Positions 1 through 64,000 of a DNA stretch of 64,000 nt are shown here, piece by piece. The notes under the pieces are model-generated. The model saw nothing but the letters and a program-made list of their open reading frames with translations. It was not told the origin of the DNA and made no database searches. Location of the stretch: assembly GCA_023512255.1 (NCBI GenBank), contig JAILZY010000010.1, positions 2,246 to 66,245 of the forward strand, written 5' to 3'. Position numbers and translations under genes: made by a program. Within the stretch, counting starts at the first letter, position 1, and the number at the start of each line of letters is the position of its first letter. The stretch comes from a bacterium (GTDB taxonomy: Bacteria; SZUA-182; DTGQ01).

Positions 1-599
1 TTCGGGATGAACATGGATCAGGCCGATTAATTCTCTCTGTTGCCTCAAGGGGCGAAGAATTATATCTTCCCATAGCTTGTCCTCCAGCTCTGCCTTACGC
101 CAAGGGGTTGAGCGGATTGCCTCCTCAACGAGATCAACCCATGATGGGGAAACAATTTTCAGCAGGTGATGGTTCTTTACGGTTGGCGTAACCTGCTCCC
201 GAATGGCATCAAGGGTAGCTTTTGAAACTGCGGGAAACTCTATCTCAAGCTCCATCTCGGCTTCTTCACCTGCTATCTCGGCCTCAAGCTGCTCGTTATC
301 CTCCCAAAACAGCCCCTCTTCTGCCTGCCAAGGCTTGAATCCAGCAGGCCGCACCACCATATCGAGTAGGCAGTTTCTGAGCAGAGATATGAGGCGTGCG
401 ACCTGCTCTCTATTCCCCGAAATGAGCACTCCTTGATGATCCCTGCGGTCCCTGATCAGAATATCCTCCGGGGAATTTGTCCCCATAAGGGCGAATCGCT
501 GCTGAATCTGAGGGGATGGTCGGGTGATCTTATAACCATGATCAAGGAGAAGCCTGGTCAGGGCGGTAGTATAGATACCGCGAATTTTGACATATACTG
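1..599 (-). CDS. Hypothetical protein, 5'-complete but running off the window start; weak resemblance to RNase E/G-like FAU-1-type RNA-binding proteins
   Basis: Not in the ORF track because there is no stop in the window. ATG on the reverse strand at 599..597 with a GGGAGA RBS 4-9 nt upstream (rc of 603-608). 199 sense codons stay open to position 1. Translation begins MAASVYVKIRGIYTTALTRLLLDHGYKITRPSPQIQQRF. Same strand as, and downstream of, rtcA. Confidence 0.55.
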
Positions 600-905
600 A
601 TGCAGCCATTTTTCTCCCTAAAATCACGTGAGTCCGATATAACTATGGCAAAAAAGGCTAAGTAAATCAATTGGATAAATATTTCAGTACTCACTAAAGT
701 CGAAAATACTATCTAAATGTCGAACTCGCGTTAAAATCAGCTTACTACCGGACACATTTTATCTTCCGGTTTTGTATATGCACTGTAGGTGCAGGCATTT
801 CATGTCATTCCCCCGTAGGCGGGAATCCAGAGGGTTGCTGCAACCATATATGGATTACCACCTTCGAGGGAATGACGATAAAAGTGTCCGGTAGTGAAAA
901 AATCA

Positions 906-1961
906 CTAGCTATTAGGGTATGGCCAAAAGCCGATTCCCTCTATTCTGATCAGACGGCCATCTTGGGAGGTTTTGGCTCCAAGGATCTTGTTTACTAGCC
1001 ACAGATTGGTCTCTACATGCGGGGTCATGTGAGGAATAAGGTATTCTGTGGTTCCCCGAGCCAAGCTGGCAAAGAGAATCAACTGGTCAGCCAGATGGCG
1101 GTCAACCGAGGCCCCAGAGCGAAGGTCCTCAAGGAGCATGTGGGCTACCTGGGCAGCAATCCACTCAGATCTTCTGCCAGGTTTTCCCGCCATATCAGCC
1201 CCAAGAAGGCAGCCAGATCGGGTAGAGGCTACGGCAAAGAGCGCCGCTCCCTTCTGAGCAGCTTTGGTATCATTGATGATTTCAATGTGGGCTTCAAGGC
1301 CGCTTTCTTGCAGCAGCTTGCGGCAGGTGTCAGCCATACGCTGGCTAACTTTTTGCTCTTCGAGATGAGAGGAAAGAGATATTCCCCAGACCCGCTCGAT
1401 CTCACCCTGGGTAGGGAGAGAGAGGCCGCAGAGGGGATGGTCCAAAGGAGAGGTAACAAGCTCGATCTTTCCCTCGCCTTGCGGCACATAGCCTGGCTGG
1501 AGAATTCTCAACTCGGCCCTTACTCCCATTCGGGCCAAAAGGGGCAAGAGAACATGCTGAAGGTGATAGGCGCTGGGGGCAAAGTCCTGGAAAAGCCCGC
1601 CACAGATAGTAAAGCTGTGGAGCTGGCGGGAGAAGATAGCCAGGGGAAGAATACTGAAGGCTAACATGGTGGTTGATCCGGCTGTGCCGATGTTCCAGGA
1701 AAAATCCCGCCGCGAGATTTTAGATGAGCCCGGATAGTAGAAAATTTCTCCAGACCCAACCTGCGCCCCCTCAACCCGGCCTCCGCTCATCTCACAGCAG
1801 GCAAGGAGTGCGGTAAGGTGCTGGGGACGAAGCCCGGGTTTGTCCCGCTTAGCCCTGATGTTGACTAGATGAAGCTTTTCCCCAAGCAAAGAGGCAAGGC
1901 TGACTGCATAGCGCAGGATCGTTCCGCTCCCTGATTTTGTCGCCCCGTCAAGCTCAATCAT
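906..1961 (-). CDS. rtcA: RNA 3'-terminal phosphate cyclase
   Basis: MIELDGATKSGSGTILRYAVSLASLLGEKLHLVNIRAKRDKPGLRPQHLTALLACCEMSGG aligns closely with E. coli RtcA ([48 protein letters not shown]). The 421-aa track ORF is trimmed to the Met at residue 71, because the upstream 70 codons read through a MITE-like repeat. Confidence 0.8.
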   Translation of the reverse strand: MIELDGATKSGSGTILRYAVSLASLLGEKLHLVNIRAKRDKPGLRPQHLTALLACCEMSGGRVEGAQVGSGEIFYYPGSSKISRRDFSWNIGTAGSTTMLAFSILPLAIFSRQLHSFTICGGLFQDFAPSAYHLQHVLLPLLARMGVRAELRILQPGYVPQGEGKIELVTSPLDHPLCGLSLPTQGEIERVWGISLSSHLEEQKVSQRMADTCRKLLQESGLEAHIEIINDTKAAQKGAALFAVASTRSGCLLGADMAGKPGRRSEWIAAQVAHMLLEDLRSGASVDRHLADQLILFASLARGTTEYLIPHMTPHVETNLWLVNKILGAKTSQDGRLIRIEGIGFWPYPNS

Positions 1962-1986
1962 AGAAAATTGCCTCCCCGAAAATGGC

Positions 1987-2070
1987 CTAATTAAAGTTTT
2001 AGGAGGATGGATTGGAAGGAACCCTTTTTCAAAAGGGTTCCTTCCAAAATCACTACGATAAGTTCCTTCC
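1987..2070. repeat. MITE/REP-like composite palindromic element, copy 1 (partial: right half of P2 plus P3 plus an extra half-site)
   Basis: attaaagttttagg followed by ggaaggaaccctttttcaaaagggttccttcc (a 15-bp-stem palindrome) and an extra gttccttccaaa. The same modules recur at about 8.0, 10.9, 49.7 and 63.9 kb. Confidence 0.75.
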
Positions 2071-2265
2071 AAATCTTTCTTCCCAACTCTCCCTTCAAGA
2101 ATTACCTTGATGCTCAAGCCCTTATCGGTTTCATACAGTGTAACTATACGAATAATCATAAGCATTGTCAATGAATTATGAATTTTTCACGACATAAGGA
2201 TTAAACAGTAAACTTGGCTTAGACATAAAACAATTTCCTCGAAAGAGGGCAAAATTCAATTTGAT

Positions 2266-3063
2266 GTGAGAGTTTTAGATGAGAAAGAGAGTAAAGCGAT
2301 TATGCTGGTCATTGAGAATCTAAGTGTTCGTCTTTTTAACCGGATTATCCTACACGGTGTTAATTTGCACATCCCCGCGGGTGAGGTTCACGTTCTGTTT
2401 GGCCCAAATGGATCGGGCAAGACAACCCTGCTGATGACCATTATGGGATTTGCCGACTATGAAGTTATTTCAGGCCAGATTATTTTTAATGGTAAAGATA
2501 TTACTAATCTTCCTGTTTATGAGCGGGCTCAAGCAGGGCTTGGGCTTTCATTTCAGCGGCCTCCAACCATAAAGGGAGTAAAGACCCAGCAGATGCTCGA
2601 AATTTGCAATCGCCACAGCCAACAGGATTATCGACCATTGGTCGAAGAGCTAAATTTCCAGGATTTTTTGGGCCGTGATGTCAATCAGGGATTTTCAGGT
2701 GGGGAAATCAAAAGATCAGAGCTCCTACAGCTCCTAGTACAATCTCCCACCTTAGCCCTTTTGGATGAGCCAGAGTCAGGCGTAGACCTTGAGAATATCG
2801 CTCTCATCGGTAGGGGTATCAACAAGCTGCTCCGTCGACAGTGGCCTGCAGAGGAATCAGCCGAATGCCGGCGCAAGGTACGGGAAGAGCGCAAGATCGG
2901 CGGCCTGATCATTACCCATACTGGTTATATCCTTGACTATGTGGATGCAGATCGGGGGTATGTGATGATGAACGGAACAATCGCCTGCCAGGGGAATCCG
3001 CGGGAGATACTGCGCTGCATCAAGGAGGTAGGATATGAGGAGTGTGTGCGATGCATGATCTAG
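2266..3063 (+). CDS. sufC: Fe-S cluster assembly ATPase SufC (ABC ATPase)
   Basis: Walker A GPNGSGKTTLL and ABC signature FSGGEIKRSELLQLL. Overall similar to E. coli SufC (MLSIKDL...GPNGSGKSTLS). GTG start at 2266 with an AGAGGG RBS; the alternative ATG at 2302 (MLVIENLSV) matches the SufC N-terminus better. Confidence 0.75.
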   Translation: MRVLDEKESKAIMLVIENLSVRLFNRIILHGVNLHIPAGEVHVLFGPNGSGKTTLLMTIMGFADYEVISGQIIFNGKDITNLPVYERAQAGLGLSFQRPPTIKGVKTQQMLEICNRHSQQDYRPLVEELNFQDFLGRDVNQGFSGGEIKRSELLQLLVQSPTLALLDEPESGVDLENIALIGRGINKLLRRQWPAEESAECRRKVREERKIGGLIITHTGYILDYVDADRGYVMMNGTIACQGNPREILRCIKEVGYEECVRCMI

Positions 3064-4271
3064 AAATGAAGAAGAGGGCGCAGGCGGCCCTAGACAAACC
3101 AGCCCAATACGGCCCTGATGTTGATCTTAGCCGCTTTACCCTGATAGCTCCCCAAGAGTCGTATCAGGAGGATCTGAGCCAGCTTCCGGCTGAGCTGTCC
3201 AGGCAAGTACTATCGGCTGGTATTGAAACGGGAGAAAAGGGCCGCTCAGGAACCTATTTTCAGAAAAACCACTCAGTAATACACTGCCAGATTCACCAGG
3301 AGGGAGTCGAGATTTTAACCATCGACCAGGCCCTGGCCAAATACGACTGGCTAAAGGATTACTACTGGAAGATGATCCCGCCGGATCAGGACAAATACAC
3401 AGCCTGGGCGTATCTTAATCCGCATCATGGATACTTTATCCGCACCCGGCCAGGGGTCAAAACCCTGTTTCCCGTTCAAGCCTGCCTTTATATGGAGCAA
3501 GACAACCTGGTACAAAACATACATAATATCATCATTGCCGAAGAAGAATCTGAGCTTGACATAATAACTGGCTGTGCCGCCCGGCCGCGAATGAGGCAAG
3601 GGCTGCACGTAGGAGTGTCTGAATTCTATATCAAAAAGGGGGCTCGACTCACCTTCACCATGATTCACAACTGGGCCGAGGAGATGGATGTTCGCCCACG
3701 CTCGGCAGCTTCTGTGGGACCTTCGGGTATTTTCATCTCCAATTATGTTTCCATGAAGCCTATTCACTCGCTCCAGATGTATCCGACAACCTGGCTAGAG
3801 GGGAAAGATTCCCTGGCCCGCTACTATAACATCCTGGTGGCCAGCAGAGGCTCTGAGCTCGATGTTGGCTCACGGGTTATCCTTAAGGCTGAGGGCGGCC
3901 GGGCTGAGGTAGTGAGTCGGGCTATTTCAGCCGGAGGCAACATCCGGGCCAGGGGATGTCTAGTCGGAAAGGAAAAAGATATCAAGGCTCACCTTGAATG
4001 CCGTGGTCTGATTCTTGAGCGGGGAGGAATGATTCAGGCTATTCCAGAGCTTGAGGGCTATCTGCCAGGCATAGACCTCTCTCACGAAGCCGCGGTAGGA
4101 AAGATTGCCCAGGAAGAGATAAACTATCTGATGGCCAGGGGACTTCCTGAATCAGAAGCCATTGCCGCCATTGTGCGGGGATTTTTGACCGTCGATATTG
4201 CCGGGCTTCCGACCGAGTTGCAAGCGGAATTGAATCGGGTGGTGGAGGAGAGTGAAAAAACCCTCCTATAG
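3042..4271 (+). CDS. sufB: Fe-S cluster assembly scaffold, SufB/SufD family
   Basis: C-terminal SufBD beta-helix signature (HNWAEEMDV..., ...ISAGGNIRARGCLVG). Overlaps sufC by 22 nt, which suggests translational coupling. No sufS, sufE or sufU adjacent. Confidence 0.7.
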   Translation: MCAMHDLEMKKRAQAALDKPAQYGPDVDLSRFTLIAPQESYQEDLSQLPAELSRQVLSAGIETGEKGRSGTYFQKNHSVIHCQIHQEGVEILTIDQALAKYDWLKDYYWKMIPPDQDKYTAWAYLNPHHGYFIRTRPGVKTLFPVQACLYMEQDNLVQNIHNIIIAEEESELDIITGCAARPRMRQGLHVGVSEFYIKKGARLTFTMIHNWAEEMDVRPRSAASVGPSGIFISNYVSMKPIHSLQMYPTTWLEGKDSLARYYNILVASRGSELDVGSRVILKAEGGRAEVVSRAISAGGNIRARGCLVGKEKDIKAHLECRGLILERGGMIQAIPELEGYLPGIDLSHEAAVGKIAQEEINYLMARGLPESEAIAAIVRGFLTVDIAGLPTELQAELNRVVEESEKTLL

Positions 4272-4645
4272 AAGGACAAAAAAGAGTATATGGGACCATA
4301 GTGCTCAATGGATAGTGCCAGTCGATTTATTGAGATATTACACTATTTAACTGCCCTGATCGGGCAGTCAATTAAACTGAACCAGTGCCGACTCAGGGCT
4401 TCATAATTCTAGATGTTACCTGCATTCCAATACCCCACACCCCGGCTTACACCACTTTCGAAGAGGAAAAATTACTCGTGGCTTTTGATCAGGATATTTT
4501 GTAGGATAGAGAAAAAAATGGGGGTTGATTTGATCAAAGAGATTTGCTAAGGTAGGTATGTAAGTATTTTAAACTAAAAAATATATATACTTATACGTCT
4601 TTTAGGTATCTAAATTGAATAATTTTTGATTATTTTGCGTGAGGA

Positions 4646-7600
4646 ATGGAATTGATATCACTCCAAAAAACTGCTTACCTGGAAGATGATCCCCTGTGGT
4701 ATAAGGATGCAGTCATCTATGAGCTTCACGTAAGGGCCTTTTACGATAGCAATGGTGATGGTATCGGAGACTTCCCAGGGCTTACCCAAAAACTTGATCA
4801 TCTAGAAAATCTCGGCATAACAGCCATCTGGCTCCTCCCTTTTTATCCATCACCCCTGCGCGATGATGGATATGACATCGCTAACTATTTTGATGTCCAT
4901 CCTGACTACGGCACGCTGCGAGACTTTAAGGAGTTTCTCAAAGAGGCTCATCGTCGTGGAATCAGGGTTATTACGGAGCTGGTCTTAAACCATACCTCCG
5001 ATCAGCATGAGTGGTTTCAAAGGGCGAGAAGAGCAAAACCCGGCTCTAAGTGGAGAAATTTCTACGTCTGGGATTCACCGCAAAAGTATCAAGACGCCAG
5101 GATCATCTTCAAAGACTTCGAAACCTCCAATTGGGCTTGGGATCCGCTAGCCAAGACTTATTATTGGCACCGCTTTTATTCCCATCAGCCAGATCTTAAC
5201 TACGACCATCCCCCCGTCCAGAAGGCCATGCTGAGGGTAATCGACTACTGGCTTAATATGGGTGTAGATGGCTTGCGTCTTGATGCCGTCCCCTACCTCT
5301 TTGAGCGGGAGGGAACCAATTGCGAGAATCTGCCAGAAACTTTCGAATTTTTGAAAAAACTGAGGGCTCATATTGATAGCCGATTCAAGGGCAGGATGCT
5401 TCTAGCCGAGGCTAACCAGTGGCCGGAGGATGCGGTTAACTATTTCGGACAGGGTGATGAGTGCCATATGGCCTTTCATTTTCCCCTGATGCCCAGGATG
5501 TTTATGGCTATCAGGATGGAAAACCGATACCCGATCATAGAAATCCTCGATCAGACACCGCCGATCCCTGATGTGTGTCAGTGGGCACTTTTTTTACGAA
5601 ATCATGATGAGCTTACCCTTGAGATGGTAACCGATGAAGAGCGGGATTATATGTACAGGATTTACGCCAAAGACCGCACAGCCAGGATCAATCTTGGGAT
5701 TCGAAGGCGTCTGGCCCCGCTCCTTGAAAATGACCGCAGAAAGATAGAGCTGATGAATTTCCTTCTTCTTTCTCTGCCGGGGACTCCGGTGATCTACTAT
5801 GGTGATGAGATCGGTATGGGAGATAACTATTACCTCGGAGACAGGAATGGGGTCAGAACCCCCATGCAGTGGAGTGGAGACAGAAACGCCGGATTCTCGC
5901 GGGCTAATCCCCAGAAGCTCTATTTGCCCGTGATTATTGATCCTGAGTACCACTATGAAGCCGTTAACGTGGAGAATCAGGACAGAAGCCAATCCTCCCT
6001 GCTATGGTGGATGAGACATTTCATCGCTATGAGAAACAATTTCAAGGCCTTTGGTCGGGGGAGGATTGAATTTCTCTACCCTGAGAATATGAAGATTTTG
6101 GCTTTTATCCGCCAGTATCAGGATGAGAACATTCTGGTGGTCGTGAATCTGTCGCGGCATCCTCAACTGGTCGAGCTAGACCTTTCTAAGTACGCCGGTT
6201 ATGTACCGGTAGAGGCCTTCAGTAAGAATCCCTTTCTGGCCATTAGGGAGCATCATCCTTACGCCCTGACCCTCGGATCATACGGCTATTACCTGTTTCT
6301 GCTAGAGAGGCAGAAGGAGGGAGGAGAAGTGCGAGCCACGAGGGCTCTGCCCCAAATCCAAGTAAGCCGAAAGTGGGAGATGCTTTTTGAGGGGAAAGCA
6401 AAAGAGGTGCTCGAGGAGGAGATATTGCCTCTTTTCCTGAAAAACGCCCGCTGGTTTGGAGGTAAGATGAGGCGGATTCAGCAGGTCAAGATAGTGAAAG
6501 ATATTTCGGTTGGCAAGACCCCTCCGGCCACTCATCTCCTCTTCCTTGAGGTTCAGTACACAGAAGGGGTCCCTGACATGTATCTGCTGCCGCTCAGTTT
6601 TGCCCAAGAAGATCAGGGGCAAAAAATTATCGAGGAATCACCGCAGGGAGTAATAGCCAAGTTGGCGGTTGATGAGACCAGAGGAATAATCTACGATGGC
6701 CTCTATAGCCCTAAATTTCGCCATGATCTTTTGATGATGGTGGTCAAAAGGCTTAAAGTTAAGGATAAAGAAGGTGAGTTGGCTGCCTATCCAGGAAAGG
6801 CGCTTCGGGATTTCATCAGACGGGAGCAAATCCCTTCCGAATCCCAGGTGTTGCGGGCAGAGCAGAGTAACTCCTCCATTCTCTACGGGAATAAATTTTT
6901 CCTTAAGCTGTTTAGACGGCTTGAGGAGGGAATGAATTCAGAGCTTGAGATGCTTTGGTTTCTGACTGAAAAGTTATCTTTCCCCCATGTGCCGCCCTTT
7001 GCTGGAGTGATTGAGTATCGAAAACCAAAGGCAGAGCCGCTTATCTTGGCTATTGTTCAGGGGTTTGTGCCTAATGCAGGAGATGCCTGGAGTTATACCC
7101 TCGATGCGCTGGAGGGGTATTTTGGCATGGTACTTTCCAAGGTAGGCGAGATTCAAGAGCTTCCGAAAGCCCCAGCTTCGCCTCTTGAGGCGGCTTATCA
7201 GGAAATTCCACCGCTTTTTCAGGAGCTTATGTCAGCTTATCTTGACATGATTAGCATCTTGGGCAAAAGAACAGCAGAGCTCCACCTTGCTCTGGCCTCA
7301 GACCCAGAAAATCCTCATTTTGCCTTAGAGCCTTACTCGCTTCTTCACCAGCGGGCCGTTTATCAATCATTGCAAACCGGGGCCTTGCACACCCTTCAAC
7401 TTCTGGAAAAAAGCCTATCGGTGCTTCCTGCTGAGGAAAGAAAGCTGGCTGAGGAGATTCTCAGCTCAAAGAAACAGGTAATTAGTAAGTTTAAGGCTAT
7501 TCTCCAAAAGAAGATCTGCAGTGGAAAGATCAGGATTCACGGGGATTACCACTTAGGACAGGTGCTCTATACAGGGAAGGATTTTGTGATTATTGACTTT

Positions 7601-7987
7601 GAAGGCGAGCCAGCTAGATCTTTGAGCGAGAGGCGCATCAAACGATCCCCCTTGCGGGATGTGGCAGGTATGCTAAGATCACTTCATTATGCAGCCTACA
7701 CCGCTCTGCTGAAAAAAGCCCTGATCAGGGCCGAGGATCGGATACAGCTTGAGCCCTGGGCCGAGCTGTGGTACAAATATAGCGGAGGCACTTTTCTAAG
7801 ATCATATCTTGATACGGCCAAGGGGGCGCCTTTTATCCCCCAGGAAAGAAATGAGCTGCGGATCATGCTCGATGCCTTTCTCCTCGATAAGGCGATTTAT
7901 GAGATTGGATATGAATTAAATAATCGGCCTGATTGGGTAGCTATCCCCTTGAGAGGAGTAAAACGATTGCTTGAGGAAAAAGAGTAA
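4646..7987 (+). CDS. treS: Trehalose synthase / maltokinase fusion (TreS-Mak/Pep2)
   Basis: N-terminal GH13 trehalose synthase (AVIYELHVRAFYDSNGDGIGDFPGLTQKLDHLENLGITAIWLLPFYPSPLRDDGYD) followed by a C-terminal maltokinase-like kinase domain of about 450 aa. 1113 aa in total. Confidence 0.85.
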   Translation: MELISLQKTAYLEDDPLWYKDAVIYELHVRAFYDSNGDGIGDFPGLTQKLDHLENLGITAIWLLPFYPSPLRDDGYDIANYFDVHPDYGTLRDFKEFLKEAHRRGIRVITELVLNHTSDQHEWFQRARRAKPGSKWRNFYVWDSPQKYQDARIIFKDFETSNWAWDPLAKTYYWHRFYSHQPDLNYDHPPVQKAMLRVIDYWLNMGVDGLRLDAVPYLFEREGTNCENLPETFEFLKKLRAHIDSRFKGRMLLAEANQWPEDAVNYFGQGDECHMAFHFPLMPRMFMAIRMENRYPIIEILDQTPPIPDVCQWALFLRNHDELTLEMVTDEERDYMYRIYAKDRTARINLGIRRRLAPLLENDRRKIELMNFLLLSLPGTPVIYYGDEIGMGDNYYLGDRNGVRTPMQWSGDRNAGFSRANPQKLYLPVIIDPEYHYEAVNVENQDRSQSSLLWWMRHFIAMRNNFKAFGRGRIEFLYPENMKILAFIRQYQDENILVVVNLSRHPQLVELDLSKYAGYVPVEAFSKNPFLAIREHHPYALTLGSYGYYLFLLERQKEGGEVRATRALPQIQVSRKWEMLFEGKAKEVLEEEILPLFLKNARWFGGKMRRIQQVKIVKDISVGKTPPATHLLFLEVQYTEGVPDMYLLPLSFAQEDQGQKIIEESPQGVIAKLAVDETRGIIYDGLYSPKFRHDLLMMVVKRLKVKDKEGELAAYPGKALRDFIRREQIPSESQVLRAEQSNSSILYGNKFFLKLFRRLEEGMNSELEMLWFLTEKLSFPHVPPFAGVIEYRKPKAEPLILAIVQGFVPNAGDAWSYTLDALEGYFGMVLSKVGEIQELPKAPASPLEAAYQEIPPLFQELMSAYLDMISILGKRTAELHLALASDPENPHFALEPYSLLHQRAVYQSLQTGALHTLQLLEKSLSVLPAEERKLAEEILSSKKQVISKFKAILQKKICSGKIRIHGDYHLGQVLYTGKDFVIIDFEGEPARSLSERRIKRSPLRDVAGMLRSLHYAAYTALLKKALIRAEDRIQLEPWAELWYKYSGGTFLRSYLDTAKGAPFIPQERNELRIMLDAFLLDKAIYEIGYELNNRPDWVAIPLRGVKRLLEEKE

Positions 7988-7990
7988 AAA

Positions 7991-8139
7991 GGGGAAAACC
8001 CTTTTGAAAAAGGGTTTTCCCCTTGTAACCCCTTTCCTAAAACTTTAATAACTATAGTTATTAAAGTTTTAGGAGGATGGTTTGGAAGGAACCCTTTTTC
8101 AAAAGGGTTCCTTCCAAAGAATAAGGGTTCCTTCCAAAA
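7991..8139. repeat. MITE/REP-like composite palindromic element, copy 2 (complete: P1, P2, P3 and an extra half-site)
   Basis: P1 ggggaaaacccttttgaaaaagggttttcccc (7991-8022). P2 cctaaaactttaataactatagttattaaagttttagg (8036-8073). P3 ggaaggaaccctttttcaaaagggttccttcc (8084-8115). Extra gggttccttccaaaaa. Sits immediately after the treS stop. Confidence 0.8.
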
Positions 8140-8157
8140 ATATAGTGGAGATTAGAT

Positions 8158-10164
8158 GTGGAGAGAGTGAGTCTTTTAACTGAGAATGATATTTATTTAT
8201 TTAGGGAAGGGAGCCATTTTAGGCTTTATGAGAAGCTTGGCTCGCATTTGCTCACTGTTGATGGAACCAGTGGAGTTTACTTTGCAGTCTGGGCTCCGAA
8301 TGCTGAGCAGGTTACAGTGATGGGAAAATTCAACGACTGGAACCCTGACTCCCATCCCTTGGCCCTGCGAGCGGATGGCTCAGGGATTTGGGAGGTGTTT
8401 ATTCCGGGGATCGCTCACGGAACTCCTTATAAGTACCATATCAGATCAAGGTATGAAAACTACCGCGCTGATAAGGGAGACCCATTTGCTTTCTTTTGGG
8501 AGCCTGCCCCAGAGACAGCCTCGGTAGTCTGGGACTTAAAGTATGAGTGGGCAGACAGTGATTGGATGAAAAACCGCAGCCAGGCCAATGCTCTCAATGC
8601 GCCTATAGCTATCTACGAAGTGCATCTTGGATCGTGGAGGCGGCATCCAGAAGATGGAGGCCGACCACTCACCTATCGGGAGATAGCCGAGCCCCTGGCT
8701 GATTATGTCAAGAAGATGGGGTTTACTCACGTTGAGTTTCTGCCGATTATGGAGCATCCCTTCTATGGCTCCTGGGGATATCAGATCGTCGGCTTTTTTG
8801 CTCCTACCAGCAGATTCGGCACTCCTCAGGATTTTATGTATCTGATCGATTATCTCCACCAGCGCGGGATAGGGGTTATCCTTGACTGGGTGCCTTCGCA
8901 TTTTCCCGATAATATCCAGGGGTTGGTCTACTTTGATGGTACGCATCTTTATGAGCATGCTGATCCGCGAAAGGGATTCCATCCCGAATGGAAGAGCTAT
9001 ATCTTTAACTATGGTCGCCACGAGGTCAGGGCGTTTCTGATTAGCTTTGCGCTCTTTTGGTTTGACCGCTACCATATTGATGGCATCAGGGTAGATGCCG
9101 TAGCCTCCATGCTCTACCTTGACTATGCCCGGAAAGAGGGCGAGTGGATCCCGAATGAGTATGGCGGCAAGGAGAATATCGAAGCCATTAGCTTTATCAA
9201 ACGGCTGAATGAGGCTATCTACCGGGCCTACCCTGATGTTCAGACCATAGCTGAAGAGTCAACCGCCTGGCCGATGGTTTCTCGGCCGATTTATATCGGA
9301 GGGTTAGGGTTTGGCCTAAAATGGAACATGGGCTGGATGCATGATACTCTGTCTTATTTTTCCAAAGACCCTGTCTATCGAAAGTATCATCATAATCAGT
9401 TGACCTTCAGCATCTGGTATGCTTTCTGGGAAAACTTTGTTCTGCCCCTCTCTCATGATGAAGTGGTCTATGGGAAAGGCTCTCTACTTAGCAAAATGCC
9501 TGGGGATGATTGGCAGAAATTCGCTAATCTGCGCCTTTTGCTAGGTTATATGTATGCTCATCCGGGCAAAAAGCTCTTGTTTATGGGCGGAGAGTTCGCC
9601 CAGTGGCGAGAGTGGAACCATGATGAAAGCCTTGAGTGGCATCTTCTGGCATATTTTCCCCATCAAGGGGTGCAGAGGTGGGTCGAAGACCTAAATCACC
9701 GCTATGCTTCAGAGCCTGCACTCTATGAGCTTGACTTTAGCAGCCAAGGGTTTGAATGGGTAGATTTTCATGATGCTGAATCAAGTGTAATTAGCTTTAT
9801 CAGGCGGGGGAAAACAACCCTTGATCAGATCTTAGTAGTCTGCAATTTCACTCCAGTGCCTAGAGAAAATTACCTAGTGGGAGTGCCGCAAGGCGGCCTC
9901 TGGAAAGAGATCCTAAACAGCGATGCCACGATTTATGGCGGAAGCGGCTGGGGGAATTTCGGTCAAGTCGAGGCTACCCCATTTCCTGCTCATGGTCGGA
10001 ACTACTCTCTGTCGCTGGTGCTGCCCCCTCTTGGCATTATTTTCCTCAAGAAAGAGGCAGGAGAACCAGAGGTTAAGGCGGAAGGAGAGCTTGCAGAGCT
10101 AGGAGAGGTTGCTGTGCCGGAGCAAAAGGAGCAAGAAGCGCCGGAAAATGAAGGCTGTGAGTGA
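8158..10164 (+). CDS. glgB: 1,4-alpha-glucan branching enzyme (short form) with an acidic C-terminal tail
   Basis: GH13 branching-enzyme motifs ([57 protein letters not shown]). 668 aa, lacks the long N-terminal domain. Ends in [14 protein letters not shown]. Confidence 0.85.
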
Positions 10165-10874
10165 GAGAGTGTATGCACTATCAGGATATTCATCCCTGGG
10201 CGGTTAGTCCTCAAGAAGCAGCTGAGATTCAACGAAGGCTTAGCCAGATGGTTGAGTCCCGACCCATTACCAAGCCGATAGCCTTGGTCGCCGGAGCAGA
10301 TATCTCTTACTCAAAGAGAGATAATCGCCTAGTGGCTGCGGTGGTAGTCATGACCTTCCCGAAGCTTGAGATCGTAGAGCAGATCGAGGTCGAGGGAGAA
10401 ACTGCCTTTCCCTATATTCCGGGCTTTCTTAGCTTTCGCGAAGCACCAGCCATGCTCGAAGCTTTTAGCCGGCTGCGGCATGAGCCTGATGTTATCATGG
10501 TTGACGGCCAAGGCATAGCCCATCCACGAGGCTTGGGCCTTGCCTCTCACCTTGGGGTAATCCTTGACCATCCGACCATTGGTTGCGCCAAGACCAGACT
10601 AATTGGAAAATACGCCGAGCCTGGAGAGCAAAAGGGAGAAAGATCTCCTCTCTGGCAGGGTGGAAAAATAATCGGCATGGTGCTTAGAACTAGACGAGGG
10701 ACCAAGCCGCTGTTTATCTCCATTGGCCACAAGATCGACCTAGATACAGCAGTGTCAATAGTTTTGGCCTGTACCAGAGCCTTTCGTCTTCCAGAACCTG
10801 TACGACAAGCTCACCTTTTTTGTAAGGGGAAAACCCTTTTGAAAAAGGGTTTTCCCCTTAAACCCTTTTCCTAA
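10161..10874 (+). CDS. nfi: Endonuclease V (deoxyinosine 3' endonuclease)
   Basis: Colinear with E. coli Nfi ([60 protein letters not shown]). The last roughly 14 codons and the stop are supplied by MITE copy 3. Confidence 0.8.
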
Positions 10875-10946
10875 AACTTTAATTAAATTAATTAAAGTTT
10901 TAGGAGGATGGTTTGGAAGGAACCCTTTTTCAAAAGGGTTCCTTCC
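10826..10946. repeat. MITE/REP-like composite palindromic element, copy 3 (complete)
   Basis: P1 10826-10857, P2 10870-10904 (centre ttaaattaa), P3 10915-10946. Overlaps the 3' end of nfi. Confidence 0.8.
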
Positions 10947-11023
10947 AACTTAATCCTTTTTCTGCCGATACAAAATCAGAGTAGAATCCAATATTAACCA
11001 TTAACACTAGGGGTATCTTTTAT

Positions 11024-12268
11024 ATGCCAGCAGCTAGCCAGCCAAGGTCATTATCCATTCGGATTGGGGAGCGTCTGCCTATGAAGGATCAATCCCTTGA
11101 GATTGTGGAAAAGAAAGGGAAGGGGCACCCTGACTCAATCTGCGACTGTCTGATGGAGGAGGCCTCTTGCGCCTTAGTGCAGCTTTATAAGAAATACACT
11201 GGCCGAATCCTCCACTATAATCTCGACAAGGGGCTGCTATCTGCTGGCCAGGCAGCAGTAGCTTTTGGCGGGGGGAGGATTATCACTCCTCTTCGGATGA
11301 TCATCGGGGATCGGGCCACGCTTCACTACCTTGGGCAGGAGTTGCCGGTCTGGGATACTGTGGTTGAATCAGCCCGCAATTGGATCAGACGAAACCTAAG
11401 ATATTTTGATCCGGATCAGCATATAACTTTCCAAAGCGGCCTTAATCCTGGATCAAGGGAGCTTATGGGTATCTTTACGCCAAGTGAAAGACAGGTGCTC
11501 AAAGCGAATGATACCTCGGCCACCGTAGGATTTGCTCCCTTCACTCCGACTGAAGAGCTGGTCGTCTCGCTAGAGCAGTATCTTACCTCAGTCTGTTTCC
11601 AGGAAAAATTCCCATCTGCTGGTGAAGATATCAAGATCATGGCTGTCCGATCAGATCAAGCGTTAGACCTGACCATTGCCCTGGCTATGGTGGACCGCTT
11701 CATAGCCAGTGAGAGTGACTACTTTGATCAGAAGGAAGCTATAAGACGGTCCATAGCTGACTTTGTCCGCTCCCGCTTTGATGCCTCCCCTTTGCAGATC
11801 CATCTCAATACCCTGGATGAGCGGGGGAGGGGTGAGGATGGAATTTACATTACAGTAACCGGAACATCTGCCGAGCAGGGTGACAGCGGACAGGTTGGTC
11901 GGGGAAACCAGGTGAGCGGCCTTATTTGCCTGATGCGGCCGCAGAGCGGTGAGGCTTCAGCCGGAAAAAATCCCATCAGCCATGTAGGGAAAATTTATAA
12001 TTATCTGGCTCATATATTGGCTGCTGATATTTATCAGCACTTTGAAGAAGCAGGGGAGGTTATGGTTTGGTTAGCCAGCCGAATCGGAGAGCCGATTGAT
12101 CGGCCGGCACTGGTTGCGGTTGAGCTCATTCCCCAGAAGGGGAAGAAGCTGGCTGCTGGCTACCAGAAGGTTATTGCCTGGCGGGTAGAGCAGCATTTGG
12201 AAGGAATTGCCGATCTTTCCCAGAAGCTGATTTTGGGGGAGGTATCTTTATCTCATCTTTCATTCTGA
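11024..12268 (+). CDS. mat: Archaeal-type S-adenosylmethionine synthetase (methionine adenosyltransferase)
   Basis: EIVEKKGKGHPDSICD matches the archaeal MAT N-terminal signature (…EIVERKGLGHPDSICD in Methanococcus). Length about 400 aa, not the bacterial MetK layout. The probable true start is the ATG at 11081 (MKDQSLEIVEKK). Confidence 0.75.
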   Translation: MPAASQPRSLSIRIGERLPMKDQSLEIVEKKGKGHPDSICDCLMEEASCALVQLYKKYTGRILHYNLDKGLLSAGQAAVAFGGGRIITPLRMIIGDRATLHYLGQELPVWDTVVESARNWIRRNLRYFDPDQHITFQSGLNPGSRELMGIFTPSERQVLKANDTSATVGFAPFTPTEELVVSLEQYLTSVCFQEKFPSAGEDIKIMAVRSDQALDLTIALAMVDRFIASESDYFDQKEAIRRSIADFVRSRFDASPLQIHLNTLDERGRGEDGIYITVTGTSAEQGDSGQVGRGNQVSGLICLMRPQSGEASAGKNPISHVGKIYNYLAHILAADIYQHFEEAGEVMVWLASRIGEPIDRPALVAVELIPQKGKKLAAGYQKVIAWRVEQHLEGIADLSQKLILGEVSLSHLSF

Positions 12269-12381
12269 CCGTAATATCCAAGCATCTTCTAATATCCAAG
12301 CAGCCCTACTACCTTGCTCATCGTGAACTTGTCGATAAAAGGACGAATAAGAATCAAAAAGGCAGTTACTTAAGGTTCAAG

Positions 12382-14154
12382 ATGAGGAAGGGTATGAAAA
12401 TCGATCTAGGGCCATCAATACCGATCCAGCAATTGTCAAAAGCCATCCATAAGACACCGGAAGAAATTGAAAACTCTCTGCGGGGCAGGGGAAAAGTGCT
12501 CAGAGCTGGAGATGGCCTAAAGGTTGATCAGGCTATCTGGATTGCCGAGCAGGAGGGTTTTAGGGTCAGGATCTTGAGCCGGGGCAAGGAGGAGGCTCTA
12601 TCCATAGAGCCGGAGAAAAAGTCGCTGATTCAGCCTCGGCCTCCGGTTGTAACAGTCATGGGGCATGTGGATCATGGCAAAACCGTTCTCCTTGATGCCA
12701 TTCGGCATACTAACCTGGCTAGCCAGGAGCCGGGTGCTATAACCCAGCATATTGGAGCCTACAAAATTCATTTGCCGGGCGGAGATATTGTCTTTTTGGA
12801 CACTCCTGGACATGAGGCCTTTGCAGCTATGAGGGCCAGAGGTGCCCAGCTGACAGATATTGTGGTCCTGGTTGTGGCCGCGGATGAGGGGGTTAAGCCT
12901 CAGACTATTGAGGCGGTGCAGCATGCCCAGGCGGCACGGGTTCCCATAATCGTAGCTGTGAATAAGATCGACAAGCCCCAAGCCAATCCCGCTCGCGTCA
13001 GGGAGGAGCTAGCTCAATATGGGCTGATCCCTGAGGAGTGGCAAGGTGAGACCATTTATGTGGATATTTCGGCCAAGTATCATCAAAACCTGGATAAGCT
13101 GCTTGAGATGATTTTGCTTTTGTCTGAGATGATGGAACTTAAGGCTGACCAGAGCAGAGCGGCTCGAGGAACGGTTTTAGAAAGTAGAATCGATCCGCAG
13201 CTTGGCCCGACAGCAACCGTCCTGGTTCAGGATGGAACCTTGAGGATTCGGGATTTTTTTGTCTGCGGCCAGACCTTTGGCCGGGTTAGACTAATGATGA
13301 ATGAGTGGGGCAAGCGGATGGAGACAGCTCCTCCTTCGACTCCGGTTCAGATTTCCTCCTTTTCTCAGGTCCCAAGAGCCGGTGATCCCTTTTTGGTTAT
13401 CTCCGGCGAGAAAGAAGCTAGAAAACTGGCTGATCTAATTGGCAGGCAGGAGCAGGGGGCAAAGAGACTAAGACCAAGGCCAACCACTCTGGAGGAGGTT
13501 CAGCGGGAAATCCGAAAGGAGGCCATCCCTGAGCTGCCGATTGTTCTAAAAGTGGATGTTTACGGATCCTTGCAGCCCATTGTTCAGTCTTTGCAGAGCC
13601 TAGCCATCCCTGGGGCCAGGATAACCATAATTCATAGCGGAGTGGGAGCAATCAGCGAATCGGATGTACTCTTGGCCTCAGCGACTTCTGAACGCGGGAT
13701 CATCATCGGCTTTAATGTCAAGCCAGACAGCAAAGCCGAGCTCCTTGCCCGTCAGGAGCGAGTCGACATCCGGCTATACAGTGTCATCTATGATTTGATC
13801 AATGAGGTTAGCAGACTGGCTCAAGGGCTGGTCATTCCCCGCTACCGGGAAGAGATTATTGGCCGGGGTGAGGTGATTCGGGTTTTCCACATTCCCAAGG
13901 TGGGTGTTGTAGCTGGCTGCCTTGTTCAGGAAGGGAAATTTGTCAAGGGCCGCCAGGGTAGAGTGATTCGCCGAGGGATTATTATCCACACCGGTGAGAT
14001 CGTTTCCCTGAAGCACTATGATCAGTTTGTAGATGAAATTGGCCAGGGGAAGACCTGTGGTCTGATGCTATCTCGGGGGTTTACCCGCTATCAGGTCAAG
14101 GATCAGGTTGAAGTTTTTATCAGAGAAGAATTACCCAAAGGAGGAGAAGAGTGA
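12382..14154 (+). CDS. infB: Translation initiation factor IF-2 (short form)
   Basis: G domain [65 protein letters not shown], with downstream IF2 domains colinear with E. coli IF-2. Not flanked by nusA or rbfA in this window. Confidence 0.85.
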
Positions 14155-14267
14155 ACTTTCTGTTGAATAGAGCTGTTCGATGCCCTATAATAATCTAAGT
14201 TGCGCTCGAAATCATCGACCGCTTCTTTTCAAGTAAGAGAGGCTTCTTTTCAGGTAAGAAGAGAGGA

Positions 14268-14822
14268 TTGAGAGATTTGGCCAGGACAGAGAAAGAGGCT
14301 GATGAATACCTTGAGATTGTAAACCAGCAGGGAGAAATTGTAGGCCGCGCTCTGTGCTCTGTCTGCCACGGCCATCCTGAGCTGATTCACCGGGTGAGCC
14401 ATGTTTTGGTGTTTAATGAGGCTGGCCTGATACTGCTGCAAAAAAGATCGGCAAGCAAAGATATCCAACCTGGCAAATGGGACAGCTCTGTAGGCGGTCA
14501 TCTAGCCATTGGCGAGACATTTGAGGAGGCGGCCTATCGGGAGATGGCGGAGGAGCTGTCCATTAGGAATGTTCCTATTTTTTTCTTGTATGATTATCTC
14601 ATTCGAACCCCGATGGAAACAGAACTGGTGAGAACCTTCTCTTGCTGTTTTAACGGGCCGATCTTTTTCAATGAGGAGGAAATAGAAGAGGTGAGGTTCT
14701 GGGACCTTGAGTATCTTTACTCACAGATTGAGACAGACCTTTTTACTCCTCATCTAAGAGAAGAAATATACAGGTATTTTCCCTGGAAAAAGTTGATTAA
14801 TCGATCATGGGAAAAGGAATGA
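14268..14822 (+). CDS. NUDIX hydrolase
   Basis: Nudix box GGHLAIGETFEEAAYREMAEELSI (GX5EX7REUXEEXGU). Confidence 0.65.
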   Translation: MRDLARTEKEADEYLEIVNQQGEIVGRALCSVCHGHPELIHRVSHVLVFNEAGLILLQKRSASKDIQPGKWDSSVGGHLAIGETFEEAAYREMAEELSIRNVPIFFLYDYLIRTPMETELVRTFSCCFNGPIFFNEEEIEEVRFWDLEYLYSQIETDLFTPHLREEIYRYFPWKKLINRSWEKE

Positions 14823-14826
14823 GAAG

Positions 14827-15633
14827 ATGCTCTTTCATACATTTTTGCACATTCCGGGTGTTGGAGACCGAATCGAGCAGATGCTTTGGCGTAACCGTAT
14901 CTTTACTTGGGATGATTTTCTTGAATCTCCACTCAGTCAACGGTTGGTTGGCCGAAGATACAGGACTATGGTGAAATACATCGAAAGATCGAAGCAGCAT
15001 CAGGATAATGTTTACTTTTTTAAAAAACTCCTCCCCTCACGGGAGTTGTGGAGACTTTTCCATCACTTTCGTGAGCGGGCAGCCTGCCTCGACATCGAAT
15101 CAATCTATGTCAATTCTTCTCATCAGGTTACGGTTATTGGTCTTTATGGCCAAAACCAGATGAAAAGTTTTGTCAATGGACAAAATATTGAAGATTTTAA
15201 AGATGAAATCGCTCGCTATGACCTCCTGATCACCTATAACGGGGTCTGTTTCGATCTGCCGGTGTTACGACAGCAATTTAAGATGAGTTTCCCCCATGTT
15301 CATGTTGACCTGCGCTTTTTTCTAAAGCGCCTGGGGTATACTGGAGGGCTTAAGGGGATTGAGCGGGAATTTGGCATTATTCGGCCTGATGAGGTCAAGG
15401 GGCTTTCTGGCTATGATGCTGTTCTACTTTGGAAAAAGTATCAGAAGGGAAATCAGCAGGCGCTCTCTACCCTGCTGCAATATAATACCCATGATACTCA
15501 AAACCTGTACTACCTGATGGCCAGATCCTATGAGCTGATGTTCAGGAGAATCTTCGCCGGGCATGACCACAGCTTTACTCTGGGACCTGAAGAAACCACC
15601 ATTGCTTGCCTGCCTACCTGTCGTCAGAGTTAA
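14827..15633 (+). CDS. RNase H-like 3'-5' exonuclease domain protein (YprB/COG3359-like) with an N-terminal HhH
   Basis: HhH-like HIPGVGDRIEQML, then LDIESIYVNS...LLITYNGVCFDLPVLRQ, typical of PolB-exo-like RNase H fold proteins. Confidence 0.5.
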   Translation: MLFHTFLHIPGVGDRIEQMLWRNRIFTWDDFLESPLSQRLVGRRYRTMVKYIERSKQHQDNVYFFKKLLPSRELWRLFHHFRERAACLDIESIYVNSSHQVTVIGLYGQNQMKSFVNGQNIEDFKDEIARYDLLITYNGVCFDLPVLRQQFKMSFPHVHVDLRFFLKRLGYTGGLKGIEREFGIIRPDEVKGLSGYDAVLLWKKYQKGNQQALSTLLQYNTHDTQNLYYLMARSYELMFRRIFAGHDHSFTLGPEETTIACLPTCRQS

Positions 15634-15654
15634 ACGGGGCCTTCATTTCAAAGA

Positions 15655-16413
15655 TCACATCCTTACTGGAATGCCCCGCTCTTTCAGATATGCCTTGGCT
15701 TGATGAATAGTATAGGTACGGTAGTGAAAGATAGAGGCGGCTAGCACCGCATCTGCCCTGCCTTTGACTAAGGCCTGGTAGAGGTGCTCAAGGGTGCCTG
15801 CTCCGCCAGAGGCGATGACCGGGATATTTACCCCCTCAGACACGCTGCGAGTCAGCTCAAGGTCATATCCGGTTTGCTGTCCATCCTGATCCATACTGGT
15901 TAGGAGGATTTCGCCAGCTCCAAGGGATTCAACCTCCTTTGCCCAGTCCACGGCATCAAGCCCACGGGCCACTCGGCCGCCGTGAGTGTATACCTCCCAG
16001 GAGCAAGGCCCGCTCCTTTTGGCATCTATAGCTACCACAATGCACTGACTGCCAAAGTATTCGGCTGCTTGGCGAACAAGCTGTGGGTTATCGACTGCTG
16101 AGGTATTGAGTGAAATTTTGTCCGCTCCAGCCTTCAACAGCCGCTCGATATCTTTGAGGCTGCGGATTCCACCGCCAATGGTCAGGGGCATAAATACCAT
16201 CTCAGAAGTCCTTCTGGCCACATCGATGATGATCTCCCGCTTCTCATGCGAAGCGGTAATGTCTAAAAAGACAATCTCATCGGCTTCCTCAGCTTCATAA
16301 GTTTTGGCCACCTCAACCGGATCTCCCGCATCCCGCAGGTTAACAAAACTGACCCCCTTGACTACCCGGCCATCCTTGATATCCAGACAGGGAATAATTC
16401 TTTTAGCTAGCAT
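15655..16413 (-). CDS. hisF: Imidazole glycerol phosphate synthase cyclase subunit
   Basis: [34 protein letters not shown]...VIASGGAG is a classic HisF. Last gene of the his operon. Confidence 0.9.
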
Positions 16414-16461
16414 AGAGATAATCTATCCTCTGAGAGATAATCCATCCTCTCTGGTCTGGTT

Positions 16462-17223
16462 TCAATGCTCCCAACAGGTTGGCCTAAAAGCTGGCTGATG
16501 ATCTTGATATATCCTAATTGCCTCTTGCAAATTGATACTTCCGGTATAGATTGCTTTGCCAATAATGACTCCCTCAAGACCCAGGGGCTCTAGCTCAGCC
16601 AGATTCTGAAGATCATTCATACTAGATATGCCGCCTGAGGCGATCAGTGGAATATTAATGTTTTCAACCATTTTTCTGATAGCTTCAATATTTGGCCCTT
16701 GCAAGGTACCGTCCGTTCTGATATCAGTAAAAATAATGTTTCTGACCCCCCAGCTCTCTATCTGTTGGCAGAACTCAAGAGCTTGTGACTGGGTCGTATC
16801 CTTCCATCCGTGAATAGCTATCCTACCATCCCTGGTGTCGATTCCAACCGAGATCCGACCAGGGAATTCTTGGCACAGGCTCTTGACCTGCATGGGCTCA
16901 ATAAAAGCGATTGTTCCGAGGATAACCCGATCGATCCCTGATTCCAAGAGCTTGCGAGCCATGGCTGAGGTCCTGATTCCACCGCCGAGCTCGATTGGAA
17001 TATCAAGCTCCTGAACAATTTGCATAATGATAGAAAGATTCTGGGGACTGCCTGAAAAAGCTCCATCCAGATCCACAATGTGGATAAGCTCAGCCCCCTG
17101 CTCTTGCCACCTCTTGGCAGTTTCCAGAGGAGAAGAGGAAAACACTGTTTTTTCCTCCTCTCTACCCTGATACAGCCGAACACATTCTCCTTTAACAAGG
17201 TCAATTGCTGGTATAATGAGCAT
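16462..17223 (-). CDS. hisA: ProFAR isomerase
   Basis: MLIIPAIDLVKGECVRL...LHIVDLDGA...LIASGGIS is a HisA (beta/alpha)8 signature. Confidence 0.85.
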   Translation of the reverse strand: MLIIPAIDLVKGECVRLYQGREEEKTVFSSSPLETAKRWQEQGAELIHIVDLDGAFSGSPQNLSIIMQIVQELDIPIELGGGIRTSAMARKLLESGIDRVILGTIAFIEPMQVKSLCQEFPGRISVGIDTRDGRIAIHGWKDTTQSQALEFCQQIESWGVRNIIFTDIRTDGTLQGPNIEAIRKMVENINIPLIASGGISSMNDLQNLAELEPLGLEGVIIGKAIYTGSINLQEAIRIYQDHQPAFRPTCWEH

Positions 17224-17301
17224 ATTCCCCCCAGAATTCTCTTACGATAATTTTTGGGTCAATATCCATAATCGTAAATATCCATGAATCGTGAAATCCT
17301 G

Positions 17302-17901
17302 CTAGAGCTCAGCAAACGCTTTTAGGATCTTGAGCCCGCTTGATTGGCTTTTTTCCGGATGAAACTGAGTGGCAAACAAGGCACCCTGACTAATAACCGA
17401 GGGGAAGCAAATTCCATATTCGGTAGTAGCTGCAATGCAATCCGGATCTTCTGGCTCCCCGTAATAGGAGTGAACAAAATAAAAGTACTCCCCTTGAGTG
17501 GAATTCCGTAGAAGGGGAATTGGTTTCTTAATATCAATGGAATTCCAGCCCATGTGAGGAACCTTAAGATTGATGGCAAATCGCTTTACCCTGCCAGCAA
17601 TAATACCCAAACCTTGGGTTAGGCCAAACTCCTCGCTTTCCGAAAAGAGCAATTGCATCCCCAGGCAAATTCCCAAGATCGGCTTTCCTGCCTCTACTGC
17701 GTTATAAATCGGAGTGATCAGATTATAGCGCTCAAGGTTTCTCATCCCATCCCTGAAGGCTCCAACGCCAGGGAGAATCAGTTTGTGGGCTGATTGAATC
17801 TTTGCCCGATCACGGGTAACCACAGCCTTATGACCAACCTGCTCAATCCCCTTTTGAATACTTCGCAGGTTTCCCATGTCAAAGTCGAGAATAGCGATCA
17901 T
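17302..17901 (-). CDS. hisH: Imidazole glycerol phosphate synthase glutaminase subunit
   Basis: MIAILDFDMGNLRS...LPGVGAF...GICLGMQLL...HSYY is a class I GATase of HisH type. Abuts hisB with no gap. Confidence 0.85.
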   Translation of the reverse strand: MIAILDFDMGNLRSIQKGIEQVGHKAVVTRDRAKIQSAHKLILPGVGAFRDGMRNLERYNLITPIYNAVEAGKPILGICLGMQLLFSESEEFGLTQGLGIIAGRVKRFAINLKVPHMGWNSIDIKKPIPLLRNSTQGEYFYFVHSYYGEPEDPDCIAATTEYGICFPSVISQGALFATQFHPEKSQSSGLKILKAFAEL

Positions 17902-18486
17902 TTAAAGCTTACCCTTAGTGGACAAAACTCCATTCAGAGCTGGATTGATGCGAGTAGCCTGGCTCAAAGCCCGGCCGAAGGCCTTAAATATGGCCTCGGC
18001 GATATGGTGAATGTTGCTTCCGTAAAAGAGATTGATATGTAGGGTAATCATACTATTGCTGACAAAGGCCATAAAAAATTCTTTGAGCAGATCAATATCG
18101 AAATTTCCAACCATGCCGTGCATATTTACGTTATAGACTAGAACGGAACGGGAGCAGATATCCAAAGCCACAGTAGCCAGGGCCTCATCCATTGGCAGCG
18201 TCGCTGCCCCATAACGCCTGATTCGACTTTTGTCCTCCAAAATTTGACGAAAAGCAGTGCCAAAAGTTATGCCGATATCTTCTACAAGATGATGGTAGTC
18301 GACCTCAATATCTCCATTAGCTTGAAGTTTTACATTGAAAACACTATGCTTGCACATTGAGGAGAGCATATGGTCCATAAAAGGAATGGAGGTGGCGATT
18401 TCATATTTCCCCTCCCCATCAAGTTCAAGCTCTAGTCGTATGTCCGTCTCGGTGGTTTTCCGCTCAATCTTTGTGTTGCGGCTCAT
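17902..18486 (-). CDS. hisB: Imidazoleglycerol-phosphate dehydratase
   Basis: RKTTETDIRLELELDGEGK...HHLVEDIGI...HHIAEAIFKAFGRAL are IGPD motifs. Confidence 0.85.
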   Translation of the reverse strand: MSRNTKIERKTTETDIRLELELDGEGKYEIATSIPFMDHMLSSMCKHSVFNVKLQANGDIEVDYHHLVEDIGITFGTAFRQILEDKSRIRRYGAATLPMDEALATVALDICSRSVLVYNVNMHGMVGNFDIDLLKEFFMAFVSNSMITLHINLFYGSNIHHIAEAIFKAFGRALSQATRINPALNGVLSTKGKL

Positions 18487-18579
18487 AATATCTTATCCTT
18501 TTTATTACTACCGGAAATTTTATTTCTAACTTTGCATCTGCACTTTGTAAGTGCAAGTATAGCGCGTTTTGGCTTTTAT

Positions 18580-19668
18580 TCAAGCTGAAGATAAGATTTT
18601 CTTCAGTCCGTTCAAAAAACACTCACATTCCTCTCTAGTGCCGACTGTTACTCGAAAATGTCCTCTCAATCTTCCCTGGCTGCTAAAGCCTCGCACGAGA
18701 ATCCCTTCCGCCAGCAGTTGCTCAAAAAATTTTTCAGCCTCCAAAGAGCGTACCTTAAAAAGAAGAAAATTAGCACTCGATGGGTAAACCCGCACCGCGC
18801 CGATATTCTTCATCTGCTCATACAACCAGTCCCTATTTTGCTTGATCTGAGCGATGCTCGGCTTGATAGCCTCTTTTTGAGATAGGGCGACTTTGGCTAC
18901 AGTTTCAGACAGAATGTTAATATTGTAAGGGAGTTTTACCCTATTTATATGTTGGATGATAACTGGGCCAGCCAGCAGAAAGCCCATCCTGATTCCGGCC
19001 AGACCAATCTTAGAGAGGGTGCGCAGTATAATCAGGTTGGGATGCTTGGGCAGAAGGTCAAGATAGTTGCTGTCAGCAAAATCAACATATGCCTCGTCAA
19101 TACAGACGATGCCCGGAAACTGCTCAATAATTTCCTCAACCGCCAGCCGGGAAAAACAATTTCCCGTAGGATTGTTCGGCACAGCCAGAAAAATCAGATG
19201 GCCGGCCTGAGACAGACTATACATCCGCTCTCGCCAGAGGTCTGATAGAGCCAGATCAAAATCATCGGACAGGGGAATTTCTTCTACGTTTTCGCCCATA
19301 GATTTAGCAATTATCCGATACATGGCAAAGGAAGGATCAGGGACAAAAACCGTTTTCCCTGCTCCACCAAAGGTAACGATAATTGCCTGAATCAATTCAT
19401 CTGACCCATTTCCAGGCAGGATCTGCTCTGCAGGCCACCCCCACTCTTTGGCCGCCATCTGACGCAGTTCCCAATAACTCGGATCAGGGTAGCGATTTAG
19501 GCGGGCCTGCTCAAGACTTTGAAAAATCTGTCTCATAATATCAGCAGGTAGTTCATATGGGCTCTCATTGGCATCCAGTTTGATTACTTTTGGGAAGACA
19601 GGAAGATCATAGGTTGAAGCTTGGCTCGGATCAACTCGCAGAAGTTTTTGAATATCAATTGATTTCAT
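18580..19668 (-). CDS. hisC: Histidinol-phosphate aminotransferase
   Basis: Class II aminotransferase (KLDANESPYELP, ...NNPTGN, ...RTLSKIGLAGIRMGF). First gene of the minus-strand his cluster. Confidence 0.85.
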   Translation of the reverse strand: MKSIDIQKLLRVDPSQASTYDLPVFPKVIKLDANESPYELPADIMRQIFQSLEQARLNRYPDPSYWELRQMAAKEWGWPAEQILPGNGSDELIQAIIVTFGGAGKTVFVPDPSFAMYRIIAKSMGENVEEIPLSDDFDLALSDLWRERMYSLSQAGHLIFLAVPNNPTGNCFSRLAVEEIIEQFPGIVCIDEAYVDFADSNYLDLLPKHPNLIILRTLSKIGLAGIRMGFLLAGPVIIQHINRVKLPYNINILSETVAKVALSQKEAIKPSIAQIKQNRDWLYEQMKNIGAVRVYPSSANFLLFKVRSLEAEKFFEQLLAEGILVRGFSSQGRLRGHFRVTVGTREECECFLNGLKKILSSA

Positions 19669-19883
19669 GCAAATTTTTCCATACTACAAGAAGAGAGAAA
19701 AGCTTAACAAATAAAAACAGACAATTTAAATAAAAACAGATAATTTTATAATCAATTTTAGGAAGTTGTCAAGAATTTTTGAACGGTAAAATTCACTCTT
19801 TTTAAGCGTGCACTCCTTTTGAGGGCGAATCTTTTCAAGTACTAAAAATCTTAACTTTTGTGATCTTATATATCTGGACATCT

Positions 19884-19920
19884 CTGATGGAGGGGCCGTT
19901 TATTCGCCGCCCTCCATCAG
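19884..19920. other. Intergenic 11-bp-stem hairpin (ctgatggaggg / ccctccatcag) between the receiver gene and hisC; no T-tract
   Basis: A perfect inverted repeat read directly from the sequence. It lacks a U-run on either strand, so it is not a canonical intrinsic terminator and may be a regulatory structure. Confidence 0.3.
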
Positions 19921-19958
19921 CAGCCAGTGATCATTAAAGAAAAGATCAATTTCTAAGA

Positions 19959-20360
19959 TCAATTTCTCTGGAATATGCCAGAGGCAAAATATCGGTTTTG
20001 GCCTAGAACCTTGGCTACCATAATTTTTAACATCTCAATGTTCAGTGGCTTAGTAATATAATCAAAGGCTCCATCGTGCATAGCCTTGAGATAGGTTTCT
20101 AGCTCGCCAAATCCAGTCATGATAATGAACTGGATATCAGGGTGAAGACTTTTTACCTCGCGCAGCAGCTCTAGTCCTCCCATGCAGGGCATGTTGATGT
20201 CGGTAATGATTAAATCAGGGGTAATCTCACGGACAATCTGCAGGGCTTCGCTTCCATTTTCAGCCACCATCACCTCATATCCCTCATCGGCCAGGATATC
20301 CTGCATAATGCTGCACATATTGGCTTCATCGTCAACAATCAAGATTCGCTTGGTATCCAT
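19959..20360 (-). CDS. Single-domain response regulator receiver (CheY-like)
   Basis: ILIVDDEANMCSIMQDIL...DLIITDINMPCMGGLELLREVK...FDYITKP is a REC domain of 133 aa. Confidence 0.8.
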   Translation of the reverse strand: MDTKRILIVDDEANMCSIMQDILADEGYEVMVAENGSEALQIVREITPDLIITDINMPCMGGLELLREVKSLHPDIQFIIMTGFGELETYLKAMHDGAFDYITKPLNIEMLKIMVAKVLGQNRYFASGIFQRN

Positions 20361-20800
20361 AACGTTAGCCCCTTTGCATTAAGTAAGAATGTAATAGGTA
20401 ATTGGTGGATTTCGCGTCTTTCCCAGTTTTCTTGATTTAAGAAAAGCAAATTGGATGCCAGGATTTTTGAGAGATCAAAAGAGGATGGTTTCCTATATAA
20501 GTCTTTGAAATATAATATTAATAACTCTTAACGCCAGATCTTAAGATCAGGTGAAATTTCGCACAACTCTGACCAAATGTTTATCAATTCGCTCAATCAT
20601 CTATATTACACACTACTAACAGGTCTTTTCGCTAATAAAGTGCACAATAAGGACGAAACAAGGTCCGCTCCTACAATTAGCTTATCTGCCCCTACAATTT
20701 AACGTAATTGATATCCTGATAGCGTAATTTATTCGCTGCGCAACTTGTGTTAAGTACTTAGCAAAAGAACCTCTAAAACACCCTGCTGGTTAGGGGAGGT

Positions 20801-20885
20801 GTCCACTGCCGCCTGTCCACTGCCACCTGCCACTCCTGCCCACTGCCGCCTGCCACTCCTGCTCACTGCCGCCTGCTCACTGCCG
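20801..20885. repeat. Short tandem repeats (12-15 bp units, ccactgccgcctg-like) in an intergenic region
   Basis: gtccactgccgcctg tccactgccacctg ccactcctgcccactgccgcctg ccactcctgctcactgccgcctg ctcactgccg. Confidence 0.6.
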
Positions 20886-20911
20886 ATAAAACAGCCTGCT
20901 TGGTGAGGGAA

Positions 20912-20937
20912 GGTGGGAGATTTTTGAATCTCCCACC
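20912..20937 (-). terminator. Candidate intrinsic terminator downstream of the 1119-aa gene (ggtgggagat-ttttga-atctcccacc)
   Basis: Perfect 10-bp inverted repeat with a 6-nt loop. On the minus strand it is followed by a moderately T-rich stretch. Confidence 0.4.
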
Positions 20938-21021
20938 TCAAGTCTAAGAAATCGCATCTTAAATCGCACCTTCCTGCCGTGTGCTCTTTTTAGCACAATG
21001 ACAGGCAACTACTAGCTTGGC

Positions 21022-24000
21022 TCAATGACGATTTGAACTCAATGATGAATAAAGTGATTTATAGAGCCAGTTTGCCCAAAGGTCGTTTGGAGTCCCTGAT
21101 AATGAGAAATTTGAGAGCCCAGGATAAGAGTTTGACAAGTTGTACAGGCCGCTATTAGCGTCATATAACCAGTTGGATAGCCAGTTTGATAGGTTGCTGT
21201 AAGGAGATAGGGAGCTAGTTGATGACCACAAGAAGCTGTACGATGGCCACGAGCTTAAGCTATACGATGGCCACGAGCTTAAGCTGTACGATGGCCACGA
21301 GCTCAAATCATACGAAGCTGGCCACCAGCTTGAGCTATAGGCTGTTCGCCAGTCTGCATCATACAACGACCACCAGTTTGAGCTATACCAAGGCCAGCTC
21401 AAGGCGGGGTAAATCGGCTGAGTGGTAGGAGTAGTAGGGGTAGAAGGAGTAGACGGAGTGGAAGGAGTAGACGGAGGAGAAGAGGGGCCGGCAGGAGCGG
21501 CCTGAGTTTTGAAAGAGCTGGTTCTAGCCGCACTCAGCCGATTGCCGGAAATATCTGTCGCTCCCTCATCAATCTTGATCTGATAAGTAGTGTTTGGGGC
21601 TAGCTTTGACTTTGGGGCCACAAAGGTAATCGAGGTCAGGTCCGGCGATAGCTTGACTGTGAAGTTTGGATCATCCGGGCTGATGGTAACGTTAGCCAGC
21701 AAAGAGGCCCAATCCATCGGCTCACTGAAGGTAACAGTCAGCTCCTGTGATAAGCTGACCTCGGTGGCATTGGGATTGGGCGTAATATTGACCACGATCG
21801 GAGGCGTAATATCTAACCTGCTGACCCCGCTATCTGTGCCAAACCATAAGTTTCCATAGGCATCCTGCTGAATGCACCTTATCTGATCAGTCTGTGAAGA
21901 GGATGGAGTTGTAAGATTAGGAAAGCTTCTCCAGAAATTCCAATCAGTGGTAGCCAAGACCCCAGCATCAGTAGCAAACCAGTACCGCTCGCCCGGATAG
22001 TTTTGGCCAGCTAGGGAATAGATCTCATTGACCGCGCCGTCCAGCGGGGCAGCTATCTTCGACCATCGGCCATTTTGATATCGATACGCGCCTTCTCCGG
22101 TAGCTACCCAAAGGGTGTTTTCCACCGGGTCAAAGGTGAGCGAGTTAATGGTTAGCCCATAGGCGATAAAGGGGAAGAAAGATCTATCCTGGGTTGAGTT
22201 ATAAATCAGTTTACCGGCTGCATTAAATTTATAGATATCCCCCCAGATGGTAGCCAACCAGATATTGCCTTTATCGTCCGGGGCCGCGGCCTTAACCCAA
22301 TTATCGCTTAGACCTGAATTGATGTCGAACACAACTTGCCACTGCTGATCGTACAGCTTGAGGAGGCCATGATTTTGGGTGGCTACCCACACGCCACCGT
22401 TAGGATCAATCGAAAGATCATGAATCGGATCATCAGGCAGCCCGTTTTCTCCCCTGGGGAAGAACTTGACCACTGCCCCCTTGGCTGGATCAAACTTGAC
22501 CACCCCGCTTCCGCCGCTACTGCTGCCGTCTTGTGGCTGAGTGCAGAGCCACAGATACCCTTGCCGATCCACAGCCAGGCGGGTAATGAAATTACTGGGC
22601 AGGCCGTGTTGTACGGTATATGGGTGGCTCATCCAGTCGGTCCAAAAATCAGGCTCTTGTGAATTACCTTGAGTCTTGGGAGCATAGGTGAATAACCCAG
22701 CTCCCAGGGTGGCTATCCAGAGTCTGCCGCTATTGTCCAAGGCAAGATCAGATACTGGCTTATTGATCTGAAAATGGGTCCAGCCCTGATTACATATCAT
22801 GTAGCCGAAATTAGCCTCCAGGCTGTTTGGGGATGCTGCTTGGTCTTTAGCAGTTATTTTAACGAAAATCCACTGATTGTTTTTAAAGGGAATAGCTGGA
22901 GTGTAGGAGATAGTGTATCCCTGCGCATCGGCAGCAGTAATGATTGCTTTGGCGGTTACATCAACTCCATTCACTATAAGTCGCAAGGAGCTTGGATCTA
23001 CTCCTGTTTCAAAATCGCTGACCGTATAGGTAAAGGTAGCCTTGGCCGGGATACAGGATTGGTTAGGAGGGGTAGAGCTGGCTATGAATGGCTTGCAGGA
23101 GTCCTCAGTATAGAGGAAATAGCTGCGTTCTGTCCTATGGCCAGCCTGATCGCTGACCTCAATCCTGATCGGGATAATGGTCGAGCACTCAAAAGGCGTC
23201 TTAGGTTGGTAGCTTAGGGTAAGCCCCTGGGGAGTGTCAGAAATGGTAGCTGCCTCGGTAACGTTTTGCCCATCGACGAAAAACTGGATAGAGGACCTGT
23301 CAAGTTCAGCGAAAAGAGCCTTGATATTCAAAGTAATTTTTGGGCTAGTCGGCACATTCACAGAATTAGGTGCTGGATTTATGGCCTCGATGATAATGGG
23401 CTTGAGAGCCTGGCTGTCTCCTCCAGCAGGTAAGGCTTCACCATTGGCCGCACTACTGCCACCACCAGGGGGGGGGAGGACATTGCTGCCGCCGCTAGCC
23501 GAGCTATCGGATGAGGCGGGAGCACCACCACTAGCGCCACTTCCGCCAGCCGGAAGATCACCGGCTGGTGCGCCGCCGCCAGATCCTGGGCTGCCGCTAT
23601 CAGAGCCTGTTATATTCATCTGGTAGACCTTGGGGATAAATTGGGCAGCCTGATTAAAAGAGATAGCCATTCCATTGCTCAGGGCATCTTTAGTATTATA
23701 GGAATACTGTCTGGCTATCTGATCGTGATACTTTAGGCCGACTGTGGCCCAAGCCCCACGGCTTGAGCGCGTGCTCCCCGTATCCACATCTTTATACTGG
23801 AAGACAATCTCGCCGCTTTCCTCATACAGGATGGCCTCGAAGGTAACGGTATCTGAGCTAATTTCGCCGCTGTAGTGGCGCATGGGAATCTCACGCCACT
23901 CGACAATCAGCCGGGCTGGTTTATTGGCCCTATCGACGAGGTAGCAGATGGTACCTGCGGCCGAGGGGTCAAGATCGGTCCACAGGGGAGCAATAATATC

Positions 24001-24381
24001 ACTGGGATTTCCGGCACGGGCCTTGTTAGGATCGAGCAAATCAGCCAGCGGTTCATTTCCCCACTTGGTAGCATCGTTATTGCCGAAGGTGATATAACCG
24101 TTCGAGGAGATGGTAATTCGAGTCAGCGGCTCCCCGAAGAAATAAAATCGAAATCCAAGGTTTTCAAGATCAATTGATTGACAATCATCATCTCCTAAGG
24201 GCAGAATAACTTTTGCTGGCTGTGACCATACCTCTATCCATTCATATGGATATGGGTTGCTGCCTGCCACTGCTGCCGCCGCAGACTGCACTCCGATTGA
24301 GGAACATCCTAGGGGCAAGCTCCAAAAGAATAGAGTTAAGAGTATGAAACAACAGATATTTTTTAATAATCTAACCTTCAT
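21022..24381 (-). CDS. Large secreted protein: signal peptide, Gly/Ser/Pro linker, Ig-like domains, two-component-regulator-type beta-propeller repeats, PT-rich linker, and a Trp/Tyr/Ser-rich low-complexity C-terminal tail
   Basis: N-terminus MKVRLLKNICCFILLTLFFWSLPLGCSS. Propeller blades LWIATLGAGLFTY, GYLWLCTQ, GGVWVATQNHGLLKL, GNIWLATIWGDIYKF, LWVATGEGAYRY, YWFATDAGVLAT, NLWFGTDSGVSRL. Linker PSTPSTPSTPSTPTTPTT. Tail ...SSWPSYSLSSWPSYSLSSWPSYS... Confidence 0.7.
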   Translation of the reverse strand: MKVRLLKNICCFILLTLFFWSLPLGCSSIGVQSAAAAVAGSNPYPYEWIEVWSQPAKVILPLGDDDCQSIDLENLGFRFYFFGEPLTRITISSNGYITFGNNDATKWGNEPLADLLDPNKARAGNPSDIIAPLWTDLDPSAAGTICYLVDRANKPARLIVEWREIPMRHYSGEISSDTVTFEAILYEESGEIVFQYKDVDTGSTRSSRGAWATVGLKYHDQIARQYSYNTKDALSNGMAISFNQAAQFIPKVYQMNITGSDSGSPGSGGGAPAGDLPAGGSGASGGAPASSDSSASGGSNVLPPPGGGSSAANGEALPAGGDSQALKPIIIEAINPAPNSVNVPTSPKITLNIKALFAELDRSSIQFFVDGQNVTEAATISDTPQGLTLSYQPKTPFECSTIIPIRIEVSDQAGHRTERSYFLYTEDSCKPFIASSTPPNQSCIPAKATFTYTVSDFETGVDPSSLRLIVNGVDVTAKAIITAADAQGYTISYTPAIPFKNNQWIFVKITAKDQAASPNSLEANFGYMICNQGWTHFQINKPVSDLALDNSGRLWIATLGAGLFTYAPKTQGNSQEPDFWTDWMSHPYTVQHGLPSNFITRLAVDRQGYLWLCTQPQDGSSSGGSGVVKFDPAKGAVVKFFPRGENGLPDDPIHDLSIDPNGGVWVATQNHGLLKLYDQQWQVVFDINSGLSDNWVKAAAPDDKGNIWLATIWGDIYKFNAAGKLIYNSTQDRSFFPFIAYGLTINSLTFDPVENTLWVATGEGAYRYQNGRWSKIAAPLDGAVNEIYSLAGQNYPGERYWFATDAGVLATTDWNFWRSFPNLTTPSSSQTDQIRCIQQDAYGNLWFGTDSGVSRLDITPPIVVNITPNPNATEVSLSQELTVTFSEPMDWASLLANVTISPDDPNFTVKLSPDLTSITFVAPKSKLAPNTTYQIKIDEGATDISGNRLSAARTSSFKTQAAPAGPSSPPSTPSTPSTPSTPTTPTTQPIYPALSWPWYSSNWWSLYDADWRTAYSSSWWPASYDLSSWPSYSLSSWPSYSLSSWPSYSFLWSSTSSLSPYSNLSNWLSNWLYDANSGLYNLSNSYPGLSNFSLSGTPNDLWANWLYKSLYSSLSSNRH
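21221..21340. repeat. 24-bp tandem repeat inside the CDS (gatggccacgagcttaagctatac x3 plus degenerate copies), encoding SWPSYSLS units
   Basis: Units at 21242-21265, 21266-21289 and 21290-21313, with degenerate flanks. Confidence 0.8.
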
Positions 24382-24694
24382 AGCGCTTCCTCCCGTTTAC
24401 CTTTGTTTTATTAACTGTTCATTATTTTATTCTTTGTCTATCTAAATTTTTTCTAATATAAATTTTAATCATATTTTTGAGTTTAATCGTATTCAAGTTA
24501 TTTGTACTGAGAGAAATTTCTATCTGGAGTGTTACCAAGGTCTGCGTTAGTGCAAGAGAGGAGTGGTCGGAAAACACCCTGGGGCTTCTGTCCGTCAGAA
24601 ACCCCAGGGTATGCTTGGCAGAATCAGGCCCTTTTAGAGAATGGGTGCCCGCAACTACGACTCAAAAATCGAAAATCAACATCAAGCTCAGTCA

Positions 24695-26965
24695 TTAGAA
24701 TTGATCATGACAAGCCCGGCACATGTTACTGCCCGGTGCTTCCGAATAATTATCCTGAACGAGCAATTGGCCATGTTTGCCTTTCTGTCCTGGAGCGGGA
24801 CGTGGCTCTCCGGTAATGGTTCCATCCCAGGCGGTTGCGGCTGCATGGACATTATGGCAGGTCAGACACAGCACACCATCTGTAGCTGTATTGTTTCCAG
24901 CAGTAATCCCCAGCGGGGAGCCGCTCTTTCCGCCATAAAATTGTTTTGGAAATGCCGTGCAGGTATTGCGTCCATTGGGAACCTTATCAGCTCCAACCGG
25001 ATGAGTCGTCCCCTGAGCCATTGGGTCAGGATTAGTTGCCGTGCAGTGGCATTGCTCGCAGTAGCCATTAGCCTCGTACGGGGAGGCCTTGTCATTTTCG
25101 CTCAACCGATACAAGTAAGGCGGTTTGGTATTGATATGGACATCATGGCAGGTGCCGCAGAAGATCTGTCCATCGACTGTGCCGTAATCATCCATGACTC
25201 CGCCTGCTGAACCAGGCTTGCCATCGGCTTTTAGGAATTTTGGAACACCAACACCTCCGGCGGAAATTATATTCTCGCGGGTATTGAAGCTGACCGGTTT
25301 GCAGGCAAAACGGTGACTTTGCCGACCGGTTGTATTCAGGAGAGAGCCGTTTTTCTCATAACTGCCGACAATATTAGAATTACCATGACAGCCGTAGCAC
25401 ATGGCTTCATAGCGGTCAAGAGGATCGGGTCTTAAGGCAATGTCTCCCTGGCTTCCCCAATTCAGTTCTTTGGCTGGAACCCTCATCAGGGCGTCAATAT
25501 CAGCGCGCAGAGGAGACACAACCTTCATGTCTCTTGGATCATCCTTGTCATTGGAATGGATAAAATGGCAGAACATACAGCCGCCGCATTTAACCACCTT
25601 TTCTCCTCTAGCAGATGTGGCCTTGAAGGTTCTGGTAACCCGGTTCTTCGGATCGGTTCTGGTTTTAAAATGCAGCCCGCCATTGGCTTCAAGCATTGCC
25701 CGGCTTTTCGGATGCTTAGGATCGTTATGGCAATATTCGCACAGGGCAGTATCATCATCTTTAAAAGATGCGTAACGCAGGAAGCTCGGATTGCCCTCTA
25801 TCTCAGAGGTATGGGCTCCGTGGCAAGAGGTGCAGCCGAAGATCTGCTGATCGAAAGAAGCAGAGGAACCATCTGCGTAGGAGCCGTCTAGTTTAAAAAT
25901 AAGACCATTCCCCGGTAGTTTTCCTTCATGGCATCCAGAGACTCCGCAGGAGGTCTTAGCCCACCGCTGGCCCAGTGGGTGGTGAGCACGGTTTGCTTGC
26001 AATTTTGGAGCATTTGGCCAAGTAGTAGTTGACAGGTGGCAGGAGGTACACTTTTGTGATTCATAGATCACACTTGAAGCCCCGGCATTCCTTAATACTG
26101 TCTTGAATCCTGGGTCGGCTGTTCCAAAGGTGAAGACTCCCAGCGGTTCCAGCCTATCGATGAATATCAAAGCATCATTTTCAGGATTTTGAGTATCATG
26201 ATATCCATCATGGGGACGGTGGCAGGCTTCACACTGAGGATCGGTCGCTTCACCAGAGTGGATATGGACGAGGGGCCTACCATTAATGTCTTTGGCCTTG
26301 CTAGCTTTTGGGTGGCATTGGCGGCAGAATTGCCTTCGGTCATGAGTTTCTCCCGCACTGGCAGTTGTTGAATTCAGCCGCAGATAATCACCATGCCCTG
26401 ATTCATCCTTGTTTGGCTGCTTGTGGGGATTGTGGCAGGAGCCGCAATAGAAACCCTCGGTTTTTGAGAAGGGAAAGCCGATAACCTCAGCCTCTCTGCT
26501 TCCATCTCCTTCGGTGGTGCTGATATAGCTGGTTCCTCCATCTGCATTGGGTTGAAATCTGGCCCCCATGACATGGTTGGCACTGCCTCCCAAGAAAACA
26601 TTACCATTGGCATTATTCAGATCACTGAATCTGCCTCCATATTGGCCGGTTCCCTTCATCCGCAACCCAGATTCAATCTGGGGAAAATCTTTATTACCCT
26701 GATAGTGGCAGCTGGCACACAGGTCTTTGACCGTTGTCTGCTTCCCCTGGACTTCTCCTCGTGCCCAGATTCTGGCCCCTTTTCCAGCGTGAGGGATGTG
26801 GCAGTTGGCGCAAACCTGCTTGGTTGATCCTGAGACCTCACACAGGTGCCCGTTGTAGGGTGTTTGCTTTGATCCATCGACTGCGTAAGCTGTGGGGGAA
26901 CAGCAGAACAAGATAAATAGACAAATTCCGAAAAAAGATAGTCTCGCTTTTAGTCTTTTATTCAT
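24695..26965 (-). CDS. Multiheme c-type cytochrome (about 14 CxxCH plus one possible CX4CH), secreted
   Basis: Start chosen at MNKRLKARLSFFGICLFILFCCSPTAYA (signal peptide, GAGAGGGG RBS). The track ORF extends 27 codons further upstream. Heme motifs CANCH, CASCH, CGSCH, CRQCH, CEACH, CTSCH, (CGVSGCH), CTSCH, CEYCH, CMFCH, CYGCH, CGTCH, CEQCH, CLTCH, CRACH. Confidence 0.85.
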   Translation of the reverse strand: MNKRLKARLSFFGICLFILFCCSPTAYAVDGSKQTPYNGHLCEVSGSTKQVCANCHIPHAGKGARIWARGEVQGKQTTVKDLCASCHYQGNKDFPQIESGLRMKGTGQYGGRFSDLNNANGNVFLGGSANHVMGARFQPNADGGTSYISTTEGDGSREAEVIGFPFSKTEGFYCGSCHNPHKQPNKDESGHGDYLRLNSTTASAGETHDRRQFCRQCHPKASKAKDINGRPLVHIHSGEATDPQCEACHRPHDGYHDTQNPENDALIFIDRLEPLGVFTFGTADPGFKTVLRNAGASSVIYESQKCTSCHLSTTTWPNAPKLQANRAHHPLGQRWAKTSCGVSGCHEGKLPGNGLIFKLDGSYADGSSASFDQQIFGCTSCHGAHTSEIEGNPSFLRYASFKDDDTALCEYCHNDPKHPKSRAMLEANGGLHFKTRTDPKNRVTRTFKATSARGEKVVKCGGCMFCHFIHSNDKDDPRDMKVVSPLRADIDALMRVPAKELNWGSQGDIALRPDPLDRYEAMCYGCHGNSNIVGSYEKNGSLLNTTGRQSHRFACKPVSFNTRENIISAGGVGVPKFLKADGKPGSAGGVMDDYGTVDGQIFCGTCHDVHINTKPPYLYRLSENDKASPYEANGYCEQCHCTATNPDPMAQGTTHPVGADKVPNGRNTCTAFPKQFYGGKSGSPLGITAGNNTATDGVLCLTCHNVHAAATAWDGTITGEPRPAPGQKGKHGQLLVQDNYSEAPGSNMCRACHDQF

Positions 26966-27208
26966 CTTTCGATCCCCTCTCTTCCATAAGCACTCTCTCC
27001 CAACCAAGGTTAAATATTGTTTATCACTCGAACCTAACATTAACAAACCACTTTATCACTTTTAAAATCACTTTTAAAATTCTAAAAATTGATCGCTGGT
27101 TAAGTTATCATTATCCCACTCCTTCCCTTAATCCTTATAGAATTATATAGCCGTTTAATATAGCCGTTTATCAATCGCTACCTAAGCTAACGCTTATTTA
27201 AGGCTTAC

Positions 27209-28291
27209 TTATTTAAGATTTGTATCCTTAATGATATAAATCTGATTGACTTCCTGATCAGTCAGGTAAATGGTGTCATCACGGCCAATGAATATTCCAG
27301 TTGGCATCTTGAAATATATTTTGCCCTCTTTTCCATCCAGCCATTTGATTGCACCAATAAATTTTCCATCCGGCCCAAATACCTGGATACACTTCAGTAG
27401 AAGATCGGTTACATAAGCCCGGCCTCGACGGTCGACACCGACTCCTGTCAGCCGAGAGAACTGACCAGCTCTTTCCCCGCTTTCACCTCCAATCTGAAAA
27501 AGCTCAGCTCCATCCGGCTGAAAAACCCGAACCCGGGCGCACATACCTTCAGGAACGAAGATCCGATTCTGATCATCAAAACAGACTATCCCAGGCGTAC
27601 AAAACATACCCTGTTCCTTGCCTTTAAAATAGCGTAAAAATTTGCCATGCAAGTCATAAATCCAGATATGGCCGTTTGAGGCATCACTGACATAAAGCTG
27701 ATTACTCTTTTTATCAATGGCAATACAGCCGGGCGAGGCGTTTTGATATTTGTCATCTGGGGATAGAGCTGATTTAGAGGAAAATTCTTCTACAAACTCA
27801 CCTCGAGGGGTAAAAACCAGGATTTTTTCCCGCTTGACATCACAGATGTATACTTTGTCTTGGCTGTCTATGGCAATGCTGAACGGCTGGAGAAACTGCC
27901 CTGGCCCTTTTCCTTCCTTGCCGAATTTGGATAAGAATTTACCATCACGGCTATAAATCAATACCTCGGAGGGGATATTTTTTAGGACATAGAGATCTCC
28001 TTGGGAATTCTGGACCATATGAATTATAATGCCGCTGCTTTTGCCGCCCACCGCGGCAGATGGTCCGGAATCGCCCATGGTCCCGATCAGCTTAACCGTC
28101 CTGTTTTCAACCTCCTGCTCCACGGTCTGCTCATCGGTGCGGTCGCTTGCTTTTTGTTTAGTCGCTTGCTCGCCGGCTACAGCCTGCTCTTTGGCTTCAG
28201 CCTTGGCCAGCGTAGGCCGTGGAGCAAGCAAAAAGTGGAGCAGCAGACCACTCAGCAGGAAAATCCATAACATGGATGAAGATTTTTTCAT
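27209..28291 (-). CDS. NHL-repeat beta-propeller protein, secreted
   Basis: Signal peptide MKKSSSMLWIFLLSGLLLHFLLAPRPTLA. NHL blades LTGVGVDRRGRAYVTDLLLKCIQVFGPDGKF, GIFIGRDDTIYLTDQEVNQIYII and others. Confidence 0.75.
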   Translation of the reverse strand: MKKSSSMLWIFLLSGLLLHFLLAPRPTLAKAEAKEQAVAGEQATKQKASDRTDEQTVEQEVENRTVKLIGTMGDSGPSAAVGGKSSGIIIHMVQNSQGDLYVLKNIPSEVLIYSRDGKFLSKFGKEGKGPGQFLQPFSIAIDSQDKVYICDVKREKILVFTPRGEFVEEFSSKSALSPDDKYQNASPGCIAIDKKSNQLYVSDASNGHIWIYDLHGKFLRYFKGKEQGMFCTPGIVCFDDQNRIFVPEGMCARVRVFQPDGAELFQIGGESGERAGQFSRLTGVGVDRRGRAYVTDLLLKCIQVFGPDGKFIGAIKWLDGKEGKIYFKMPTGIFIGRDDTIYLTDQEVNQIYIIKDTNLK

Positions 28292-28481
28292 AATTTTTAT
28301 CCCCCTCGAGGTTTTTCCTTTAATCGTAAATCATAAATCATAAATTTCCATTAATCGTAAAGATGGTTTAAGCCGATTTTTAGATTAGAAGCAGAGCGCC
28401 TTTTTGCCCTTGCTGTTTAACCATCACTATTTTTTTACACGTTTCTTTTTACACGAGCTTACACAGCATAACCTACAAAAA

Positions 28482-28497
28482 TGCAAAAGAAGTACCA
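28482..28497 (-). promoter_or_regulatory. Candidate sigma-54 (-24/-12) promoter for the NHL-1/cytochrome-1 module: TGGTAC-ttctt-TTGCa
   Basis: Reverse complement of 28483-28497 gives GG-N10-GC with a TTGCA -12 box, about 190 nt upstream of the NHL-1 start. One deviation from the TGGCAC consensus. Confidence 0.45.
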
Positions 28498-28755
28498 TCC
28501 ATATTTTTAAAGAAGTACCATACATCTTTTTATAGTGTTAAGGCAGATGTCATGTTAAGCCCTAGGAAGCCAATGATCATTTATTTACAAATGATATACT
28601 GTTACATTATAATACGAAAGAAAACCCAATATCAACATCCAGGTTGCGAGGTTGCCGACAAAAAGAAAAGAAAGGGGTTTGTGGCTATTAGACATATATC
28701 GGTCATTTCAACAATAGAATATTACCTGAAAATAGAAATTACCTGGCTGGGACTC

Positions 28756-30816
28756 CTAAAGCATCCCATAATGGCAATTAAAACATAATCCGCTGCCATG
28801 CTCATACACTTGGCCTTGAAAGCTTCCACCAATGGCATTATCAATAATTAAAAGTTTTCCGGCATTTAATCTTCCGCTTTGACTGATACCATCATGCCTA
28901 GTTACGGCTGAATGAACGCTGTGGCAGGACTGACAGGTGATATCTCCCTCCAGGGTATCATTTGATGTTTGCCCGCCAAACCCACCACTGAAGCCTGAGA
29001 TAACATAGCCTTGAAAATTATCGCCAAATTGAACCGATTTTTGCTTCAGAGGCCTGTTGACCGGATGGGAGGATTCGCACTCGGCAGATGCGGGTTTGCT
29101 GGTATGGCAGGCGATGCACAGGGCAGAGCCAGAATAGTCCCGGGTTGCGTTCGGCTCTCGAAGGTAAGCTGTGCGCCGATCAATAAATTTCTCGGAGGAG
29201 CGGATAGGGGGCGAGTCCTGCCGGTGGACATTGTGGCAGCTTCCGCACCAGATTCTCCCTTTCTCGACTCCGTAATCATTCTGACACTTTTTTTCCCAAC
29301 CATCGGAAACAACCTGTTTCCCATCCCCAAAAGGATTAATAATATTGATATTTTTGGAAGGCACTACATTAAACCGATGAGAGAAGTAATGGTCCTCTAC
29401 ATTATCGAGCAGCAGAGCATTTTTTTCATTGTCCGTATCTTTTGCTCCTACGATTTCGGCTCGTGAGTGGCAGCCGTAGCAGGCATCCTCGTAATCACGA
29501 CTATCCTGATCCTGCAATTTGTCAGCCCACTGAAGATTTACTGGTGCAATCCGCATGATCACATCCACCGAAGCAGAGGAATTTTCTTGGTTAGCTCGCT
29601 CATCATCTGTCTGATATAGAGCCGCAGGATCATTCGGTGATTTATGGATAGAGTGGCAGAATAGGCACTCATTTTCATTCTGGGGCGGCCCGATCGTGCG
29701 CCCGACCTGATAATGTCCGCGGCCTGGAGTGGATTCAAGATCACCGACCGCTTTATCAGAATGGCAGGCAGCACAAAAGGCCCCGGGATGAGCCGGATCG
29801 TAGTTGCTGATAATTTGCGGGTTGAGATACTTATCATTAGTGCCCTGATGAGGATCATGGCAGGATTTGCAATACAGCTCTCCCTGAGGGGAGAGTGGGC
29901 CAGATGCGGTCTTCTGATGTCCTTCGACTGTAGCCTCAGCTCCTTTCCCCATCGGGTGGTGCTCATACCGGACCAGGCAATCATCGCCATTCAGCGGAGC
30001 GTTTAGCGCCCCCTCACCCCCCCCTTGAGCTCGATGGCAGCCGTAGCAGCTAGCTGCATAAGAGTCAGCCACAGGATCGGAAAATTCGCTAACATTAGGG
30101 ACTGCTCTGAAGGGGATGCTGCTTTCAGTCTTAATGATCTTTTTCCCTCGATTGGGGGAATAATGCGGAGTATGACAGTCAAAGCAGCCATCTTTGGTTC
30201 CATGCCCCTTGGCCTTACCCTGAACCAGGGGAGCGTGGCATTGGATACAAAATTCATAATGCTTTTGTGAGGTAGTTTTGATTAAACCAGGCACTGACTC
30301 CCGCAGGTAATCGCCCCCCTCAAAGGGATCGGTATGAGGATTATGACAGCTTCCACAATAAAATCCATCTCCTCCCTCCTTAGGCCGCAGGGGAAAGGTT
30401 TCACCCCACTCTTTGCGGGTTACCGCCGGACCATTAATTAGAGCATTGGCTCCCATGGGATGATCATTACCTTCCTCAATGAATATATAATCCCTAGCTC
30501 CGAAAAGATGAGTACCATGACAGGTGCTGCACAGTCTTTTTGTTCCGGTAAACTCACCACTTGCCGCCCTAGCCCACAGAAGGTCATCAGCGGCATGGTG
30601 AGGCAGATGACAGGCTCCGCACGGATCTTCCGGTACACACCAGGCATGAGGCCCATTCAGCGCCCAGGCGAACTGAAAGCCGAAGACGACCAGCAGGAGG
30701 GAAATAATAAGGCCTATTATCCCTTTCGAAATACCTATACCGATTATCCACCGGAGAGCGATTCTCAGAAAACTACTTCGATACATCGAATACTGAAACA
30801 ACTTTTGTCTCCGCAT
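28756..30816 (-). CDS. Multiheme c-type cytochrome (14 CxxCH) with an N-terminal membrane anchor or signal
   Basis: CGACH, CSTCH, CGSCH, CIQCH, CFDCH, CYGCH, CKSCH, CAACH, CLFCH, CYGCH, CGSCH, CIACH, CQSCH, CFNCH. Hydrophobic N-terminus IIGLIISLLLVVFGFQFAWA. Alternative start MYRSS at 30786. The 5' end overlaps the 3' end of NHL-2 by 14-44 nt. Confidence 0.85.
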   Translation of the reverse strand: MRRQKLFQYSMYRSSFLRIALRWIIGIGISKGIIGLIISLLLVVFGFQFAWALNGPHAWCVPEDPCGACHLPHHAADDLLWARAASGEFTGTKRLCSTCHGTHLFGARDYIFIEEGNDHPMGANALINGPAVTRKEWGETFPLRPKEGGDGFYCGSCHNPHTDPFEGGDYLRESVPGLIKTTSQKHYEFCIQCHAPLVQGKAKGHGTKDGCFDCHTPHYSPNRGKKIIKTESSIPFRAVPNVSEFSDPVADSYAASCYGCHRAQGGGEGALNAPLNGDDCLVRYEHHPMGKGAEATVEGHQKTASGPLSPQGELYCKSCHDPHQGTNDKYLNPQIISNYDPAHPGAFCAACHSDKAVGDLESTPGRGHYQVGRTIGPPQNENECLFCHSIHKSPNDPAALYQTDDERANQENSSASVDVIMRIAPVNLQWADKLQDQDSRDYEDACYGCHSRAEIVGAKDTDNEKNALLLDNVEDHYFSHRFNVVPSKNINIINPFGDGKQVVSDGWEKKCQNDYGVEKGRIWCGSCHNVHRQDSPPIRSSEKFIDRRTAYLREPNATRDYSGSALCIACHTSKPASAECESSHPVNRPLKQKSVQFGDNFQGYVISGFSGGFGGQTSNDTLEGDITCQSCHSVHSAVTRHDGISQSGRLNAGKLLIIDNAIGGSFQGQVYEHGSGLCFNCHYGML

Positions 30817-31783
30817 TAACTACATAGATTTTATTGTTTGTCCAGGCCAGACCGAGAGGCTGGCTGAACAGCCTGGGATTGCTCGACTGGCGCATAGAGT
30901 CAAGATATTCCCCCTTCTGGTTGAATACCTGGACCGAATTTGAGATAAAATCAGAAACATAAATCCGATCTCTGGCATCAATAGCCAGGCCATAGGGTCG
31001 AATAAATTCTCCCTCTTTGGTGCCGTTTTTGCCAAAAGCATAGCGAAATTTAAAATCAGGACTAAAAGACTGGACCCTGAAATTACCCGCATCAACGACA
31101 TAAATATTTCCTCGGCTATCGAAAGCAATATGAGCCGGACCGCTCAATCCTCCGTCTCCTCCGCCGGCAGTGCCGAAGGTGGCTTTTAATTCTCCAGAGA
31201 GTGTGTAGACTCCGATCTGGTGATTGCAGGCATCAGAGATATATAGCCGATTATCGAATGGATTGTAAGCGATAAAAGGGGCACAAAGATCGCGGCCTTT
31301 CTCTGGCTGGTGAAGGGGAAATTGCCCTTTAAGTTCGCCATCTGAGCTATAAATCAAAATCTTGTCTGTGGCCAGATCCGATACGTACACCCGATCCTGC
31401 CTGTCAATCGCTATCCCTGACGGCTCGCTCAGGTTTACTCCTTTGCCTTTTCCCTTGCCCTGCTTGGTCGGCTCTTGGCCAAAAGCAAACAGTAGCCGAC
31501 CCGAAGGATCAAATACCCGAATCTCATTGGTCAGCGAGCAGACAACAAAGAGGCGACCTTTGGAATCAAGGGCCAGCGCCGTGGGCTTGCCAGATGCTGG
31601 GCCTTGAAAACCAAGCTGAATCTGCCGCTCAAGCTGATAAAAGCTTTCTTTGCCGGCAGGTTGGCCAGCAGCCAGAGCTGAGCTGCTCAAGAGGAAGAGG
31701 GGAAAAAGCAGCGTCGCCAAGACAGATGCCAGAAAACCTTTTGGATTCAAAATCGGCTGGACAGTCATTATAATAGTCATCAT
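30773..31783 (-). CDS. NHL-repeat beta-propeller protein, secreted
   Basis: Signal peptide; blades GIAIDRQDRVYVSDLATDKILIYSSDGEL, NRLYISDACNHQIGVYTLSGEL, GNIYVVDAGNFRVQSFSPD, DRIYVSDFISNSVQVFNQKGEY, NKIYVVNAETKVVSVFDV. Confidence 0.75.
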   Translation of the reverse strand: MMTIIMTVQPILNPKGFLASVLATLLFPLFLLSSSALAAGQPAGKESFYQLERQIQLGFQGPASGKPTALALDSKGRLFVVCSLTNEIRVFDPSGRLLFAFGQEPTKQGKGKGKGVNLSEPSGIAIDRQDRVYVSDLATDKILIYSSDGELKGQFPLHQPEKGRDLCAPFIAYNPFDNRLYISDACNHQIGVYTLSGELKATFGTAGGGDGGLSGPAHIAFDSRGNIYVVDAGNFRVQSFSPDFKFRYAFGKNGTKEGEFIRPYGLAIDARDRIYVSDFISNSVQVFNQKGEYLDSMRQSSNPRLFSQPLGLAWTNNKIYVVNAETKVVSVFDVSK

Positions 31784-31937
31784 AATATAAAATATTTTGA
31801 TAATATAAAATATTCGATAAATATTCGATAAAATATTGCCCCCGCCACTGAGGGTTAAAATTCAAGCTTTCTGCTTGCTGAGGTCATAATTTTTCATCTT
31901 GAAAAACATCAATTATCTTCATTTTGAAGCTATAGTA

Positions 31938-31953
31938 AGCAAAAGATGTGCCA
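31938..31953 (-). promoter_or_regulatory. Candidate sigma-54 (-24/-12) promoter for the NHL-2/cytochrome-2 module: TGGCAC-atctt-TTGCt
   Basis: Reverse complement of 31939-31953 is a perfect TGGCAC-N5-TTGC match, about 145 nt upstream of the NHL-2 start codon and immediately downstream of the sigma-54 activator gene. Confidence 0.5.
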
Positions 31954-32173
31954 TAACCAAAACAAGATGCTATAACCAGCAGTAAACAAGAAATGTACCA
32001 TAACAAATAAGACCTTACCCTAAGACAATTGGCCGGGGAGAGTGTCTCTTAGGGTTAATCCCTGATACCTTGTATTACACATATTATGAAAAAAAAATAT
32101 AGATTTAGTCAATACTAATCTTGCTCTTTTTAGGGGAGAGCAAAAACAAGCCACACAGCTTTAGCACTTGTTT

Positions 32174-33727
32174 TTAGCTTGGCTCGTCAAGGCCATATCG
32201 TTTGATTTTCTTGTGTAAACCCTGCCTGGTAATCCCAAGCAAAGAGGCTGCTTTGTTCTTATTGCCCTGGGCTTCTTGAAGCGCTTTTCGGATAAGTCTA
32301 ATTTCCAAAGCCTTAACCTGCTCAGGGAGTGAATAATCAACGGCATCTTTCTCATGATCTTGCAGACTCTTGCTGAAATTTTGCAGCTCCCGTGAGCATT
32401 TGTCAATGGTAATTCGCTCCCCCTCAGGAGTTAGCGCAACCAGATGTTCTACCTCCCGCAGCAATTGGCGAACATTGCCCGGCCATGAATACTCCTCAAA
32501 CAGCCGCAAGACTTCAGGCGCAAAGCCAGCTACCCTTTTTTTGAATCTACGGCTTACTCGATCCAGAAAGGCTAAGGCCATAGTTACAATATCCTCCCGC
32601 CGCTCCCTGAGAGGCGGAATGTGGATCTCGACTGAAAACAGACGGAAGAAAAGATCCTCCCTGAAACGCCCCAAGGCCACCTCCTGGCGCAGGTCCTTGT
32701 TGGTTGAGCTGATGATCCGCAGATTATAGCGCATTACCTTGTTGCTTCCCAGCCGACAGCCTTCCCCCTCCTGAATGGCCCGCAAGAACTTAGGCTGAAT
32801 AGCCAGAGGCATATCAGCTACCTCATCCAGAAACAGTGTTCCGCCGTCAGCCTCCTCAAATCGACCCTTGCGGCTGGTAACCGCACCGGTGAACGCCCCT
32901 TTTTCATAGCCAAAGAATTCGCTTTCCATAAGATTTTCGAGAATCGAGGCACAGTTTACAGCCACAAAGGGTTTGTCGCGGCGGTCACTGCCTTCATGGA
33001 TCATTCGAGCAATAAGCTCCTTGCCGGTCCCGTGCTCGCCGTGGATGAAGACATTGACCGGAGTTTTGCTGATCATCCGCACCTCATCCATGATATTTCT
33101 CATAATCGGGCTTTCGACAATAAAGGGTATATCCCGAAAATAATTTCTTTCGAACCACTCGACCTCGCAGTTTAACTGGCTAGAGATTTGCAGAATCTCT
33201 CGGCTTAAAAGGATGCCCTCGATAGAGGTTGCAAGGAAAGAGGCGATTTCCTGCAATTGCTCCACATCTTCTGCGCTAAATCGCCCATCTCCCTTCTTGT
33301 TTAGTACCTCGATGGCTCCGATTACACCACGGCCAGTCAGACTTCTGATCGGAGCACAGATTAGACTGTGGGTAACAAAGCCGGTCTTGGCATCAATTTC
33401 AGTATGGAAACCGTGTCGCTTGTCCAGGTCATGCTCTACAATGCATTGATCGGTAGAGATAACCTTGCCGACAACACTTTCATCTTTGGGAGGCTCAATC
33501 TTCATTCCTTCTAGACCAGTGCCGAACATCGACCAGATTGTCCCCTTTTGTGCATCAGCCACAAAAACAGTGCAGCGTTCGGCATCCATAATTTTGGGCA
33601 GAATGGCTACGTAAAATTTCAGCAGGGCCTCATAATCGCCGACTGTCCAGGATTGGGTAACCTGCTCCAGACGAAATCTAAGGTTGGCAAGTCGCTGATG
33701 AATCATTTCAGGTTCATTGGCAGCCAC
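32174..33727 (-). CDS. Sigma-54-dependent transcriptional activator (bacterial enhancer-binding protein) with an N-terminal GAF sensor domain and a C-terminal Fis-type HTH
   Basis: GAF region ([17 protein letters not shown]..., ...[24 protein letters not shown]). AAA+ sigma-54 interaction domain ([25 protein letters not shown] motif, ...LFFRL..). [24 protein letters not shown]. No REC domain. Confidence 0.85.
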
Positions 33728-34143
33728 TCTTGTTCCTCCACCTTTGTGTAAATAATGTTTACTATTGTAACCTGGTTGACATATTATAACCTGGTTGACA
33801 TCTCACCTTCTGCATGATAACTCATGGAGGTGATGCCTCATCAAGACTCTTGGCTAATAACCTCGAGAGGCTATTTTTATTGTCTTTATATTTTACCATA
33901 CTACTACATTTATTGAATACTTGCCAGACAAAGTCAAAAAGAATTTTGAAGTGTTTATAAGTTCTAGGCTTGGCCGTCTTAACTATCTGTGGAATAAACT
34001 AGGGGTATTTTCGTCAACACTGTTTACAGCAAAATCCATATCCTGCCCTTCCCAGATAATCCTGATAACTGTGGTTGAGCGCTGAGTTTTTATCATAATT
34101 TCAGTTAGTTACCGGTATACTACAACTGAAGAGACAGGTTTAT

Positions 34144-34160
34144 TGGCATGTGGTTTGCAT
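34144..34160 (+). promoter_or_regulatory. Candidate sigma-54 (-24/-12) promoter facing the giant gene: TGGCAT-gtggt-TTGCAT
   Basis: GG-N10-GC spacing with a TTGCA -12 box. Divergent from the sigma-54 activator gene. About 500 nt upstream of the giant CDS and about 20 nt upstream of a small ORF. Confidence 0.45.
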
Positions 34161-34190
34161 CCGATATAAAGTAGTTTGCATCGGGAGATC

Positions 34191-34385
34191 ATGGCTGTAA
34201 TTGCTGTAGTTCAAAATGCACTCTCATCACAGCGGATCAAAGAAGGAGGATTTCACATCATGGCAAGCTCATTAATTAATATGGCAGGTATTATTTCCGC
34301 AGAGCAGGTTATTTTCTTGGTAATGATGATCAGCCTTTCCTTTATCCTAGTTAAACGAAGAAAATTCCCCGTACTGATCAAGTAG
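34191..34385 (+). CDS. Possible small (64-aa) membrane protein immediately downstream of the sigma-54 promoter
   Basis: ATG at 34191 with a GGGAG RBS. C-terminal hydrophobic helix IISAEQVIFLVMMISLSFILV followed by KRRK. No homology recognised; the call is speculative. Confidence 0.25.
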   Translation: MAVIAVVQNALSSQRIKEGGFHIMASSLINMAGIISAEQVIFLVMMISLSFILVKRRKFPVLIK

Positions 34386-34674
34386 GCTTAGGCCAGTTTT
34401 TTTCTAGGTATATGAGTGTAGATTGATTTGCGTAGTTTATTAGGCAAACCCAAAGACACACAGAATACAGAATGAGGAGGAGGGGAGAGTTTGGGGGATT
34501 TCAAAAAATTCCCTCTTTCCTTAAAGAGGGATCGAGAGGCAAAGCTTGAAAAAAAGCCTCTCGATCCCTTCTCCAAAAGAAGGTTTTAAGAGAAGATCTT
34601 CTGGCGAAGGAGGTGAGCTTATAGAGGGGAGAGAGAGTAAAAATTTTTCATAGTAGTAGCAAGAGGTTAGGTTT

Positions 34675-37600
34675 GTGAGGTCAAAGAGCAAAGAATTTTT
34701 TTCAGATCAGAAAGGAGTGCTAAGAATCATGTCTAAGGTAAAAGACAACTGGTGGGCCAAGTTAGTAAGCTCATCCTGTCTTGTGCTCTTTACCATAATA
34801 GCCCTTAGTGTTGGGTGTATGGGGATTTGGGTTAGCAAGACAGAGGCAGGAGGGGTAAACCTTTCGCTGAGTGGACAGGCGATTTATCCTCAGCCCGTGG
34901 ATCAGGAAGTGCCGGAAATTTACGGGACCAAGGTCGTCTGGATGCAGCAGGGGAATGATTATTATTACAAAGTATTCCTTGGCGATCTTGAGACCGGCAC
35001 CAGCAGGCAGCTTGGGAGCAGCCCGGCTGCGGAAAAGTATCCGGCCATCTGGGAGAATAAGGTTATCTGGATGGATTATCGAAGCATCATGGATGATCCA
35101 ACAGTAGAAAACAAATATGCATACATTTTCAAATACTATGATATGTATGGATATGACCTGGAGAAAAATCAGGAATTTCCCATTTGTACCAATCCAGAAT
35201 GGCAGGGATATGGAGATATCCAGAAGGATCGGGTTGTGTATGCTGATATGCGTACCGGCAGCCCGGATATCTTCCTCTATGACCTGAGAAGCAGTCAGGA
35301 ATACGCCATATGTATTCATCCCGCCTGGCAGGGAAATCCGGTCATTTATGATAATTATGTCATCTGGATGGACGAGCGCTCAGGCAATTATGATATCTAC
35401 GGCCTTGATCTAGCGACCGGTAAGGAATTTCCCATTTGCACCGCGGCTGATAACCAGGCTTATCCAGCTATCAGCGGCACAAAAGTGGTCTGGCAAGACA
35501 AAAGAAGTGGCAACGACGATATCTACCTCTATGATCTGGCCACAAAACAGGAAATCGCTATCTGTACCCATCCAGGAAAGCAGCAGGTGCCTGATATTTG
35601 CGGCAATATCATTGTCTGGCAGGATGACCGTAATGGGAATTGGGACATCTATGGTTATGATCTGACTACCTATCAGGAATTTCAGATTACTAACCAGAGC
35701 GGCGATGAGACCTTCCCTGCCATATCTGGTGATCGGATCGTCTGGGTGGATTCAAGGAGCGGCCACAAAAATATTTATGCGGCTACTTTGCCGTCTGGCT
35801 TTGCTCCACAAGCCAATAATCAGGTCAGAAATCGGGAGTCAATCACTGCTGCTAGCTCACTGGGTGACTCTATCACGGCCATGTCATTTGCTGCTAGCTC
35901 ACTGGCTAGCTCTATCGCCACCACGATTGCTCCGAATATCGAGATCTTAATACCCGAATTAATACCTGAAATCACCATACCCGCGATCACCTCTCCCATC
36001 ATCGAAGTGCCAAAAACCGGCCCCTCAATTATAGGCTACGAAAATAGCGGTTGTAAAAAAGAGATTACCTCTACCACCATCCGCGCTCCTGAGGAAGAGA
36101 AATTTACCTATAAGTATCAAGACAATATCCTTTATCTTTTTCATGAGAACGCCTCTTACAATTGCTGTATTGAGGAAATCGCCATCACTATGGAGGTGGT
36201 AGGAAATATCATCAATATTTATGAAGATGAAAGGCTTGAGGGAGGCGGCTGTCGATGTCTCTGCACCTATGATATAACCACTAAGATCGGCTGTCTTGAG
36301 CCTGGCACCTATGAGGTGAAATTCTTCAACAAGCAAACCGGCAAATTGCTCGGCGTGATCAAAGAGGTGGTTATTCCCCCGATTCCCTGTCTTCTTTCTG
36401 CCGCCGCACCGGTACAAAAATGCTGTCCACTTCCCTGCACCGATCCCATAAACCGCTGCTGTCCGTATGCCTCTGCTGTGCCAGAGCAAAGATGTGTGGT
36501 CTGTCCGGTGCCTTGGTGGCCATGTCCATGCAGCTATTTCGATGATATGGAGCAAGATACTTGGACATTCAGCCGAGGGATCAGCTCTTCTTCGTCCATC
36601 TCTACGCCGCTGCCACCTCCCCCAATTCAAGAGATTGATTATTCAACTGCCCAATACGTTTCACCGAAAAGATCAATCTGGGCCTATGTAGCCAGCTATC
36701 TTGAGACCGCGACCGATGCCAGTATTACTGGAGCAGGATACCGCACCCTTGGGGAAGGAGCAGAGCTTGCTACCGCTTCCAGCACCTCAGCATCCCTAGC
36801 GGCAGCAGCCAATGCCAGGGTAAGTGCTTCTCGGTCGTTTGAGCTTTGCGGCTGTGAGAATCTCAAGCTGAAGCTTTCTTACCAGATCCGCTACTCCATA
36901 AGCAAAATTAATCAATATCTCTATCGCCGCGTCGCGGTTGAGGTGATGGCTTATGATGCTGCTGGCAATCAGATGGGCAAGCGCACCTATGTCCTGTTTA
37001 GGAATCCTATCCAGGTATTGAGTCAGGAAGATATTGATATTGTGCTCCCTGCTCAGTCTGCATGGCAGACCCTGGCAAGATCCCTCCAAAAAGATATACC
37101 GATCAAATGGTGTGAGGCGAGAAAACTTCAGGTAATTTTAAAAGCCGAAGGATATTTCCCTGCTGGTCAGGGTGACTTTGTAGAAACATTCTGGGATGAT
37201 CTGGCCATTGAGGGGCAAAACTGTAATATCATCCTGCCGTGCTGTCCGCTGGCTCAGGCTGAGGTTGGGGCGGCAGATGCCCTGTGGTGTCGGCCCTGTC
37301 CTGTGGCTACGACGACAGCAGCCAGCCAGGCTCTGTGGTGCTGGCCCTGCCCGGTGGCTTCTGTTGATGCGGCAAGTGCAGATGCTCTGTGGTGTCGGCC
37401 ATGTCCCTATGAGATTCATATGCCAGATGGGACGATTAGGCGTTGCTGTCCTGTGGCTACGACGACAGCAGCCAACCAGGCTCTGTGGTGCTGGCCCTGC
37501 CCGATAGCGACTGGTGTTGAGGTCAATGTTCAGAGCTGGTGTTGTCCGCTGGCTAAGGCCGAGGTAGATACCCAGGTTTTGTGGTGTCGGCCCTGTCCTG

Positions 37601-40600
37601 TGGCCACTCAGCTTGATAATAACCTGATTCGCTGGTGCTGTCCGCTGGCCAAGGCTGAGGTGGATAGTCAGTCTTTGTGGTGCTGGCCCTGTCCGTATGT
37701 AGTGGAAAAGGATGGTCAGCTTACCCGCTGGTGTTGTCCTGTGGCTCAAAATGTAGACACGCAACTTTGGTGCAGGCCATGTCCTTATCCCAAGGCTACT
37801 GATAAGGAGCTTAATATATACTGCTGTCCTGTGGCTACGGCGACGGCGGCTGGCCAGGCAATGTGGTGTCGGCCTTGTCCTTTGGCTTCAGATGTAGCAG
37901 ATGAGGCACTCAAGCTTTGGTGCTGTCCGCTGGCTCAGGCTGAGGTTGGGGCGGCAGATGCCCTGTGGTGTCGGCCATGCCCTGTGGCTACGACGACGGC
38001 AGCCGGCCAGGCTCTGTGGTGCTGGCCCTGCCCGGTGGCTTCTGTTGATGCGGCAAGCGCAGATGCTCTGTGGTGTCGGCCATGTCCGGTTCCGATAACT
38101 CCGCTGCCTGACAATTGCCTAATTGGAACGGTTAAAGAAATTCAACATCATGTCTCGGTCGGACGATCTGATCTAAAGGTAGTGGATGAATCGGGAAATA
38201 TTAGGGAGATATCTGTACCGCTTACCCAGGCCGAAAATCTCAAGGTTGGCGATAAGGTTAAAGTTTGCATTGAGACGGATAAAAATGGCGAGATTATTTC
38301 AATCACCATTGAAAAGTACGATCCTAACGCACAGGTAGTGCCTCCAGCTCAGATTTGCTGTCCGCTGGCTCAGGCTGAGGTTGGGGCGGCAGATGCTCTG
38401 TGGTGTCGGCCATGCCCGATAGCTTCTGTTGATGCGGCGAGCGCAGATGCCCTGTGGTGTCGGCCATGCCCTGTGGCTACGACGACGGCAGCCGGCCAGG
38501 CTCTGTGGTGCTGGCCTTGCCCGATAGCTTCTGTTGATGCGGCGAGTGCAGATGCCCTGTGGTGTCGGCCATGTCCCTATGAGATTCATATGCCAGATGG
38601 GACGATTAGGCGCTGCTGCCCTGTGGCTACGGCGACGGCAGCCAACCAGGCTCTGTGGTGCCGGCCTTGTCCTGTGGCTTATGTTGATGCGGCGAGCGCA
38701 GATGCCCTGTGGTGTCGGCCCTGTCCTGTGGCTACGACGACGGCAGATGGCCAGGCCCTGTGGTGTCGGCCCTGTCCTGTGGCCACTCAGCTTGATAATA
38801 ACCTGATTCGCTGGTGCTGTCCGCTGGCCAAGGCTGAGGTGGATAGTCAGTCTTTGTGGTGCTGGCCCTGTCCGTATGTAGTGGAAAAGGATGGTCAGCT
38901 TACCCGCTGGTGTTGTCCTGTGGCTCAAAATGTAGACACGCAACTTTGGTGCAGGCCATGTCCTTATCCCAAGGCTACTGATAAGGAGCTTAATATATAC
39001 TGCTGTCCTGTGGCTACGGCGACGGCGGCTGGCCAGGCAATGTGGTGTCGGCCTTGTCCTTTGGCTTCAGATGTAGCAGATGAGGCACTCAAGCTTTGGT
39101 GCTGTCCGCTGGCTCAGGCTGAGGTTGGGGCGGCAGATGCTCTGTGGTGTCGGCCCTGTCCTGTGGCTACGACGACGGCAGCCGGCCAGGCTCTGTGGTG
39201 CTGGCCCTGCCCGATAGCTTCTGTTGATGCGGCAAGTACAGATGCCCTGTGGTGTCCGCCCTGCCCGGTGGCTACGACTACGGCAGCCGGCCAGGCTCTG
39301 TGGTGTCGGCCCTGCCCGGTGGCTTCTGTTGATGCGGCGAGCGCAGATGCCCTGTGGTGTCGGCCCTGCCCTGTGGCTACGACGACGGCAGCCGGCCAGG
39401 CTCTGTGGTGCCAGCCAGGAGTAGTTACCGAATGTTTAGAGGAAACCTCAGGAGCCTTGGACATTGAAGGCGCTCAGGCAGATGTGGGTGATGAGGTCAA
39501 GATCAAGATTCGGATTCAGAATGCGCCCGGTGTGGTATCTTCCTTCGGCTTTGAGGTTATCTACAGGTCGGATATTTTAGAGTATCAAGGCTTTGAGCGC
39601 GGAAATCTCGTACTTTCCTTCCCCATGATTGATGTTAGCCCAAGCGGCCCAGACAGGCTCAAGGTGGGAGGATTATCAGCGAATCCTATACCGCAGGGAG
39701 CAAGTGGTTCGGTTGTGGTGCTAAAATTCAAGGTCATAGGTGGTGTGAAAGATGAATGTTATCCCTTGAGTCTGGAAAATCTGGTAGATGATCTAGTCAA
39801 ATTCTCCAAAACTGGCGGCTGTCTATGCATCAAGGATACTGTACCACCTCAGATTACCTGCCCGGGAGATAGGGTTATCGGCCAGATAAATAGCGATGGT
39901 ACGCCTGCTGACGATCCTGAGGTAGTTGCCTTCCTCGCTGAGGCCAAAGCATGGGATGCAGTTGATGGTGAGGTTGCGGTTTCAGCCACCTTCCAATTTG
40001 ATCAGACCAGTGGAGTTACCAGCACTAGTGAGCCTGTCCCTGGAGCTGAAATAATTATAGATGCAGACGATCAAGCCAAGATATTTTCTGGCAATCCTCT
40101 TATCCTTCCTCCTGGCCAGACCACAGTAATCTTTACCGCTAGAGACAAAGCTGGCAACAGCTCTTCCTGCACAGCTACGATCACCATTCAGCCAATGGTA
40201 TGCGAGGAGGATGAGTCCGGGCAGCTCGATATTAAAGGCACGGAAGGCAGGATAGGAGAGGAAGTGAAGATTCCGATTCGGATTCAGAATGCGCCCGGTG
40301 CCATCTCTGCTCTTGGCTTTGAGGTAAGCTACAAACCCTCTGTCCTTGAGTATGTTGGGTTTGAGCGAGGAAGCCTGGCGGCCTCTTTCTCTGTCTTCGA
40401 TGTCAACCCAATTGCCTCTGGCAGGCTCATTGTAGGTGGATACTCCACCCGAGGTATCCCGCAGGGAGCAAGCGGCGATCTGCTTATCCTGAAGTTTAAG
40501 GTTAAGGATGGTATGGAAGGTGGATGCTATCCCTTGAAGCTGGATGGGCTGACGGATGATGTGGTTAACTTTACAGCCAGCCCGGGTTGCTTCTGTATCA

Positions 40601-40854
40601 AGAGCTGCAACGGCGATCAAAATGGAGATGGAGTTATTACTCCTGCTGATGCGCTCATAGTGTTCAAGTGTTACCTTGGATCAGGACCTTGCGGCGATTG
40701 CGCTGATGTTGATGGCAACGGCAGTGTTACTCCGGCTGATGCCCTGTGTCTGTTCAAGAAATACCTGGGTCAGCCTTCTTGTCTGGATAACCTTATTAAG
40801 CTTAATGCTCAAAATAAGGGAACCTTTGCCGTAAGTGGAAAATCAGACGCCTAA
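34675..40854 (+). CDS. Giant secreted multidomain protein (2059 aa): signal/anchor, PD40 (TolB-like) 6-blade beta-propeller, Cys-rich linker domain, two arrays of about 26 'WC[RW]PCP' 20-residue cysteine repeats, cohesin, HYR, cohesin, type-I dockerin
   Basis: Hydrophobic N-terminus WWAKLVSSSCLVLFTIIALSVGCMGIW. PD40 blades ...YDMYGYDL, PDIFLYDL, YDIYGLDL, DDIYLYDL, WDIYGYDL, KNIYAATL. Repeats ALWCRPCPVATTTAAGQALWCWPCPVASVDAASAD... Cohesin-like DIEGAQADVGDEVKIKIRIQNAPGVVSSFGFEVIYRSDILEYQGFERG and DIKGTEGRIGEEVKIPIRIQNAPGAISALGFEVSYKPSVLEYVGFERG. HYR-like PPQITCPGDRV...TARDKAGNSSSCTATITI. Dockerin DQNGDGVITPADALIVFK / DVDGNGSVTPADALCLFK. Confidence 0.8.
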   Translation: MRSKSKEFFSDQKGVLRIMSKVKDNWWAKLVSSSCLVLFTIIALSVGCMGIWVSKTEAGGVNLSLSGQAIYPQPVDQEVPEIYGTKVVWMQQGNDYYYKVFLGDLETGTSRQLGSSPAAEKYPAIWENKVIWMDYRSIMDDPTVENKYAYIFKYYDMYGYDLEKNQEFPICTNPEWQGYGDIQKDRVVYADMRTGSPDIFLYDLRSSQEYAICIHPAWQGNPVIYDNYVIWMDERSGNYDIYGLDLATGKEFPICTAADNQAYPAISGTKVVWQDKRSGNDDIYLYDLATKQEIAICTHPGKQQVPDICGNIIVWQDDRNGNWDIYGYDLTTYQEFQITNQSGDETFPAISGDRIVWVDSRSGHKNIYAATLPSGFAPQANNQVRNRESITAASSLGDSITAMSFAASSLASSIATTIAPNIEILIPELIPEITIPAITSPIIEVPKTGPSIIGYENSGCKKEITSTTIRAPEEEKFTYKYQDNILYLFHENASYNCCIEEIAITMEVVGNIINIYEDERLEGGGCRCLCTYDITTKIGCLEPGTYEVKFFNKQTGKLLGVIKEVVIPPIPCLLSAAAPVQKCCPLPCTDPINRCCPYASAVPEQRCVVCPVPWWPCPCSYFDDMEQDTWTFSRGISSSSSISTPLPPPPIQEIDYSTAQYVSPKRSIWAYVASYLETATDASITGAGYRTLGEGAELATASSTSASLAAAANARVSASRSFELCGCENLKLKLSYQIRYSISKINQYLYRRVAVEVMAYDAAGNQMGKRTYVLFRNPIQVLSQEDIDIVLPAQSAWQTLARSLQKDIPIKWCEARKLQVILKAEGYFPAGQGDFVETFWDDLAIEGQNCNIILPCCPLAQAEVGAADALWCRPCPVATTTAASQALWCWPCPVASVDAASADALWCRPCPYEIHMPDGTIRRCCPVATTTAANQALWCWPCPIATGVEVNVQSWCCPLAKAEVDTQVLWCRPCPVATQLDNNLIRWCCPLAKAEVDSQSLWCWPCPYVVEKDGQLTRWCCPVAQNVDTQLWCRPCPYPKATDKELNIYCCPVATATAAGQAMWCRPCPLASDVADEALKLWCCPLAQAEVGAADALWCRPCPVATTTAAGQALWCWPCPVASVDAASADALWCRPCPVPITPLPDNCLIGTVKEIQHHVSVGRSDLKVVDESGNIREISVPLTQAENLKVGDKVKVCIETDKNGEIISITIEKYDPNAQVVPPAQICCPLAQAEVGAADALWCRPCPIASVDAASADALWCRPCPVATTTAAGQALWCWPCPIASVDAASADALWCRPCPYEIHMPDGTIRRCCPVATATAANQALWCRPCPVAYVDAASADALWCRPCPVATTTADGQALWCRPCPVATQLDNNLIRWCCPLAKAEVDSQSLWCWPCPYVVEKDGQLTRWCCPVAQNVDTQLWCRPCPYPKATDKELNIYCCPVATATAAGQAMWCRPCPLASDVADEALKLWCCPLAQAEVGAADALWCRPCPVATTTAAGQALWCWPCPIASVDAASTDALWCPPCPVATTTAAGQALWCRPCPVASVDAASADALWCRPCPVATTTAAGQALWCQPGVVTECLEETSGALDIEGAQADVGDEVKIKIRIQNAPGVVSSFGFEVIYRSDILEYQGFERGNLVLSFPMIDVSPSGPDRLKVGGLSANPIPQGASGSVVVLKFKVIGGVKDECYPLSLENLVDDLVKFSKTGGCLCIKDTVPPQITCPGDRVIGQINSDGTPADDPEVVAFLAEAKAWDAVDGEVAVSATFQFDQTSGVTSTSEPVPGAEIIIDADDQAKIFSGNPLILPPGQTTVIFTARDKAGNSSSCTATITIQPMVCEEDESGQLDIKGTEGRIGEEVKIPIRIQNAPGAISALGFEVSYKPSVLEYVGFERGSLAASFSVFDVNPIASGRLIVGGYSTRGIPQGASGDLLILKFKVKDGMEGGCYPLKLDGLTDDVVNFTASPGCFCIKSCNGDQNGDGVITPADALIVFKCYLGSGPCGDCADVDGNGSVTPADALCLFKKYLGQPSCLDNLIKLNAQNKGTFAVSGKSDA
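37240..39415 (+). repeat. Coding tandem-repeat arrays (60-bp units encoding WC[RW]PCP) in two blocks (37240-38095 and 38356-39415), including a 100%-identical 361-bp duplication (37600-37960 = 38779-39139)
   Basis: Direct comparison of the sequence lines shows identical text at an offset of about 1180 bp. The shadow ORFs on the opposite strand are artefacts of this repeat. Confidence 0.9.
39440..40790 (+). other. C-terminal cohesin, HYR, cohesin and dockerin module of the giant protein (approximate domain span)
   Basis: The domain-signature sequences are listed under the giant CDS. Dockerin calcium-binding repeats lie at about 40606-40790. Confidence 0.6.
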
Positions 40855-40885
40855 AGATTACTATTAGCTCTGAAGATCAGACAGC

Positions 40886-40923
40886 GAGAGGGCGATCCCA
40901 ACAGGGGCCGCCCTCTCTTTTTT
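40886..40923 (+). terminator. Rho-independent terminator after the giant gene (gagagggcg-N14-cgccctctc-tttttt)
   Basis: 9-bp GC-rich stem and a T6 tract, 32 nt after the stop codon. Confidence 0.6.
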
Positions 40924-41067
40924 CCCCATCCACAAATTATAAAATCCATGCTCCATATTTTGACAAAAAAAGATACTTATGATAAATTTTAGCGGTAAAT
41001 TTTCAAAATCTATAATTAACAACATCAACCAATTAATTACTTTTCCAAAGAGGAAGATAGAATCGGT

Positions 41068-41472
41068 ATGATCATCCAGACAGAGGTATCTTGGCAAAAT
41101 TTTGATTTACCCTCTCTTCTGCAAAGGTTCGAGCAGAAGGAGAGCTATCTGACGGGAAGTATCATTATCCATCGGGGGAAGGTAAAATCTCCGGGCAAGA
41201 AAGTAACTCATCTCTCTTCGGTCATGCTGAAAGAGCGGCTTGAGGGATCTGGCCAACAAGAATTAGCCAAAATCGCAGATGAGGCCGCGGCGAAATTTCC
41301 TCACCTTCAGCAGATTTATATCAACCATAGATTGGGAGAGGCCAAAGTGGGCGATGATATTCTCCTGCTTATTGTTTCGGCTGCGGACCGCAGAAGCGCT
41401 TTTTCCGCTGCCCAATGGATAGTCGATGAAATAAAGAAAGAAAAGATCATTACCTTGACCGAGATAGCCTGA
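41068..41472 (+). CDS. moaE: Molybdopterin synthase catalytic subunit MoaE-like
   Basis: Colinear with E. coli MoaE (…IIHRGKVKS…, …IYINHRLGEAKVGDDILLLIVSAADRRSAFSAAQWIVDEIKKEKII versus VIHRIGELWPGDEIVFVGVTSAHRSSAFEAGQFIMDYLKTRAPFWKRE). Confidence 0.55.
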   Translation: MIIQTEVSWQNFDLPSLLQRFEQKESYLTGSIIIHRGKVKSPGKKVTHLSSVMLKERLEGSGQQELAKIADEAAAKFPHLQQIYINHRLGEAKVGDDILLLIVSAADRRSAFSAAQWIVDEIKKEKIITLTEIA

Positions 41473-41494
41473 AAAAGCGTGGAGAGATGAAGAC

Positions 41495-42430
41495 ATGGAA
41501 CAGAAAAGGGACTGTCCCAAAACCAAAATACTCATGGTGGATGATGAGCCTACGATTGTAAGCATCTACCAGCACTTATACCAAGAAAATCTGTTCCCTT
41601 GGTTTGATTCGAGAATCACCGTATCAACAGCTAATTCAGGAGATCGGGCTTTAGATCTTCTTCAGAGAGAGCGGTTTGATTTACTGGTTACTGATTTTAA
41701 CCATCCCGGGCCAAGCGGCATCGAGTTTATCGGTGCAGTCAAAAAGATATGCCCTGAGCTACCCATTATTGTCTGCTCTGGACTAAACAGCGTAGGCGCT
41801 CGGATTAAAGAGTTATTCTCTGCCGGGGTGAAGGATTTTCTCTCAAAGCCTTTTCATATCTCCGAGCTTAGTCAGGCAATTTACCGCGTTCTAATCGAGG
41901 ATAAGACAGGCTCATTCTATATAAGGCAATGTATGGCTAGCCTCTGCGGTCATATCTCTTTTCTGCTGGCACCGAAGGCTAAATTGGAATGGGGTCTGAT
42001 ACGGCTCAGCAGACAGCCGGATTCGCTCAAGATTGAAGATTGTAGTGAGGCGCTGATACTGGGGTATAAAATTTCACCTCCGCCATATTTGGCTAAGGCG
42101 GCGGAAGTTATCGGCGATTTTCCCCTAGAGCGGTTTATTTCAGCAACCCTAGAGTGTATTCAAAGGCAAGATGTGGTAGCTTTGGATTTTCCCCCTGTTC
42201 AGATCGTTAACAAAGATGACCATCAGGCCATAACAACCATGAATCTTTCTACCTTGGCTTGCATTCCCCCTCCTCCTCAATTATCAAAGATAGATTGCAT
42301 TCATCTTTTCCCTCACTCTTTTGATTGTTCGCTGCCGGCGAACTGGAGCAATATTCTGAAAGGGGTAAAAAAAGAGCTCTCTTCCTACTTTCACCCTATT
42401 TATGGCCTCACTTATGGCCTCAGCGCATAA
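41495..42430 (+). CDS. Response-regulator receiver domain protein with an uncharacterised C-terminal domain
   Basis: REC KILMVDDEPTIVSIYQ...FDLLVTDFNHPGPSGIEFIGAVKK...PIIVCSG...SKP, then about 180 aa with no recognisable domain. Confidence 0.6.
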   Translation: MEQKRDCPKTKILMVDDEPTIVSIYQHLYQENLFPWFDSRITVSTANSGDRALDLLQRERFDLLVTDFNHPGPSGIEFIGAVKKICPELPIIVCSGLNSVGARIKELFSAGVKDFLSKPFHISELSQAIYRVLIEDKTGSFYIRQCMASLCGHISFLLAPKAKLEWGLIRLSRQPDSLKIEDCSEALILGYKISPPPYLAKAAEVIGDFPLERFISATLECIQRQDVVALDFPPVQIVNKDDHQAITTMNLSTLACIPPPPQLSKIDCIHLFPHSFDCSLPANWSNILKGVKKELSSYFHPIYGLTYGLSA

Positions 42431-45400
42431 AAAAATCATGCCCGAAAAAAATTCCCCATTCCTCTTATGGTTTTCCTTACTCTTCATCTGCCTCTTCATC
42501 TTCTTTCTCCTTTGCTGTCCAGCCCAGGCAGAGAAGCAGCCTTTGGGCAATGTGCTGCTGATCACCATTGATACCCTGCGGGCAGACCACCTTGGCTGCT
42601 TTGGATATCGGGTTATTCAAACCCCTAATATTGATTCCCTGGCTAGGCAGGGAGTGCTATTTCAGCAGACCTTTACTCCGGTTCCGATTACTCTTCCCTC
42701 ACATGCTTCCATTTTTACCGGCCTCTATCCCTACCAGCACGGAGTCTTGGATAACGGCTCGTTTTCCCTGAAAAAAGAAGCTATCACCCTGGCCGAGATT
42801 CTGAAGAATAGTGGATATAAGACCGCAGCCTTTGTAGGGGCCTTTGTCCTTGATTCGATCTTTGGCCTGGATCAGGGATTTGACGATTACGATGACTATA
42901 TGCCTAAGCAGGATGACCATACGGCTAAGCAGGATAAAGTGATGGCTATTCACTTCGCCGAGCGACCGGCTAGCCAAGTAACCGAGAGAGCCATTTCCTG
43001 GCTCAGGAAGCAGCAGGTGGCAAAAGCCGCGCCTTGCCCCTTTTTCCTCTGGCTCCACTACTTTGAGCCTCATGCACCCTATGAGCCGCCTGAGCCATTT
43101 AAAAGCCGCTACAGCCACTCTGCCTATGATGGGGAAATAGCCGCGGTTGATCATTGGCTCGGTATCTTGGTGCAGGAATTGAAAAGGCTGGGGCTTTTTG
43201 ACAAGATCCTCATTGTGGTTACGGCTGATCATGGAGAGGGGCTGGGGGAGCATCAGGAGAGCACTCACGGAAACTTTCTCTACGATTCCACGCTCAGGGT
43301 ACCTCTTATTTTCAAGCTTCCGCAAAGCCGATTCTTTGGCCTTATCCCAAAGCGGATAAATTCCCTTACTAGAACTATAGATGTTATGCCGACCATTCTT
43401 GACCTGCTTGGACTCTCAGCCCATATCCCGCAAGGGATCGATGGCCAGAGTTTGCTGCCGCTCATTCAGGAGGAGAGAGCCTGGAGCCGAGGAGCCACAG
43501 GGTCGGAAGGAGGCAAAGATTTTGAAGATGTTAAGGGATTTGAAGACCTTAGGGGAAAAGATTTAAAAGGAGACAAGGGGAGAGGAGATAAAAGAGATAG
43601 GAGAGGAGATAAAAGAGACAAAAGAAATGATAGCGATAAAGGAGATGATGGCGCCGGGCGGCGATACCTTTTGTGCGAAACCTATTATCCTTTTTTTCAC
43701 TATGGATGGAGCCCTGAATTTGGTTTGCGTACAGAGGAGTGGAAATATATCGAGGCGCCAAAACCAGAGCTTTATTATCTGAAAGATGATCCGGGAGAGA
43801 GGGTTAATCTCTATGAGCCAAAGCATCCTGTGGTTTCAGAGCTTCGCCTTCGGATGGAGAGGGGGCGAGTTGAGAGGGACCGAGATTTTAGGAAAATTTC
43901 ACCCTCTGCTTCCTCCGCTCCTCCTAAACTCACTCAGTTGATGAGAGAGCAGCTTGCAAGCCTTGGTTATCTTCAGGTCAATAGCTTGTCTTCTTTCGGG
44001 AAATTGGCCAGACTGCCGGATGTCAAGGACAGGGTAGCTGTGCTTCAAGGTATTGATGAGGCAGTTTCGGCCATAAGCCAAGGTAGGTATCAGGAGGCGC
44101 TCGGGAAGCTAACCTCAATCCTTCGCTCTGATTCGGAAAATATTTCCGCGCTCCTCTATCAGGCCTGCCTATATCGCAAGCTGGGCCAGTATCCTTTGGC
44201 CATAGCCGCTTTTAGGAAAATTCTGGCCATAGATCCCACTCATATTGATATTCATAATCACTTGGGCACTATTTACCATGAGATGCACGATCCCAATCAG
44301 GCTATCCGAGAATTTCTCCAGGAGATCAAACTCCACCCCAATCATGTCGAAGCTCATTATAATCTGGCCTTAGAGTATGCTGATCAGGGGAAAATCAAAA
44401 AAGCCCTGGAAAGTGTGCTCTCGGTGCTTCGGCTAGATCAGACCTATGCCGAGGGGTATAATCTGCGGGGCAAGCTCAGGATCCGAGAGGGAAATATAGT
44501 TGGAGCAGAGGAGGATTTTCAAAAGGCGATTGCTCTCTTTCCTGAATGTGCTGATGCTCATAATAATCTTGGTGTTCTCTACGGCCAGCAGGGAAAGCTG
44601 GCTCAGGCAATCAGAGAGCTGACTGTGGCCAAAAGCTTTGATCCTCAGAACGCGGCTATTTTGGTTAACCTAGCTAATGTCTGTCTTCAGCAAAACCAAT
44701 TTAGCTTAGCTGAGGAGCATCTTCAGCAGGCGCTTGTCTTGCAGCCGGCCTCAATTGAGGCAAAAGAGGCGCTCGGCCGCGTTTTCCTTCAGGCGGGGCG
44801 CACCGAAAAGGCTAGGGAGTTGCTAGAGCAGGTAGTGAAAACCTGTCCGCATCGGGCTAAAAGCAGGCTATTGCTTGGCCAGGTTTATACAATCCAGGGT
44901 TTGGGGCCAAATGCCCGAAAAGAATTGGAAGAGGCTATTCGACTCGATCCTCAAGATGAGCAGGCCTATGTTAAGCTGGCTAATCTGCTATTTCAGCAGG
45001 GGGATGTGTCCGCGGCCCTCAGCAGATGGGAAAAGGCCATTAGCCTGAATCCCAAAAATCTTGAGGCTTACCATAACCTTGGGGTTGCCTTATACCAGCA
45101 GGGAAAGATGAGCGAGGCGGTTAAGAGCTGGGAGAGTGCTCTTCGGCTAGATCCCAATTCTGCCGCGGTACGTCTTCATCTTGGCTCGGCTAGGTTTCAG
45201 CAGGGGAAGATCCAAGCGGCTATTTCAGAGTGGAAAAAGGTGTTAGCGATTGAGCCTGGGAACTTTGAGGCCCTATCAAACCTTGGCTCGGCCTATATTA
45301 GGCAGGGAGATGTGGAAGAGGCGAAGCGATATTGGCAAAAAGCGGTAGAGATCAGACCGCAGAGTGCGGATCTACACTTCAATTTAGCTATCCTCTTTTT

Positions 45401-45536
45401 GCAGCAGGGAATGATGGCTGAAGGAGAAAGCGAACTTATCAAAGTGCTCAAGATCAATCCCCACTATCCCAAGGCCCCTGAGCTGCTGGAGAGGGCCAGA
45501 GCAGGGAGGAGGGCCAGAGGGGGGACTTGGCAGTGA
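42402..45536 (+). CDS. Membrane-anchored sulfatase-family (alkaline-phosphatase superfamily) hydrolase/transferase fused to a long C-terminal TPR array
   Basis: Sulfatase N-terminus NVLLITIDTLRADHLGCFGY...NIDSLARQGVLFQQTFTPVPITLPSHASIFTG. The nucleophile position is Thr (TLPSH) rather than the Cys/Ser of CxPxR. Lys/Asp/Arg low-complexity insert KGDKGRGDKRDRRGDKRDKRNDSDKGDDG. At least 12 TPR repeats (AHYNLALEY..., AYHNLGVALYQQGK...). Alternative start at 42438 (MPEKNS). Confidence 0.7.
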   Translation: MASLMASAHKKIMPEKNSPFLLWFSLLFICLFIFFLLCCPAQAEKQPLGNVLLITIDTLRADHLGCFGYRVIQTPNIDSLARQGVLFQQTFTPVPITLPSHASIFTGLYPYQHGVLDNGSFSLKKEAITLAEILKNSGYKTAAFVGAFVLDSIFGLDQGFDDYDDYMPKQDDHTAKQDKVMAIHFAERPASQVTERAISWLRKQQVAKAAPCPFFLWLHYFEPHAPYEPPEPFKSRYSHSAYDGEIAAVDHWLGILVQELKRLGLFDKILIVVTADHGEGLGEHQESTHGNFLYDSTLRVPLIFKLPQSRFFGLIPKRINSLTRTIDVMPTILDLLGLSAHIPQGIDGQSLLPLIQEERAWSRGATGSEGGKDFEDVKGFEDLRGKDLKGDKGRGDKRDRRGDKRDKRNDSDKGDDGAGRRYLLCETYYPFFHYGWSPEFGLRTEEWKYIEAPKPELYYLKDDPGERVNLYEPKHPVVSELRLRMERGRVERDRDFRKISPSASSAPPKLTQLMREQLASLGYLQVNSLSSFGKLARLPDVKDRVAVLQGIDEAVSAISQGRYQEALGKLTSILRSDSENISALLYQACLYRKLGQYPLAIAAFRKILAIDPTHIDIHNHLGTIYHEMHDPNQAIREFLQEIKLHPNHVEAHYNLALEYADQGKIKKALESVLSVLRLDQTYAEGYNLRGKLRIREGNIVGAEEDFQKAIALFPECADAHNNLGVLYGQQGKLAQAIRELTVAKSFDPQNAAILVNLANVCLQQNQFSLAEEHLQQALVLQPASIEAKEALGRVFLQAGRTEKARELLEQVVKTCPHRAKSRLLLGQVYTIQGLGPNARKELEEAIRLDPQDEQAYVKLANLLFQQGDVSAALSRWEKAISLNPKNLEAYHNLGVALYQQGKMSEAVKSWESALRLDPNSAAVRLHLGSARFQQGKIQAAISEWKKVLAIEPGNFEALSNLGSAYIRQGDVEEAKRYWQKAVEIRPQSADLHFNLAILFLQQGMMAEGESELIKVLKINPHYPKAPELLERARAGRRARGGTWQ

Positions 45537-46186
45537 TCTTGCTTTCCATGACCAATACCTGGGGGACCAATATCTGGGCAACCAATACCCCCAATATCTA
45601 TGTGATCACTATCTATGTAGCTATTTTGCTTTGTGTCTGCACCCTGGTTTTGTTGGCCCCTCTTTCTTTGAAAGTCAACAGTCGTGAGCATGAATATGCC
45701 GTAAGCTTAGGCTGGATATTCCAAATCAGCTCTGAGGCGCCTCAACATCCGACTTGGCTGCGGTTTTCTCTCTTTGGCTGCTCATGGATCAGGGAAATCA
45801 GGTGGCCTGCGAGGTGGGACTTGAGTCAGCTAACCCAAAGCGGGAAGGTATGGATGGGTCGTCTGATTCAGGATGGAGAGACTTTCTTGGCCGTGGCTGC
45901 CAGACTTAAAGGGGCATTTTTCAGCCTAATGCAGCTTGCTAGCCAAAGAGTAGACATCAGCCTAGATGCCTCCGATGCTATGGCCAATGCTATTCTTGGG
46001 ATTATTTTTACTCATTGGACGCTCAGGGGAGTTAGGGTAAGGGTGAATTACTTAGGAGAAAATTGGCTAGTCGGCTACTTCAGGCTCCGTCTGTGGGTAT
46101 TAATCTGGGTAGGTTTAAAATTTTTCCTTTCCCGGCCAGTTTTGAAGCTAGGGAGGGCGGTCTTATGCTCACTAGAGCTTTGGTGA
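45527..46186 (+). CDS. Hypothetical membrane protein, possibly a DUF2953/YtfI-like partner of the GerW-family gene
   Basis: N-terminal TM segment. Its position immediately upstream of a YtfJ/GerW-like gene mirrors the Bacillus ytfI-ytfJ arrangement. The family assignment is tentative. Confidence 0.4.
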   Translation: MAVILLSMTNTWGTNIWATNTPNIYVITIYVAILLCVCTLVLLAPLSLKVNSREHEYAVSLGWIFQISSEAPQHPTWLRFSLFGCSWIREIRWPARWDLSQLTQSGKVWMGRLIQDGETFLAVAARLKGAFFSLMQLASQRVDISLDASDAMANAILGIIFTHWTLRGVRVRVNYLGENWLVGYFRLRLWVLIWVGLKFFLSRPVLKLGRAVLCSLELW

Positions 46187-46405
46187 AGAGGCCAGAAAAG
46201 AACCAGAAAAGAATATGAGGAGGCTAGAAAAAATGGTTTTTTCGCTAAGTGCGAGAGCATATCCCAATTATCCAATCAATTTTAGGGGTGTTCAATCAAT
46301 TGTAGGGGCGGCCCTTGTGTTCGCCCAAAGTGAGTATTTTTCAGCGATAAAACCAGAGAATAATAGAGAACCAAAGAATAATATAGGGGGGATAAAAAGA
46401 TAGAT

Positions 46406-46783
46406 ATGGAAAATCAGACTGTTGAGACGCTGTCCCTTTTATTGCAGGAGTTTCAAAAATATGGAGCTGCCGATAGTGTGATTGGCAAGGAGCTGCATAT
46501 CGGAGAGGTAACCATTGTGCCGATCAGCAAGCTTAGCCTAGGAGTTGGGGCAGGGGCAAGCACAAGCAGTAAAAAGGGAGAGGAGAAGGGGGGAGGATGT
46601 GGGGGCGGGCTTAAAGTGGAGCCGATAGCTTTTTTGGTGGTTCAAAAGGAGCGGGTTTCTCTGCTTGGTTTGGGAAAGAAAGGTCCGCTTGATGCGCTCT
46701 CTGAGCAAATACCGGATTTGATTGACAAATGGATAGGGAAAAGAGCTTCTCCCGCGCCGGCTGACAGAGAGAAGGAAGGGTAA
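46406..46783 (+). CDS. GerW/YtfJ-family protein
   Basis: SLLLQEFQKYGAADSVIGKELHIGEVTIVPISKLSLGVGAGAS...GGGGLKVEPIAFLVVQKERVSLLGL resembles the GerW/YtfJ fold signature. Confidence 0.55.
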   Translation: MENQTVETLSLLLQEFQKYGAADSVIGKELHIGEVTIVPISKLSLGVGAGASTSSKKGEEKGGGCGGGLKVEPIAFLVVQKERVSLLGLGKKGPLDALSEQIPDLIDKWIGKRASPAPADREKEG

Positions 46784-46917
46784 ATCTTCTACAATTTTCC
46801 TTCTTGGGTATTGACTGACAAATATGCTATAATCTGAATGAATCTGAATGAATAAAATGGCTGTGCCAGCATGAGTTACATGCTGTCGCTGAAACATCTA
46901 GTTAACTTTAGTATATT

Positions 46918-47859
46918 TTGGCGGCAGAGGCCTCCCTAAATTATTTCGATCAAGCAAAAATATCCAAAGACATAGAAAGGATAAAAAAAATGCGAGAACA
47001 ACTAAGAAAAGAAATACCAAAGGGAAGATGTTTTTTTTGTAATTCTGTCTTTAGCAAGGCAGCGATGACTAAACACATAACCTCATGCAAGGCCAAGGCA
47101 ACTTCTGAGGCAGCGCTTCAGAAGAGTCGAAGGTCGAGCAAAAATAACAAAAGTTTTCATATCCTGGTTGAGGGGAGGTATCTGCCTGAGTACTGGATGC
47201 ACCTTGAGGTGAAAGCCAAGGCTACTCTGGATGATTTGGATGAATTCCTGAGAGACATTTGGCTTGAGTGCTGTGGGCACATGAGCGCTTTCACCATTGG
47301 GGGGCGAACCTTCATCTCAGGGCCGGAGCGAGAGAGCGGCGAGGAGGGATTTGATATTGAGTTGGACAAACTCCTCACTCCCAAGATAACGTTTTATCAT
47401 GAATACGACTTTGGTACCACCACGGATTTGACTCTGAAGGTCCTGTCAGAGCGGGAAGACAGTACCAGTGAATGGCCGGTTCAATTGCTGGCCAGAAATG
47501 AGGCTCCGCAGATAAACTGTGATATATGCGGAAAACCTGCTACAATGGTATGTACTCAGTGTATTGAAGAGGGTGGATGGCTGTGCAGTGAGTGCGCTGA
47601 GGAGCATGAATGCGGCGAGGATATGCTCCTGCCGGTAACTAATTCCCCGCGGGTTGGAGTGTGCGGATATACTGGAAATGGTGATGATGAGGAGGATGAT
47701 GATCTTGACTGGGAGGATGAAGATGATGAGGGGTTCTTTGATGATGAGGATGATGATTACGGTGAAAATGGTGAGGATGATGATGATTTATTTGCTGATG
47801 ATCTGATGTTTGATGAAGAGGATGAAGAGGATCTATTTGAGGACGATGAAGAAGAGTGA
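46918..47859 (+). CDS. pRiA4b-ORF3-like (PF07929-like) domain protein with a CxxC...CxxC zinc ribbon and an extreme poly-Asp/Glu C-terminal tail
   Basis: TLDDLDEFLRDIWLECCGHMSAFTIGGRTF...ITFYHEYDFGTTTDLTLKVL fits the PRiA4_ORF3 pattern (…LHEF.I… YVYDFGD.W.H). CDICGKPATMVCTQCIEEGGWLCSECAEEHEC. The last roughly 70 residues are over 80% D/E. Possible true start at 46990. Confidence 0.4.
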   Translation: MAAEASLNYFDQAKISKDIERIKKMREQLRKEIPKGRCFFCNSVFSKAAMTKHITSCKAKATSEAALQKSRRSSKNNKSFHILVEGRYLPEYWMHLEVKAKATLDDLDEFLRDIWLECCGHMSAFTIGGRTFISGPERESGEEGFDIELDKLLTPKITFYHEYDFGTTTDLTLKVLSEREDSTSEWPVQLLARNEAPQINCDICGKPATMVCTQCIEEGGWLCSECAEEHECGEDMLLPVTNSPRVGVCGYTGNGDDEEDDDLDWEDEDDEGFFDDEDDDYGENGEDDDDLFADDLMFDEEDEEDLFEDDEEE

Positions 47860-49523
47860 ACCCTCAAGGCCGATTCTCTCAAAAAGTTAAAATCAAAGAC
47901 AAAGATCAGCCATTTGTTGAGCAGAGGAGAAAAACTCCAGCATCAGCTAGGCTTCGTGCTCTTTTGATTGCGACCCCACTGGTTAGCGGCGCGGCGGTGA
48001 TGATGATCGAACTTCTCGGCACGAGGATCATCAGCCCCTATTTTGGGGTTAGTCTTTATGTCTGGACCTCGCTGATTACGGTAACCTTGGTGGCTCTGGC
48101 TGCTGGTTACTGGTGGGGTGGGCATATAGCTGATAGGAAGAAAAGTGCGGGATTTTTGTATGTTCTGATTTTTCTTGCTGGAATCTTTCTCTTGCTTATC
48201 CCCGAGTTGAAAAAAACCTTCCTGCTGCTCTCCTCCCATCTTGGTTTGAGATTGGGCAGCCTGGTAGGTTCATTTTTGTTGTTTTTCCTTCCCCTCTTTC
48301 TTTTGGGTGCGGTTACACCTTATTTGGTTAGGCTCTATGCTTATGATCTTGGCCATATCGGGAAGGTGGTTGGTCATCTTTACGCTATCTCTACTGCCGG
48401 CAGTTTTGTCGGCACTATTTTAACTGGCTTTTTTTTTATTCCTCATTTTCGGAATGAATCGATTCTGCTCTTTGTCTCTGCTACCCTGATGGCTCTTTCT
48501 CTGGTTTACTGGCTTTTCTTCCAAGAGAAAAAGAGGGCTTCAGACCTGCTACTACTAACCCTTGCCGTAAGTTTTGGGGTAGCTTCGCTGCTTGGCAGGC
48601 TTTATGCCAGCCCGCAGCAGCAAGCTGCTAAGGTGATCAATCAGACCAGGCTGCGGCTGGTGGCTGAGGAGAATTCTGCTTATGGTCAGATCAAGGTGAT
48701 TGAGGCTAACGACCGGATCAGGGTTTTGGTTTTGGATGGTCTTACTCAGAATGCGGTTGATCTTTTATCTGGCCTCTCGGTCCATGAATATACTTATGCT
48801 TTGCAGCTTATTGCCCGCTCTTATAATCCAAAAGGCAGGACAGCCTTGGCCATTGGGCTTGGAGCTGGGACTATACCTTCTGAGCTTCGTCGGGATGGTT
48901 TTATGGTTGACTGTGTGGAGATCAATCCGGTCATGGCTAAGGTAGCTGAAAAGTATTTTGGCTTTAATCCTGCTGGTATCAACCTGTTCATTCAGGATGC
49001 CAGATACTTTGTCAGAAATTGCCAAAAGAAATATGACTTAATTTTCCTTGATGCCTTTAATGGAGACTCTGTTCCTGAACATCTTCTGAGCTTGGAAATG
49101 TTTTCTGATCTCAAGAGGCTCCTTAGGCCGTCCGGGGTTTTGAGTATCAATTTTTTCGGCTCTCTGGCTCCTGGATATTCATTTGGCACATCTTCTCTAT
49201 CAAGGACGCTAAGACAGGTTTTTGCTCAGGTTGTCGCTTTTGGCAATCCGCCACCGAATCAGATCGGGGGGAATATATATTTTCTGGCTACTGATGAGCA
49301 AAAAGATCCTGGTCAACTCATCGAGGTTGACCAAAATCGCTGTTTCCCTCCTCTCTATGAGAGTCTTAGTCGGCTTTGGGAACATAAAATTGATCTTAGT
49401 GCTATGAGCTCTTCGGGTTTAATCTTGACCGATGCCTATAATCCTATCTCCTTTTATGATGCCAGCACTAGGGAGAAGGTTAGGGAAGGAATGCAGTTGT
49501 TGCTTGGGAAAATGCTTCTTTAG
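47856..49523 (+). CDS. Membrane-anchored spermidine-synthase-like (polyamine aminopropyltransferase family) protein
   Basis: About 250 aa N-terminal polytopic membrane domain, then a C-terminal SAM-MTase-fold spermidine-synthase signature LAIGLGAGTIPSELRRDGFMVDCVEINPVMAKVAEKYFGF...YDLIFLDAF. Confidence 0.6.
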   Translation: MNPQGRFSQKVKIKDKDQPFVEQRRKTPASARLRALLIATPLVSGAAVMMIELLGTRIISPYFGVSLYVWTSLITVTLVALAAGYWWGGHIADRKKSAGFLYVLIFLAGIFLLLIPELKKTFLLLSSHLGLRLGSLVGSFLLFFLPLFLLGAVTPYLVRLYAYDLGHIGKVVGHLYAISTAGSFVGTILTGFFFIPHFRNESILLFVSATLMALSLVYWLFFQEKKRASDLLLLTLAVSFGVASLLGRLYASPQQQAAKVINQTRLRLVAEENSAYGQIKVIEANDRIRVLVLDGLTQNAVDLLSGLSVHEYTYALQLIARSYNPKGRTALAIGLGAGTIPSELRRDGFMVDCVEINPVMAKVAEKYFGFNPAGINLFIQDARYFVRNCQKKYDLIFLDAFNGDSVPEHLLSLEMFSDLKRLLRPSGVLSINFFGSLAPGYSFGTSSLSRTLRQVFAQVVAFGNPPPNQIGGNIYFLATDEQKDPGQLIEVDQNRCFPPLYESLSRLWEHKIDLSAMSSSGLILTDAYNPISFYDASTREKVREGMQLLLGKMLL

Positions 49524-49647
49524 GCTAGCCTGAAATTTTTTATTTTTCATAACATTTTTTATTTTTCATAACATTCTATCTTTTCTAATACCTCCTTTAA
49601 TACCACATCTTTAATACCACATCATAACACCTAATAACACCTTTCTT

Positions 49648-49765
49648 GTAACTTTAATGTAAGGTTATTAAAAGTTTTAGGAAAGGGGTTTTGAGGGGAA
49701 AACCCTTTTTCAAAAGGGTTTTCCCCTCAAAAAAGGTTTTTTCCCTTAAGGGTTTTCCCCTCAAC
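49648..49765. repeat. MITE/REP-like composite palindromic element, copy 4 (rearranged: degenerate P2, then P1-like with extra half-sites)
   Basis: gtaactttaatgtaaggttattaaaagttttagg, then ggggaaaaccctttttcaaaagggttttcccc, then ggttttttcccttaagggttttcccc. Generates spurious ORFs on both strands. Confidence 0.7.
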
Positions 49766-49836
49766 TTAATGACATTACTCATGGAATTTTTTTCCGAAAC
49801 GTTTATTTGTAGATTTTTAATGAGGAGGGGTGGTTT

Positions 49837-50952
49837 GTGGAACCCGGGGAGGCTTCTGGCAGCAGCAGATGGGTATTTTTTACTCCGCAGCGGATTGCTA
49901 TTGAGCAAAGATTGCGACTTGAATCTTCGCGGGGAAGGCTTCTCATTGCGAGTTGCCGCTCAGGTTCTGCGCTGGCCTCACAAGTGGTCAGGCGCTACAG
50001 GGAGCTTCTTTCTGTCGAGGGGGGCAGCGAGGGTGAGGTTTTATATCTCGAAGGGGTTGATTTTAAGTTTTCTGATACAGAAACCTGTGTTCGGCTTGAG
50101 GCTGATGTTAGCGGCTATGATGTTTTTCTCTTTCAGGCCTTATATGATCCGAGCACAGGCTCGACGGTTGATGAGAACTATCTGGCCCTACTTATTGCCG
50201 CCAGGGCCTTTCGGGAATGGGGTGCAAACTCACTTACCGCTATGCTTCCCTATTTGGCTTATGCCCGGCAGGACAAGCCGACCAAATTCAAGCGGGAGCC
50301 AGCCACGGCTAAGCTGATGGCAGATTTGGCTGCTGTGGCGGGTATTGATCGGCTAGTTACCTGGCATCCGCACTCTGATCAGATACGGGGATTTTATGGC
50401 TCAAGGCCTGTTGACGGAGTGGAATCACTCTCTTTATTCATTGAAGAATTTCGTGGCTTTCAGGGCAGGGAAGAGGTCATTGCTGTGGCGCCGGATGCCG
50501 GAGCATCGAAGTTTGTTACCTATTTTAGTCGGGCTCTTAATATCAGGAGCGCCATTGCCTCAAAGTATCGGCCAAGGCCGGAAGAGGCTGAGGTTTCAGA
50601 GGTTATCGGGGATTTTTCCGGCAAGCGGACAGCTATTGTGCTCGATGACATGATTGGCACTGCTGGCACAGTGTATGCTCTTATTAGGGAATTGGTTGAA
50701 AAAAAGGGGATCGAAGAGGTCTATTTAGCTGTTTCCCATAACTTGTGTCTTCAACCTGCCTATGAGCGGCTTGTGGACTTAGAGGCCCGCTATCATCTCA
50801 AAAGATTAATTCTTACCGACAGTATTCCACAGACTGAAAAATTTAAAACCCTGCCCTTTGTTACCATCAGATGTCTGGCCGATATTATGGCTCGGGTGAT
50901 CAATCGGATTCACTACAATCGGGAGGTCAGCGAGTTATGTTACCAGATTTAA
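49837..50952 (+). CDS. prs: Ribose-phosphate pyrophosphokinase (PRPP synthetase) family
   Basis: GTG start with a GAGGAGGGG RBS. Prs motifs VFLFQAL..., DRLVTWHPHSDQIRGFY, ...VLDDMIGTAGT. Confidence 0.6.
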   Translation: MEPGEASGSSRWVFFTPQRIAIEQRLRLESSRGRLLIASCRSGSALASQVVRRYRELLSVEGGSEGEVLYLEGVDFKFSDTETCVRLEADVSGYDVFLFQALYDPSTGSTVDENYLALLIAARAFREWGANSLTAMLPYLAYARQDKPTKFKREPATAKLMADLAAVAGIDRLVTWHPHSDQIRGFYGSRPVDGVESLSLFIEEFRGFQGREEVIAVAPDAGASKFVTYFSRALNIRSAIASKYRPRPEEAEVSEVIGDFSGKRTAIVLDDMIGTAGTVYALIRELVEKKGIEEVYLAVSHNLCLQPAYERLVDLEARYHLKRLILTDSIPQTEKFKTLPFVTIRCLADIMARVINRIHYNREVSELCYQI

Positions 50953-50978
50953 AAGATGTTAGATGAGGAGGTTCACTC

Positions 50979-52031
50979 ATGATAGAACGCATTGAGGAAC
51001 TTTTGGGTAGTGAAGCAGTATTGCTTTTGAGCTATAGGTGCCGGGGGATTTCCAAAGACCGGCTTCATTTGCCTGGCCCTGATTTTATCGAGCGGGTGTG
51101 TGTGCCTTCTGATCGGCCGATAGGCGTGTTGAGAAACCTTAGATGGATGTTCAATACCGGGCGGTTAGCTGGAACAGGGTATCTGTCCATTCTGCCTGTG
51201 GATCAGGGGGTAGAGCATTCGGCCGGCTCTGCCTTTGCTCCTAATCCAGATTATTTCGATCCGGGTAACATTGTCAAGCTGGCCATTGAGGGAGGATGCA
51301 GCGCTGTGGCCTCAACCTGCGGGGTGCTGGGGGCAGTGGCTCGATCCTATGCTCACAAAATTCCCTTTATTCTTAAGCTTAACCATAATGAACTTCTGTC
51401 ATATCCTAACACTTACGATCAGGTGCAGTTTGCCAGCGTGAAGAAAGCCTTTGACTTGGGGGCAGTAGGTGTCGGAGCCACCATTTATTTTGGCTCGCCA
51501 GAGTCTAGGCGGCAGATAGTTGAGATTGCAAGGCTATTTGAGCAGGCCCATGATCTTGGGATGTTCACTGTGCTGTGGTGTTATCTCCGCAATCCAACCT
51601 TTAAGCAGGACAAAGACTATCATAATGCCGCAGACCTGACTGGGCAGGCAAATCATCTGGGAGTGACTCTTCAGGCAGATATAGTTAAGCAAAAGCAGCC
51701 GGAAAACAATGGTGGATATCTGGCTCTGAAATTCGGAAAGACAGATGATAGGCTCTACTCGGAGCTTGTGCCGGACCATCCCATCGAGTGGACCCGCTAC
51801 CAGGTGGCTGCTTGCTACATGGGACGGGCAGGGTTAATTAACTCGGGTGGCGCATCAGTTGGCCAGGGGGACCTTGCTCAGGCCGTGCGCACGGCGGTCA
51901 TCAACAAACGGGCAGGAGGCATGGGGCTGATTACGGGAAGGAAGGCTTTTCAAAAGCCTCTGAAGGAGGGGATAGCTCTCCTGAATGCGATTCAGGATGT
52001 CTACCTGTCAAAGGAGGTTACGATTGCCTGA
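50979..52031 (+). CDS. fbaB: Class I fructose-bisphosphate aldolase (DhnA/FbaB type)
   Basis: Near-colinear with E. coli FbaB over the whole 350 aa ([101 protein letters not shown]). Confidence 0.9.
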
Positions 52032-52112
52032 AAACGAGTGAGTCCAGATCGGGGTAGCATTAGCTTTGGGCAGCATTGATGAGTTTAGGTCTTTAAGTCG
52101 AGAGGGCCCGCG

Positions 52113-52607
52113 TTAGGGGATAATCTTTTCTTCTTTCAATGTCTCTTGAATAGCTTTTCGAATAGCTTTCTGGGTCATCAGAGCGCTGTTTTGGTTTGGG
52201 TAGGGCTGGCGGCGCCAGATAAATCCTCTGGTAAACAGGCCGTCCTTATTCCACCGAGGGACGATATGAATATGAAGGTGCATAACCCTTTGGCTGATCC
52301 GGTTATTGATGGCTATGAAAGAGCCGTCGGCTTTAAGGCCAAGTTCCAGGGAGCGGGCTATGAGCTGGGCATTGCGAAAGAGGGGCTGAATGAGATCGGG
52401 CGGCAGGTCGAGAAAGTTTTCATAGTGCTGTCGTGGGACCAGTAGAACATGACCTCTGAGTAGGGGCTGGTGGTCAAGGAAAGCCAGCGAATCTTCATCT
52501 TCAAAGATGGTCAAGCTTTCGCTTTGGCCTTGAATGATCCTGCAAAAAGTACATTCAGGGTTCAGTATTTGGCTCTGAGAGGTAATTTTCTGATTTTGCT
52601 CACTCAT
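52113..52607 (-). CDS. HIT-family (histidine triad) nucleotide hydrolase
   Basis: Histidine-triad motif HLHIHIVPR, with GHVLLVPRQH upstream. Confidence 0.7.
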   Translation of the reverse strand: MSEQNQKITSQSQILNPECTFCRIIQGQSESLTIFEDEDSLAFLDHQPLLRGHVLLVPRQHYENFLDLPPDLIQPLFRNAQLIARSLELGLKADGSFIAINNRISQRVMHLHIHIVPRWNKDGLFTRGFIWRRQPYPNQNSALMTQKAIRKAIQETLKEEKIIP

Positions 52608-52639
52608 TTATATCCTCATACTTTCTTTTAATGATAACT

Positions 52640-52728
52640 TAATGACAATCCTTAGGGTCTTGCTTTAGGGGCTTGTCTTATCCTTGTTGTTAGCTTCTAT
52701 CCTCACTTTTCGCTCTTTTAAGCCCTAA
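52640..52728. repeat. Direct repeat A (about 87 bp), about 90% identical to a second copy at 54197-54285
   Basis: aatgacaatccttagggtcttgctttaggggcttgtcttatccttgttgttagcttctatcctcacttttcgctcttttaagccct versus aatgacagtctttagggccttgctttatgggcttgtcttatccttgctggcagcttctatcctcgctttttgctcttttaagtcct. Confidence 0.8.
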
Positions 52729-53138
52729 TTTACTATCCTCATTACTTTTTTCCCCTCCTCCTCCCCCATCTCTCATCTCTACTACCTTGGGAATAAGGGG
52801 GCGGCTGTCCTAATAACTCAATCTGAGTATCAACATCTGTGGTCCCCTGCTTATCTATCTAGCCAGGGGGAATACTTGACGTCGATAGACTATACTGATA
52901 ATAAAGAGCTTGAAATTATTGATAGTATTCCCCCTTATCCTCTTCCATGTTTATCTCCATTTCTGGTATCAACTTCATCTTCGGAAGATACACAAGCATA
53001 GGAAATGGCCCGCTTAGGTGTGTTTGGTGTGTGAGGGGGTATCTTGCCCTTATCCTGCTGTTTGGGCTATGATAGGAATACGCCTGGCCAATGAGCTCTT
53101 CATTGATCCGGCCGGGGTAGGCAGAGTGCTAGTGGCAC

Positions 53139-53684
53139 TCACCGGTCCGACTTAATTTTTTGTTTGCTCAATTCTACGAGCATTTGCATGATGGTATCAA
53201 GTCTTTGGTTTACTTGTCCAATCTGAGTATCGATCTTCTGATTTAGTTGTCCAATCTGGGTATCGATTTTCTGGTTTAATTGTCCAATCTGAGTATCGAT
53301 CTTCTGGTTTAGTTGTCCAATCTGAGTATCGATTTTCTGTTCAAGAGCATCTACTTTTTGATCTACCCTATCAATCTTTTGGTTTACTTGCCCTATGTAA
53401 GTATCAATCTTTTGGTTTACTTGTTCTATCTGAGTTTCAACTTTCTGCTCAAGAGCATCTACTTTTTGATCTATTCTCTGGTTTATCTGATCTACTCTCT
53501 GATTTATCTGGCTGATTTCTTGCCTGACTTGTCCAATTTGAGTATTGAGATATCGAAAGTCGGCCTCTTGCTTGTTTTTGAGCTCTGCTATATCCCTTTT
53601 AATTTCTGCCGTCCGCTCCTCTATGGCCTCATAGATTATTTCCAGCGATATCTTCTTGATTATCCTGTTAGCAAGCTCTTTCAT
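53139..53684 (-). CDS. Coiled-coil protein built of tandem 11-residue (hendecad) repeats QKIDTQIGQLN
   Basis: Start taken at MKELANRI (ATG 53684). At least 12 near-identical 11-mers. No TM segment or signal peptide. Confidence 0.5.
   Translation of the reverse strand: MKELANRIIKKISLEIIYEAIEERTAEIKRDIAELKNKQEADFRYLNTQIGQVRQEISQINQRVDQINQRIDQKVDALEQKVETQIEQVNQKIDTYIGQVNQKIDRVDQKVDALEQKIDTQIGQLNQKIDTQIGQLNQKIDTQIGQLNQKIDTQIGQVNQRLDTIMQMLVELSKQKIKSDR
53214..53345. repeat. Four perfect or near-perfect 33-bp tandem repeats (ttgtccaatctgagtatcgatcttctggtttag), with degenerate copies to about 53530, encoding the hendecad repeats
   Basis: Units at 53214-53246, 53247-53279, 53280-53312 and 53313-53345. 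Confidence 0.85.
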
Positions 53685-53685
53685 T

Positions 53686-53934
53686 TCACAACTGCCTTGC
53701 TGAAAAAAGAAATAACGGTCTGAATCCAGGAGTTTGAAGCTGGGCAAAGCCGAAGAATATAGCGATAGCCGCAGCAATTAAGCCTAAAAAGAAGGTAATT
53801 GCACTTCCAAGTATCCGATAATGTCTACCTGCTTTGTTACTCCTAATCTTCCCCTCGGGGATTAATTTCATAAGAGTCTGCCTGGTAATTCTTAGATATT
53901 CTGCAGCCTCTTTTGTGGTTAAAACTTCGTGCAT
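53686..53934 (-). CDS. Excisionase/MerR-type helix-turn-helix DNA-binding protein with a C-terminal transmembrane helix
   Basis: LTTKEAAEYLRITRQTLMKLIPEGKIRSNKAGRHYRI is an excisionase-family HTH. Then ITFFLGLIAAAIAIFFGF. Its stop is 1 nt from the start of the coiled-coil gene. A frameshifted fusion of the two genes is an alternative reading. Confidence 0.5.
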   Translation of the reverse strand: MHEVLTTKEAAEYLRITRQTLMKLIPEGKIRSNKAGRHYRILGSAITFFLGLIAAAIAIFFGFAQLQTPGFRPLFLFSARQL

Positions 53935-54196
53935 TTTTATTTACCTAGTCAACTATATTGTTTTGCTTCAGTTACTAAAAATATACTTTGATTAACAGTC
54001 ATGGTCAAGCAAATAATTCAGTTATTGTTATAGTCAATCAATATAGTCAAGCCAAAAATTCACCAGAAATAGAGTATGAGCCCGAGGTTGAGAGGCAAAG
54101 TCTGAGCAAGTTGCCAGAAGGGGGCCAGCGGTAGCCCCGATATTGATAGCGTAATTGATCCACTGCACTTGTGCTACACATTTAGCGAAAAGACCA

Positions 54197-54285
54197 ATGA
54201 CAGTCTTTAGGGCCTTGCTTTATGGGCTTGTCTTATCCTTGCTGGCAGCTTCTATCCTCGCTTTTTGCTCTTTTAAGTCCTCTTC
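54197..54285. repeat. Direct repeat B (partner of 52640-52728)
   Basis: See repeat A. Overlaps the last roughly 22 codons of the metallophosphoesterase gene. Confidence 0.8.
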
Positions 54286-54990
54286 TCCCACAGTCAGGAG
54301 GCACCAGTCGCGGTGGCCAAAACGGCTTTGAACAAAGCGGGAAACGTTATGAACCGGAATACCGCCTGGAGTTAAAGCATAGGGTGAGCCATGATGGGCG
54401 TGAGCATGGACAACCACATCTACCTTGTGGCGGTCAAAGACATCGGCAAAGAGTGATGAGCCGAGAAAAGGGTAGAGCTCGATCTCCTCGCCCAGCAGAG
54501 TCTCTTTGATCGGGGCATAATGCATAGCCGCTACCCTGAATGGGCAATTCAGCTCTGCCAGCGCCTTGTCAATTCGCGAGGCTTCATTGATGCTGGTCTT
54601 GATAAAGTTTTTCAGGGCCTGCTCGCCGAATGGCTGGACATGCAGTTTCCCAAATCCACCGCAAAAGCCCTTAGTGCCGACAATTCCCACCTTATCTATC
54701 AGGCAACTGGTACCGTCTAGTACCAAGATGCCGCTTTCGGTCATCATCTTGATTAGGAGCTCTATCTGGTTACTCTCATGATCATGGTTTCCGATAACCG
54801 CGACTTTTGGCAGAGAAAAGAAGCTCAGCTCATCTAGCAGGACCTCCATTTCTTCGACTAACCCCAGGTTGGTGATATCCCCCGCTAGAAGCAGAATATC
54901 GGCTTCACGGTCTACTCCTTTCAGAAGCTGTCTAATCATTCCGGCAGAGTCGCTTTTGCAGTGGAGATCGCCGATAGCGGCGATTCTCAT
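54220..54990 (-). CDS. Calcineurin-like metallophosphoesterase
   Basis: MRIAAIGDLHCKSD, LLAGDITNLG, AVIGNHDHE, HAHAHHG are the MPE motifs I-V. Confidence 0.65.
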   Translation of the reverse strand: MRIAAIGDLHCKSDSAGMIRQLLKGVDREADILLLAGDITNLGLVEEMEVLLDELSFFSLPKVAVIGNHDHESNQIELLIKMMTESGILVLDGTSCLIDKVGIVGTKGFCGGFGKLHVQPFGEQALKNFIKTSINEASRIDKALAELNCPFRVAAMHYAPIKETLLGEEIELYPFLGSSLFADVFDRHKVDVVVHAHAHHGSPYALTPGGIPVHNVSRFVQSRFGHRDWCLLTVGEEDLKEQKARIEAASKDKTSP

Positions 54991-55781
54991 ATCCGCTCCC
55001 CCTTATCGTTGACTAGGGGAAGCAGGTTGTAGCCATTTTCATATCCCCACAGCCGGCAGTCTACAGCAAAGGCGAACGGATCGAGCAGCATACCACGGAA
55101 AGCCTTTGTTTTCACAGGTCTCGACCACCCCTCCCGCATCTGTTCGAAAAGGGTAACTATAAGCTCCTTGGGTAGATAATCTGAGTGAGAAGGATAGACA
55201 AAATCAAAGAGAATGAAATAGATCAAAATGATTTCCTGGTTGTCCTTAAGATGCATGAGCACCCGCGGCCAATCGATTTTCCCCTGAACTCCCCGAATAA
55301 GGTGGACGATGTCTGCACCGTCAAAGCGGTCTCTTTTGAGCATGTAAACCTTTGAGGCGATCAATTCCTCAACTGCGGCCAGGTAAGTCTTGACCCCGAG
55401 GAGCTCAACCGGCTGGCAGCGCTCAAACCAGGTCTGGTCAATCGGGAACTGGCTGCTTGATGTTCCAAAGATCAGGTCCATGAGATATGGCTTCTGGTGT
55501 ACCTTGGCTAGCCAATGAACATCCCTGACCTCGGTTTCAAATCCCATCCTGCTCAGGGCATCAAGGGCCTTTTTGAGATCGCTCGGCTGGAGAAAGATAT
55601 CAACATCTTTTGTGTCCCGCCAGATGCCGGTATAAGCGTATACGGCAAAGGCTCCGCCTACCACGTATTTGACGCCTGCTTCATTCAGGATGGTCAGCCA
55701 GCGGGAGAAAACCTCAGCCTCCTTGGGCTCGATCTTGATATTGTCCATTGTTATTTGGTTTATCGGCGATTCTCTATCCAT
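54987..55781 (-). CDS. Pol-beta-superfamily nucleotidyltransferase-like protein
   Basis: KYVVGGAFAVYAYTGIWRDTKDVDIF fits the G[GS]...D.D minimal NTase signature. The 3' end overlaps the MPE start by 4 nt. Confidence 0.45.
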   Translation of the reverse strand: MDRESPINQITMDNIKIEPKEAEVFSRWLTILNEAGVKYVVGGAFAVYAYTGIWRDTKDVDIFLQPSDLKKALDALSRMGFETEVRDVHWLAKVHQKPYLMDLIFGTSSSQFPIDQTWFERCQPVELLGVKTYLAAVEELIASKVYMLKRDRFDGADIVHLIRGVQGKIDWPRVLMHLKDNQEIILIYFILFDFVYPSHSDYLPKELIVTLFEQMREGWSRPVKTKAFRGMLLDPFAFAVDCRLWGYENGYNLLPLVNDKGERI

Positions 55782-55869
55782 GTTTGATTTGTAAGGGTTG
55801 TCCTTCAGAAGCCTCTTCTAGCATCCAGATGTTTCCCACATAATCTATAACTTTTTGCTAAAAAACAGC

Positions 55870-56391
55870 TTATGGTTTTTGAATAACCACACAATCCTCA
55901 CCCTCGATAGGAGTACCATCAAATAGACTCCCAGTAATGGTTAGCACAGCTACATCATCGTTGTCAACCTGGCCAATGGTAGAGACTACGTCCGATATAT
56001 TGAACTCAAGTACTAAATCGATCATCCCGTCTTTCCCCTCAATGGTGCAGTCACAGATATCCTGGCGGTCAAAAACCGTCGTGCTCACATCCTCTCGCCG
56101 GTATTGGACCGCACGGACTCCTTCAAGCTCGATAGTTTGGGGATTGATCCTGGCTATATTCAGGTCCAGGGTACCAAGGATGGCTACGGGTAAAGTGCCC
56201 TGGCTTTCCACATTGAGTGGATTAGGACATAATCCTGGTTCGATATCAATTTCGACCTCTTTGATCTCTTGAGTAGCCATGATTTTCTGAGCCAAGCATC
56301 TTTGAGGGATAAACGTGGTCAAAAAGAAGGTAATCAGCAAAAAAACTAACCATAAGCTAAACATGGCTAGTATTTTGACCCCAGAGTTCAT
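55870..56391 (-). CDS. Secreted hypothetical protein (173 aa)
   Basis: N-terminal signal/TM segment ILAMFSLWLVFLLITFFLTTF. No domain recognised. Confidence 0.45.
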   Translation of the reverse strand: MNSGVKILAMFSLWLVFLLITFFLTTFIPQRCLAQKIMATQEIKEVEIDIEPGLCPNPLNVESQGTLPVAILGTLDLNIARINPQTIELEGVRAVQYRREDVSTTVFDRQDICDCTIEGKDGMIDLVLEFNISDVVSTIGQVDNDDVAVLTITGSLFDGTPIEGEDCVVIQKP

Positions 56392-57987
56392 CTTTTTATC
56401 TCCTTATAATGTATAAAATAATATTTGACAGTACATAAAATAATACTTGCATCACTAAAGTCTTTTTTATATTATTTTTTATATATTATACGTTAAAGCG
56501 TTTTTATCAGTTATGGTCACCAAGTCATAGAAATTGTCTAACTATCTCTTTTCGGTTAAAGGGCAAAGATGTCATTTCAGACAGCACAATCCGTTTGCAT
56601 CTATAGCTTTATATTATTATCTCATATTCTCTACTATTATTGTACCTCTGATTTATCTAGAGATCGTATATATTTCGGCTGTTTCACTCTTTATCCACTT
56701 GCGTTTTTCATGAAAATTGCGTAATTCCCTGGGCATTTTTTATGACATGAGCCCTACGGCCTTTAACATGTGGAGAATAAAGAACGGAATGTGAAATAAA
56801 TTGCTTACCAGGTTGTAAAAAATTGCATAATTTTTCTAAGAAGAGCTACTTGAGTGGGAGGGGGCATTTGAAAAATTTTCTGAGCGAGAGGGTTATGTTT
56901 TTGATTTTATTATATAAATTTGATATGTTTGTTTTTATAAAAAAAGATAAATTAAAAAGTTTCTATGGTATAAAGATTGCATTTTCTACAGAAGTTAGTT
57001 CTACTAGAAGTTAGTATTGATCATGAAACCCCCTTATTGCTAGCTATTGTTGCGATGGAACTAATCAGAGTTATGAAAATAATATTGATCAGCCCCTTTT
57101 ACCTGAAGAGAACGAGAATCTCTTGCCTGGTGGTGGGATTGTCGGTAGTGGGCTTTGTTTTTATGTTGAGTGGGCTTGATGCGCCTGAATATATTCGATG
57201 CAAACATATCGGGGTTTGTGAATTCCTGGAAATCTGCGGGGATGTAACTATTTCCCAGAAATCGAAAAATATGGTCAAGGCCATAGGCAGATTTACTTAT
57301 CAGACGCTATCCTCAAAAATCTCGCTTGCCCGCCCTCCCTTTCTTTTTCCCCTGCCGATAAAAAGCCTTTATCCGAGAGATGTTACTAAGATTGGCAATT
57401 ATATCTTAGCAAGTTTCGATCAGATTTTAGACCGATGTATACATCCTTCCTATAATAAGGTCTTATTCCATCCTCCCCTTGGAGAAGGGAGCAATCTTGC
57501 ATTCAATAATAAAGAATCATTATCTCCTTCGCCAGGAAGCGGCTTTTGCTCGCAAGCCTTCCTGATTATTACTACCTCTGTTATTAGATGTTGATTTTTC
57601 ATCCCCTCCTATAAAAACTAGTCTTCAGTCTGCTGAAGACTAAGTAGCCTTTGGACAAAAATAAGCTGTCTATACGACATAACCAGACATTCCCATTCCG
57701 GCTGTGGGAAGGCTTCTTAATTTATACTTTATGGCCGCGGCGGGAAGCCTTTCTTTCTGCGGCAGGAAGATAGGGAAATATCTGAAGAAACTCCCTTAGT
57801 TGGCTTGTTTTTAGTAATAAGTTGACTTTTGGCGAGGAGGGAAATTTCATAAGTAAGCTATCAATAGCTATTAATAATCTTTAGCTATTAAGTCTTTGTC
57901 AAATTTAAGGCAAAGATTTAAGGCAAAGATTAATTTTGAGGTTAAGGAAAGTAAAAAGTGATGTTTATGTTAAGGAGATAAGGAAAG

Positions 57988-60351
57988 ATGAGGGAAACAG
58001 GAAAAAGGGTATGGTTATTAACCTTTATCATGGCTGCTATTTTGCCGCTGATAGGAAGTGGGTTGGTCATAGCTCAGAATTCTCCACCGGTCTATAATCT
58101 GCCTCCTCAGCTATCCCAGCAGACCACTGTGCCTATTCACTTGCCGAATTATAACGATCCCACCGATCCCACAGGTGGTGATATCTTGATCGACAATTTC
58201 GAATACTGGGATGAGCCTAAAAATCATGGCTGGACTGTGGGAGAGCCACCATATCCAGTATGGGGATATGGCATCGGCTATGGGCAGATGCTGACAGTTT
58301 TGGATTTTCAAGAGGGGAGCCGAGTACTGGATATTTATCGGCCAGTTTCCACATTTCTGCCGTTCAATGAACCTCCGCTATCAGATCCTCAAGGGGATAA
58401 GTTTAGGTATATGCCCTATACGATCATAAGAAAGTGCAATATTGATTTTACTCAGGTTGGCCCACATCCCCTGCTGAGCTTCAAGGTTAGGGCTCCTCTG
58501 GCGGTAGAAATGTTTGACACCTTCCGGTTTATCGTTGATGTAGTAACCACAACTGACCCTGCGGTCAACCCTTGTGGTGATCCTTGCAATCCTGGTGCTA
58601 CGGCTGGTTTTGCCCGGATTGTTTTTATCCCCAGGGAAAAAAGCATTGGCTGCGATATCTCCGCCTTGGATAGCATAACCCCCAAAAGCCCGGTTATTGA
58701 TGGTGGAAATTGCAGACAAAGCCCCTGCAACAATCCACAGCCTGATATTATTGAAGTGTATCTAGGGAGAGAATTCCAGGATGGAAGCTGGCATTTAGTG
58801 ATCCAGGATCTTCAGGCCATTCTTGACCGTTATGTCAGCAATAGCGCTACTCCAGAATACATAGCCGCGATTAGGCAGATTATGATCCGGGGGAATCAAT
58901 ACCGGCTGGATGATATCACTTTTAGTCGGGGAAGCACTCTTGGCCTAGGCTGCCCCTATCTCTTTAAAACCGGCCCATTTTTTGTCCAGTTGTTTGTGCC
59001 AACGGAAAAGCTTGTTTTTGCTGAAGACCACGTGGGTAATATTTACGATGTTATCACTAACCCTGATGAAATTGCCCGAGCTTATGCTAAAGATTCGCGA
59101 GATGGTTTTGCCCCGGCCAGTATTTACGGATCTGCTGGCGATTGGACCGATCCTGATCCTGACAATTGGACCCCGGCTGACCTTCAGACTGCTAAGACGC
59201 GGGTCACGGCCGCGGGTCTCAATCTGAATAGCCCAATTCTGGCCAATGAGGGGATGAGGAGAGCAAATTCCCCCGGTCATCGAGAAGATATGCTTCGCTT
59301 TGACGCCTTCGTCGGCGGCGGAGCGGCTTCCGGCGCTTACTCTCCAATAATGATTGCCCATCTGCCGGTTGATCTTAATGATAATCGCCCCCTCTTTTTA
59401 CCCATCTATTATCGTCTGCTGGATGAAAGCGGTGAGTGGAGTGAAGATTGCTGCGTAGAGGGCGATGAATGCGTGCCACGGGTGCCTCATGAAATGGGCC
59501 CGCCTCATTGCTCTGAAGGGAATCACTTTTATCCGCTTGAGCGAGTTCAGCTCATTGAGCAAGCCCTGCAGAATGCCGGCTATACCCATTGGCCGAATGT
59601 CGCGGTCATGCGATTTCTGCCTCAATACCTGGAAGACCTGATCGTTACCGTAGAGGTAAGTAATGGTTTGACTAAGGATATTGAAACCTTCCCGGTGTCT
59701 GTAGTCAACTACCCGGTGGAGAATTATCCTCCCATCATGGAAGACCTGGATGATCAAATCGCCTATGTGGGGGAGGTTTTCAGATACGCTCTTACGGCTC
59801 TTGACCCAGATAGTTATCTTTATTCAGCCACTCATCCCAAACCGGATCAATATACCTTAACCTGGAGAGCTTACATTGCTGGCTCCCCCGATTATCGATA
59901 CGGTCCGTGGTCAGAGACGCTAATCAATCCACATACTGGGGTAATTAGCTTTGTTCCACAGTTTGAAGGGGTTTATCCGATAGTAGTTCAAGTTACAGAT
60001 TCGAGAGGTTTTTCTAGTATTAATGAATTTAGTGTCTATTGCGTCAATCGGGGAACATGGCTGAACCATCCGCCAGTTATGCTTGGTGATTGGGATCATC
60101 CGCAGGTCTGCCGTGCTGGCGAGCTGCTTATCCTGGATTCTGAGATCGATGTTCAGGATCCTGATGGCGATAAGGTGTATTTATCCTGCAACATAGGCTC
60201 TATCGGCAAAGATTCTGAGGGCAATGTGTTCTGGACATTCCAGACTCAGTTCCCCGGCTTCTATGTAGTTGAGATTTTCGCTATGGATGCTCGCGGGGCC
60301 TTTACGGTATTCACTATTGATCTTGAGGTCAGACCTTGGTGGTCGCTCTAA
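57988..60351 (+). CDS. Secreted hypothetical protein (787 aa)
   Basis: Signal peptide MRETGKRVWLLTFIMAAILPLIGSGLVIAQN and an AGGAGA RBS. A long ORF preceded by an AT-rich region. No domain recognised. Confidence 0.6.
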   Translation: MRETGKRVWLLTFIMAAILPLIGSGLVIAQNSPPVYNLPPQLSQQTTVPIHLPNYNDPTDPTGGDILIDNFEYWDEPKNHGWTVGEPPYPVWGYGIGYGQMLTVLDFQEGSRVLDIYRPVSTFLPFNEPPLSDPQGDKFRYMPYTIIRKCNIDFTQVGPHPLLSFKVRAPLAVEMFDTFRFIVDVVTTTDPAVNPCGDPCNPGATAGFARIVFIPREKSIGCDISALDSITPKSPVIDGGNCRQSPCNNPQPDIIEVYLGREFQDGSWHLVIQDLQAILDRYVSNSATPEYIAAIRQIMIRGNQYRLDDITFSRGSTLGLGCPYLFKTGPFFVQLFVPTEKLVFAEDHVGNIYDVITNPDEIARAYAKDSRDGFAPASIYGSAGDWTDPDPDNWTPADLQTAKTRVTAAGLNLNSPILANEGMRRANSPGHREDMLRFDAFVGGGAASGAYSPIMIAHLPVDLNDNRPLFLPIYYRLLDESGEWSEDCCVEGDECVPRVPHEMGPPHCSEGNHFYPLERVQLIEQALQNAGYTHWPNVAVMRFLPQYLEDLIVTVEVSNGLTKDIETFPVSVVNYPVENYPPIMEDLDDQIAYVGEVFRYALTALDPDSYLYSATHPKPDQYTLTWRAYIAGSPDYRYGPWSETLINPHTGVISFVPQFEGVYPIVVQVTDSRGFSSINEFSVYCVNRGTWLNHPPVMLGDWDHPQVCRAGELLILDSEIDVQDPDGDKVYLSCNIGSIGKDSEGNVFWTFQTQFPGFYVVEIFAMDARGAFTVFTIDLEVRPWWSL

Positions 60352-60506
60352 GTTAGAGATTAGGCTTTGGATCGGTAAATTCGAATTTCCCGATCCATTA
60401 AAAGCCTTGTGGCTTTGTACCTAACCCAAGGGAGGGGAGCTTTTCTCCTTTCTCCAAGCCGCATGGAGGAATACTTCCACCTCCATGCGAAGCCTCCCTT
60501 CCATAT

Positions 60507-60565
60507 CACGGGAGGGGCAGTAACCTTGCTTCCTCAAAGCTGCCCCTCCCGTGTAGTTTTTTATT
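60507..60565 (+). terminator. Rho-independent terminator after the 787-aa gene (cacgggaggggcag-N19-ctgcccctcccgtg followed by ttttttatt)
   Basis: Perfect 14-bp GC-rich stem followed by a T-run. A second 8-bp hairpin (catggagg...cctccatg) lies just upstream. Confidence 0.55.
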
Positions 60566-60860
60566 GGGGTTCTCCCTTTCACTATGCTTTTGTTGTCTGC
60601 CTCACCATGTCTGCTTTTTCATGTCTGCCTTTTTTATCTTTCTTACAGAATGTTTTTATGTTTCCCTTGACTGAACCTTATGCCAGAGCGAATGCTTGAT
60701 TGCATTTTAAAATCAATCAGTTAACTTTCACAAAATGTGTGAGTTAATATTCTGGATTTTGGAATATAAAGCTTTTCAGGTGTTCGCTCTGTATTCAGGC
60801 TGAAACAATCTGGTGAGAGATGAGAAAGTTACCGAAAAGGATGTAAGAGGGGGAAACATT

Positions 60861-61634
60861 ATGAAGATTCAAGTTTTGGGATGCTGTGGAGGGCGTCTGC
60901 CTGGCTTTTATACCAGCGGTTTCTTACTTAATGACCACCTTCTCCTTGATGCGGGAGAGATCGGAGGGGTATTAAAAGTTGAAGATCAATGCCATATTAC
61001 TGATATTTTGCTCACCCATGCTCACCTAGATCATATTGTCGGGCTTCCCTTTCTTGGCGATACCATTTTCGGGCAGATCCGCAAGCCTATCTCTATCATC
61101 GGGCTTCAGGAGGTGCTCGATAGCCTCCATCATTATGTATTCAACGACCAGATTTGGCCAGACTTTACCCGGCTGCCTGCCGCTCAGGGAGAGCCGGTTT
61201 TTCGCCTGCAACTTGTTCAGCTCGGCACAGTCTGCTCCGTTGCTGAGTTTGAAGTTATCCCCTTTCCTGTGCGTCATACTGTCTCAAGCGCTGGTTACCT
61301 TATTCGCCAGCAGGAAACTACGATTCTCTATTCTGGTGATACTGGCAGTCTTCAAGAGGTCATTCAGGTGATCAGAAGGAGTGAAAAACTCGCCGCAGCC
61401 TTTATTGAAACCTCTTTCCCAAACCGATTAAGGAACCTGGCTGAAGAAACAGGCCACCTTATTCCGAAAGCTCTCGACAAACTTCTGTCCGAACTCGATC
61501 CTCAGACTCAGGTCTTTCTCTTTGGCATGAAGCCGCAATATCTTGAAGAAATCAGTGCCGAGTGTCAGGCCATGCAGTCGAGGGCTAGAATACTGAAGCA
61601 GGGCGAGATTTTGTACCTGGGTGAAAATCCATAA
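60861..61634 (+). CDS. MBL-fold hydrolase, plausibly a class II 3',5'-cyclic-nucleotide phosphodiesterase
   Basis: LTHAHLDH metal-binding motif. N-terminus MKIQVLGCCGG. An AGAGGGGG RBS favours the start at 60861 over the track start at 60813. Lies directly upstream of an adenylate cyclase. Confidence 0.5.
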   Translation: MKIQVLGCCGGRLPGFYTSGFLLNDHLLLDAGEIGGVLKVEDQCHITDILLTHAHLDHIVGLPFLGDTIFGQIRKPISIIGLQEVLDSLHHYVFNDQIWPDFTRLPAAQGEPVFRLQLVQLGTVCSVAEFEVIPFPVRHTVSSAGYLIRQQETTILYSGDTGSLQEVIQVIRRSEKLAAAFIETSFPNRLRNLAEETGHLIPKALDKLLSELDPQTQVFLFGMKPQYLEEISAECQAMQSRARILKQGEILYLGENP

Positions 61635-61642
61635 ACCAGAAT

Positions 61643-63880
61643 ATGAGCGGAAGAAAAACTCTGTGCTGGGGATTCATTATTAGCCTTTCAATCAGCCTTG
61701 GCATGATTGGGCTCTATTTGAGGCATCCGCGGTTTTTGGAAGTTATTGAGCTGAAAGTGTTTGATCTGCGTTTTCGCTGGCGAGGGTGTATCCGTCCAGG
61801 GGCTGAGGTGGTCATTGCCGCTATAGACCAAAAGAGCATTGATGAGCTTGGCAGATGGCCCTGGCCACGGGCCAGAATGAGGTCCCTGGTTGAAGAGCTC
61901 AAAAGGAGTGGAGCCAAGATTGTGGCTTTTGATATCACCTTCCCCTCACCAGAGCAGGATCCGCTCTCGGCTGAAGAGTATGCCCTTGAGCTGATCAGGA
62001 ATATTGTCGATCTTCCGCTCGATCGGCAGAAGATCAGAAAGGCCTTGAGCCACCTTAATCCAGAGCGGGATTTTAGTCTGGCTCTTCAGAAAGCAGGCAA
62101 TGTTATTTTGGGCATGTTTTTCTTCCTCTCTCCCCAAGAGGTGCCAGAAGGAAAGAGGCTTCGGCCTATGCCCCCCTTTTTGTCTTCACAGCGCTATCCT
62201 CTGGTTCAGCAACCACAAAGCCCATCGGCTTCAGCCAGCCTGGTTCCTCGAGGCTATGGCTTTGAAGCTAGCCTTGATATCCTGGCTAGTTCTGCTTTGG
62301 CCAATGGGTGTTTTAACCTGTATCCAGACTTTGATGGCACGATTCGTTGGGCTCCCTTGATCATCGAATATCAGGGAAATTATTATCCTTCGCTGGACAT
62401 TCAGGTCATCAAGCATTACTGGGATTTGGGGAGAGATTCCATCCTGGTCCAAATGGGAGATCGGGGAGTAGAGAGCCTGCTCATCGAAGGCATTCCCATT
62501 CCAGTTGACGCCCGCGGGCATCTGCTCATTAACTACCGCGGACCGCACGATACCTTTGCCCACTACAGCGTAAGCGATATTCTGGCCCGGCGCATACCGG
62601 TTGAAACCTTTCGGGATAAGATCGTTCTGGTTGGAACTACTGCTGTGGGTATCTATGATCTTCGCTATACGCCGTATAAGATCATGTCTGGGGTTGAAAT
62701 CCATGCCAACATCCTGGATAGCCTGCTCCATCTCGATTTTCTCTCCCTGCCTAGGCATTATTTTCTGGCTGATGTTGGAATTTTATTGGCTTTTGGCCTG
62801 CTGCTGAGTCTTTTTCTTCCCCTTGCTCGGCCCCTTGTGGGTTTAGGGCTGACGGCTGCCCTGCTCACAGGCTATGCCGCTTTCAGCCAGTATCTTTTCA
62901 CTGTCCGTGGGGTATGGATCAATCTGGTCTATCCGCTCGCCCAAATCATGATTATCTTTACCATGATTAGCCTTTATCGCTACGCAACTGAGGAGCGAGA
63001 AAAGAGGAGGATTAAAAACTCATTCGAGCGATATCTTGCCCCTGCTCTGGTTCGAGAGCTAATCCGAAATCCTCAGATGCTGAGTCTTGGTGGAGAGCGG
63101 AAGTTTTTGACTGTTCTTTTTTCCGATATCAGGGGGTTTACCTCTATCTCCGAACAGCTTAAGCCCGAAGCCTTAGTTTCATTTTTAAACGAATATATGA
63201 GCACGATGTCCGGCATTATCTTGCATTATTCGGGATTTTTGGACAAATTCATCGGTGATGCTATTATGGCCGTCTACTGTGCACCGATCAGTCGGCAAGA
63301 TCATGCTCTCCTGGCCTGCCAGACAGCGCTCGATATGCGGGCCGCCCTGGCTAAGATTAATCTTCGATTTCAAGAGAAAAATTTCCCGCAGATCAGAATT
63401 GGCATAGGCATTAATTCCGGGGAGATGATTGTCGGCAATATGGGCTCTCGAGAGCGTATGGATTATACGGTGCTCGGAGATAATGTCAATCTGGCCTCGC
63501 GGCTTGAGGGAATTACTAAGGTCTATGGGGTTGATGTGGTGATAAGTGAATTCACCTATCAGCTTGTGCGAGAGGAATTCATCGCTCGGGAGCTTGACAG
63601 AGTGCGGGTTAAGGGAAAAACGCAACCGGTAAAGATCTACGAATTGATGGCCAGAAGACAAGAGGCCGCACAGCTTGAATCATTGCTGAATAGTTATAAT
63701 CAAGGGCTCAGGGCCTACCAGGATCAGCAGTGGGAGGAAGGAATTAGGAGATTTCAGCAGGCTTTGCAAATCTGCCCCACTGACGGTCCGTCAAAATACT
63801 ATCTTGACCGCTGCCGGCAATATCAGTGTTCTCCCCCTGTTTCTGACTGGGATGGTGTGCTTACCCTGACGGCAAAGTAG
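61643..63880 (+). CDS. CHASE2-sensor class III adenylate/guanylate cyclase
   Basis: CHASE2 hallmark LGRWPWPRARMRSLVEELKRSGAKIVAFDITF. Three or four TM helices. Cyclase domain LTVLFSDIRGFTSISE...FIGDAIMAV...GINSGEMIVGNMG...YTVLGDNVNLASRLE. Confidence 0.85.
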   Translation: MSGRKTLCWGFIISLSISLGMIGLYLRHPRFLEVIELKVFDLRFRWRGCIRPGAEVVIAAIDQKSIDELGRWPWPRARMRSLVEELKRSGAKIVAFDITFPSPEQDPLSAEEYALELIRNIVDLPLDRQKIRKALSHLNPERDFSLALQKAGNVILGMFFFLSPQEVPEGKRLRPMPPFLSSQRYPLVQQPQSPSASASLVPRGYGFEASLDILASSALANGCFNLYPDFDGTIRWAPLIIEYQGNYYPSLDIQVIKHYWDLGRDSILVQMGDRGVESLLIEGIPIPVDARGHLLINYRGPHDTFAHYSVSDILARRIPVETFRDKIVLVGTTAVGIYDLRYTPYKIMSGVEIHANILDSLLHLDFLSLPRHYFLADVGILLAFGLLLSLFLPLARPLVGLGLTAALLTGYAAFSQYLFTVRGVWINLVYPLAQIMIIFTMISLYRYATEEREKRRIKNSFERYLAPALVRELIRNPQMLSLGGERKFLTVLFSDIRGFTSISEQLKPEALVSFLNEYMSTMSGIILHYSGFLDKFIGDAIMAVYCAPISRQDHALLACQTALDMRAALAKINLRFQEKNFPQIRIGIGINSGEMIVGNMGSRERMDYTVLGDNVNLASRLEGITKVYGVDVVISEFTYQLVREEFIARELDRVRVKGKTQPVKIYELMARRQEAAQLESLLNSYNQGLRAYQDQQWEEGIRRFQQALQICPTDGPSKYYLDRCRQYQCSPPVSDWDGVLTLTAK

Positions 63881-63884
63881 ATAA

Positions 63885-63960
63885 GGGGAAAACCCTTTTG
63901 AAAAAGGGTTTTCCCCTTTTCACCCCTTTCCTAAAACTTTTAATAACTAAACCTTTAATA
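63885..63960. repeat. MITE/REP-like element, copy 5 (P1 plus the left half of P2)
   Basis: ggggaaaacccttttgaaaaagggttttcccc at 63885-63916, then cctaaaacttttaataact. Sits immediately after the cyclase stop. Confidence 0.75.
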
Positions 63961-64000
63961 ACCCTGGGGGAATATATGACTAGGGAAAAGTTTAAAGTTT

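Follow-up and report, generated by a model that had tools for sequence, protein, structure and literature searches.

Two sets of paired NHL propeller and 14-heme cytochrome genes, with sigma-54-type elements, in an uncultivated bacterium

Introduction

Large multiheme cytochromes power several processes: mineral respiration, corrosion, electrosynthesis and syntrophic methane oxidation. To our knowledge, no function has been established for the propeller proteins whose genes lie next to theirs. The stretch of DNA analyzed here (64,000 nucleotides, the window in what follows) contains two propeller genes, each next to a gene for a 14-heme cytochrome. Is each propeller a dedicated partner of its cytochrome, and what could it do for it? 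The original prediction proposed such a dedicated partner, either a chaperone or docking subunit or one binding a substrate or mineral. The association itself is not new: Operons combining a six-bladed propeller with a large multiheme cytochrome have already been described (PMC5539420, PMC5815863, bioRxiv 10.1101/2022.05.06.490989, PMC9070056).

Results

Gene organization

The locus consists of four genes in the same orientation, followed by their coordinates in the window:

30773..31783, minus strand: NHL2, 336 amino acids, predicted exported heme-free six-bladed NHL beta-propeller, cognate partner of cyt2
28756..30816, minus strand: cyt2, 686 amino acids from ATG, 14 CXXCH motifs, 3.5 OmcE-like tetraheme modules
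27209..28291, minus strand: NHL1, 360 amino acids, predicted exported six-bladed NHL/DUF5128 propeller, cognate partner of cyt1
24695..26965, minus strand: cyt1, 756 amino acids from ATG, 14-heme paralogue of cyt2

Open reading frames and CXXCH counts agree with the four genes, the lengths and the 14 hemes per cytochrome that had been predicted. The NHL2 stop codon (30775..30773) lies within the cyt2 reading frame. The overlap is 44 nt if cyt2 starts at ATG 30816, 29 nt with TTG 30801 and 14 nt with ATG 30786, exactly the range of 14-44 nt initially given. TTG 30801 is the likely start: It has a GGAG 7 nt upstream, and the same start gives the 681 amino acid protein called on near-identical contigs. 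NHL2/cyt2 is the only overlapping pair. NHL1 and cyt1 are separated by 243 nt, or by 162 nt if cyt1 starts at the alternative TTG 27046, which gives a protein of 783 amino acids. The original prediction of translational coupling is thus borne out only for NHL2/cyt2. An AT-rich gap of 464 nt separates cyt2 from NHL1.

In each of the four proteins, one hydrophobic segment at the N-terminus precedes an A-x-A-like site, and there are no other membrane segments. These signal peptides, including those previously noted in both NHL proteins, were called only by a hydropathy heuristic. As had been proposed, the two cytochromes are divergent paralogues with a common organization: They are collinear, with 27% identity (E 5e-40). 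The same is found for NHL1 and NHL2 (28% identity, E 9e-34). None of the four proteins scores above the cut-off of any NCBIfam family.

The NHL propellers

NHL2 matches the Pfam family NHL in four stretches (E 2e-26). NHL1 matches NHL (E 4e-16) and DUF5128, described as a 6-bladed beta-propeller (E 7e-21); its signal sequence is followed by a charged linker of about 45 residues. A phmmer search of the PDB finds the NHL domains of Thin, TRIM71 and TRIM2/3, with E values from 1e-50 to 1e-31. A structure model, which covers NHL2, agrees with the six blades that had been predicted: The AlphaFold2 model (mean pLDDT 87.8, pTM 0.82) has 24 propeller strands, corresponding to six four-stranded blades. 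Its top Foldseek matches are again the NHL domains of Thin, TRIM2 and TRIM71, six-bladed crystal structures with target-normalized TM scores of 0.84-0.88. According to this model, the predicted fold of NHL2 is that of a classical protein-binding NHL domain.

Neither NHL1 nor NHL2 contains any CXXCH heme motif. The residues which are invariant across the NHL types compared are the repeated glycine, aspartate, phenylalanine and arginine of the blades; no histidine, cysteine, glutamate or other non-blade residue is invariant. With no heme motif and no invariant histidine or cysteine, the propellers would fit a structural function better than a catalytic or redox one. Pfam also shows similarities to its SGL, arylesterase, lactonase and Vgb lyase families, far weaker than the NHL match and mostly below or near their own cut-offs. 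The NHL propeller family is very large, with 734 matches, and only about 30% identity remains outside the orthologues.

The 14-heme cytochromes

Each cytochrome has exactly 14 CXXCH motifs, and both match the Pfam families Paired_CXXCH_1 and Cytochrome_C7. Cyt1 has one additional CX4CH motif, also present in its close orthologues. In the cyt2 family (29 homologues), all 14 CXXCH motifs are invariant, together with 12 further histidines and two methionines; odd-numbered hemes have the pattern CxxCHx[P/I/V]H. To judge from conservation, these 12 histidines and two methionines would be nearly enough to provide a sixth ligand for all 14 hemes.

The profile of this family (29 members) matches the OmcE filament subunit (7tfs_A) in the PDB with E 7.7e-15, OmcE residues 43-231 of 232 being aligned with hemes 5-8. 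Further matches are 9yuq_N (4e-11), chain A of 6r2q (333 residues, 3e-7), and OmcS (6ef8, 7e-4). We take the 6r2q chain to be MtrA, although the database record labels it differently. Internal repeats are shown by hhalign: Hemes 1-4 match hemes 5-8 with 98.9% probability and hemes 9-12 with 97.8%. Hemes 13-14 form half a module, which gives a total of 3.5 tandem tetraheme modules. The AlphaFold2 model of cyt2, built from the 29-sequence alignment, is unusable (pLDDT 38, pTM 0.30).

The relationship of cyt2 with OmcE is only visible with the family profile. A search of the PDB with the single cyt2 sequence gives no significant match, OmcE appearing with E 0.05.

The cytochromes belong to a rare family: Of 1.84 billion entries, about 25 are full-length members. 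Relatives of these cytochromes range up to 24-60 hemes.

Conservation of the pairs

In about ten related uncultivated genomes, NHL2-type genes are found with cyt2-type genes and NHL1-type genes with cyt1-type genes, without exception. Each NHL type is always found with its own cytochrome type, and therefore the two pairs have diverged as pairs. Even relatives with no more than about 40-50% identity keep this cognate adjacency. In every related locus with sufficient flanking sequence, the NHL2-type gene (42-70% identity) precedes and overlaps the start of the cyt2-type gene (50-77%); the called genes overlap by 11-29 nt in L001-L004, L026 and L028. NHL1-type genes (37-74% identity) accompany cyt1-type genes (30-84%) in L001, L002, L003, L004, L007-L009, L019 and L028. 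Contigs L026 and L027 carry P0046, which is identical to cyt1 in both length and context.

A similar arrangement is found in distant homologues. In all three loci sampled, an NHL gene lies immediately upstream of a cytochrome gene with 18-24 hemes, with a 4-nt overlap in L046 and gaps of 13 nt or 9 nt in L047 and L048. Two of the three carry the label Thiobacillus or Desulfolithobacter on their locus or cluster. L046 has two tandem NHL-cytochrome pairs, followed by cytochrome maturation genes. At the distant locus L025 (Nitrospiraceae), genes for a 26-heme cytochrome, a 16-heme cytochrome and an NHL protein are consecutive. This gene-neighbourhood comparison, with cognate adjacency in relatives and its recurrence at distant loci, argues for the dedicated partner of the original prediction.

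Among the top 120 homologues found for either protein, none fuses an NHL domain with a cytochrome. Related giant cytochromes of the same lineage (21-60 hemes; L010, L013, L020, L022, L033) have no NHL gene nearby, so the propeller is not required by every cytochrome built from the same module.

Sigma-54 elements and neighbouring genes

Other features surround the four genes, including a regulator and two large proteins:

31939..31953, minus strand: sigma-54 -24/-12 element TGGCACATCTTTTGC, about 155 nt upstream of NHL2
28483..28497, minus strand: sigma-54-like -24/-12 element TGGTACTTCTTTTGC, about 190 nt upstream of NHL1, in the gap after cyt2
32174..33727, minus strand: GAF-type sigma-54 activator (bEBP), directly upstream of the pairs
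21022..24381, minus strand: exported protein of 1119 amino acids with Ig-like Big_5 domains and a Reg_prop propeller, downstream neighbour
34675..40854, plus strand: protein of 2059 amino acids with PD40 repeats, two cohesins and a dockerin, divergent syntenic neighbour

The first element matches TGGCAC-N5-TTGC exactly, the only one in the window to do so. The second has one mismatch to the consensus, with the correct orientation and position. Both are also present in L026, the second as an identical copy. Exact or one-mismatch elements are found just upstream of the NHL genes in six related loci (L001, L002, L004, L007, L008, L009), and are not conserved at the distant loci L046-L048. The activator has GAF, Sigma54_activat (E 3e-65), AAA_lid_14 and HTH_8 domains, and keeps its position in the syntenic loci L001, L002, L026 and L027; it likely regulates both NHL-cytochrome operons. 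In scans for terminators and sigma-70 promoters, no signal that could separate or connect the operons exceeds the shuffled background. The leader regions of NHL1 and NHL2 have no long motif in common beyond the sigma-54 element, and an Rfam scan of the window detects no RNA family.

The 1119 amino acid protein (Reg_prop E 1e-24, Big_5 E 2e-23) has a proline/threonine linker and a C-terminal tail rich in tryptophan, tyrosine and serine. Giant Reg_prop/Big_5 proteins are also found downstream of the cytochromes in L001 and L003. In L026 a protein of 1120 amino acids, which matches it in length and has no recorded Pfam hits, follows the cytochromes. The 1119 amino acid protein probably belongs to the same island and is located at the cell surface. 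A lipoprotein anchor was considered for this protein and for cyt1, and rejected because their N-termini, read by eye, have no canonical lipobox.

The 2059 amino acid protein contains 26 cysteine-rich WCxPCP repeats, together with its cohesin (E 6e-21) and Dockerin_1 (E 1e-6) matches. Giant cohesin/dockerin proteins are found in the equivalent position in L001, L002 and L027. We regard this protein as context, and it may belong to the system.

Among the scanned open reading frames of at least 150 amino acids in the window, there is no peptidyl-prolyl isomerase domain, an OscH-like gene included. No porin-like Pfam family is found in the cluster or in the rest of the window; three open reading frames have no hits, and divergent barrels can evade Pfam. 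No secretion genes are found in the window. A contig of the sister clade contains LptC and a gene with an LptD_N domain (LptA-like), therefore the lineage has an outer membrane.

Discussion

Comparison with known systems

The core operon of SEEP-SRB1, Desulfuromonadales and their relatives (Skennerton et al. 2017, PMC5539420) includes a propeller, 16-heme and 26-heme cytochromes and a peptidyl-prolyl isomerase. It is conserved across extracellular-electron-transfer lineages, and its propeller and cytochromes are predicted to be periplasmic (PMC5539420). As in our locus, an exported six-bladed propeller is encoded with very large multiheme cytochromes. In contrast, our locus has two propeller/14-heme pairs, with no 16-heme or 26-heme cytochrome and no isomerase in 64 kb, and its cytochromes belong to a different, rare family.

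The cytochrome module is homologous to the OmcE subunit of Geobacter, and weakly to OmcS. The gene placement may also be comparable: The NHL protein GSU2505 lies beside omcS, and the osc operon has OscD. In these cases, the wire cytochrome is believed to require the NHL or propeller-like protein encoded beside it for its assembly, expression or morphology (PMC9070056, PMC13194489), and a Geoalkalibacter locus combines an OmcE homologue with two NHL proteins (PMC12016550). A stabilizing or assembly role has been proposed for NHL or propeller proteins in cytochrome clusters (PMC5815863, PMC5539420, PMC9070056), among them OscD, as cited in PMC13194489. OmcE and OmcS are 4-heme and 6-heme subunits which form non-covalent polymers, whereas here 3.5 modules are fused in a single chain. 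The channel-like and isomerase genes of the osc operon are absent.

In the outer-membrane cytochrome clusters DFE_0448-0451 and DFE_0461-0465 of Desulfovibrio ferrophilus IS5, the NHL propellers DFE_0451 and DFE_0463 are co-expressed with multiheme cytochromes. They are proposed to be protein-protein interaction sites which stabilize a complex, and have been detected in extracellular fractions (PMC5815863, PMC8322314). They resemble our locus in that six-bladed NHL-repeat propellers are grouped with multiheme cytochromes, and differ from it in cytochrome set, gene order and lineage. One-to-one cognate pairs or start/stop overlaps, both present here, are not described for them. In the Uet undecaheme cluster of Candidatus Tenderia electrophaga and Gallionella, the NHL proteins UetH and UetI accompany UetJ (bioRxiv 10.1101/2022.05.06.490989; PMC10734462). 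NHL propellers are also directly before a large multiheme cytochrome in this case, and cytochrome maturation genes come next, as in L046. On the other hand, the beta-barrel porin, triheme c7 cytochromes, cupredoxin and isomerase of Uet are all missing from the window. We rejected an assignment of our locus to the Uet, Mtr/Pcc or SEEP-SRB1 core operons, since their defining genes are absent.

Possible roles of the propeller

One possibility is that adjacency has no functional meaning, NHL and cytochrome genes being so abundant that they may come together by chance. The size of the NHL family and the paralogous giant cytochromes with no NHL neighbour are compatible with it. Nevertheless, order, orientation, cognate type and stop/start overlap are kept down to 42-50% identity, the pattern recurs in other loci, two of them labelled Thiobacillus or Desulfolithobacter, and the promoter element is found before the NHL gene and not before the cytochrome gene. 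Chance adjacency is strongly disfavoured and appears highly improbable. A propeller could also be a functional head, a substrate-, metal- or mineral-binding module or a cofactor enzyme which exchanges electrons with the 14-heme wire. Propeller domains act as electron-exchanging heads in quinohemoproteins, cytochrome cd1 and hydrazine synthase, and a central metal or cofactor site is common in six-bladed propellers. Designed propellers derived from NHL domains, of which Pizza entries appear among the structure matches, bind metal ions and nanocrystals, an idea raised in PMC12016550. The weak enzyme similarities in Pfam point in the same direction, but they fall far below the NHL hit and no curated NCBIfam enzyme family is reached. 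The nearest proteins in both sequence and fold are protein-binding or RNA-binding NHL domains of the TRIM type, not enzymes, and the invariant residues are confined to the blades. We find a functional head quite unlikely.

A propeller could also act only as a transient periplasmic chaperone for maturation or export, and not as a stable subunit. It would resemble the proteins of the omcS companion cluster that act in folding and morphology, and the cytochromes alone would be periplasmic conduits or electron stores, away from the cell surface. This would suit four proteins which have only Sec-type N-termini, a window with no outer-membrane porin or secretion genes, a lineage with an outer membrane, as LptC and the LptD_N-domain gene of its sister clade indicate, and the periplasmic location predicted for the comparable SEEP-SRB1/Desulfuromonadales proteins (PMC5539420). 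However, the conserved flanking genes (Big_5/Reg_prop, cohesin/dockerin) are typical of the surface or the extracellular space, the module is the one found in the OmcE filament, which is extracellular, and tight coupling with cognate co-divergence suits a stoichiometric partner no less than a catalytic chaperone. We consider a purely transient chaperone unlikely, while giving it some weight.

The reading which we favour, with somewhat better than even confidence, is that of two operons under sigma-54 control, each encoding an exported heme wire and a dedicated non-redox propeller partner for its assembly, docking or anchoring, for long-range or extracellular electron transfer. NHL2-cyt2 and NHL1-cyt1 would both be sigma-54-dependent, the second possibly extending into the 1119 amino acid surface protein, and the adjacent GAF-domain enhancer-binding protein would probably activate both. 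Each operon would produce two proteins exported by Sec. One is a c-type cytochrome, presumably rod-like, with 14 hemes which are most likely all six-coordinate; being made of 3.5 tandem OmcE-type tetraheme modules, it would be a heme wire whose units are joined covalently. The second protein is a six-bladed NHL propeller, heme-free and specific to its own cytochrome, with most likely a structural and non-redox role. It would bind this cytochrome while the hemes are attached or afterwards, and may help with its assembly, docking or anchoring in the cell envelope or at the surface. Electrons would then travel along the cytochrome over nanometre distances to or from an extracellular or periplasm-spanning partner.

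Significance

This locus is unusually clean, with two one-to-one cognate pairs, no other accessory genes, and overlapping frames in one pair. The cytochrome is a chain of fixed length, with 3.5 OmcE-type modules, therefore the service of the propeller to the wire may be tested with two co-expressed genes. We may tentatively go further, although we regard this as rather doubtful: A tightly coupled gene pair, for a six-bladed NHL propeller with no heme and then for a large cytochrome of OmcE-type modules, could be a general, not yet recognized two-part unit of long-range electron transfer across bacterial phyla. Each propeller would be a subunit dedicated to assembling or anchoring its own nanowire, itself covalently concatenated, the module would scale to 24-60 hemes, and such pairs could replace porin-cytochrome conduits in lineages like the present uncultivated one. 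In any case, these cytochromes suggest that gene fusion is an alternative to polymerization in building heme chains of the nanowire type.

The two gene pairs

ORF calling finds the four minus-strand genes of the original prediction at the same positions:

30773..31783, minus strand, propeller gene NHL2, 336 aa
28756..30816, minus strand, cytochrome gene cyt2, 686 aa
27209..28291, minus strand, propeller gene NHL1, 360 aa
24695..26965, minus strand, cytochrome gene cyt1, 756 aa from ATG (783 aa if the ORF begins at TTG 27046)

Exactly 14 CXXCH motifs are found in both cyt1 and cyt2, none in NHL1 and NHL2. The Pfam domains are NHL and DUF5128 (six-bladed propeller) in both NHL proteins, and Paired_CXXCH_1 and Cytochrome_C7 in both cytochromes. 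The paralogues are collinear yet divergent, as had been proposed for the cytochromes: cyt1 and cyt2 are 27% identical, NHL1 and NHL2 28%. According to a hydropathy heuristic, each of the four proteins has one N-terminal hydrophobic segment with an A-x-A-like site at its end and no second membrane segment, which agrees with the signal peptides suggested for both NHL proteins. In NHL1, the signal sequence is followed by a charged linker about 45 residues long.

The translational coupling that was also predicted only holds for NHL2 and cyt2, whose frames overlap. The stop codon of NHL2 falls within cyt2, and the choice of the cyt2 start gives an overlap of 44, 29 or 14 nt. The TTG start at 30801 has GGAG upstream and gives the 681-aa product called on near-identical contigs. 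The other genes are not coupled, they are separated by 464 nt (cyt2-NHL1) and 162–243 nt (NHL1-cyt1).

We have also observed a CX4CH motif in cyt1 (CGVSGCH, residue 367 of the 783-aa ORF), which could be a candidate fifteenth heme site. It is present in the close orthologues on contigs L001 and L002 (both copies) and absent from more distant ones.

Conservation of the pairing

Close cyt2 homologues come nearly all from MAGs. The window has near-identical counterparts in contigs L026, L027 and L029, and JGI sample 3300005573 contains a near-identical contig. In two relatives, L001 and L002, the gene order is the same: GAF/sigma-54 activator, NHL2, cyt2, NHL1, cyt1 and a large downstream gene. 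This last gene codes for a Reg_prop/Big_5 protein in L001, and it is preceded by a third 14-heme cytochrome in L002. Both contigs have a divergent cohesin/dockerin giant upstream of the cluster. A sister clade (L003, L004, L007, L008, L009 and L028) presents another order: NHL1-type, a third NHL, cyt1-type (14 or 28 hemes), NHL2-type and cyt2-type (14 or 24 hemes).

When these genes are typed by BLAST, NHL2-type propellers (42–70% identity) overlap the start of a cyt2-type cytochrome (50–77%) in every case, and NHL1-type propellers (37–74%) always accompany cyt1-type cytochromes (30–84%). Such constant typing indicates that both pairs are old, the two partners having been passed on together in each.

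Adjacency of NHL and large cytochrome genes in other genomes had been set beforehand as a check. It is clearly conserved in relatives and also in distant homologues: The NHL gene lies immediately before the large cytochrome in all three that we looked up (P0073, P0120 and P0083), with a 4-nt overlap or a 9–13-nt gap. An adjacency due to chance is essentially excluded. One source labels the P0073 cluster as Thiobacillus sp., and P0120 carries the label Desulfolithobacter sp. These distant loci (L046–L048) share a cluster of one or two 6–8-heme cytochromes, a cytochrome b (Ni_hydr_CYTB), a 3-heme membrane protein, an NHL protein and an 18–24-heme cytochrome, which looks like a complete quinol-to-wire pathway. 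L047 comes from a Desulfolithobacter sp. genome; the cluster of the L046 cytochrome is labelled Thiobacillus sp. by a source. L046 (1..16328) also contains a second tandem NHL-cytochrome pair and ResB/CcsA.

The cytochrome family is rare: 185,579 species genomes contain 21 loci and 241 million metagenome records 17, and about 25 full-length cluster representatives belong to it out of 1.84 billion.

Architecture of the cytochromes

A PDB search with the single cyt2 sequence gave nothing significant. A profile built from 29 family members detects the Geobacter nanowire subunit OmcE (7tfs, E 7.7e-15), nearly all of which aligns with hemes 5–8 of the family. Other matches are 9yuq, a "putative multiheme cytochrome c" (218 aa, 16 chains in the entry, E 4e-11), 6r2q chain A (333 residues, E 3e-7), which we take to be MtrA, its PDB record carrying another label, and OmcS, another Geobacter nanowire subunit (6ef8, E 7e-4).

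Profile-profile comparison of protein quarters shows that hemes 1–4, 5–8 and 9–12 correspond to one repeated module (98.9% and 97.8% probability), hemes 13–14 being half a module. CxxCHx[P/I/V]H is found at odd-numbered hemes, as in OmcE. These repeats and the homology with OmcE indicate that the cytochromes are 3.5 OmcE-type modules fused in one chain. All 14 motifs, 12 more His and 2 Met are invariant in 29 homologues, which would roughly suffice to make every one of the 14 hemes six-coordinate. AlphaFold2 gives no usable model of cyt2 (pLDDT 38), so the arrangement of the hemes is deduced from homology alone. By extrapolation from OmcE, a continuous chain of the 14 hemes would measure roughly 12 nm.

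The same module extends to 24, 28, 49 and 60 hemes in relatives, and about 6200 cluster representatives contain it without the 14-heme architecture. Relatives of the same lineage have more distant, giant paralogous cytochromes made of this module, with 21–60 CXXCH (reaching 3257 aa and 60 hemes), found in L010 (5150..14923), L004 (12898..20634), L013, L020, L022 and L033. Most of them have no adjoining NHL gene.

Regulation and neighbouring genes

Several genes around the pairs are relevant here:

32174..33727, minus strand, GAF-domain sigma-54 activator, directly upstream on the NHL2 side
34675..40854, plus strand, giant exported protein, 2059 aa, with PD40-type propeller repeats, two cohesin domains and a dockerin
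21022..24381, minus strand, conserved downstream gene for a probable surface protein, Big_5/Reg_prop

The window has a single exact match to TGGCAC-N5-TTGC, some 155 nt upstream of NHL2, and a one-mismatch sigma-54 element is found about 190 nt upstream of NHL1. Both are unchanged in L026, and matching elements lie just upstream of NHL genes in L001, L002, L004, L007, L008 and L009. The distant loci L046–L048 do not have them. Since cyt1 has no element of this kind in front of it, it is probably transcribed together with NHL1.

Similar elements occur elsewhere in the window. A sigma-54-like element, TGGCATGTGGTTTGC (34144..34158), is found upstream of the 2059-aa cohesin/dockerin gene. Just downstream of the cytochrome island, a stand-alone response-regulator gene (19959..20360) is preceded by a one-mismatch element (20446..20460, minus strand) that is kept in L026. 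The leader regions 26966..27208, 28292..28755 and 31784..32173 each contain short tandem direct duplications of 10–15 nt, for example AAACGGCTATAT, GATTTTAAAAGTGAT, TATCGAATATTT and ATGGTACTTCTTT, each present twice.

The 2059-aa protein has 26 copies of a Cys-rich WCxPCP motif and 125 Cys in all, and relatives show synteny between its gene and the cytochrome cluster. The last 170 residues or so of the 21022..24381 protein form a Pro/Thr linker and a tail with 45% Trp/Tyr/Ser and repeats such as SSWPSYSL. This tail matches no family and might serve in anchoring or mineral binding. Elsewhere in the window, the S-adenosylmethionine synthetase (11024..12268, plus strand) is of archaeal type (Pfam PF01941, E 2e-143), the sister-clade contig L004 having a bacterial-type enzyme. 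A trehalose synthase/maltokinase-like fusion followed by a branching-enzyme-like gene (4646..10164, plus strand) and a sulfatase fused to a long TPR array (42402..45536, plus strand) are also present.

Role of the propellers

The AlphaFold2 model of NHL2, which is of high confidence (pLDDT 87.8), has six blades of four strands. By sequence and fold, its nearest relatives are TRIM-type NHL domains, which are platforms binding protein and RNA. Among 21 cytochrome-linked NHL proteins, invariance is limited to the Gly, Asp, Phe and Arg that recur in the blades. No His or Cys is invariant, which makes it less likely that the propeller contains a heme, metal or catalytic site. Two Cys are conserved among NHL2-type proteins and might form a disulfide.

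The best-supported interpretation is that NHL2-cyt2 and NHL1-cyt1 are two operons under sigma-54 control, each of which would produce a heme wire for export and, as its dedicated partner, a propeller without redox function. The propeller would help its wire to assemble, dock or anchor. It is less likely that it binds a substrate or mineral, or that it is an enzyme. A serious rival is that the pairs act in the periplasm and that the propeller is a transient chaperone, since Pfam detects no porin, isomerase or secretion genes among the scanned ORFs of the window. On the other hand, the conserved Big_5/Reg_prop and cohesin/dockerin giants suggest a cell-surface setting.

Comparison with known systems

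Propellers have been found with multiheme cytochromes in several cases. A six-bladed propeller, 16-heme and 26-heme cytochromes and a prolyl isomerase make up the conserved core reported by Skennerton et al. 2017 (PMC5539420). For D. ferrophilus, stabilisation of the outer-membrane cytochrome complex by NHL propellers has been proposed (Deng et al. 2018, PMC5815863). In the Uet cluster, an undecaheme cytochrome is preceded by two NHL proteins (bioRxiv 10.1101/2022.05.06.490989), and a Geoalkalibacter locus has an OmcE homologue together with two NHL proteins (PMC12016550). [quoted passage not shown] OscD, from an omcS companion operon, is connected with nanowire morphology in work cited in PMC13194489.

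The present locus is clearly of the same general kind, but differs from the named clusters in their defining features (heme counts, isomerase, porin). The finding holds up, being well defined and conserved, and the locus is a variation of a known propeller-cytochrome association, not a new kind of system. What is added here is the cognate one-to-one pairing, the kept overlap of NHL2 with cyt2, the putative sigma-54 control of the pairs and the OmcE-like architecture of 3.5 modules.

What the first reader, a model, noticed from the sequence alone, without database searches (positions are those of the whole stretch)
34675..40854. Novel 20-residue 'WC[RW]PCP' cysteine repeat (about 26 copies plus about 10 'CCP[LV]A' units) inside a giant PD40-propeller / cohesin / HYR / cohesin / dockerin protein
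Residues from about 850 to 1590 form two arrays of a strict 20-aa unit, for example ALWCRPCPVATTTAAGQ-ALWCWPCPVASVDAASAD. Each unit carries a CxPC pair, is often preceded by CCP, and contains no His, so it is not a heme motif. I do not recognise this as any described repeat family. The protein is secreted, begins with a TolB-like propeller, and ends with two cohesins and a dockerin. It could therefore self-assemble or recruit partners. The regular CxxC spacing suggests either a disulfide-stapled solenoid or a metal-binding array that might act as a mineral or metal interface next to the cytochromes.
Basis: seen in the sequence. Interest (0 to 1): 0.9.

Follow-up and report, generated by a model that had tools for sequence, protein, structure and literature searches.

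The report
Rare cysteine-pair repeat stalk protein
A giant surface protein of an uncultured, probably hot-spring bacterium carries long arrays of a previously undescribed repeat built on regularly spaced cysteine pairs, most likely a stiff variable-length stalk that holds out docking modules; the exact copy number is uncertain and a metal-binding role is not excluded.

Summary
The repeat is real. The gene (true start ATG 34729, 2041 aa, NCBI "hypothetical protein") has 26 exact WCxPCP motifs (0.001 expected) and 13 in-array CCP motifs, with no heme motif. The period is not 20 aa. The family unit is 32 aa with four invariant Cys (LWC[RK]PCP-loop-[WY]CCP-loop). The window also has derived 17/18-aa units.

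The propeller, two cohesins, HYR and dockerin are confirmed. Pfam, NCBIfam and PDB do not match the repeat. An exhaustive HMM search of 1.84 billion proteins and DNA scans of 185,579 genomes and 241 million metagenome records found about a dozen relatives, all from unclassified MAGs. AlphaFold2 could not fold the repeat (pLDDT 30-51).

The copy number is unsafe. The two arrays share a 382-nt identical block, and a 97%-identical independent assembly has an intact gene with only 16 copies.

Best reading: a cross-linked, length-variable stalk ("periscope"-like) of a membrane-anchored adhesin/scaffoldin. It has a conserved sigma-54-type promoter and sits beside a sigma-54 activator and two NHL/14-heme cytochrome operons. 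A thiolate metal/mineral-binding array remains a live rival. It is a new sequence family within a familiar kind of protein.

The parts
34144..34159 (+). Sigma-54-type promoter candidate (TGGCATGTGGTTTGCA) about 570 nt upstream of the start codon
   Evidence: One mismatch to TGGCAC-N5-TTGCW. The same element sits at the equivalent place in orthologous loci L001 (6202-6217) and L008 (5724-5739).
34260..34385 (+). Conserved small ORF (41 aa, MASSLINMAGIISAEQVIFLVMMISLSFILVKRRKFPVLIK; hydrophobic, single-helix-like) with its own GGAGG ribosome-binding site, between the promoter and the giant gene
   Evidence: ORF list. The RBS, ATG and the first codons are conserved in the 3-species alignment A4. 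Genes of 63 aa and 100 aa are called at the same place in L001 and L008.
34729..40854 (+).
   Evidence: The exact 2041-aa product is NCBI MCL6582659.1, 'hypothetical protein [bacterium]'. The start M[SA]K[IV]K[ND]xWW is conserved.
34750..34848 (+). N-terminal hydrophobic segment (signal anchor or uncleaved signal peptide)
   Evidence: The Kyte-Doolittle 19-residue mean peaks at 2.15 over residues about 11-35. The segment is conserved in all full-length relatives. There is no conserved lipobox Cys.
34852..35793 (+). Seven-bladed beta-propeller
   Evidence: TIGR04275 beta_prop_Msarc, 7 repeats, 2.5e-81. TolB models fall far below their cutoffs and PD40 is marginal.
36019..36381 (+). Small Cys-containing domain with no family match
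   Evidence: No Pfam hit at E<=10. It is conserved in P0002, P0003, P0005, L001 and L010.
36382..36528 (+). Short degenerate CCP / C-x-x-C stretch (KCCPLPCTDPINRCCPYAS...WWPCPC). In L010 it is expanded to 9 copies of a 12-aa RCCPVSSTDPSL unit.
36529..37224 (+). Conserved domain of about 230 aa with no family match (CSYFDDMEQDTW ... FWDDLAIEGQNC). It occurs twice in the JBLIRO/JBLIRS proteins.
   Evidence: No Pfam, PDB or protein-database hit.
37231..38118 (+). Array 1: 11 WCxPCP + 6 CCP (short units, six 30-34-aa canonical units, then short units)
38104..38331 (+). Small beta-barrel (OB-like) domain separating the arrays
   Evidence: AlphaFold2 pLDDT is about 90 for this segment only. The best Foldseek PDB matches are Mop/TOBE and OB folds, E about 6e-3, not significant. 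It is conserved in L001, L003, L007 and P0005 and absent in L010.
38356..39426 (+). Array 2: 15 WCxPCP + 6 CCP. Its core is a near copy of array 1.
   Evidence: 92% identity over 829 nt to array 1. The 382-nt block 38759-39140 is identical to 37580-37961 (repeat finder D2). In the 97%-identical assembly L013 it is replaced by only 3 short units.
39448..39837 (+). Cohesin 1
   Evidence: Pfam PF00963, two stretches, 6.4e-21 for the protein. Boundaries were set by sequence landmarks.
39838..40194 (+). HYR-like Ig-type domain (partial match)
   Evidence: PF02494, 7.8e-5, 23.4 bits against a cutoff of 21.7; only profile positions 54-81 match.
40216..40608 (+). Cohesin 2
   Evidence: Best Pfam stretch. 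Weak PDB sequence matches to CipA and ScaC cohesins, E 1.4e-4 to 2.7e-3.
40609..40788 (+). Type I dockerin with seven Cys
   Evidence: PF00404, 1.1e-6, 29.2 bits. PDB dockerins 2y3n_B and 2ccl_B, E 1e-3 to 9e-3.
32174..33727 (-). Divergently transcribed GAF + sigma-54 activator + HTH_8 regulator; probable regulator of the giant gene and of the cytochrome operons
   Evidence: Pfam. The same gene occupies the same position in L001, L008 and L010.
24695..31953 (-). Two tandem operons, each an NHL beta-propeller plus a 14-heme MtrC/OmcA-like cytochrome. Each is preceded by a sigma-54-type promoter: 31938-31953 (perfect match) and 28482-28497 (one mismatch).
   Evidence: 14 CxxCH in each cytochrome. 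Pfam. Promoter matches, conserved in L001 (3665-3680) and L008 (2611-2626).

Best explanation
The WCxPCP/CCP arrays are a genuine protein-coding tandem repeat. They form the long extracytoplasmic stalk of a membrane-anchored multidomain surface protein.

The family's building block is a 32-residue module with four invariant cysteines arranged as two pairs, each pair followed by proline: L-W-C-[R/K]-P-C-P, then loop A, then [W/Y]-C-C-P, then loop B.
- Loop A is 12 aa with a hairpin-like pattern, Y-A-x-x-V-D-x-G-I-I-x-W.
- Loop B is 9-11 aa with the pattern V-A-x-x-x-V-A-G-x-x.

Across all relatives the one constant is a Cys pair every 10-14 residues. The loops themselves range from hairpin-like to Pro/Ser/Thr-rich.

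Proposed mechanism (inferred): neighbouring Cys pairs are tied to each other, by disulfide bonds in the extracytoplasmic space or by a shared metal ion. Every loop is therefore closed, and the array becomes a chain of small cross-linked loops. This would be a stiff rod resistant to heat and proteases, with Trp and Arg/Lys packing next to the cysteines.

The rod would hold the C-terminal interaction modules away from the membrane-proximal propeller. Those modules are two cohesins and a dockerin here, and MopE-type modules in the paralogous subfamily. The length of the rod changes quickly through recombination between near-identical DNA copies, as in 'Periscope' surface proteins.

The gene has a conserved sigma-54-type promoter. 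It sits back to back with a GAF/sigma-54 activator and two sigma-54-promoted NHL/14-heme-cytochrome operons. It is therefore probably switched on together with the extracellular electron-transfer proteins, as an attachment or scaffolding component.

Shown: the anatomy, conservation, rarity, copy-number difference, domain content and promoter conservation.
Inferred: the cross-links, rigidity, cell-surface exposure, co-regulation and adhesive/scaffolding role.
For: The repeat is coding and under selection at the protein level:
- Seven positions (C3 P5 C6 P7 C20 C21 P22) are invariant in 21 units from 4 proteins. Cys and Pro are 100% conserved in 61 distinct 32-aa units.
- The motif's Cys and Pro codons vary synonymously.
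- Individual units keep their own identity in the same order across five species, giving a super-repeat of about 300 aa (alignment A2).

Pattern within the unit:
- Hydrophobic or aromatic residues recur at positions 1, 2, 8, 12, 16, 17, 19, 23 and 28.
- Turn-like D-[DGN]-[GNK] and A-G occur at positions 13-15 and 29-30.
- The low-confidence AlphaFold2 model places a hairpin exactly at the D-G turn.

Stalk-like placement: the arrays lie between an N-terminal hydrophobic anchor plus propeller and C-terminal cohesin/dockerin modules. They are interrupted by small globular domains.

Variable length:
- 90% nucleotide identity across the 105-nt period.
- A 382-nt identical block shared by the two arrays.
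- 26 versus 16 copies in 97%-identical assemblies.
- Very different array lengths and lineage-specific unit types in orthologues, with at least 63 CxPCP in JBLIRO.
- These are the features used to define Periscope Proteins (PMC8201768).

Other domains of the same protein also carry conserved Cys at their edges (GGCLCIKD, PGCFCIKSC, seven Cys in the dockerin), as expected for a protein whose compartment makes disulfides.

A close relative comes from a Yellowstone metagenome (L015 = Ga0078972; PMC8986864), a setting where cross-linking for stability makes sense.

Regulatory link: sigma-54-type promoters are conserved at equivalent positions in three loci, in front of both the giant gene and the NHL/cytochrome operon.
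Against: - No structure could be obtained. The repeat scores pLDDT about 30 (9-row alignment) and 51 (29 rows), so neither a rod nor closed loops are shown.
- No disulfide-forming machinery was seen in the window.
- Relatives come from anoxic, sulfidic sites (Zodletone), where extracellular disulfides may not persist.
- If the organism has an outer membrane, an N-terminal anchor would leave the protein in the periplasm rather than on the surface.
- The derived 17/18-aa units and the Pro/Ser/Thr-rich variants lack the hairpin pattern. They look flexible rather than stiff.
- The copy-number difference could be an assembly effect rather than biology.
- Linkage to the cytochromes is seen only in the cohesin/dockerin subfamily of fairly close relatives. 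The MopE subfamily locus L004 has an MFS transporter upstream instead, so the shared gene order may reflect relatedness only.
Confidence: 0.42

Rival explanations
1. Thiolate metal- or mineral-binding array. Each 32-aa unit (or each pair of 17/18-aa units) brings CxPC and CC (or CxPC and CxPC) together around loop A to form a four-cysteine site for a soft metal or an Fe-S/Ni-S centre. The protein would then be a surface polymer of dozens of metal sites that binds metal sulfide or oxide minerals, sequesters metals, or, at the extreme, relays electrons next to the cytochromes.
For: - There are four invariant Cys per 32-aa unit. The derived short units alternate in two types with a 35-aa (105-nt) period, which keeps four Cys per period.
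- Cys-Pro follows the pattern seen in ferredoxin and rubredoxin-type sites (own knowledge).
- The asymmetry between a hairpin-like loop A and a linker-like loop B fits one site per unit.
- Paralogues end in PF11617 'putative metal-binding motif' (MopE-like) modules.
- The gene sits beside two 14-heme extracellular-type cytochromes and shares sigma-54-type promoters with them.
- Source habitats are anoxic and sulfidic, where thiols stay reduced.
Against: - No His, Met or Asp ligand pattern is present, and there is no match to any metal-binding family.
- The arrays contain 6-7% Trp and many aliphatic residues, unlike metallothioneins.
- AlphaFold2 did not form a confident mini-domain here. In my experience it usually pre-forms Cys4 sites, so this counts weakly against the idea.
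- Variants with Pro/Ser/Thr-rich loops and irregular orders of CxPCP and CCP (L010, MAG299 array 1) do not keep a fixed 4-Cys register.
- No metal transporter, chaperone or Fe-S assembly gene is linked.
Confidence: 0.25
2. Intermolecular cross-linking matrix protein. Exposed Cys pairs on an extended, Pro-punctuated chain form disulfides between molecules, as in keratin-associated proteins or cnidarian minicollagens. After cohesin-dockerin self-association, this would lock the proteins into a covalent sheath or biofilm matrix.
For: - The same polypeptide has two cohesins and one dockerin, which allows head-to-tail self-assembly.
- The only strictly conserved feature is the regularly spaced Cys pair followed by Pro; loop sequences vary freely.
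- The structure predictions show low confidence and extended character.
- CC-x-P motifs recall keratin-associated proteins (own knowledge).
Against: - Unit-specific sequence conservation across species is more than a simple cross-linker needs.
- The N-terminal anchor argues for a tethered rather than a released matrix protein.
- The MopE subfamily lacks cohesin and dockerin.
Confidence: 0.13
3. Redox-active dithiol/disulfide relay. The W-C-x-P-C motif is the thioredoxin active-site motif, so the array could shuttle reducing equivalents, or carry persulfide/polysulfide sulfur, along the protein.
For: The motif matches thioredoxin's WCGPC at the level of W-C-x-P-C in all 26 copies (the motif comparison is from own knowledge). 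The gene lies next to an electron-transfer gene cluster.
Against: - There is no thioredoxin fold. Units are 17-34 aa and no thioredoxin-family hit appears at E<=10.
- W is not conserved in some arrays, which have [YFL]C[KT]PCP.
- Half of the Cys pairs are vicinal CC, which is a poor redox couple.
- Two-electron thiol chemistry is a slow way to conduct electrons.
Confidence: 0.05
4. The array in this window is partly an assembly construct. Array 2's core may be a second traversal of array 1, or of a co-occurring strain's array, through shared k-mers. The true gene would then resemble L013/L015, with one long array and a 3-unit second array.
For: - A 382-nt identical block is shared by the two arrays, and 56-62-nt entry segments are 98% identical.
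- Window array 2 has the same unit order as L013's array 1, including the rare WCPPCP unit.
- L013 and L015, from two metagenomes, are 100% identical over their 1404-nt overlap, which spans the first array, and L013 shows only a 3-unit second array.
Against: - Outside the identical block the two arrays differ (53 mismatches and 4 gaps in 829 nt). Both are equally distant from L013 (16 mismatches each in 383 nt).
- More distant orthologues (P0001/MAG299) do have a long second array of canonical units after the OB-like domain. L013 could equally be the collapsed assembly.
- Either way the repeat family, the reading frame and the motif are untouched.
Confidence: 0.3

Closest known systems
Periscope Proteins (SasG, Rib, Sgo_0707, CdrA; Whelan et al. 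2021, PMC8201768)
   Same: A surface-anchored protein whose long middle part is a tandem array of units that are nearly identical at the DNA level. Repeat number differs between close strains, and a functional module sits at the end far from the anchor.
   Different: Periscope stalks are made of recognisable folded domains of 70-130 aa (G5/E, Rib, SHIRT, Ig-like). Here the unit is 17-34 aa, holds four Cys, has no family match and has no predicted fold. The anchor is N-terminal and the functional end is C-terminal. The length variation rests on metagenome contigs, not on long reads.
Non-cellulosomal cohesin/dockerin proteins, e.g. the scaffoldin-like proteins of ANME archaea (Chadwick et al. 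2022, PMC9012536; Peer et al. 2009, cited there)
   Same: Cohesin and dockerin modules sit on one polypeptide in an anaerobe that also has large extracellular multiheme cytochromes, with no cellulases nearby. The proposed roles are surface organisation and cell-cell or cell-matrix contact.
   Different: Those proteins are not reported to carry this Cys repeat. This protein is bacterial: sigma-54 regulators lie beside the gene and NCBI labels the record 'bacterium'. Binding partners are unknown.
CXXC-rich surface proteins of Giardia (VSPs and related high-cysteine proteins; listing)
   Same: These are extracellular coats with about 12% Cys dominated by CXXC motifs, and a structural or metal-binding role has long been debated.
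   Different: They are eukaryotic and not strictly periodic. They have no CC-P partner motif and no sequence relation.
Short Cys-braced repeats: insect beta-helical antifreeze proteins (12-15-aa coils with a Cys ladder), BAD-1 Trp/Cys 24-aa repeats, thrombospondin type-1 repeats, keratin-associated CC-x-P repeats (own knowledge; BAD-1 abstract seen)
   Same: Very short tandem units whose fold depends on regularly placed cysteines, with Trp/Arg packing in BAD-1 and TSR.
   Different: There is no sequence match and no structural match. The alternating motif C-x-P-C-P / C-C-P is not found in any of them.
Thioredoxin active site (W-C-G-P-C)
   Same: The five-residue pattern W-C-x-P-C is identical.
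   Different: There is no thioredoxin fold around it. The motif sits in units of 17-34 aa, and W is dispensable in some relatives.

Membership tests
Periscope Proteins (variable-length surface stalk proteins) | Tandem repeats highly similar at the DNA level | tested here: met
   The 105-nt period shows 90% matches. The arrays are 92% identical over 829 nt and include a 382-nt identical block.
Periscope Proteins (variable-length surface stalk proteins) | Repeat number varies between closely related strains | tested here: inconclusive
   26 versus 16 WCxPCP between the window and L013, which is 97% identical in 12.6 kb of flank. L015 is 100% identical to L013 over their 1404-nt overlap. All are metagenome assemblies of unknown read type, so repeat collapse or expansion cannot be excluded.
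Periscope Proteins (variable-length surface stalk proteins) | Repeats are folded units that form an elongated rod | tested here: inconclusive
   AlphaFold2 gives pLDDT about 30 and 51 and Foldseek finds no match. The sequence pattern suggests hairpins.
Periscope Proteins (variable-length surface stalk proteins) | Cell-surface location with the functional domain distal to the anchor | not testable with these tools
   An N-terminal hydrophobic segment and C-terminal cohesin/dockerin fit this feature. Envelope type and localisation are unknown.
c-type (multi)heme cytochromes | CxxCH (or CxxCK) heme-attachment motif | tested here: not met
   None of the 28 CxxC motifs is followed by His. The residue after CxPC is always Pro, and the protein has only 8 His.
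Thioredoxin-fold oxidoreductases | WCxPC motif embedded in a thioredoxin fold of about 100 aa | tested here: not met
   The motif is present 26 times, but units are 17-34 aa and no thioredoxin-family hit appears even at E<=10.
Metallothioneins | Small, Cys-rich (C-C, C-x-C, C-x-x-C) polypeptides essentially without aromatic residues | tested here: not met
   The arrays have 12-13% Cys but also 6-7% Trp and conserved Tyr/Leu/Val/Ile positions, inside a 2041-aa protein. There is no family hit. Metal binding itself was not tested.
Cohesin-dockerin (cellulosome-type) systems | Cohesin and dockerin modules present | tested here: met
   PF00963 at 75.5 bits (two copies) and PF00404 at 29.2 bits, both above their cutoffs. 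Weak PDB cohesin and dockerin matches.
Cohesin-dockerin (cellulosome-type) systems | Association with carbohydrate-active enzymes or carbohydrate-binding modules | tested here: not met
   No such domain appears in the protein or in the 20 flanking proteins scanned.
Described Cys-rich repeat families in Pfam and NCBIfam (e.g. PF11617 MopE-type motif) | Significant profile match over the repeat | tested here: not met
   Nothing reaches its cutoff for the arrays, whether scanned as the whole protein, one array or three units. PF11617 is found only in the C-termini of paralogues L003 and L006, outside the repeat.
Disulfide-braced beta-solenoids (antifreeze-type) | Regular beta-helical coil with a stacked Cys ladder | tested here: inconclusive
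   The half-unit of about 16 aa would fit a coil. However, the models are of low confidence and give no PDB match (best Foldseek E = 5.2).

The most novel reading that the evidence does not exclude
The arrays are a protein-templated chain of four-cysteine metal or iron-sulfur (or nickel-sulfur) centres, one per unit of about 32 residues and dozens per molecule (more than 60 in the JBLIRO homologue). The chain would be displayed outside the cytoplasm and co-induced with MtrC/OmcA-like 14-heme cytochromes. It would act as a non-heme conduit or a mineral-gripping electrode interface for extracellular electron transfer.
Probability: 0.1. Interest if true: 0.9.

Novelty: new variant of a known kind. 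Interest (0 to 1): 0.5.

Why it matters
If the proposed structure holds, this is a new way to build an extracellular rod: a 32-residue, four-cysteine module far smaller than the Ig-like or G5-type domains of known stalks. Such a module could serve as a compact, heat-stable spacer in protein engineering.

It also marks out a very narrow, uncultured bacterial lineage. About a dozen sequences were found among roughly 15 billion proteins, from hot-spring, sulfidic-spring and other environmental metagenomes. In the cohesin/dockerin subfamily this lineage couples a giant cohesin/dockerin protein to a sigma-54-controlled multiheme cytochrome cluster. That gives a concrete candidate for how such cells attach to, or organise, their electron-transfer surface.

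If instead the cysteines hold metals, the protein would be an unprecedented periodic thiolate-metal polymer at the cell surface.

The finding is also a caution. The repeat count in MAG-derived giant genes can differ by 40% between near-identical assemblies.

Tried and rejected
- Heme-binding: rejected, no CxxCH.
- Known repeat or domain families: nothing above cutoff. I ran Pfam and NCBIfam on the whole protein, Pfam at E<=10 on one array, on three units and on the three unassigned domains, a PDB profile search on the repeat and a PDB sequence search on aa 476-852.
- Structure prediction: both AlphaFold2 jobs failed on the repeat. Their Foldseek searches gave only a non-significant OB/Mop-like match for the inter-array domain and nothing for the repeat.
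- Post-translational modification substrate (RiPP-like, radical-SAM thioether): no maturase-type gene among the 20 flanking proteins scanned.
- Taxonomy: a GlgB search gave only 'bacterium' for close hits (81-98% identity). Hits at about 75% came from mixed phyla (KSB1, Thermodesulfobacteriota, Nitrospirota, Brocadiales), so the phylum is unresolved.
- The Zodletone paper found through 'Zod_Metabat' describes other bins, not bin 896.
- A word-indexed protein search with the 'DDME-FWDDL' domain returned nothing. That index also missed P0005, so its negatives are weak.
- The representative of the window protein's 90% cluster is a spurious 38-aa peptide from a eukaryote-like contig.
- Chance hits of the DNA pattern: L002 (out-of-frame, high-GC 'Chryseobacterium' contig), L011, L014 and L018.
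- The weak HMM hits P0007-P0010 are unrelated repeats: RCC1-like 'RCCPVAVCGG' and eukaryotic low-complexity sequence.
- Rfam on the whole window: no RNA family.
- Long reverse-strand ORFs inside the arrays (37138..37764, 38299..38943, 39114..39464) are shadows of the GC-rich coding repeat.
- Cable-bacteria nickel-fibre literature: none of the listed papers contains the term 'cysteine-rich'; I did not read them further.

Full report
**1. What is in the sequence**

The + strand carries one uninterrupted ORF, 34675..40854. The product read from ATG 34729 (2041 aa) is exactly NCBI MCL6582659.1, 'MAG: hypothetical protein K6U11_03390 [bacterium]', on a 68.7-kb contig. The start M-S-K-V-K-D-N-W-W is conserved in orthologues.

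- The protein holds 26 exact WC.PCP motifs, 15 CCP (13 inside the arrays), 125 Cys and 8 His. None of its 28 CxxC motifs is followed by His.
- From its own composition one expects 0.0014 WCxPCP. The maximum in 20,000 shuffles was 1.
- The spacing is not 20 aa. Units are 17 or 18 aa (WCxPCP only) or 30-34 aa (WCxPCP followed by CCP).
- The arrays are 12-13% Cys, 11% Pro, 6-7% Trp and 17-20% Ala, and slightly acidic.

**2. Domain architecture**

- A seven-bladed propeller. The best model is TIGR04275 'beta_prop_Msarc', 2.5e-81. TolB models fall far below their cutoffs.
- Two cohesins (PF00963, 6.4e-21).
- A partial HYR domain (23.4 bits against a cutoff of 21.7).
- A type I dockerin (29.2 bits).

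PDB sequence matches to cellulosomal cohesins and dockerins are weak but consistent. The N-terminus has a 25-residue hydrophobic segment with a Kyte-Doolittle peak of 2.15, and no conserved lipobox.

Three further conserved modules have no family match:
- A small Cys-containing domain (36019-36381).
- A domain of about 230 aa bounded by ...YFDDMEQDTW... and ...FWDDLAIEGQNC (36529-37224).
- A domain of about 75 aa between the two arrays. AlphaFold2 models it confidently (pLDDT about 90) as a small beta-barrel. Its best PDB matches are Mop/TOBE and OB folds, which are not significant (E about 6e-3).

**3. The repeat family**

A word-indexed search of 5.8 billion protein clusters found three fragments. 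An exhaustive hmmsearch with a profile of the double unit, run against 1.84 billion representative proteins, found five true members and four unrelated weak hits.

A degenerate DNA pattern (WCxPCP..CCP..CxPCP) found four MAGs among 185,579 species genomes, all titled only 'bacterium'. It also found six real contigs among 241 million metagenome records. Other matches were chance hits. In total there are about a dozen sequences.

Across them the canonical unit is 32 aa (58 of 103 units). Its consensus is L-W-C-[RK]-P-C-P-[YLIV]-A-x-x-[VML]-[DE]-[DGN]-[GNK]-[ILV]-[IV]-x-[WYF]-C-C-P-[VLI]-A-x-x-x-[VI]-A-[GDSN]-x-x. The Cys and Pro positions are 100% conserved in 61 distinct units.

Individual units keep their own sequence and order across five species. 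For example...PCPYEIHMPDGTIRRCCPVA... is almost identical in the Zodletone MAG. The arrays are therefore super-repeats of about 300 aa, not low-complexity filler.

The window's 17/18-aa units are a lineage-specific derivative. The WCxPCP head is fused directly to the tail that normally follows CCP. Two types alternate with a 105-nt period at 90% identity.

Other lineages have their own variants:
- [YFL]C[KT]PCP units without Trp.
- Nine copies of a 12-aa RCCPVSSTDPSL unit and a 42-aa triple unit.

The one constant is a Cys pair followed by Pro every 10-14 residues.

Synonymous variation in the Cys and Pro codons of the motif and frame conservation in every assembly show selection on the protein.

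**4. Reliability of the count**

- Arrays 1 and 2 are 92% identical over 829 nt and share a 382-nt identical block, 37580-37961 = 38759-39140.
- Contig L013 (Ga0123519) is 97% identical to the window over 12.6 kb downstream. It carries the gene intact and in frame, but with 16 WCxPCP. Its first array has the unit order of the window's second array, including the rare WCPPCP unit. Its second array has only three short units.
- L015 (Ga0078972, a Yellowstone metagenome according to PMC8986864) is 100% identical to L013 over their 1404-nt overlap.
- Both window copies of the U4-U7 block differ from L013 by the same 16 mismatches.
- More distant orthologues do have a long second array.

Either strains differ, or one of the assemblies mis-traversed the repeat. 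Long reads are needed. The family, motif and frame are not in doubt.

**5. Structure**

Two AlphaFold2 jobs were run.
- The first used array 1 plus the OB-like domain with a 9-row alignment. It gave pLDDT of about 30 for the repeat.
- The second used three canonical units with a 29-row alignment built from sliding windows. It gave pLDDT 51, with short strands and a hairpin at the D-G turn.

Foldseek found nothing for the repeat. The solenoid idea therefore remains untested.

**6. Context**

The gene lies back to back with a GAF/sigma-54 activator (32174..33727, minus strand). Beyond that are two tandem operons, each an NHL propeller plus a 14-heme MtrC/OmcA-like cytochrome.

Sigma-54-type promoters sit in the right orientation in all three intergenic regions:
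- 34144-34159 (+), one mismatch.
- 31938-31953 (-), perfect match.
- 28482-28497 (-), one mismatch.

The window-wide count of such matches at up to 2 mismatches is not above chance (27 against 33 expected). However, the element before the giant gene and the one before the activator-proximal NHL/cytochrome operon recur at equivalent positions in L001 and L008. The same gene order is seen in L001, L008 and L010.

A conserved 41-aa hydrophobic ORF with its own ribosome-binding site lies between the promoter and the giant gene.

The longer paralogous subfamily differs. JBLIRO has at least 63 CxPCP and 66 CCP, and about 3,600 aa if loci L007 and L003 abut. In this subfamily (JBLIRO and JAFGSM) the cohesin/dockerin end is replaced by PF11617 MopE-type modules, and its JBLIRS member has an MFS transporter upstream. 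The cytochrome link may therefore be confined to one subfamily.

No maturase, Dsb-type or metal-handling gene is linked. Rfam finds nothing in the window.

**7. Interpretation**

I rank the explanations as follows.

Cross-linked, variable-length stalk (0.42). This reading is favoured by four observations:
- The arrays lie between a membrane anchor and terminal interaction modules.
- Small globular domains interrupt the arrays.
- The copies are nearly identical at the DNA level.
- Array length is labile between assemblies and species.

These features match the 'Periscope Protein' concept (PMC8201768). The conserved hydrophobic and turn pattern, together with Cys at the edges of the other domains, suggests small cross-linked loops.

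Thiolate metal or mineral-binding array (0.25). This is the main rival. There are four Cys per period, and the derived units keep that number.

Intermolecular cross-linking matrix protein (0.13) and thioredoxin-like redox relay (0.05) are weaker.

Independently of function, there is about a 0.3 chance that the window's second array is partly an assembly construct.

**8. Novelty and score**

The repeat is an undescribed sequence family, annotated only as 'hypothetical', and extremely rare. It sits within a familiar class: giant repetitive surface proteins and non-cellulosomal cohesin/dockerin proteins of anaerobes (PMC9012536).

I rate it a new variant of a known kind, with interest 0.5. The metal-wire reading has a probability of about 0.1 and would be of high interest if true.

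Noticed in passing
window 34260-34385 (+); L001 about 6357-6548; L008 about 5820-6122: A conserved small ORF lies between the sigma-54-type promoter and the giant gene in three species. In the window it encodes 41 aa (MASSLINMAGIISAEQVIFLVMMISLSFILVKRRKFPVLIK), is hydrophobic and single-helix-like, and has its own GGAGG ribosome-binding site. Its function is unknown; it could be a co-transcribed membrane peptide.
   Followed up: partly
window 24695-31953 (-): Two tandem copies of an 'NHL beta-propeller + 14-heme MtrC/OmcA-like cytochrome' operon. Each is preceded by a sigma-54-type promoter (31938-31953, perfect TGGCAC-N5-TTGC; 28482-28497, one mismatch). They lie downstream of a GAF/sigma-54 activator. 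A 1119-aa Reg_prop + Big_5 protein (21022..24381) follows.
   Followed up: partly
window 37580-37961 and 38759-39140: A 382-nt perfectly identical direct repeat inside the gene, 1179 nt apart, flanked by diverged sequence. It reflects either very recent gene conversion or an assembly effect.
   Followed up: yes
L007 1818-8000 and L003 1-4629 (both JBLIRO010000010.1); L004 (JBLIRS); L006 (JAFGSM, Zodletone): A paralogous subfamily in which the arrays start directly after the propeller. In JBLIRO and JBLIRS the 'DDME-FWDDL' domain occurs twice. In JBLIRO and JAFGSM the C-terminus carries PF11617 MopE-type 'putative metal-binding' modules instead of cohesin/dockerin; in L006 a GGISGISGIGYPLGG low-complexity tail follows. 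The junction of L007 and L003 (...CCPVPSQPV | GTDYMWCYPCP...) suggests one ORF of about 3,600 aa.
   Followed up: partly
L010 (Ga0315268_10005860) 7468-13131: This orthologue has other lineage-specific expansions: nine copies of a 12-aa RCCPVSSTDPSL unit and four copies of a 42-aa CKPCPVTTASPYLFCKPCPITDIDPKGLCCPYSTADPASY unit. It has no OB-like domain between arrays. This shows how quickly the arrays are remodelled.
   Followed up: partly
window 34852-35793: The propeller's best model is TIGR04275 'beta_prop_Msarc' (2.5e-81), a repeat whose model name (beta_prop_Msarc) points to Methanosarcina, here in a bacterium. Precomputed Pfam for relatives lists PF26549 Tricorn_N only faintly.
   Followed up: no
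window 42402-45536 (+): A 1044-aa fusion of an N-terminal sulfatase domain with a long TPR array and an internal highly charged KD/RG-rich insert. It lies two genes downstream of the giant gene, after MoaE and a response regulator.
   Followed up: no
protein collection, cluster of MCL6582659.1: The 90% cluster containing the window's protein is represented by an unrelated 38-aa peptide from a 261-kb eukaryote-like contig. As a result, the giant protein is invisible to searches that return cluster representatives. The word-indexed search also missed the full-length orthologue P0005.
   Followed up: yes
window 37138-37764, 38299-38943, 39114-39464 (-): Long reverse-strand ORFs (116-214 aa, Arg/Pro/Gly-rich) lie inside the arrays. 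They are by-products of the GC-rich repeat (GC 0.52-0.56 against about 0.46 in the neighbouring windows) and not genes.
   Followed up: yes

Follow-up and report, generated by a model that had tools for sequence, protein, structure and literature searches.

An exact 382-bp in-frame repeat shared by two WCxPCP arrays within one modular protein gene of an uncultivated bacterium

Two copies of a 382-bp tract, identical at every base, lie inside a single gene of the 64-kb window (the whole stretch of DNA that was analysed), where they constitute the core of an older paralogy of ~830 bp and 92% identity between two whole arrays of WCxPCP repeats, designated A and B. The copies are offset by 1179 bp, i.e. 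393 codons, and are therefore in frame with each other. We consider recent gene conversion or unequal recombination between the arrays, on a correct assembly, to be the probable origin of this identity. The features are listed in Table 1.

Table 1. Features of the repeat-bearing gene (positions are those of the window)
Feature	Position	Strand	Basis
Modular, putatively surface-located protein gene, ~2041 aa	34729..40854	+	ORF list, translation, start-codon context, homologue N-termini
Seven-bladed beta-propeller, TIGR04275 beta_prop_Msarc repeats	34880..35860 (approximate)	+	NCBIfam E 2.5e-81, 7 stretches
Domain X, ~240 aa	36520..37239	+	Single copy in window; homologous domains in relatives
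WCxPCP array A, 11 units a1-a11, 849 nt	37240..38088	+	Motif map, unit table
Array-A side of extended paralogous block	37273..38090	+	Self-blastn, MAFFT
Core copy 1: last 20 nt of a5, whole a6-a8, first 80 nt of a9	37580..37961	+	
Domain S, 89 aa	38089..38355	+	OB-like beta-barrel, ~75 aa folded; single copy
WCxPCP array B, 16 units b1-b16, 1065 nt	38356..39420	+	Motif map, unit table
849-nt segment b2-b13 (holds core copy 2), absent from sister array D (L005)	38419..39267	+	Contig alignment, unit comparison
Array-B side of extended paralogous block	38443..39269	+	Self-blastn, MAFFT
Core copy 2: end of b7, whole b8-b10, first 80 nt of b11	38759..39140	+	
C-terminal cohesin - HYR - cohesin - dockerin modules	39421..40851	+	Pfam

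The start codon ATG 34729 agrees with the homologue N-termini (the mechanically called ORF begins at GTG 34675), and the modules follow in the order: putative membrane anchor, beta-propeller, domain X, array A, OB-like domain S, array B and cohesin-HYR-cohesin-dockerin. The anchor, which might equally be a signal, is a hydrophobic segment read from the translation at the N-terminus, 5' of the propeller, and the propeller region itself forms a 126-nt periodic repeat family (D5). Domain X, for which a Pfam search returned zero family matches, is present once in the window and twice in the relatives L003 and L004. Domain S was modelled together with the arrays from a 5-row alignment and reached an AF2 pLDDT of 78-87; its top Foldseek matches were the OB folds of DUF2500, Mop and eIF1A (E ~6e-3). 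At the C-terminus, Pfam identified Cohesin in two stretches (E 6.4e-21, 75.5 bits, cut-off 24.1), HYR (E 7.8e-5, above the curated cut-off) and Dockerin_1 (E 1.1e-6, 29.2 bits, cut-off 22.9); both cohesin and dockerin exceed the Pfam gathering thresholds, which places the protein among the cohesin-dockerin proteins. The N-terminal hydrophobic segment and the cohesin, dockerin and HYR modules suggest that the product is a putative secreted or membrane-anchored protein located at the cell surface. A terminator-like hairpin is situated 3' of the gene (40903-40916), and promoter and terminator scans yielded no specific signal. The G+C content climbs to 0.55-0.66 across the arrays, the value expected from their Cys, Pro, Ala and Gly codons. 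On the minus strand, the ORFs 37138-37764 and 38299-38943 were interpreted as shadow ORFs produced by the repeat; the latter overlaps the duplicated tract of the former. Multihaem cytochromes are encoded in the conserved neighbourhood of the gene.

Each array is an ordered series of distinct ~32-aa units (CCP-x10-12-WCxPCP-x10-13) and simpler units of 17-18 aa, and this unit order is conserved in distant orthologues. The unit lengths (51, 54, 63, 90, 96 and 102 nt) and the offset of the copies are all multiples of three, so that recombination alters the length of the protein and not its frame.

The earlier note described 361 identical bases (37600-37960 and 38779-39139) in frame within one gene, at an offset of 1180 bp. 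All 361 bases match and the copies are indeed intragenic and in frame, but the true tract is longer and the measured offset is 1179 bp. When three mismatches are allowed (37962 and two slightly 3' of it), near-identity extends to ~38036/39215, i.e. over ~457 bp. Within the window, the core has exactly two copies. Identity over 382 bp greatly exceeds what chance would produce: for the A/B alignment, with 90 differences in 867 columns, an identical run of more than 120 was obtained in 0 of 20,000 shuffles, and the analytic run-length probability is ~6e-17, or ~4e-9 with the non-homologous replaced segment omitted. The differences between A and B are distributed strongly non-uniformly along the block.

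The gapped alignment of the paralogous block (92.3% over 832 columns) spans nearly all of array A, and flank differences of 3-8% between A and B are retained in the assembly. The flanking units, which had been put at 85-95% identity, roughly conform to this range (85-100%; a4:b5 88/96, a9:b11 99/102, a10:b12 51/51), with the exception of the unit directly 5' of the core, where a5 stands opposite the non-homologous b6+b7. Unit a5 is kept in array A and in L001, L003 and L007 and is the ancestral unit, whereas array B and array C of the sister strain have a common derived replacement, VATTTADGQALWCRPCP, at this place. Therefore, two array types co-existed before the strains split.

The sister strain (metagenomes Ga0123519 and Ga0078972) is represented by two JGI contigs, L005 and L006, mutually 100% identical over a 1404-nt overlap, and its flanks show ~97% identity with the window. 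A single copy of the core is present in this strain, and it differs from that of the window at 16 of the 382 sites. Of the codons concerned, 12 change synonymously and 3 non-synonymously; the core is under purifying selection, and its synonymous sites are free to vary, so recency and not constraint accounts for the identity of the copies in the window. With 0 differences between these copies, for which the Poisson 95% bound is 3, the event dates to less than about 1/5 of the strain divergence, and the copies were apparently homogenised or copied after the strain split. Set against the 16/382 differences from the sister's lone copy, this supports the earlier description of the event as very recent.

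The 849-nt segment that carries core copy 2 has no counterpart in sister array D. L005 1189-1646 matches window 37960-38417, while L005 1619-8014 matches window 39239-45574, and the exact breakpoint is ambiguous within a common ADALWCRPCP motif of ~28 nt; the units on either side correspond as b1~d1, b14~d2, b15~d3 and b16~d4. As assembled, the gene is 786 bp longer in the window than in the sister, where collapse during assembly could account for the shorter structure. The proposal that repeat number is a candidate for length or phase variation thus agrees with the assembled sequences as regards length, but not as regards on/off phase, as units and offset are multiples of three; a shift of frame or promoter spacing, as in phase-variable contingency loci, was not observed, and the repeat is placed far inside the ORF. 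The simple units cluster by genome, with 'SVDAAS/TTTAAG' in the window and 'SAEAAS/TATAAN' in the sister, and such greater likeness within than between genomes is a signature of ongoing intragenic homogenisation.

Among the relatives, the protein length ranges from ~1950 to 3600 aa, as assembled, and collapse or chimerism could alter these values. L003 has at least 3 arrays per gene and L004 about 6, including a tandem pair with 84% identity over 734 columns. Genes with several diverged arrays are the rule in these relatives, and such diverged copies cannot be strain chimeras.

Based on these observations, we suggest that whole arrays have been duplicated repeatedly within the gene family, and that homologous recombination between A and B would recently have made the 382-bp tract identical. 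This may have happened in two ways: (i) older paralogues underwent non-reciprocal gene conversion, or (ii) an array segment of ~850 bp was recently copied into a short second array and its generic flanks were then scrambled. The left junction of the identical tract falls exactly on the most conserved codons, LWCRPCP. Concerted evolution inside the gene would be the expected outcome, and an extracellular segment rich in Cys and Pro would differ in length, but not in frame, from strain to strain. The 382-bp direct repeats may also be poised for another in-frame deletion, of 1179 bp, which would remove domain S.

The identity might instead be an artefact of assembly, an explanation that we find less likely but regard as a serious rival. 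Two alleles, X-A-S-D and a sister-like X-C'-S-D, would then have been threaded in series through graph nodes common to both (the start-of-array unit, the core and the simple units), or bubble removal would have hidden a few differences. Relative to the sister, array B does split cleanly into d1, a C-type array and d2-d4, and a C-type allele straight after domain X exists in nature (L005/L006). Assembly breaks inside the gene are found in 5/5 relatives: L001 has a scaffold gap of 100 N, and contigs of L002, L003, L005 and L006 end within the gene. This is in line with the earlier view of the locus as a trouble spot for short-read assemblies, but only L002 and L003 end inside a repeat array. The full protein has no independent record in the public gene collection, where exact look-up of the protein (start 34729) returned nothing, as did a look-up of the upstream NHL protein. 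A look-up of the downstream response regulator led to the same-strain Logan contig L009 (8970 nt, from the fragmented public assembly of SRR15214128), which ends in the gene at 40719, a position without repeat in the window, and stops short of the arrays. However, L009 is 100% identical to window 40719-49688 and shows no second strain in that adjacent stretch. Moreover, the simple units of array B are of the window type, not the sister type, so a second allele must come from an extremely close strain with a very different array structure. The assembler also preserved many of the 3-8% flank differences between A and B, and true multi-array paralogy is normal in this family.

According to the earlier note, the tract is a fresh in-frame expansion of six repeat units plus a spacer; on this model, a 1179-bp unit would have been duplicated in tandem and would not yet have diverged. 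The in-frame offset and the perfect tract are compatible with such an event, and in the sister the array starts c1 and d1 are likewise 1179 bp apart. A tandem duplication should, however, give 2 x 1179 bp in register, whereas identity at this offset is at background level (~25%) outside ~37561-38100, the similarity being restricted to ~540 bp. The supposed spacer is domain S, which is single-copy; the unit next to the core on its 5' side is of another kind in A (a5) than in B (b6+b7), and the offset between homologous units drifts along the arrays from 1116 through 1170 to 1179. Adjacent full copies in register are absent, and a simple tandem segmental duplication was rejected; we regard this origin as very improbable, the tract being the core of an older paralogy. 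Still less credible, in our opinion, is that the identity is kept by selection at the nucleotide or RNA level, or that the tract is a mobile element inserted at two sites, for which nothing specific speaks beyond the perfect identity itself. Constraint is contradicted by the comparison with the sister core, where 12 of the 15 differing codons are synonymous and the nucleotide sequence is thus unconstrained, by zero Rfam matches in the window and by a fold of the stretch at the core start that is no better than shuffles. As for a mobile element, the tract is in-frame coding sequence with a unit order conserved in distant orthologues, and the window holds no third copy.

Identical intragenic repeats are known from Gram-positive surface proteins, such as alpha C/Rib/Alp of group B streptococci and the G5-E repeats of SasG/Aap, for which homologous recombination is the accepted mechanism. 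The gene described here resembles them in its long in-frame repeats, in a nucleotide identity that is higher between copies than between strains, and, as assembled, in the length differences between strains; like other recombination-homogenised surface-protein repeats, it consists of in-frame coding modules with copies closer within the genome than orthologues are between strains. However, here the copies are non-adjacent, lying in two composite arrays split by a folded domain, and only two are identical; the carrier is an uncultivated environmental bacterium without a host immune system, and the Cys/Pro-rich unit is unrelated. Another distant analogue is the hinge of immunoglobulin G3, in which CPRCP-containing segments are repeated in numbers that vary between alleles. 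By analogy only, both repeat a C-x-x-C-P motif within a Pro-rich spacer that changes in length through duplication of segments; there is no homology, and disulfide pairing or dimerisation through WCxPCP is hypothetical. Variable coding repeats and bacterial antigen variation have been reviewed in general (PMC3899988, PMC4534519), and related processes are intragenic homogenisation in spidroins (PMC3933166) and ectopic recombination among the FLO adhesin genes of yeast (PMC3512402). In spidroin and FLO genes, as in our case, the repeat modules of cell-surface or structural genes evolve in concert, either inside one gene or across several, and recombination produces mosaic or chimeric alleles; these systems are eukaryotic and encode other proteins, and the likeness is one of process only. 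Non-cellulosomal cohesin/dockerin proteins of anaerobes have been discussed for ANME consortia (PMC9012536, PMC10553843). With such proteins and with scaffold proteins of the cellulosome type, the protein has in common its C-terminal two Pfam cohesins and one type-I dockerin; on the other hand, it lacks a carbohydrate-active module, and known scaffoldins contain neither the N-terminal TIGR04275 propeller nor domain X, the OB-like domain or WCxPCP arrays.

If the structure is real, the tract would constitute a case of intragenic gene conversion or unequal recombination caught very early in a surface protein of an uncultivated bacterium, and length heterogeneity would be predicted in the population, including an allele with the in-frame 1179-bp deletion. 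As the locus is ill-handled by short-read assemblies, the family's gene models in public MAGs, with their gaps, truncations and in-frame stops, need to be read cautiously. In-frame stops are present in relatives, outside the window, as a TGA in L003 and a TAG in L002; a search for selenocysteine insertion or readthrough at these codons found no SECIS-like fold (z ~0) and zero Rfam matches. While recombinational length change of surface proteins is well known, less ordinary is its carrier, a repeat family without a Pfam or NCBIfam profile.

No Pfam or NCBIfam family covers the WCxPCP arrays, the sole match being a sub-threshold DUF2290. In the model from the 5-row alignment their AF2 pLDDT is ~30, leaving the arrays without a usable model, and structural inference on the repeat is therefore impossible. 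The protein has about 40 CxxC/CC motifs. A putative role of the array is that of a disulfide- or metal-cross-linked stalk. As a speculation, which we hold to be unlikely, the arrays might be an undescribed extracellular module, metal- or disulfide-cross-linked and possibly redox-active; in a small lineage of uncultivated bacteria, recombination within the gene would actively adjust how many arrays there are and how long they are, and the 382-bp tract would be a snapshot of that process. The WCxPCP family is rare and without existing description in Pfam/NCBIfam: its true relatives number about five among 1.84 billion representative proteins, and P0007-P0009 from the exhaustive search were rejected as low-complexity, eukaryote-like proteins. 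A word-indexed protein search found 3 partial homologues only and missed the sister strain, which was recovered by contig scans alone.

The two intervals that the earlier note reported as a perfect duplication (37600-37960 and 38779-39139) match at all 361 of 361 bases, and they lie within a longer maximal exact repeat of 382 bp, here called the core. It occurs exactly twice in the window, once in each of the WCxPCP repeat arrays A (units a1-a11) and B (b1-b16) of a single putative surface-protein gene. The offset between the copies, put at 1180 bp by a slip, is 1179 bp, i.e. 393 codons. Compared at this spacing, the stretch from ~37561 to ~38100 matches at essentially 100%, whereas the rest of 36.0-39.5 kb stays at the background level of ~25%. 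Beyond the core there are three mismatches, after which the match resumes (a10 versus b12: 51/51 bases); the young tract therefore comprises ~457 bp with 3 differences.

Features of the repeat gene, its neighbours and related loci (window coordinates unless a locus is named)
Feature	Location	Strand	Details
Host ORF of both core copies	34675/34729-40854	+	
N-terminal part			hydrophobic anchor or signal
Seven-blade propeller	next after anchor		TIGR04275 "beta_prop_Msarc", E 2.5e-81
Cys-containing domain and short degenerate Cys stretch	between propeller and domain X		
Domain X	after degenerate Cys stretch, before array A		~240 aa
Array A	37240-38088		11 units
Core copy 1	37580-37961	+	last 20 nt of a5, whole a6, a7, a8, 80 nt of a9
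Domain S	38089-38355		89 aa
Array B	38356-39420		16 units
Core copy 2	38759-39140	+	end of b7, b8-b10, part of b11
C-terminal modules			in order: cohesin, HYR, cohesin, dockerin
Upstream neighbours			GAF/sigma-54 activator, two multihaem cytochromes, two NHL propellers
Downstream neighbours			MoaE, response regulator, sulfatase-TPR protein
L005 (sister strain)	end of 15.9-kb contig		
L006 (sister strain)	end of 138.9-kb contig		
L001	NCBI MAG GCA_040752695.1		syntenic; upstream cytochrome, NHL propeller and sigma-54 activator genes
L003			at least 3 arrays, 2 X domains
L004	L004 6155-16957		3600-aa homologue; ~6 WCxPCP arrays, 2 X domains, 2 S domains
L007			syntenic 1952-aa orthologue: X, one long canonical array with one core, S, short array, cohesins

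The ATG at 34729 agrees with the N-termini of all homologues. Canonical array units are ~32 aa long (CCP-x10-12-[LM]WCxPCP-x10-13), while simpler units of 17-18 aa (VATTTAAGQALWCWPCP / VASVDAASADALWCRPCP) are paired into 105-nt double units. A family search with domain X returned no matches, and AlphaFold2 with a shallow alignment gave no usable model of the arrays (pLDDT ~30). For domain S, present once in the window and kept in the relatives' loci L001, L003, L004 (2 copies) and L007, the same approach confidently predicted a small five-stranded barrel (pLDDT 78-87); the supposed "spacer" is accordingly a domain with a fold of its own. Weak Foldseek hits for it are to OB folds (DUF2500, Mop/ModE, eIF1A; E ~6e-3), and the predicted barrel is OB-like. 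Three traits, the Cys/Pro richness of the arrays, the export signals of the protein and its cohesin/dockerin C-terminus, suggest that the arrays might serve as an extracellular, cross-linked stalk or might bind metal, and that their length would set the protein's reach.

Before domain X, at 36421-36520, there is a short degenerate Cys/Pro stretch (CCPLPCTDPINRCCPYASAVPEQRCVVCPVPWWPCPC), where L002 and L003 hold a complete first array; the stretch is probably what is left of an array since lost. Two minus-strand ORFs lie over the arrays (37138-37764 and 38299-38943; 208 and 214 aa). Owing to the repeat, one is in part a duplicate of the other, and both are most likely shadow ORFs arising from the biased codon content of the repeats.

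Self-comparison revealed that array A aligns almost whole (37273-38090) to a central stretch of array B (38443-39269), at 92.3% identity over 832 gapped columns, and that the distinctive linkers YEIHMPDGTIRR, VATQLDNNLIRW, YVVEKDGQLTRW, YPKATDKELNIY and LASDVADEALKLW follow in the same order in both. Directly 5' of the core the arrays are not homologous (a5, IATGVEVNVQSWCCPLAKAEVDTQVLWCRPCP, versus the two simple units b6 and b7), and the core begins on its left exactly where the conserved LWCRPCP codons begin. The A/B differences are distributed very unevenly: in 20,000 shuffles no identical run exceeded 120 columns, against the 382 observed (analytic P ~6e-17; ~4e-9 when the replaced segment is omitted). 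The expansion proposed earlier holds as a recent, in-frame event (0/382 differences, 393-codon offset), but not as a tandem gain of "six units plus spacer": a plain tandem copy of a 1179-bp unit can be ruled out, because S is single-copy and the distance separating homologous units shifts from 1116 through 1170 to 1179.

The age of the event can be gauged from a sister strain, represented by two JGI contigs (L005 and L006) with ~97% nucleotide identity to the window in flanking genes. They are 100% identical across a 1404-nt overlap and, joined, give an intact orthologue with X, array C (13 units), S, array D (d1-d4) and cohesins. Its single core differs from that of the window at 16/382 sites, corresponding to 12 synonymous and 3 non-synonymous codons. 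Purifying selection thus acts on the core at the protein level while synonymous sites can change freely, and the lack of differences between the window copies therefore reflects recency rather than constraint. Taking 3 expected differences as the Poisson upper bound, we estimate that the event is younger than ~1/5 of the window-sister divergence.

Relative to the sister, array B consists of d1, an 849-nt segment (b2-b13, with core copy 2) and d2-d4, and the breakpoints of this segment fall in a ~28-nt shared motif. Arrays B and C have a derived feature in common, two simple units, including the distinctive VATTTADGQALWCRPCP, in place of a5, which is retained in array A and in distant orthologues. 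Two array types were therefore already present together before the strains split, whether side by side within one gene, as paralogues, or as alleles. Concerted evolution is seen in the simple units as well: the variants SVDAAS and TTTAAG occur throughout A and B, versus SAEAAS and TATAAN throughout C and D.

The mechanism we favour is homologous recombination between the paralogous arrays. It may have taken the form of gene conversion or of unequal exchange, the conserved WCxPCP codons providing the junctions, and its outcome would be concerted evolution together with in-frame length change. One option in few steps would start from an ancestor X-A-S-B°-S-D, from which deletions between direct repeats would remove different parts in the two lineages, the window core finally being homogenised by gene conversion. 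Direct repeats of 382 bp are long enough for RecA-dependent deletion, which, from core to core, would delete 393 codons, among them those for S, without shifting the frame. Of the suggested phase or length variation, length variation is what the assemblies show, the window gene as assembled exceeding the sister's by 786 nt (262 codons); all array units and the 1179-bp offset are multiples of three, hence protein length would vary without on/off phase variation.

The two copies, or their perfect identity, might also be products of assembly: the copies through a graph path running through two co-occurring alleles in series, with the core as their shared node, or the identity through bubble removal that erased a few real differences between copies. 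The division of array B into d1, a C-type array and d2-d4 is what such a serial path would give, although its simple units are window-type. The locus is as assembly-prone as the earlier note supposed, and an artefact gains weight from the gap or contig end that falls within the gene in all five relatives' assemblies. L009, a Logan contig from SRR15214128 that is 100% identical to window 40719-49688, likewise stops inside the gene, at a site unrepeated in the window; however, a second strain is not evident across its 9 kb. While an exact look-up found no independent record of the full protein, the 3-8% flank differences between the arrays survived assembly, and multi-array paralogy is normal for the family. 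An artefact seems to us the less likely but still a serious alternative, and we consider it fairly probable that the two-copy structure is real.

Members of the WCxPCP array family are extremely scarce. Among 5.8 billion proteins, a word-indexed search picked out 3 partial homologues, Pfam and NCBIfam hold no model for the array, and exhaustive phmmer against 1.84 billion representatives gave 8 matches, i.e. 5 true relatives and 3 low-complexity, eukaryote-like proteins, which were rejected. L004 contains a tandem array pair (12116-12837 versus 13016-13734; 734 columns, 84% identity) and, together with the multi-array L003, indicates that duplication of entire arrays inside the gene has genuinely and repeatedly taken place in this family. 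Paralogous arrays in the other relatives have diverged to 72-84% identity or further, and exact repeats inside the gene reach no more than 83 nt in L001 and 67 nt in L004, versus 382 nt in the window. Concerted evolution of surface-protein repeats is well known (reviews PMC3899988, PMC4534519; analogues PMC3933166, PMC3512402). The window locus is a fresh example, to which the rarity of its undescribed carrier repeat family adds some interest.

Several features of the relatives deserve mention. In L001 a 100-N scaffold gap (9901-10000) falls within the S domain, and the gene is annotated as two proteins, one tagged 'partial'. The C-terminus of L004 bears CDGxDNDCDG 'MopE-like' metal-binding motifs in place of cohesin/dockerin. 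The first WCxPCP array is interrupted by in-frame stops in L003 (TGA, 3935-3937, at the second Cys of WCRPCP, WCRP*P) and L002 (TAG, 2321-2323, after CCPIV), at homologous places ~20 codons apart, past which the frame stays open for >1100 and >400 codons, respectively. Neither a SECIS-like fold nor an Rfam match was found for these stops, which may represent nonsense mutation, sequencing error or recoding.

Directly upstream of the repeat gene, the two multihaem cytochromes (Paired_CXXCH, MtrC-like) alternate with the two NHL propeller proteins (24695-31783 and 32174-33727, minus strand) in a block that adjoins the GAF/sigma-54 activator and is syntenic in L001 and L007. Hairpin-forming intergenic sequence is also present upstream of the gene, at ~34490-34600; a scan of the window detected no tRNA and no Rfam family. 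The window also encodes an archaeal-type S-adenosylmethionine synthetase (PF01941; 11024-12268) and a short (590-aa) IF-2-like GTPase (12382-14154), alongside bacterial sigma-54 activators. The synthetase, the GTPase and the Methanosarcina-type propeller repeat hint that the lineage is unusual or that genes have been transferred. Finally, a REP/MITE-like dispersed intergenic palindromic repeat (GGGGAAAACCCTTTTTCAAAAGGGTTTTCCCC and relatives) occurs at 49664-49730, with further sites at 2020, ~7990-8027, 8090, 10825-10839, 10921 and 63884-63928, and L009 ends inside one of its copies.

Follow-up and report, generated by a model that had tools for sequence, protein, structure and literature searches.

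A decayed mobile-element insertion, probably the relic of a small integrative plasmid-like element, between the metallophosphoesterase and HIT-family genes of an uncultivated bacterium

Results

The locus and its direct repeats

The locus lies in a 64,000-nucleotide (64-kb) stretch of DNA, hereafter the window, that is otherwise ordinary chromosome with histidine biosynthesis genes, IF-2, SAM synthetase, multihaem cytochromes and others. Positions are those of the window, and all features described below are given on the minus strand, which carries every gene of the region. Read along that strand, these are a nucleotidyltransferase gene (54987-55781), a metallophosphoesterase ORF (54220-54990; 256 aa; PF00149, E = 1.6e-14), an ORF with an HTH_17 domain, a hendecad coiled-coil ORF, 412 nt without a credible ORF, a repeat that we term A, and a HIT-family gene (52113-52607; PF01230, E = 3.8e-21).

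Repeat A (52641-52726) has a partner, repeat B (54196-54281). Both are 86 nt long, and both were delimited by a repeat search, alignment and blastn. They are in direct orientation and align without gaps at 76 of 86 positions (88%); when they are aligned together with 40-nt flanks, identity stops sharply at either edge. Repeat B consists of the last 62 nt of the metallophosphoesterase ORF and 24 nt past its stop codon. Repeat A lies upstream of the HIT gene and ends 33 nt from its start codon (52607). A blastn search of the whole window with A or B returned the other copy as the sole match (E = 2.4e-21), with no third copy in the window, and a 16-mer from the repeat has exactly two matches there, in A and in B. 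The initial annotation had described two direct repeats, about 90% identical, in this place. They are real and unique in the window; their location was given correctly and their extent was drawn 1-4 nt too wide.

Two other identities for the repeat were considered and rejected. Were it a generic repeat, it should recur at many unrelated loci. An 18-mer compared with 185,579 species genomes gave 10 single matches in unrelated taxa, about 17 being expected by chance on our estimate; the scan had no match in the window's own genome, which seems to be outside the collection, and the count of two copies refers to the window. Nor does the repeat resemble a structured RNA: Rfam contains no match at E <= 1, and on both strands the predicted fold is no better than that of shuffled sequences (z-scores from -0.01 to +1.39).

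The metallophosphoesterase tail and the empty site

Nearly all homologues of the metallophosphoesterase have 233-236 aa, and they cover 91-92% of the 256-aa window protein. Their lengths and the stop-codon alignment given below delimit a native part, residues 1-236 (54282-54990). The extra 20 residues of the window protein and its stop codon are encoded by repeat B; none of the listed homologues has such a tail. Read in that frame, A and B differ by six nonsynonymous changes and one synonymous change, so the tail is without coding constraint, and the differences are equally dense past the stop codon. The tail is thus read-through into duplicated non-coding intergenic DNA, and not a selected extension.

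The closest relative (P0002; genome GCA_040755755.1, locus L002) has a metallophosphoesterase that is 85% identical to that of the window. Its gene order is nucleotidyltransferase, metallophosphoesterase (236 aa), 89 nt and HIT, that is, an empty site. In the alignment, the stop codon of its metallophosphoesterase falls on window codon 54282-54280, a codon lying across the first base of repeat B. Because this site is empty in the closest relative, the segment is an insertion. It is also missing from another relative (L006). The comparison with related genomes for presence or absence of the segment, proposed in the initial annotation, has thus come out in favor of insertion; the contrary outcome, a segment universally conserved in relatives without the repeats, is contradicted by both L002 and L006. 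The insert has a GC content of 41.1%, versus 47.6% for the window and 48-51% for the two neighboring genes; that of a related intact element (L037, described below) is 41.8%.

The insert in other contigs of the species

The insert and both repeats recur in four more conspecific contigs (L027, L028, L029 and L030), whose flanking genes are 98-99% identical to those of the window. The insert is present in all five contigs of the species that were examined, the window included, and no empty or excised allele was seen among them. Between the window and L028, no part of the locus has diverged more than A and B (91-92% identity). Variants of A and B are shared as a mosaic between the two copies across the contigs, a pattern that points to gene conversion between them.

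Genes and non-coding parts of the insert

The insert proper (52752-54195) is 1.44 kb long and holds only two credible genes, the HTH_17 ORF and the coiled-coil ORF. The same two ORFs had been listed in the initial annotation as the sole content of the segment, the first of them as an HTH protein with a TM helix. The count of two stands; the HTH/TM combination as a real type of protein does not, as this ORF is a fusion of two neighboring genes.

The ORF in question (53686-53934) encodes 82 aa, with a PF12728 match (E = 2.9e-11) and a hydrophobic helix. Residues 4-46 score above the curated cutoffs of both PF12728 and TIGR01764 (for the latter, 50.4 bits versus a cutoff of 28.8). The first 45 or so residues can be aligned with “excisionase family” HTH_17 proteins of 63 aa (P0122, P0123), and the DNA of the HTH half and of the 85 nt upstream of it (window 54020-53809) matches positions 150-379 of L038, an integrase-bearing locus, with 75.7% identity. 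Residues from about 42 to 70 align instead with the conserved C-terminal TM segment of another family (P0124-P0135), whose members consist of a repetitive coiled coil followed by ...DNKSTRHWILGSAITFFVGFIAAAIAIFFGFAQLQTSWIQTVISFVGKVVVK. At the DNA level this TM part is 82-86% identical to coiled-coil+TM genes in nine other loci, those named being L017, L018, L020, L021 and L023-L026. After ...AQLQT the ORF leaves the frame of the coiled-coil+TM family, whose true tail is found in another frame (53731-53684). By these alignments, the ORF is a fusion, brought about by a deletion, of an HTH_17 gene with the TM end of the gene after it, and a frameshift lies beyond the fused part. In the four contigs L027-L030 the HTH N-terminus is itself frameshifted (MHEVLTIKKLQNI*), and the chimera is therefore a pseudogene. 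No complete winged-helix HTH_17 domain in an intact gene was found at the locus; the domain is cut after about residue 45, fused, and frameshifted in L027-L030.

The second gene (53139-53684; 181 aa) is built of 33-nt tandem units, each of 11 codons, as seen with TRF (period 33) and in the repeat search; the 11-residue repeats reported in the initial annotation are thereby borne out. Its start codon shares bases with the stop codon that ended the coiled-coil+TM gene in its original frame (ATGA). The protein is homologous to L020 464-910 (E = 5e-22), and it shares 52% and 61% aa identity with a 119-aa and a 162-aa protein of L031/L037, respectively, the gene for the latter being 76% identical in DNA. 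Product lengths of 181, 126 and 119 aa occur, which differ from one another by complete hendecad units. Every contig of the species that spans the gene has it intact; L027 ends inside it. Outside the coiled-coil repeats, codon differences among these contigs number four synonymous and one nonsynonymous. On such patterns of variation, the gene seems to be kept in the species. PADLOC was consulted for a role in defence, and it gave only non-specific coiled-coil matches (ZorA, LmuB, JetC) and a match of the L038 HTH protein to mad1 (E = 2e-07); neither was taken as evidence. A literature search on hendecad coiled coils in mobile elements found nothing relevant.

The rest of the insert is non-coding. 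The part next to B (54021-54195) is rich in indels between contigs of the species and has no match in any related element that was compared; within the region of L028 that matches it there are about 130 extra nt. The region upstream of the HTH_17 ORF (53935-54020), which matches L038 in DNA, has a promoter-like site, TTGACC-17-TATATT at 54008-53980, according to a consensus scan. On the other side, 52752-53138 contains no recognizable gene; a 13-nt piece of a hendecad unit lies near 52810-52833. Relics of an integrase or other element genes in these non-coding parts were sought by tblastn with no match, and the translations are stop-rich frames only.

No recombinase was found in the insert or in the 64-kb window, either by tblastn and phmmer with three integrases, one serine recombinase and one TnpB as queries or by Pfam searches of 38 ORFs. 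The search for such an enzyme that the initial annotation had called for was thus negative within the window. Its suggestion of a decayed segment holds: the integrase has been lost, the HTH_17 ORF is chimeric and frameshifted, and it is further broken in the other contigs.

A second repeat pair and the att question

Abutting repeat A on its insert side is a short copy, X (52727-52751), of the ribosome-binding region of the HIT gene. Its counterpart, Y (52606-52628), lies together with the native spacer between A and HIT (spacer and Y, 52606-52640) and runs into the first two bases of the start codon. In a local alignment of X and Y, the 17-25 nt directly before A match the ribosome-binding region directly before the HIT start. 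In L028, the exact 16-mer TATGAGGATAGTAAAT occurs twice, at 6887 and 7035, against a chance expectation of 0.17 matches. The order on the gene strand is thus metallophosphoesterase, B, insert, X, A, spacer, Y, HIT. It follows from this order that the entire native intergenic region (the 86-nt sequence, R, plus spacer and ribosome-binding region, about 121 nt) was duplicated. The signs of a tandem duplication are all present: R occurs twice (as B and A), the ribosome-binding segment occurs twice (as X and Y), and X abuts A as it would at the junction of two units. By this arrangement, the foreign DNA sits inside the first copy of the duplicated unit, and not between two clean att cores. A spacer motif, TTATCAT, is also found in the intergenic region of L002 at a similar distance from the start, a likeness that supports a native origin of the spacer and hence of the duplicated unit. 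In L028, the spacer contains a 24-nt tandem duplication.

Are A and B, then, an att pair, as had been suggested? In favor are the direct repeats at the ends of the insert, the empty site in L002 and the homology of the cargo to integrase-bearing elements. Wanting are an integrase in or near the element and any presence/absence or excision polymorphism in the five contigs. Further, no attP-like copy of the 86-nt sequence is apparent in L020, L021, L032, L037 or L038, where Smith-Waterman scores did not exceed those of shuffled controls; these elements are relatives only 52-76% identical and may use other sites. We do not call A and B att sites, because no intact relative has the sequence and because the X/Y repeat exists. 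Of the proposal of a small integrated or decayed mobile segment with att-like flanks, what survives is the insertion between direct repeats, the mobile-element ancestry of the genes and the decay; the simple att pair is not upheld.

Related elements

The genes of the insert recur as a module, composed of HTH_17, coiled-coil+TM and hendecad coiled-coil genes, beside Xer-like tyrosine integrases (L020, L031/L037). L020 has an HTH_17 gene, a coiled-coil+TM gene, a 312-aa tyrosine integrase (PF00589) and a second coiled-coil+TM gene, as well as a D5-type primase, an AAA_25 helicase and a 9-nt tandem-repeat array resembling iterons. L037 encodes AAA_25, HTH_17 (63 aa), coiled-coil+TM (88 aa), coiled-coil (119 aa), integrase (319 aa), HTH_17 (75 aa), coiled-coil (162 aa) and primase-helicase proteins; it contains 9-nt iterons as well, and its sequence shows a periodicity of about 6.9 kb. 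A CRISPR-like mini-array was noticed in L037/L032. In L038, a 63-aa HTH_17 protein is followed by a 107-aa coiled-coil+TM protein and then by a 317-aa Xer-like integrase. Because the genes of the window match the modules of L020, L037 and L038, we regard the insert as the accessory module of such an element. L020, L021, L037 and L038 are the intact relatives of the remnant named here, and an intact element co-occurs with the species in all three JGI metagenomes (3300005573, 3300027863 and 3300009503).

The coiled-coil+TM family is small and rare: it has 15 representatives at E <= 1e-10 among 1.84 billion proteins and has no matches in IMG/VR or in phage and plasmid collections. One of its members, in a relative genome (L017), is the solitary gene of a 951-nt insert between 52-nt direct repeats that are 94% identical. 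The first of these repeats consists of the 3'-terminal part of a GXGXG-domain gene, as far as the stop codon. A second repeat of the X/Y type is absent in L017. At other coiled-coil or coiled-coil+TM loci (L018, L021, L023-L026 and L035), no flanking repeats were found.

Discussion

We propose, with a probability of about 0.6, that the insert is the decayed, CIME-like remnant of a small integrative plasmid-like element in the intergenic region between the metallophosphoesterase and HIT genes. An element with a Xer-like tyrosine integrase would have entered this region in an ancestor of the species. Its integration would have placed it between two copies of the native 86-nt intergenic sequence, B in the attL position and A in the attR position, and the integrase would thereby have made the duplication. 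Deletions would later have taken out the integrase and replication genes, one of them joining HTH_17 to the TM end of the gene that follows; the hendecad coiled-coil gene is the sole gene still intact. The remnant would be unable to move on its own, and its loss would require either homologous recombination of A with B or a related integrase supplied in trans. Within this account, the insertion, the origin of the genes in mobile elements, the loss of the integrase, the pseudogenization and the occurrence in all five contigs are shown, and the part of an integrase in the duplication is inferred.

The low GC content of the insert, close to that of the intact element L037, is consistent with this proposal. 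Against it are the lack of a candidate attP in the intact relatives, of an integrase and of an excised allele in the five contigs, and the solitary loci L018, L023-L026 and L035, which are without flanking repeats. The X/Y repeat also speaks against it, since the flank of A that is proximal to the insert is native DNA from downstream of the repeat, a feature that a simple attP x attB reaction does not predict. We rank integration with later rearrangement first of three possible histories because L017 offers a parallel and because the cargo descends from such elements; the evidence does not discriminate among integration, tandem duplication plus insertion, and re-integration of a circle.

A credible, if unlikely, competitor invokes two unrelated events. 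A unit of about 121 nt would have been duplicated in tandem, after which a fragment of a mobile element would have been inserted illegitimately into the first spacer, replacing about 15 nt of it; the 86-nt copies would then not be att sites. This history accounts for the order of the pieces, in which unit 1 is split by the insert and is followed by an intact unit 2, and the 24-nt spacer duplication in L028 suggests a locus prone to small duplications. It also suits the absence of the repeat from intact elements, the absence of an integrase and the mosaic variants of A and B, which fit gene conversion between ordinary homologous repeats. Its cost is the need for two independent rare events at one spot. 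Further, the coiled-coil+TM insert at L017 has clean 52-nt flanking repeats and no feature of the X/Y type, which suggests that the flanking duplication comes with insertions of this kind.

More doubtful still is a third history, in which the element, first resident in the spacer, was excised aberrantly as a circle that contained R, the element and the ribosome-binding region, with a junction of that region to R, and then re-entered a naive chromosome by Campbell-type recombination in R. One final event would thus explain both the 86-nt and the X/Y repeats, and the 12% divergence of A and B would fit a donor and a recipient that were different strains. The scheme is purely inferential, with no such circle or donor allele found, and two sequences of 86 bp that are 88% identical are poor substrates for homologous recombination. 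That the segment is instead a native functional module, with a regulator, a membrane or stress coiled-coil protein and repeats that are duplicated regulatory DNA (promoter, 5' UTR, terminator), is very improbable: its coiled-coil gene is intact in the contigs that span it, with mostly synonymous change, and the consensus scan gives the insert a promoter-like site of its own, but the idea is largely refuted by the absence of the segment from the closest relatives (L002, with its empty site, and L006) and by the pseudogenization of the HTH::TM ORF (chimeric, frameshifted, and broken in four of the five contigs), and it also sits poorly with the low GC and with a repeat that has neither predicted structure nor an Rfam match.

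Two familiar kinds of mobile unit do not fit the insert. It is not an integron cassette, because the repeat has no hairpin fold of the kind sought for attC; there are also two copies only and no integrase in the window. Nor is it an IS or MITE, because its ends have no terminal inverted repeats; the duplication measures 86-121 nt, and a transposase is absent.

Closer likenesses are found among integrative elements. Small integrative plasmids or elements that combine a Xer-like tyrosine recombinase with a primase-helicase for replication form a general class. L020 and L037 are like them in having an integrase (PF00589), a primase-helicase of the D5_N or AAA_25 type and an HTH_17 excisionase-like gene, whereas the window retains the accessory module only, with no gene for replication or integration. 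The remnant itself may be compared with a CIME, an element that lacks an integrase but keeps attL and attR (PMC5704250). As in a CIME, a short remnant without an integrase lies between direct repeats, and one of the repeats sits at a gene's 3' end; the cargo of the remnant comes from an integrase-bearing element, and related intact elements are present in the same communities. The locus differs in that the repeats here are only putative att sites whose attP counterpart was not found, and in that the X/Y duplication is unlike a clean attL/attR pair. Further, the host is an uncultivated bacterium and the parent a small plasmid-like element rather than an ICE.

These considerations bear on annotation. 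What looks like an excisionase with a TM helix is an artefact of fusion in a decaying locus, and no protein family should be built on it. Like members of the excisionase/HTH_17 family (TIGR01764, PF12728), it has 63-aa orthologues that adjoin integrases, but its own domain breaks off after about residue 45, where a foreign TM segment is joined on. The hendecad coiled-coil gene would be annotated as retained mobile-element cargo. The locus is an ordinary relic of a mobile element, neither active nor a new kind of element. It points to poorly described small integrative plasmid-like elements in uncultivated bacteria, equipped with HTH_17, coiled-coil+TM and hendecad coiled-coil genes and a Xer-like integrase, and this parent family may be a more interesting lead than the relic.

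The likeness between the window and L017 also allows a broader view, to which we assign a low probability. Coiled-coil or coiled-coil+TM genes might travel as non-autonomous cassettes that are inserted in trans by the Xer-like integrase of co-occurring integrative plasmids, at sites at or just after the 3' ends of genes and with long att identity of 50-90 bp. The insertions at the window locus (86 nt) and at L017 (52 nt) would, on this view, have occurred independently. If true, this would be a new class of integrase-less cassette, with the length-variable hendecad gene as its selected cargo.

As to the family that donated the TM segment, its combination of a coiled coil with a C-terminal TM segment recalls XhlA/holin-like proteins (PF10779), and there are weak matches to XhlA, holin and “hemolysin” PHROG families. 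Every one of these matches is below the curated cutoff, the best to PF10779 scoring 24.6 bits versus 34.7.

Flanking repeats and variation within the species

The window contains a second, short direct repeat, X/Y (52727-52751 and 52606-52628), by which the RBS region of the HIT-family gene is present again immediately before repeat A. What has actually been duplicated is therefore a native intergenic stretch of about 121 nt. At the other flank, the metallophosphoesterase of the window carries a C-terminal tail of 20 amino acids (54220-54281) that is not covered by the listed homologs. This tail results from read-through into the repeat, at the site of the stop codon in the closest relative.

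Two indels beside the repeats are specific to L028, another contig of the window's species. After repeat B comes an additional block of about 130 nt (5571-5699), delimited by the repeated motif TACGCTATCAATAT, and a 24-nt tandem duplication (CAGTTATCATTAAAA...) lies in the spacer after repeat A (6991-7034). The hendecad coiled-coil gene of the insert also differs among contigs of the species, in this case in its number of 33-nt hendecad units. It encodes 181 amino acids in the window (53139-53684), 119 in L028 (6155-6514), and 126 in L029, a further contig of the species (5001-5381); the ORF is intact at all three lengths. The Logan contig L001 ends within the hendecad repeats of this gene.

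A parallel insert and the possible spread of coiled-coil+TM genes

The genome with the empty site, GCA_040755755.1, holds another small insert of the type seen in the window, at locus L017. This insert comprises 951 nt and has a solitary coiled-coil+TM gene at 6001-6285; by eye, it possibly also includes a small antitoxin-like ORF with a frameshift. Direct repeats of 52 nt that are 94% identical flank the insert (5541-5592 and 6544-6595); the first copy consists of the 3' end of a GXGXG-domain gene and extends to the stop codon of that gene.

In the coiled-coil+TM genes, the end that encodes the TM segment shows 80-87% DNA identity between the window (53675-53819) and L017, L018, L020, L021, and L023-L026, whereas the coiled-coil portions vary freely. 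The contigs sharing this end have been binned to very different organisms, including one MAG labelled Nitrososphaerota. Such conservation across distant bins suggests either recent horizontal spread or mis-binning. At L021, a locus of an integrase-bearing relative, a putative TnpB-like ORF (1095-2171) and a putative serine recombinase (5765-6571), both judged from sequence only, adjoin an integrase, an HTH_17 gene, and two coiled-coil+TM genes. This region is rich in mobile elements.

Arrays in related, integrase-bearing elements

In the intact element, a CRISPR-like mini-array sits between the integrase and the hendecad coiled-coil gene. At L037 (JGI 3300005573, Ga0078972_1001200), it occupies 3278-3554 and comprises five copies of ATCGTCCCCACGCACGTGGGGGTGAACC with a period of 61 nt. 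The same element from another sample (L032) has a longer run of about 1 kb (about 1770-2800) with the same 61-nt period; the repeat ATCGTCCCCACGCACGTGGGGGTGAACC does not occur in the window. Further, L037 has 9-nt iteron arrays, TGTTACTGC/TGTTACCGG, at 1204-1663 and 8069-8537, and the integrase-bearing locus L020 has one, TTATTCACC, at 10108-10246. The iteron arrays of both loci adjoin AAA_25 or primase-helicase genes, and they are presumably the replication origins of the elements.
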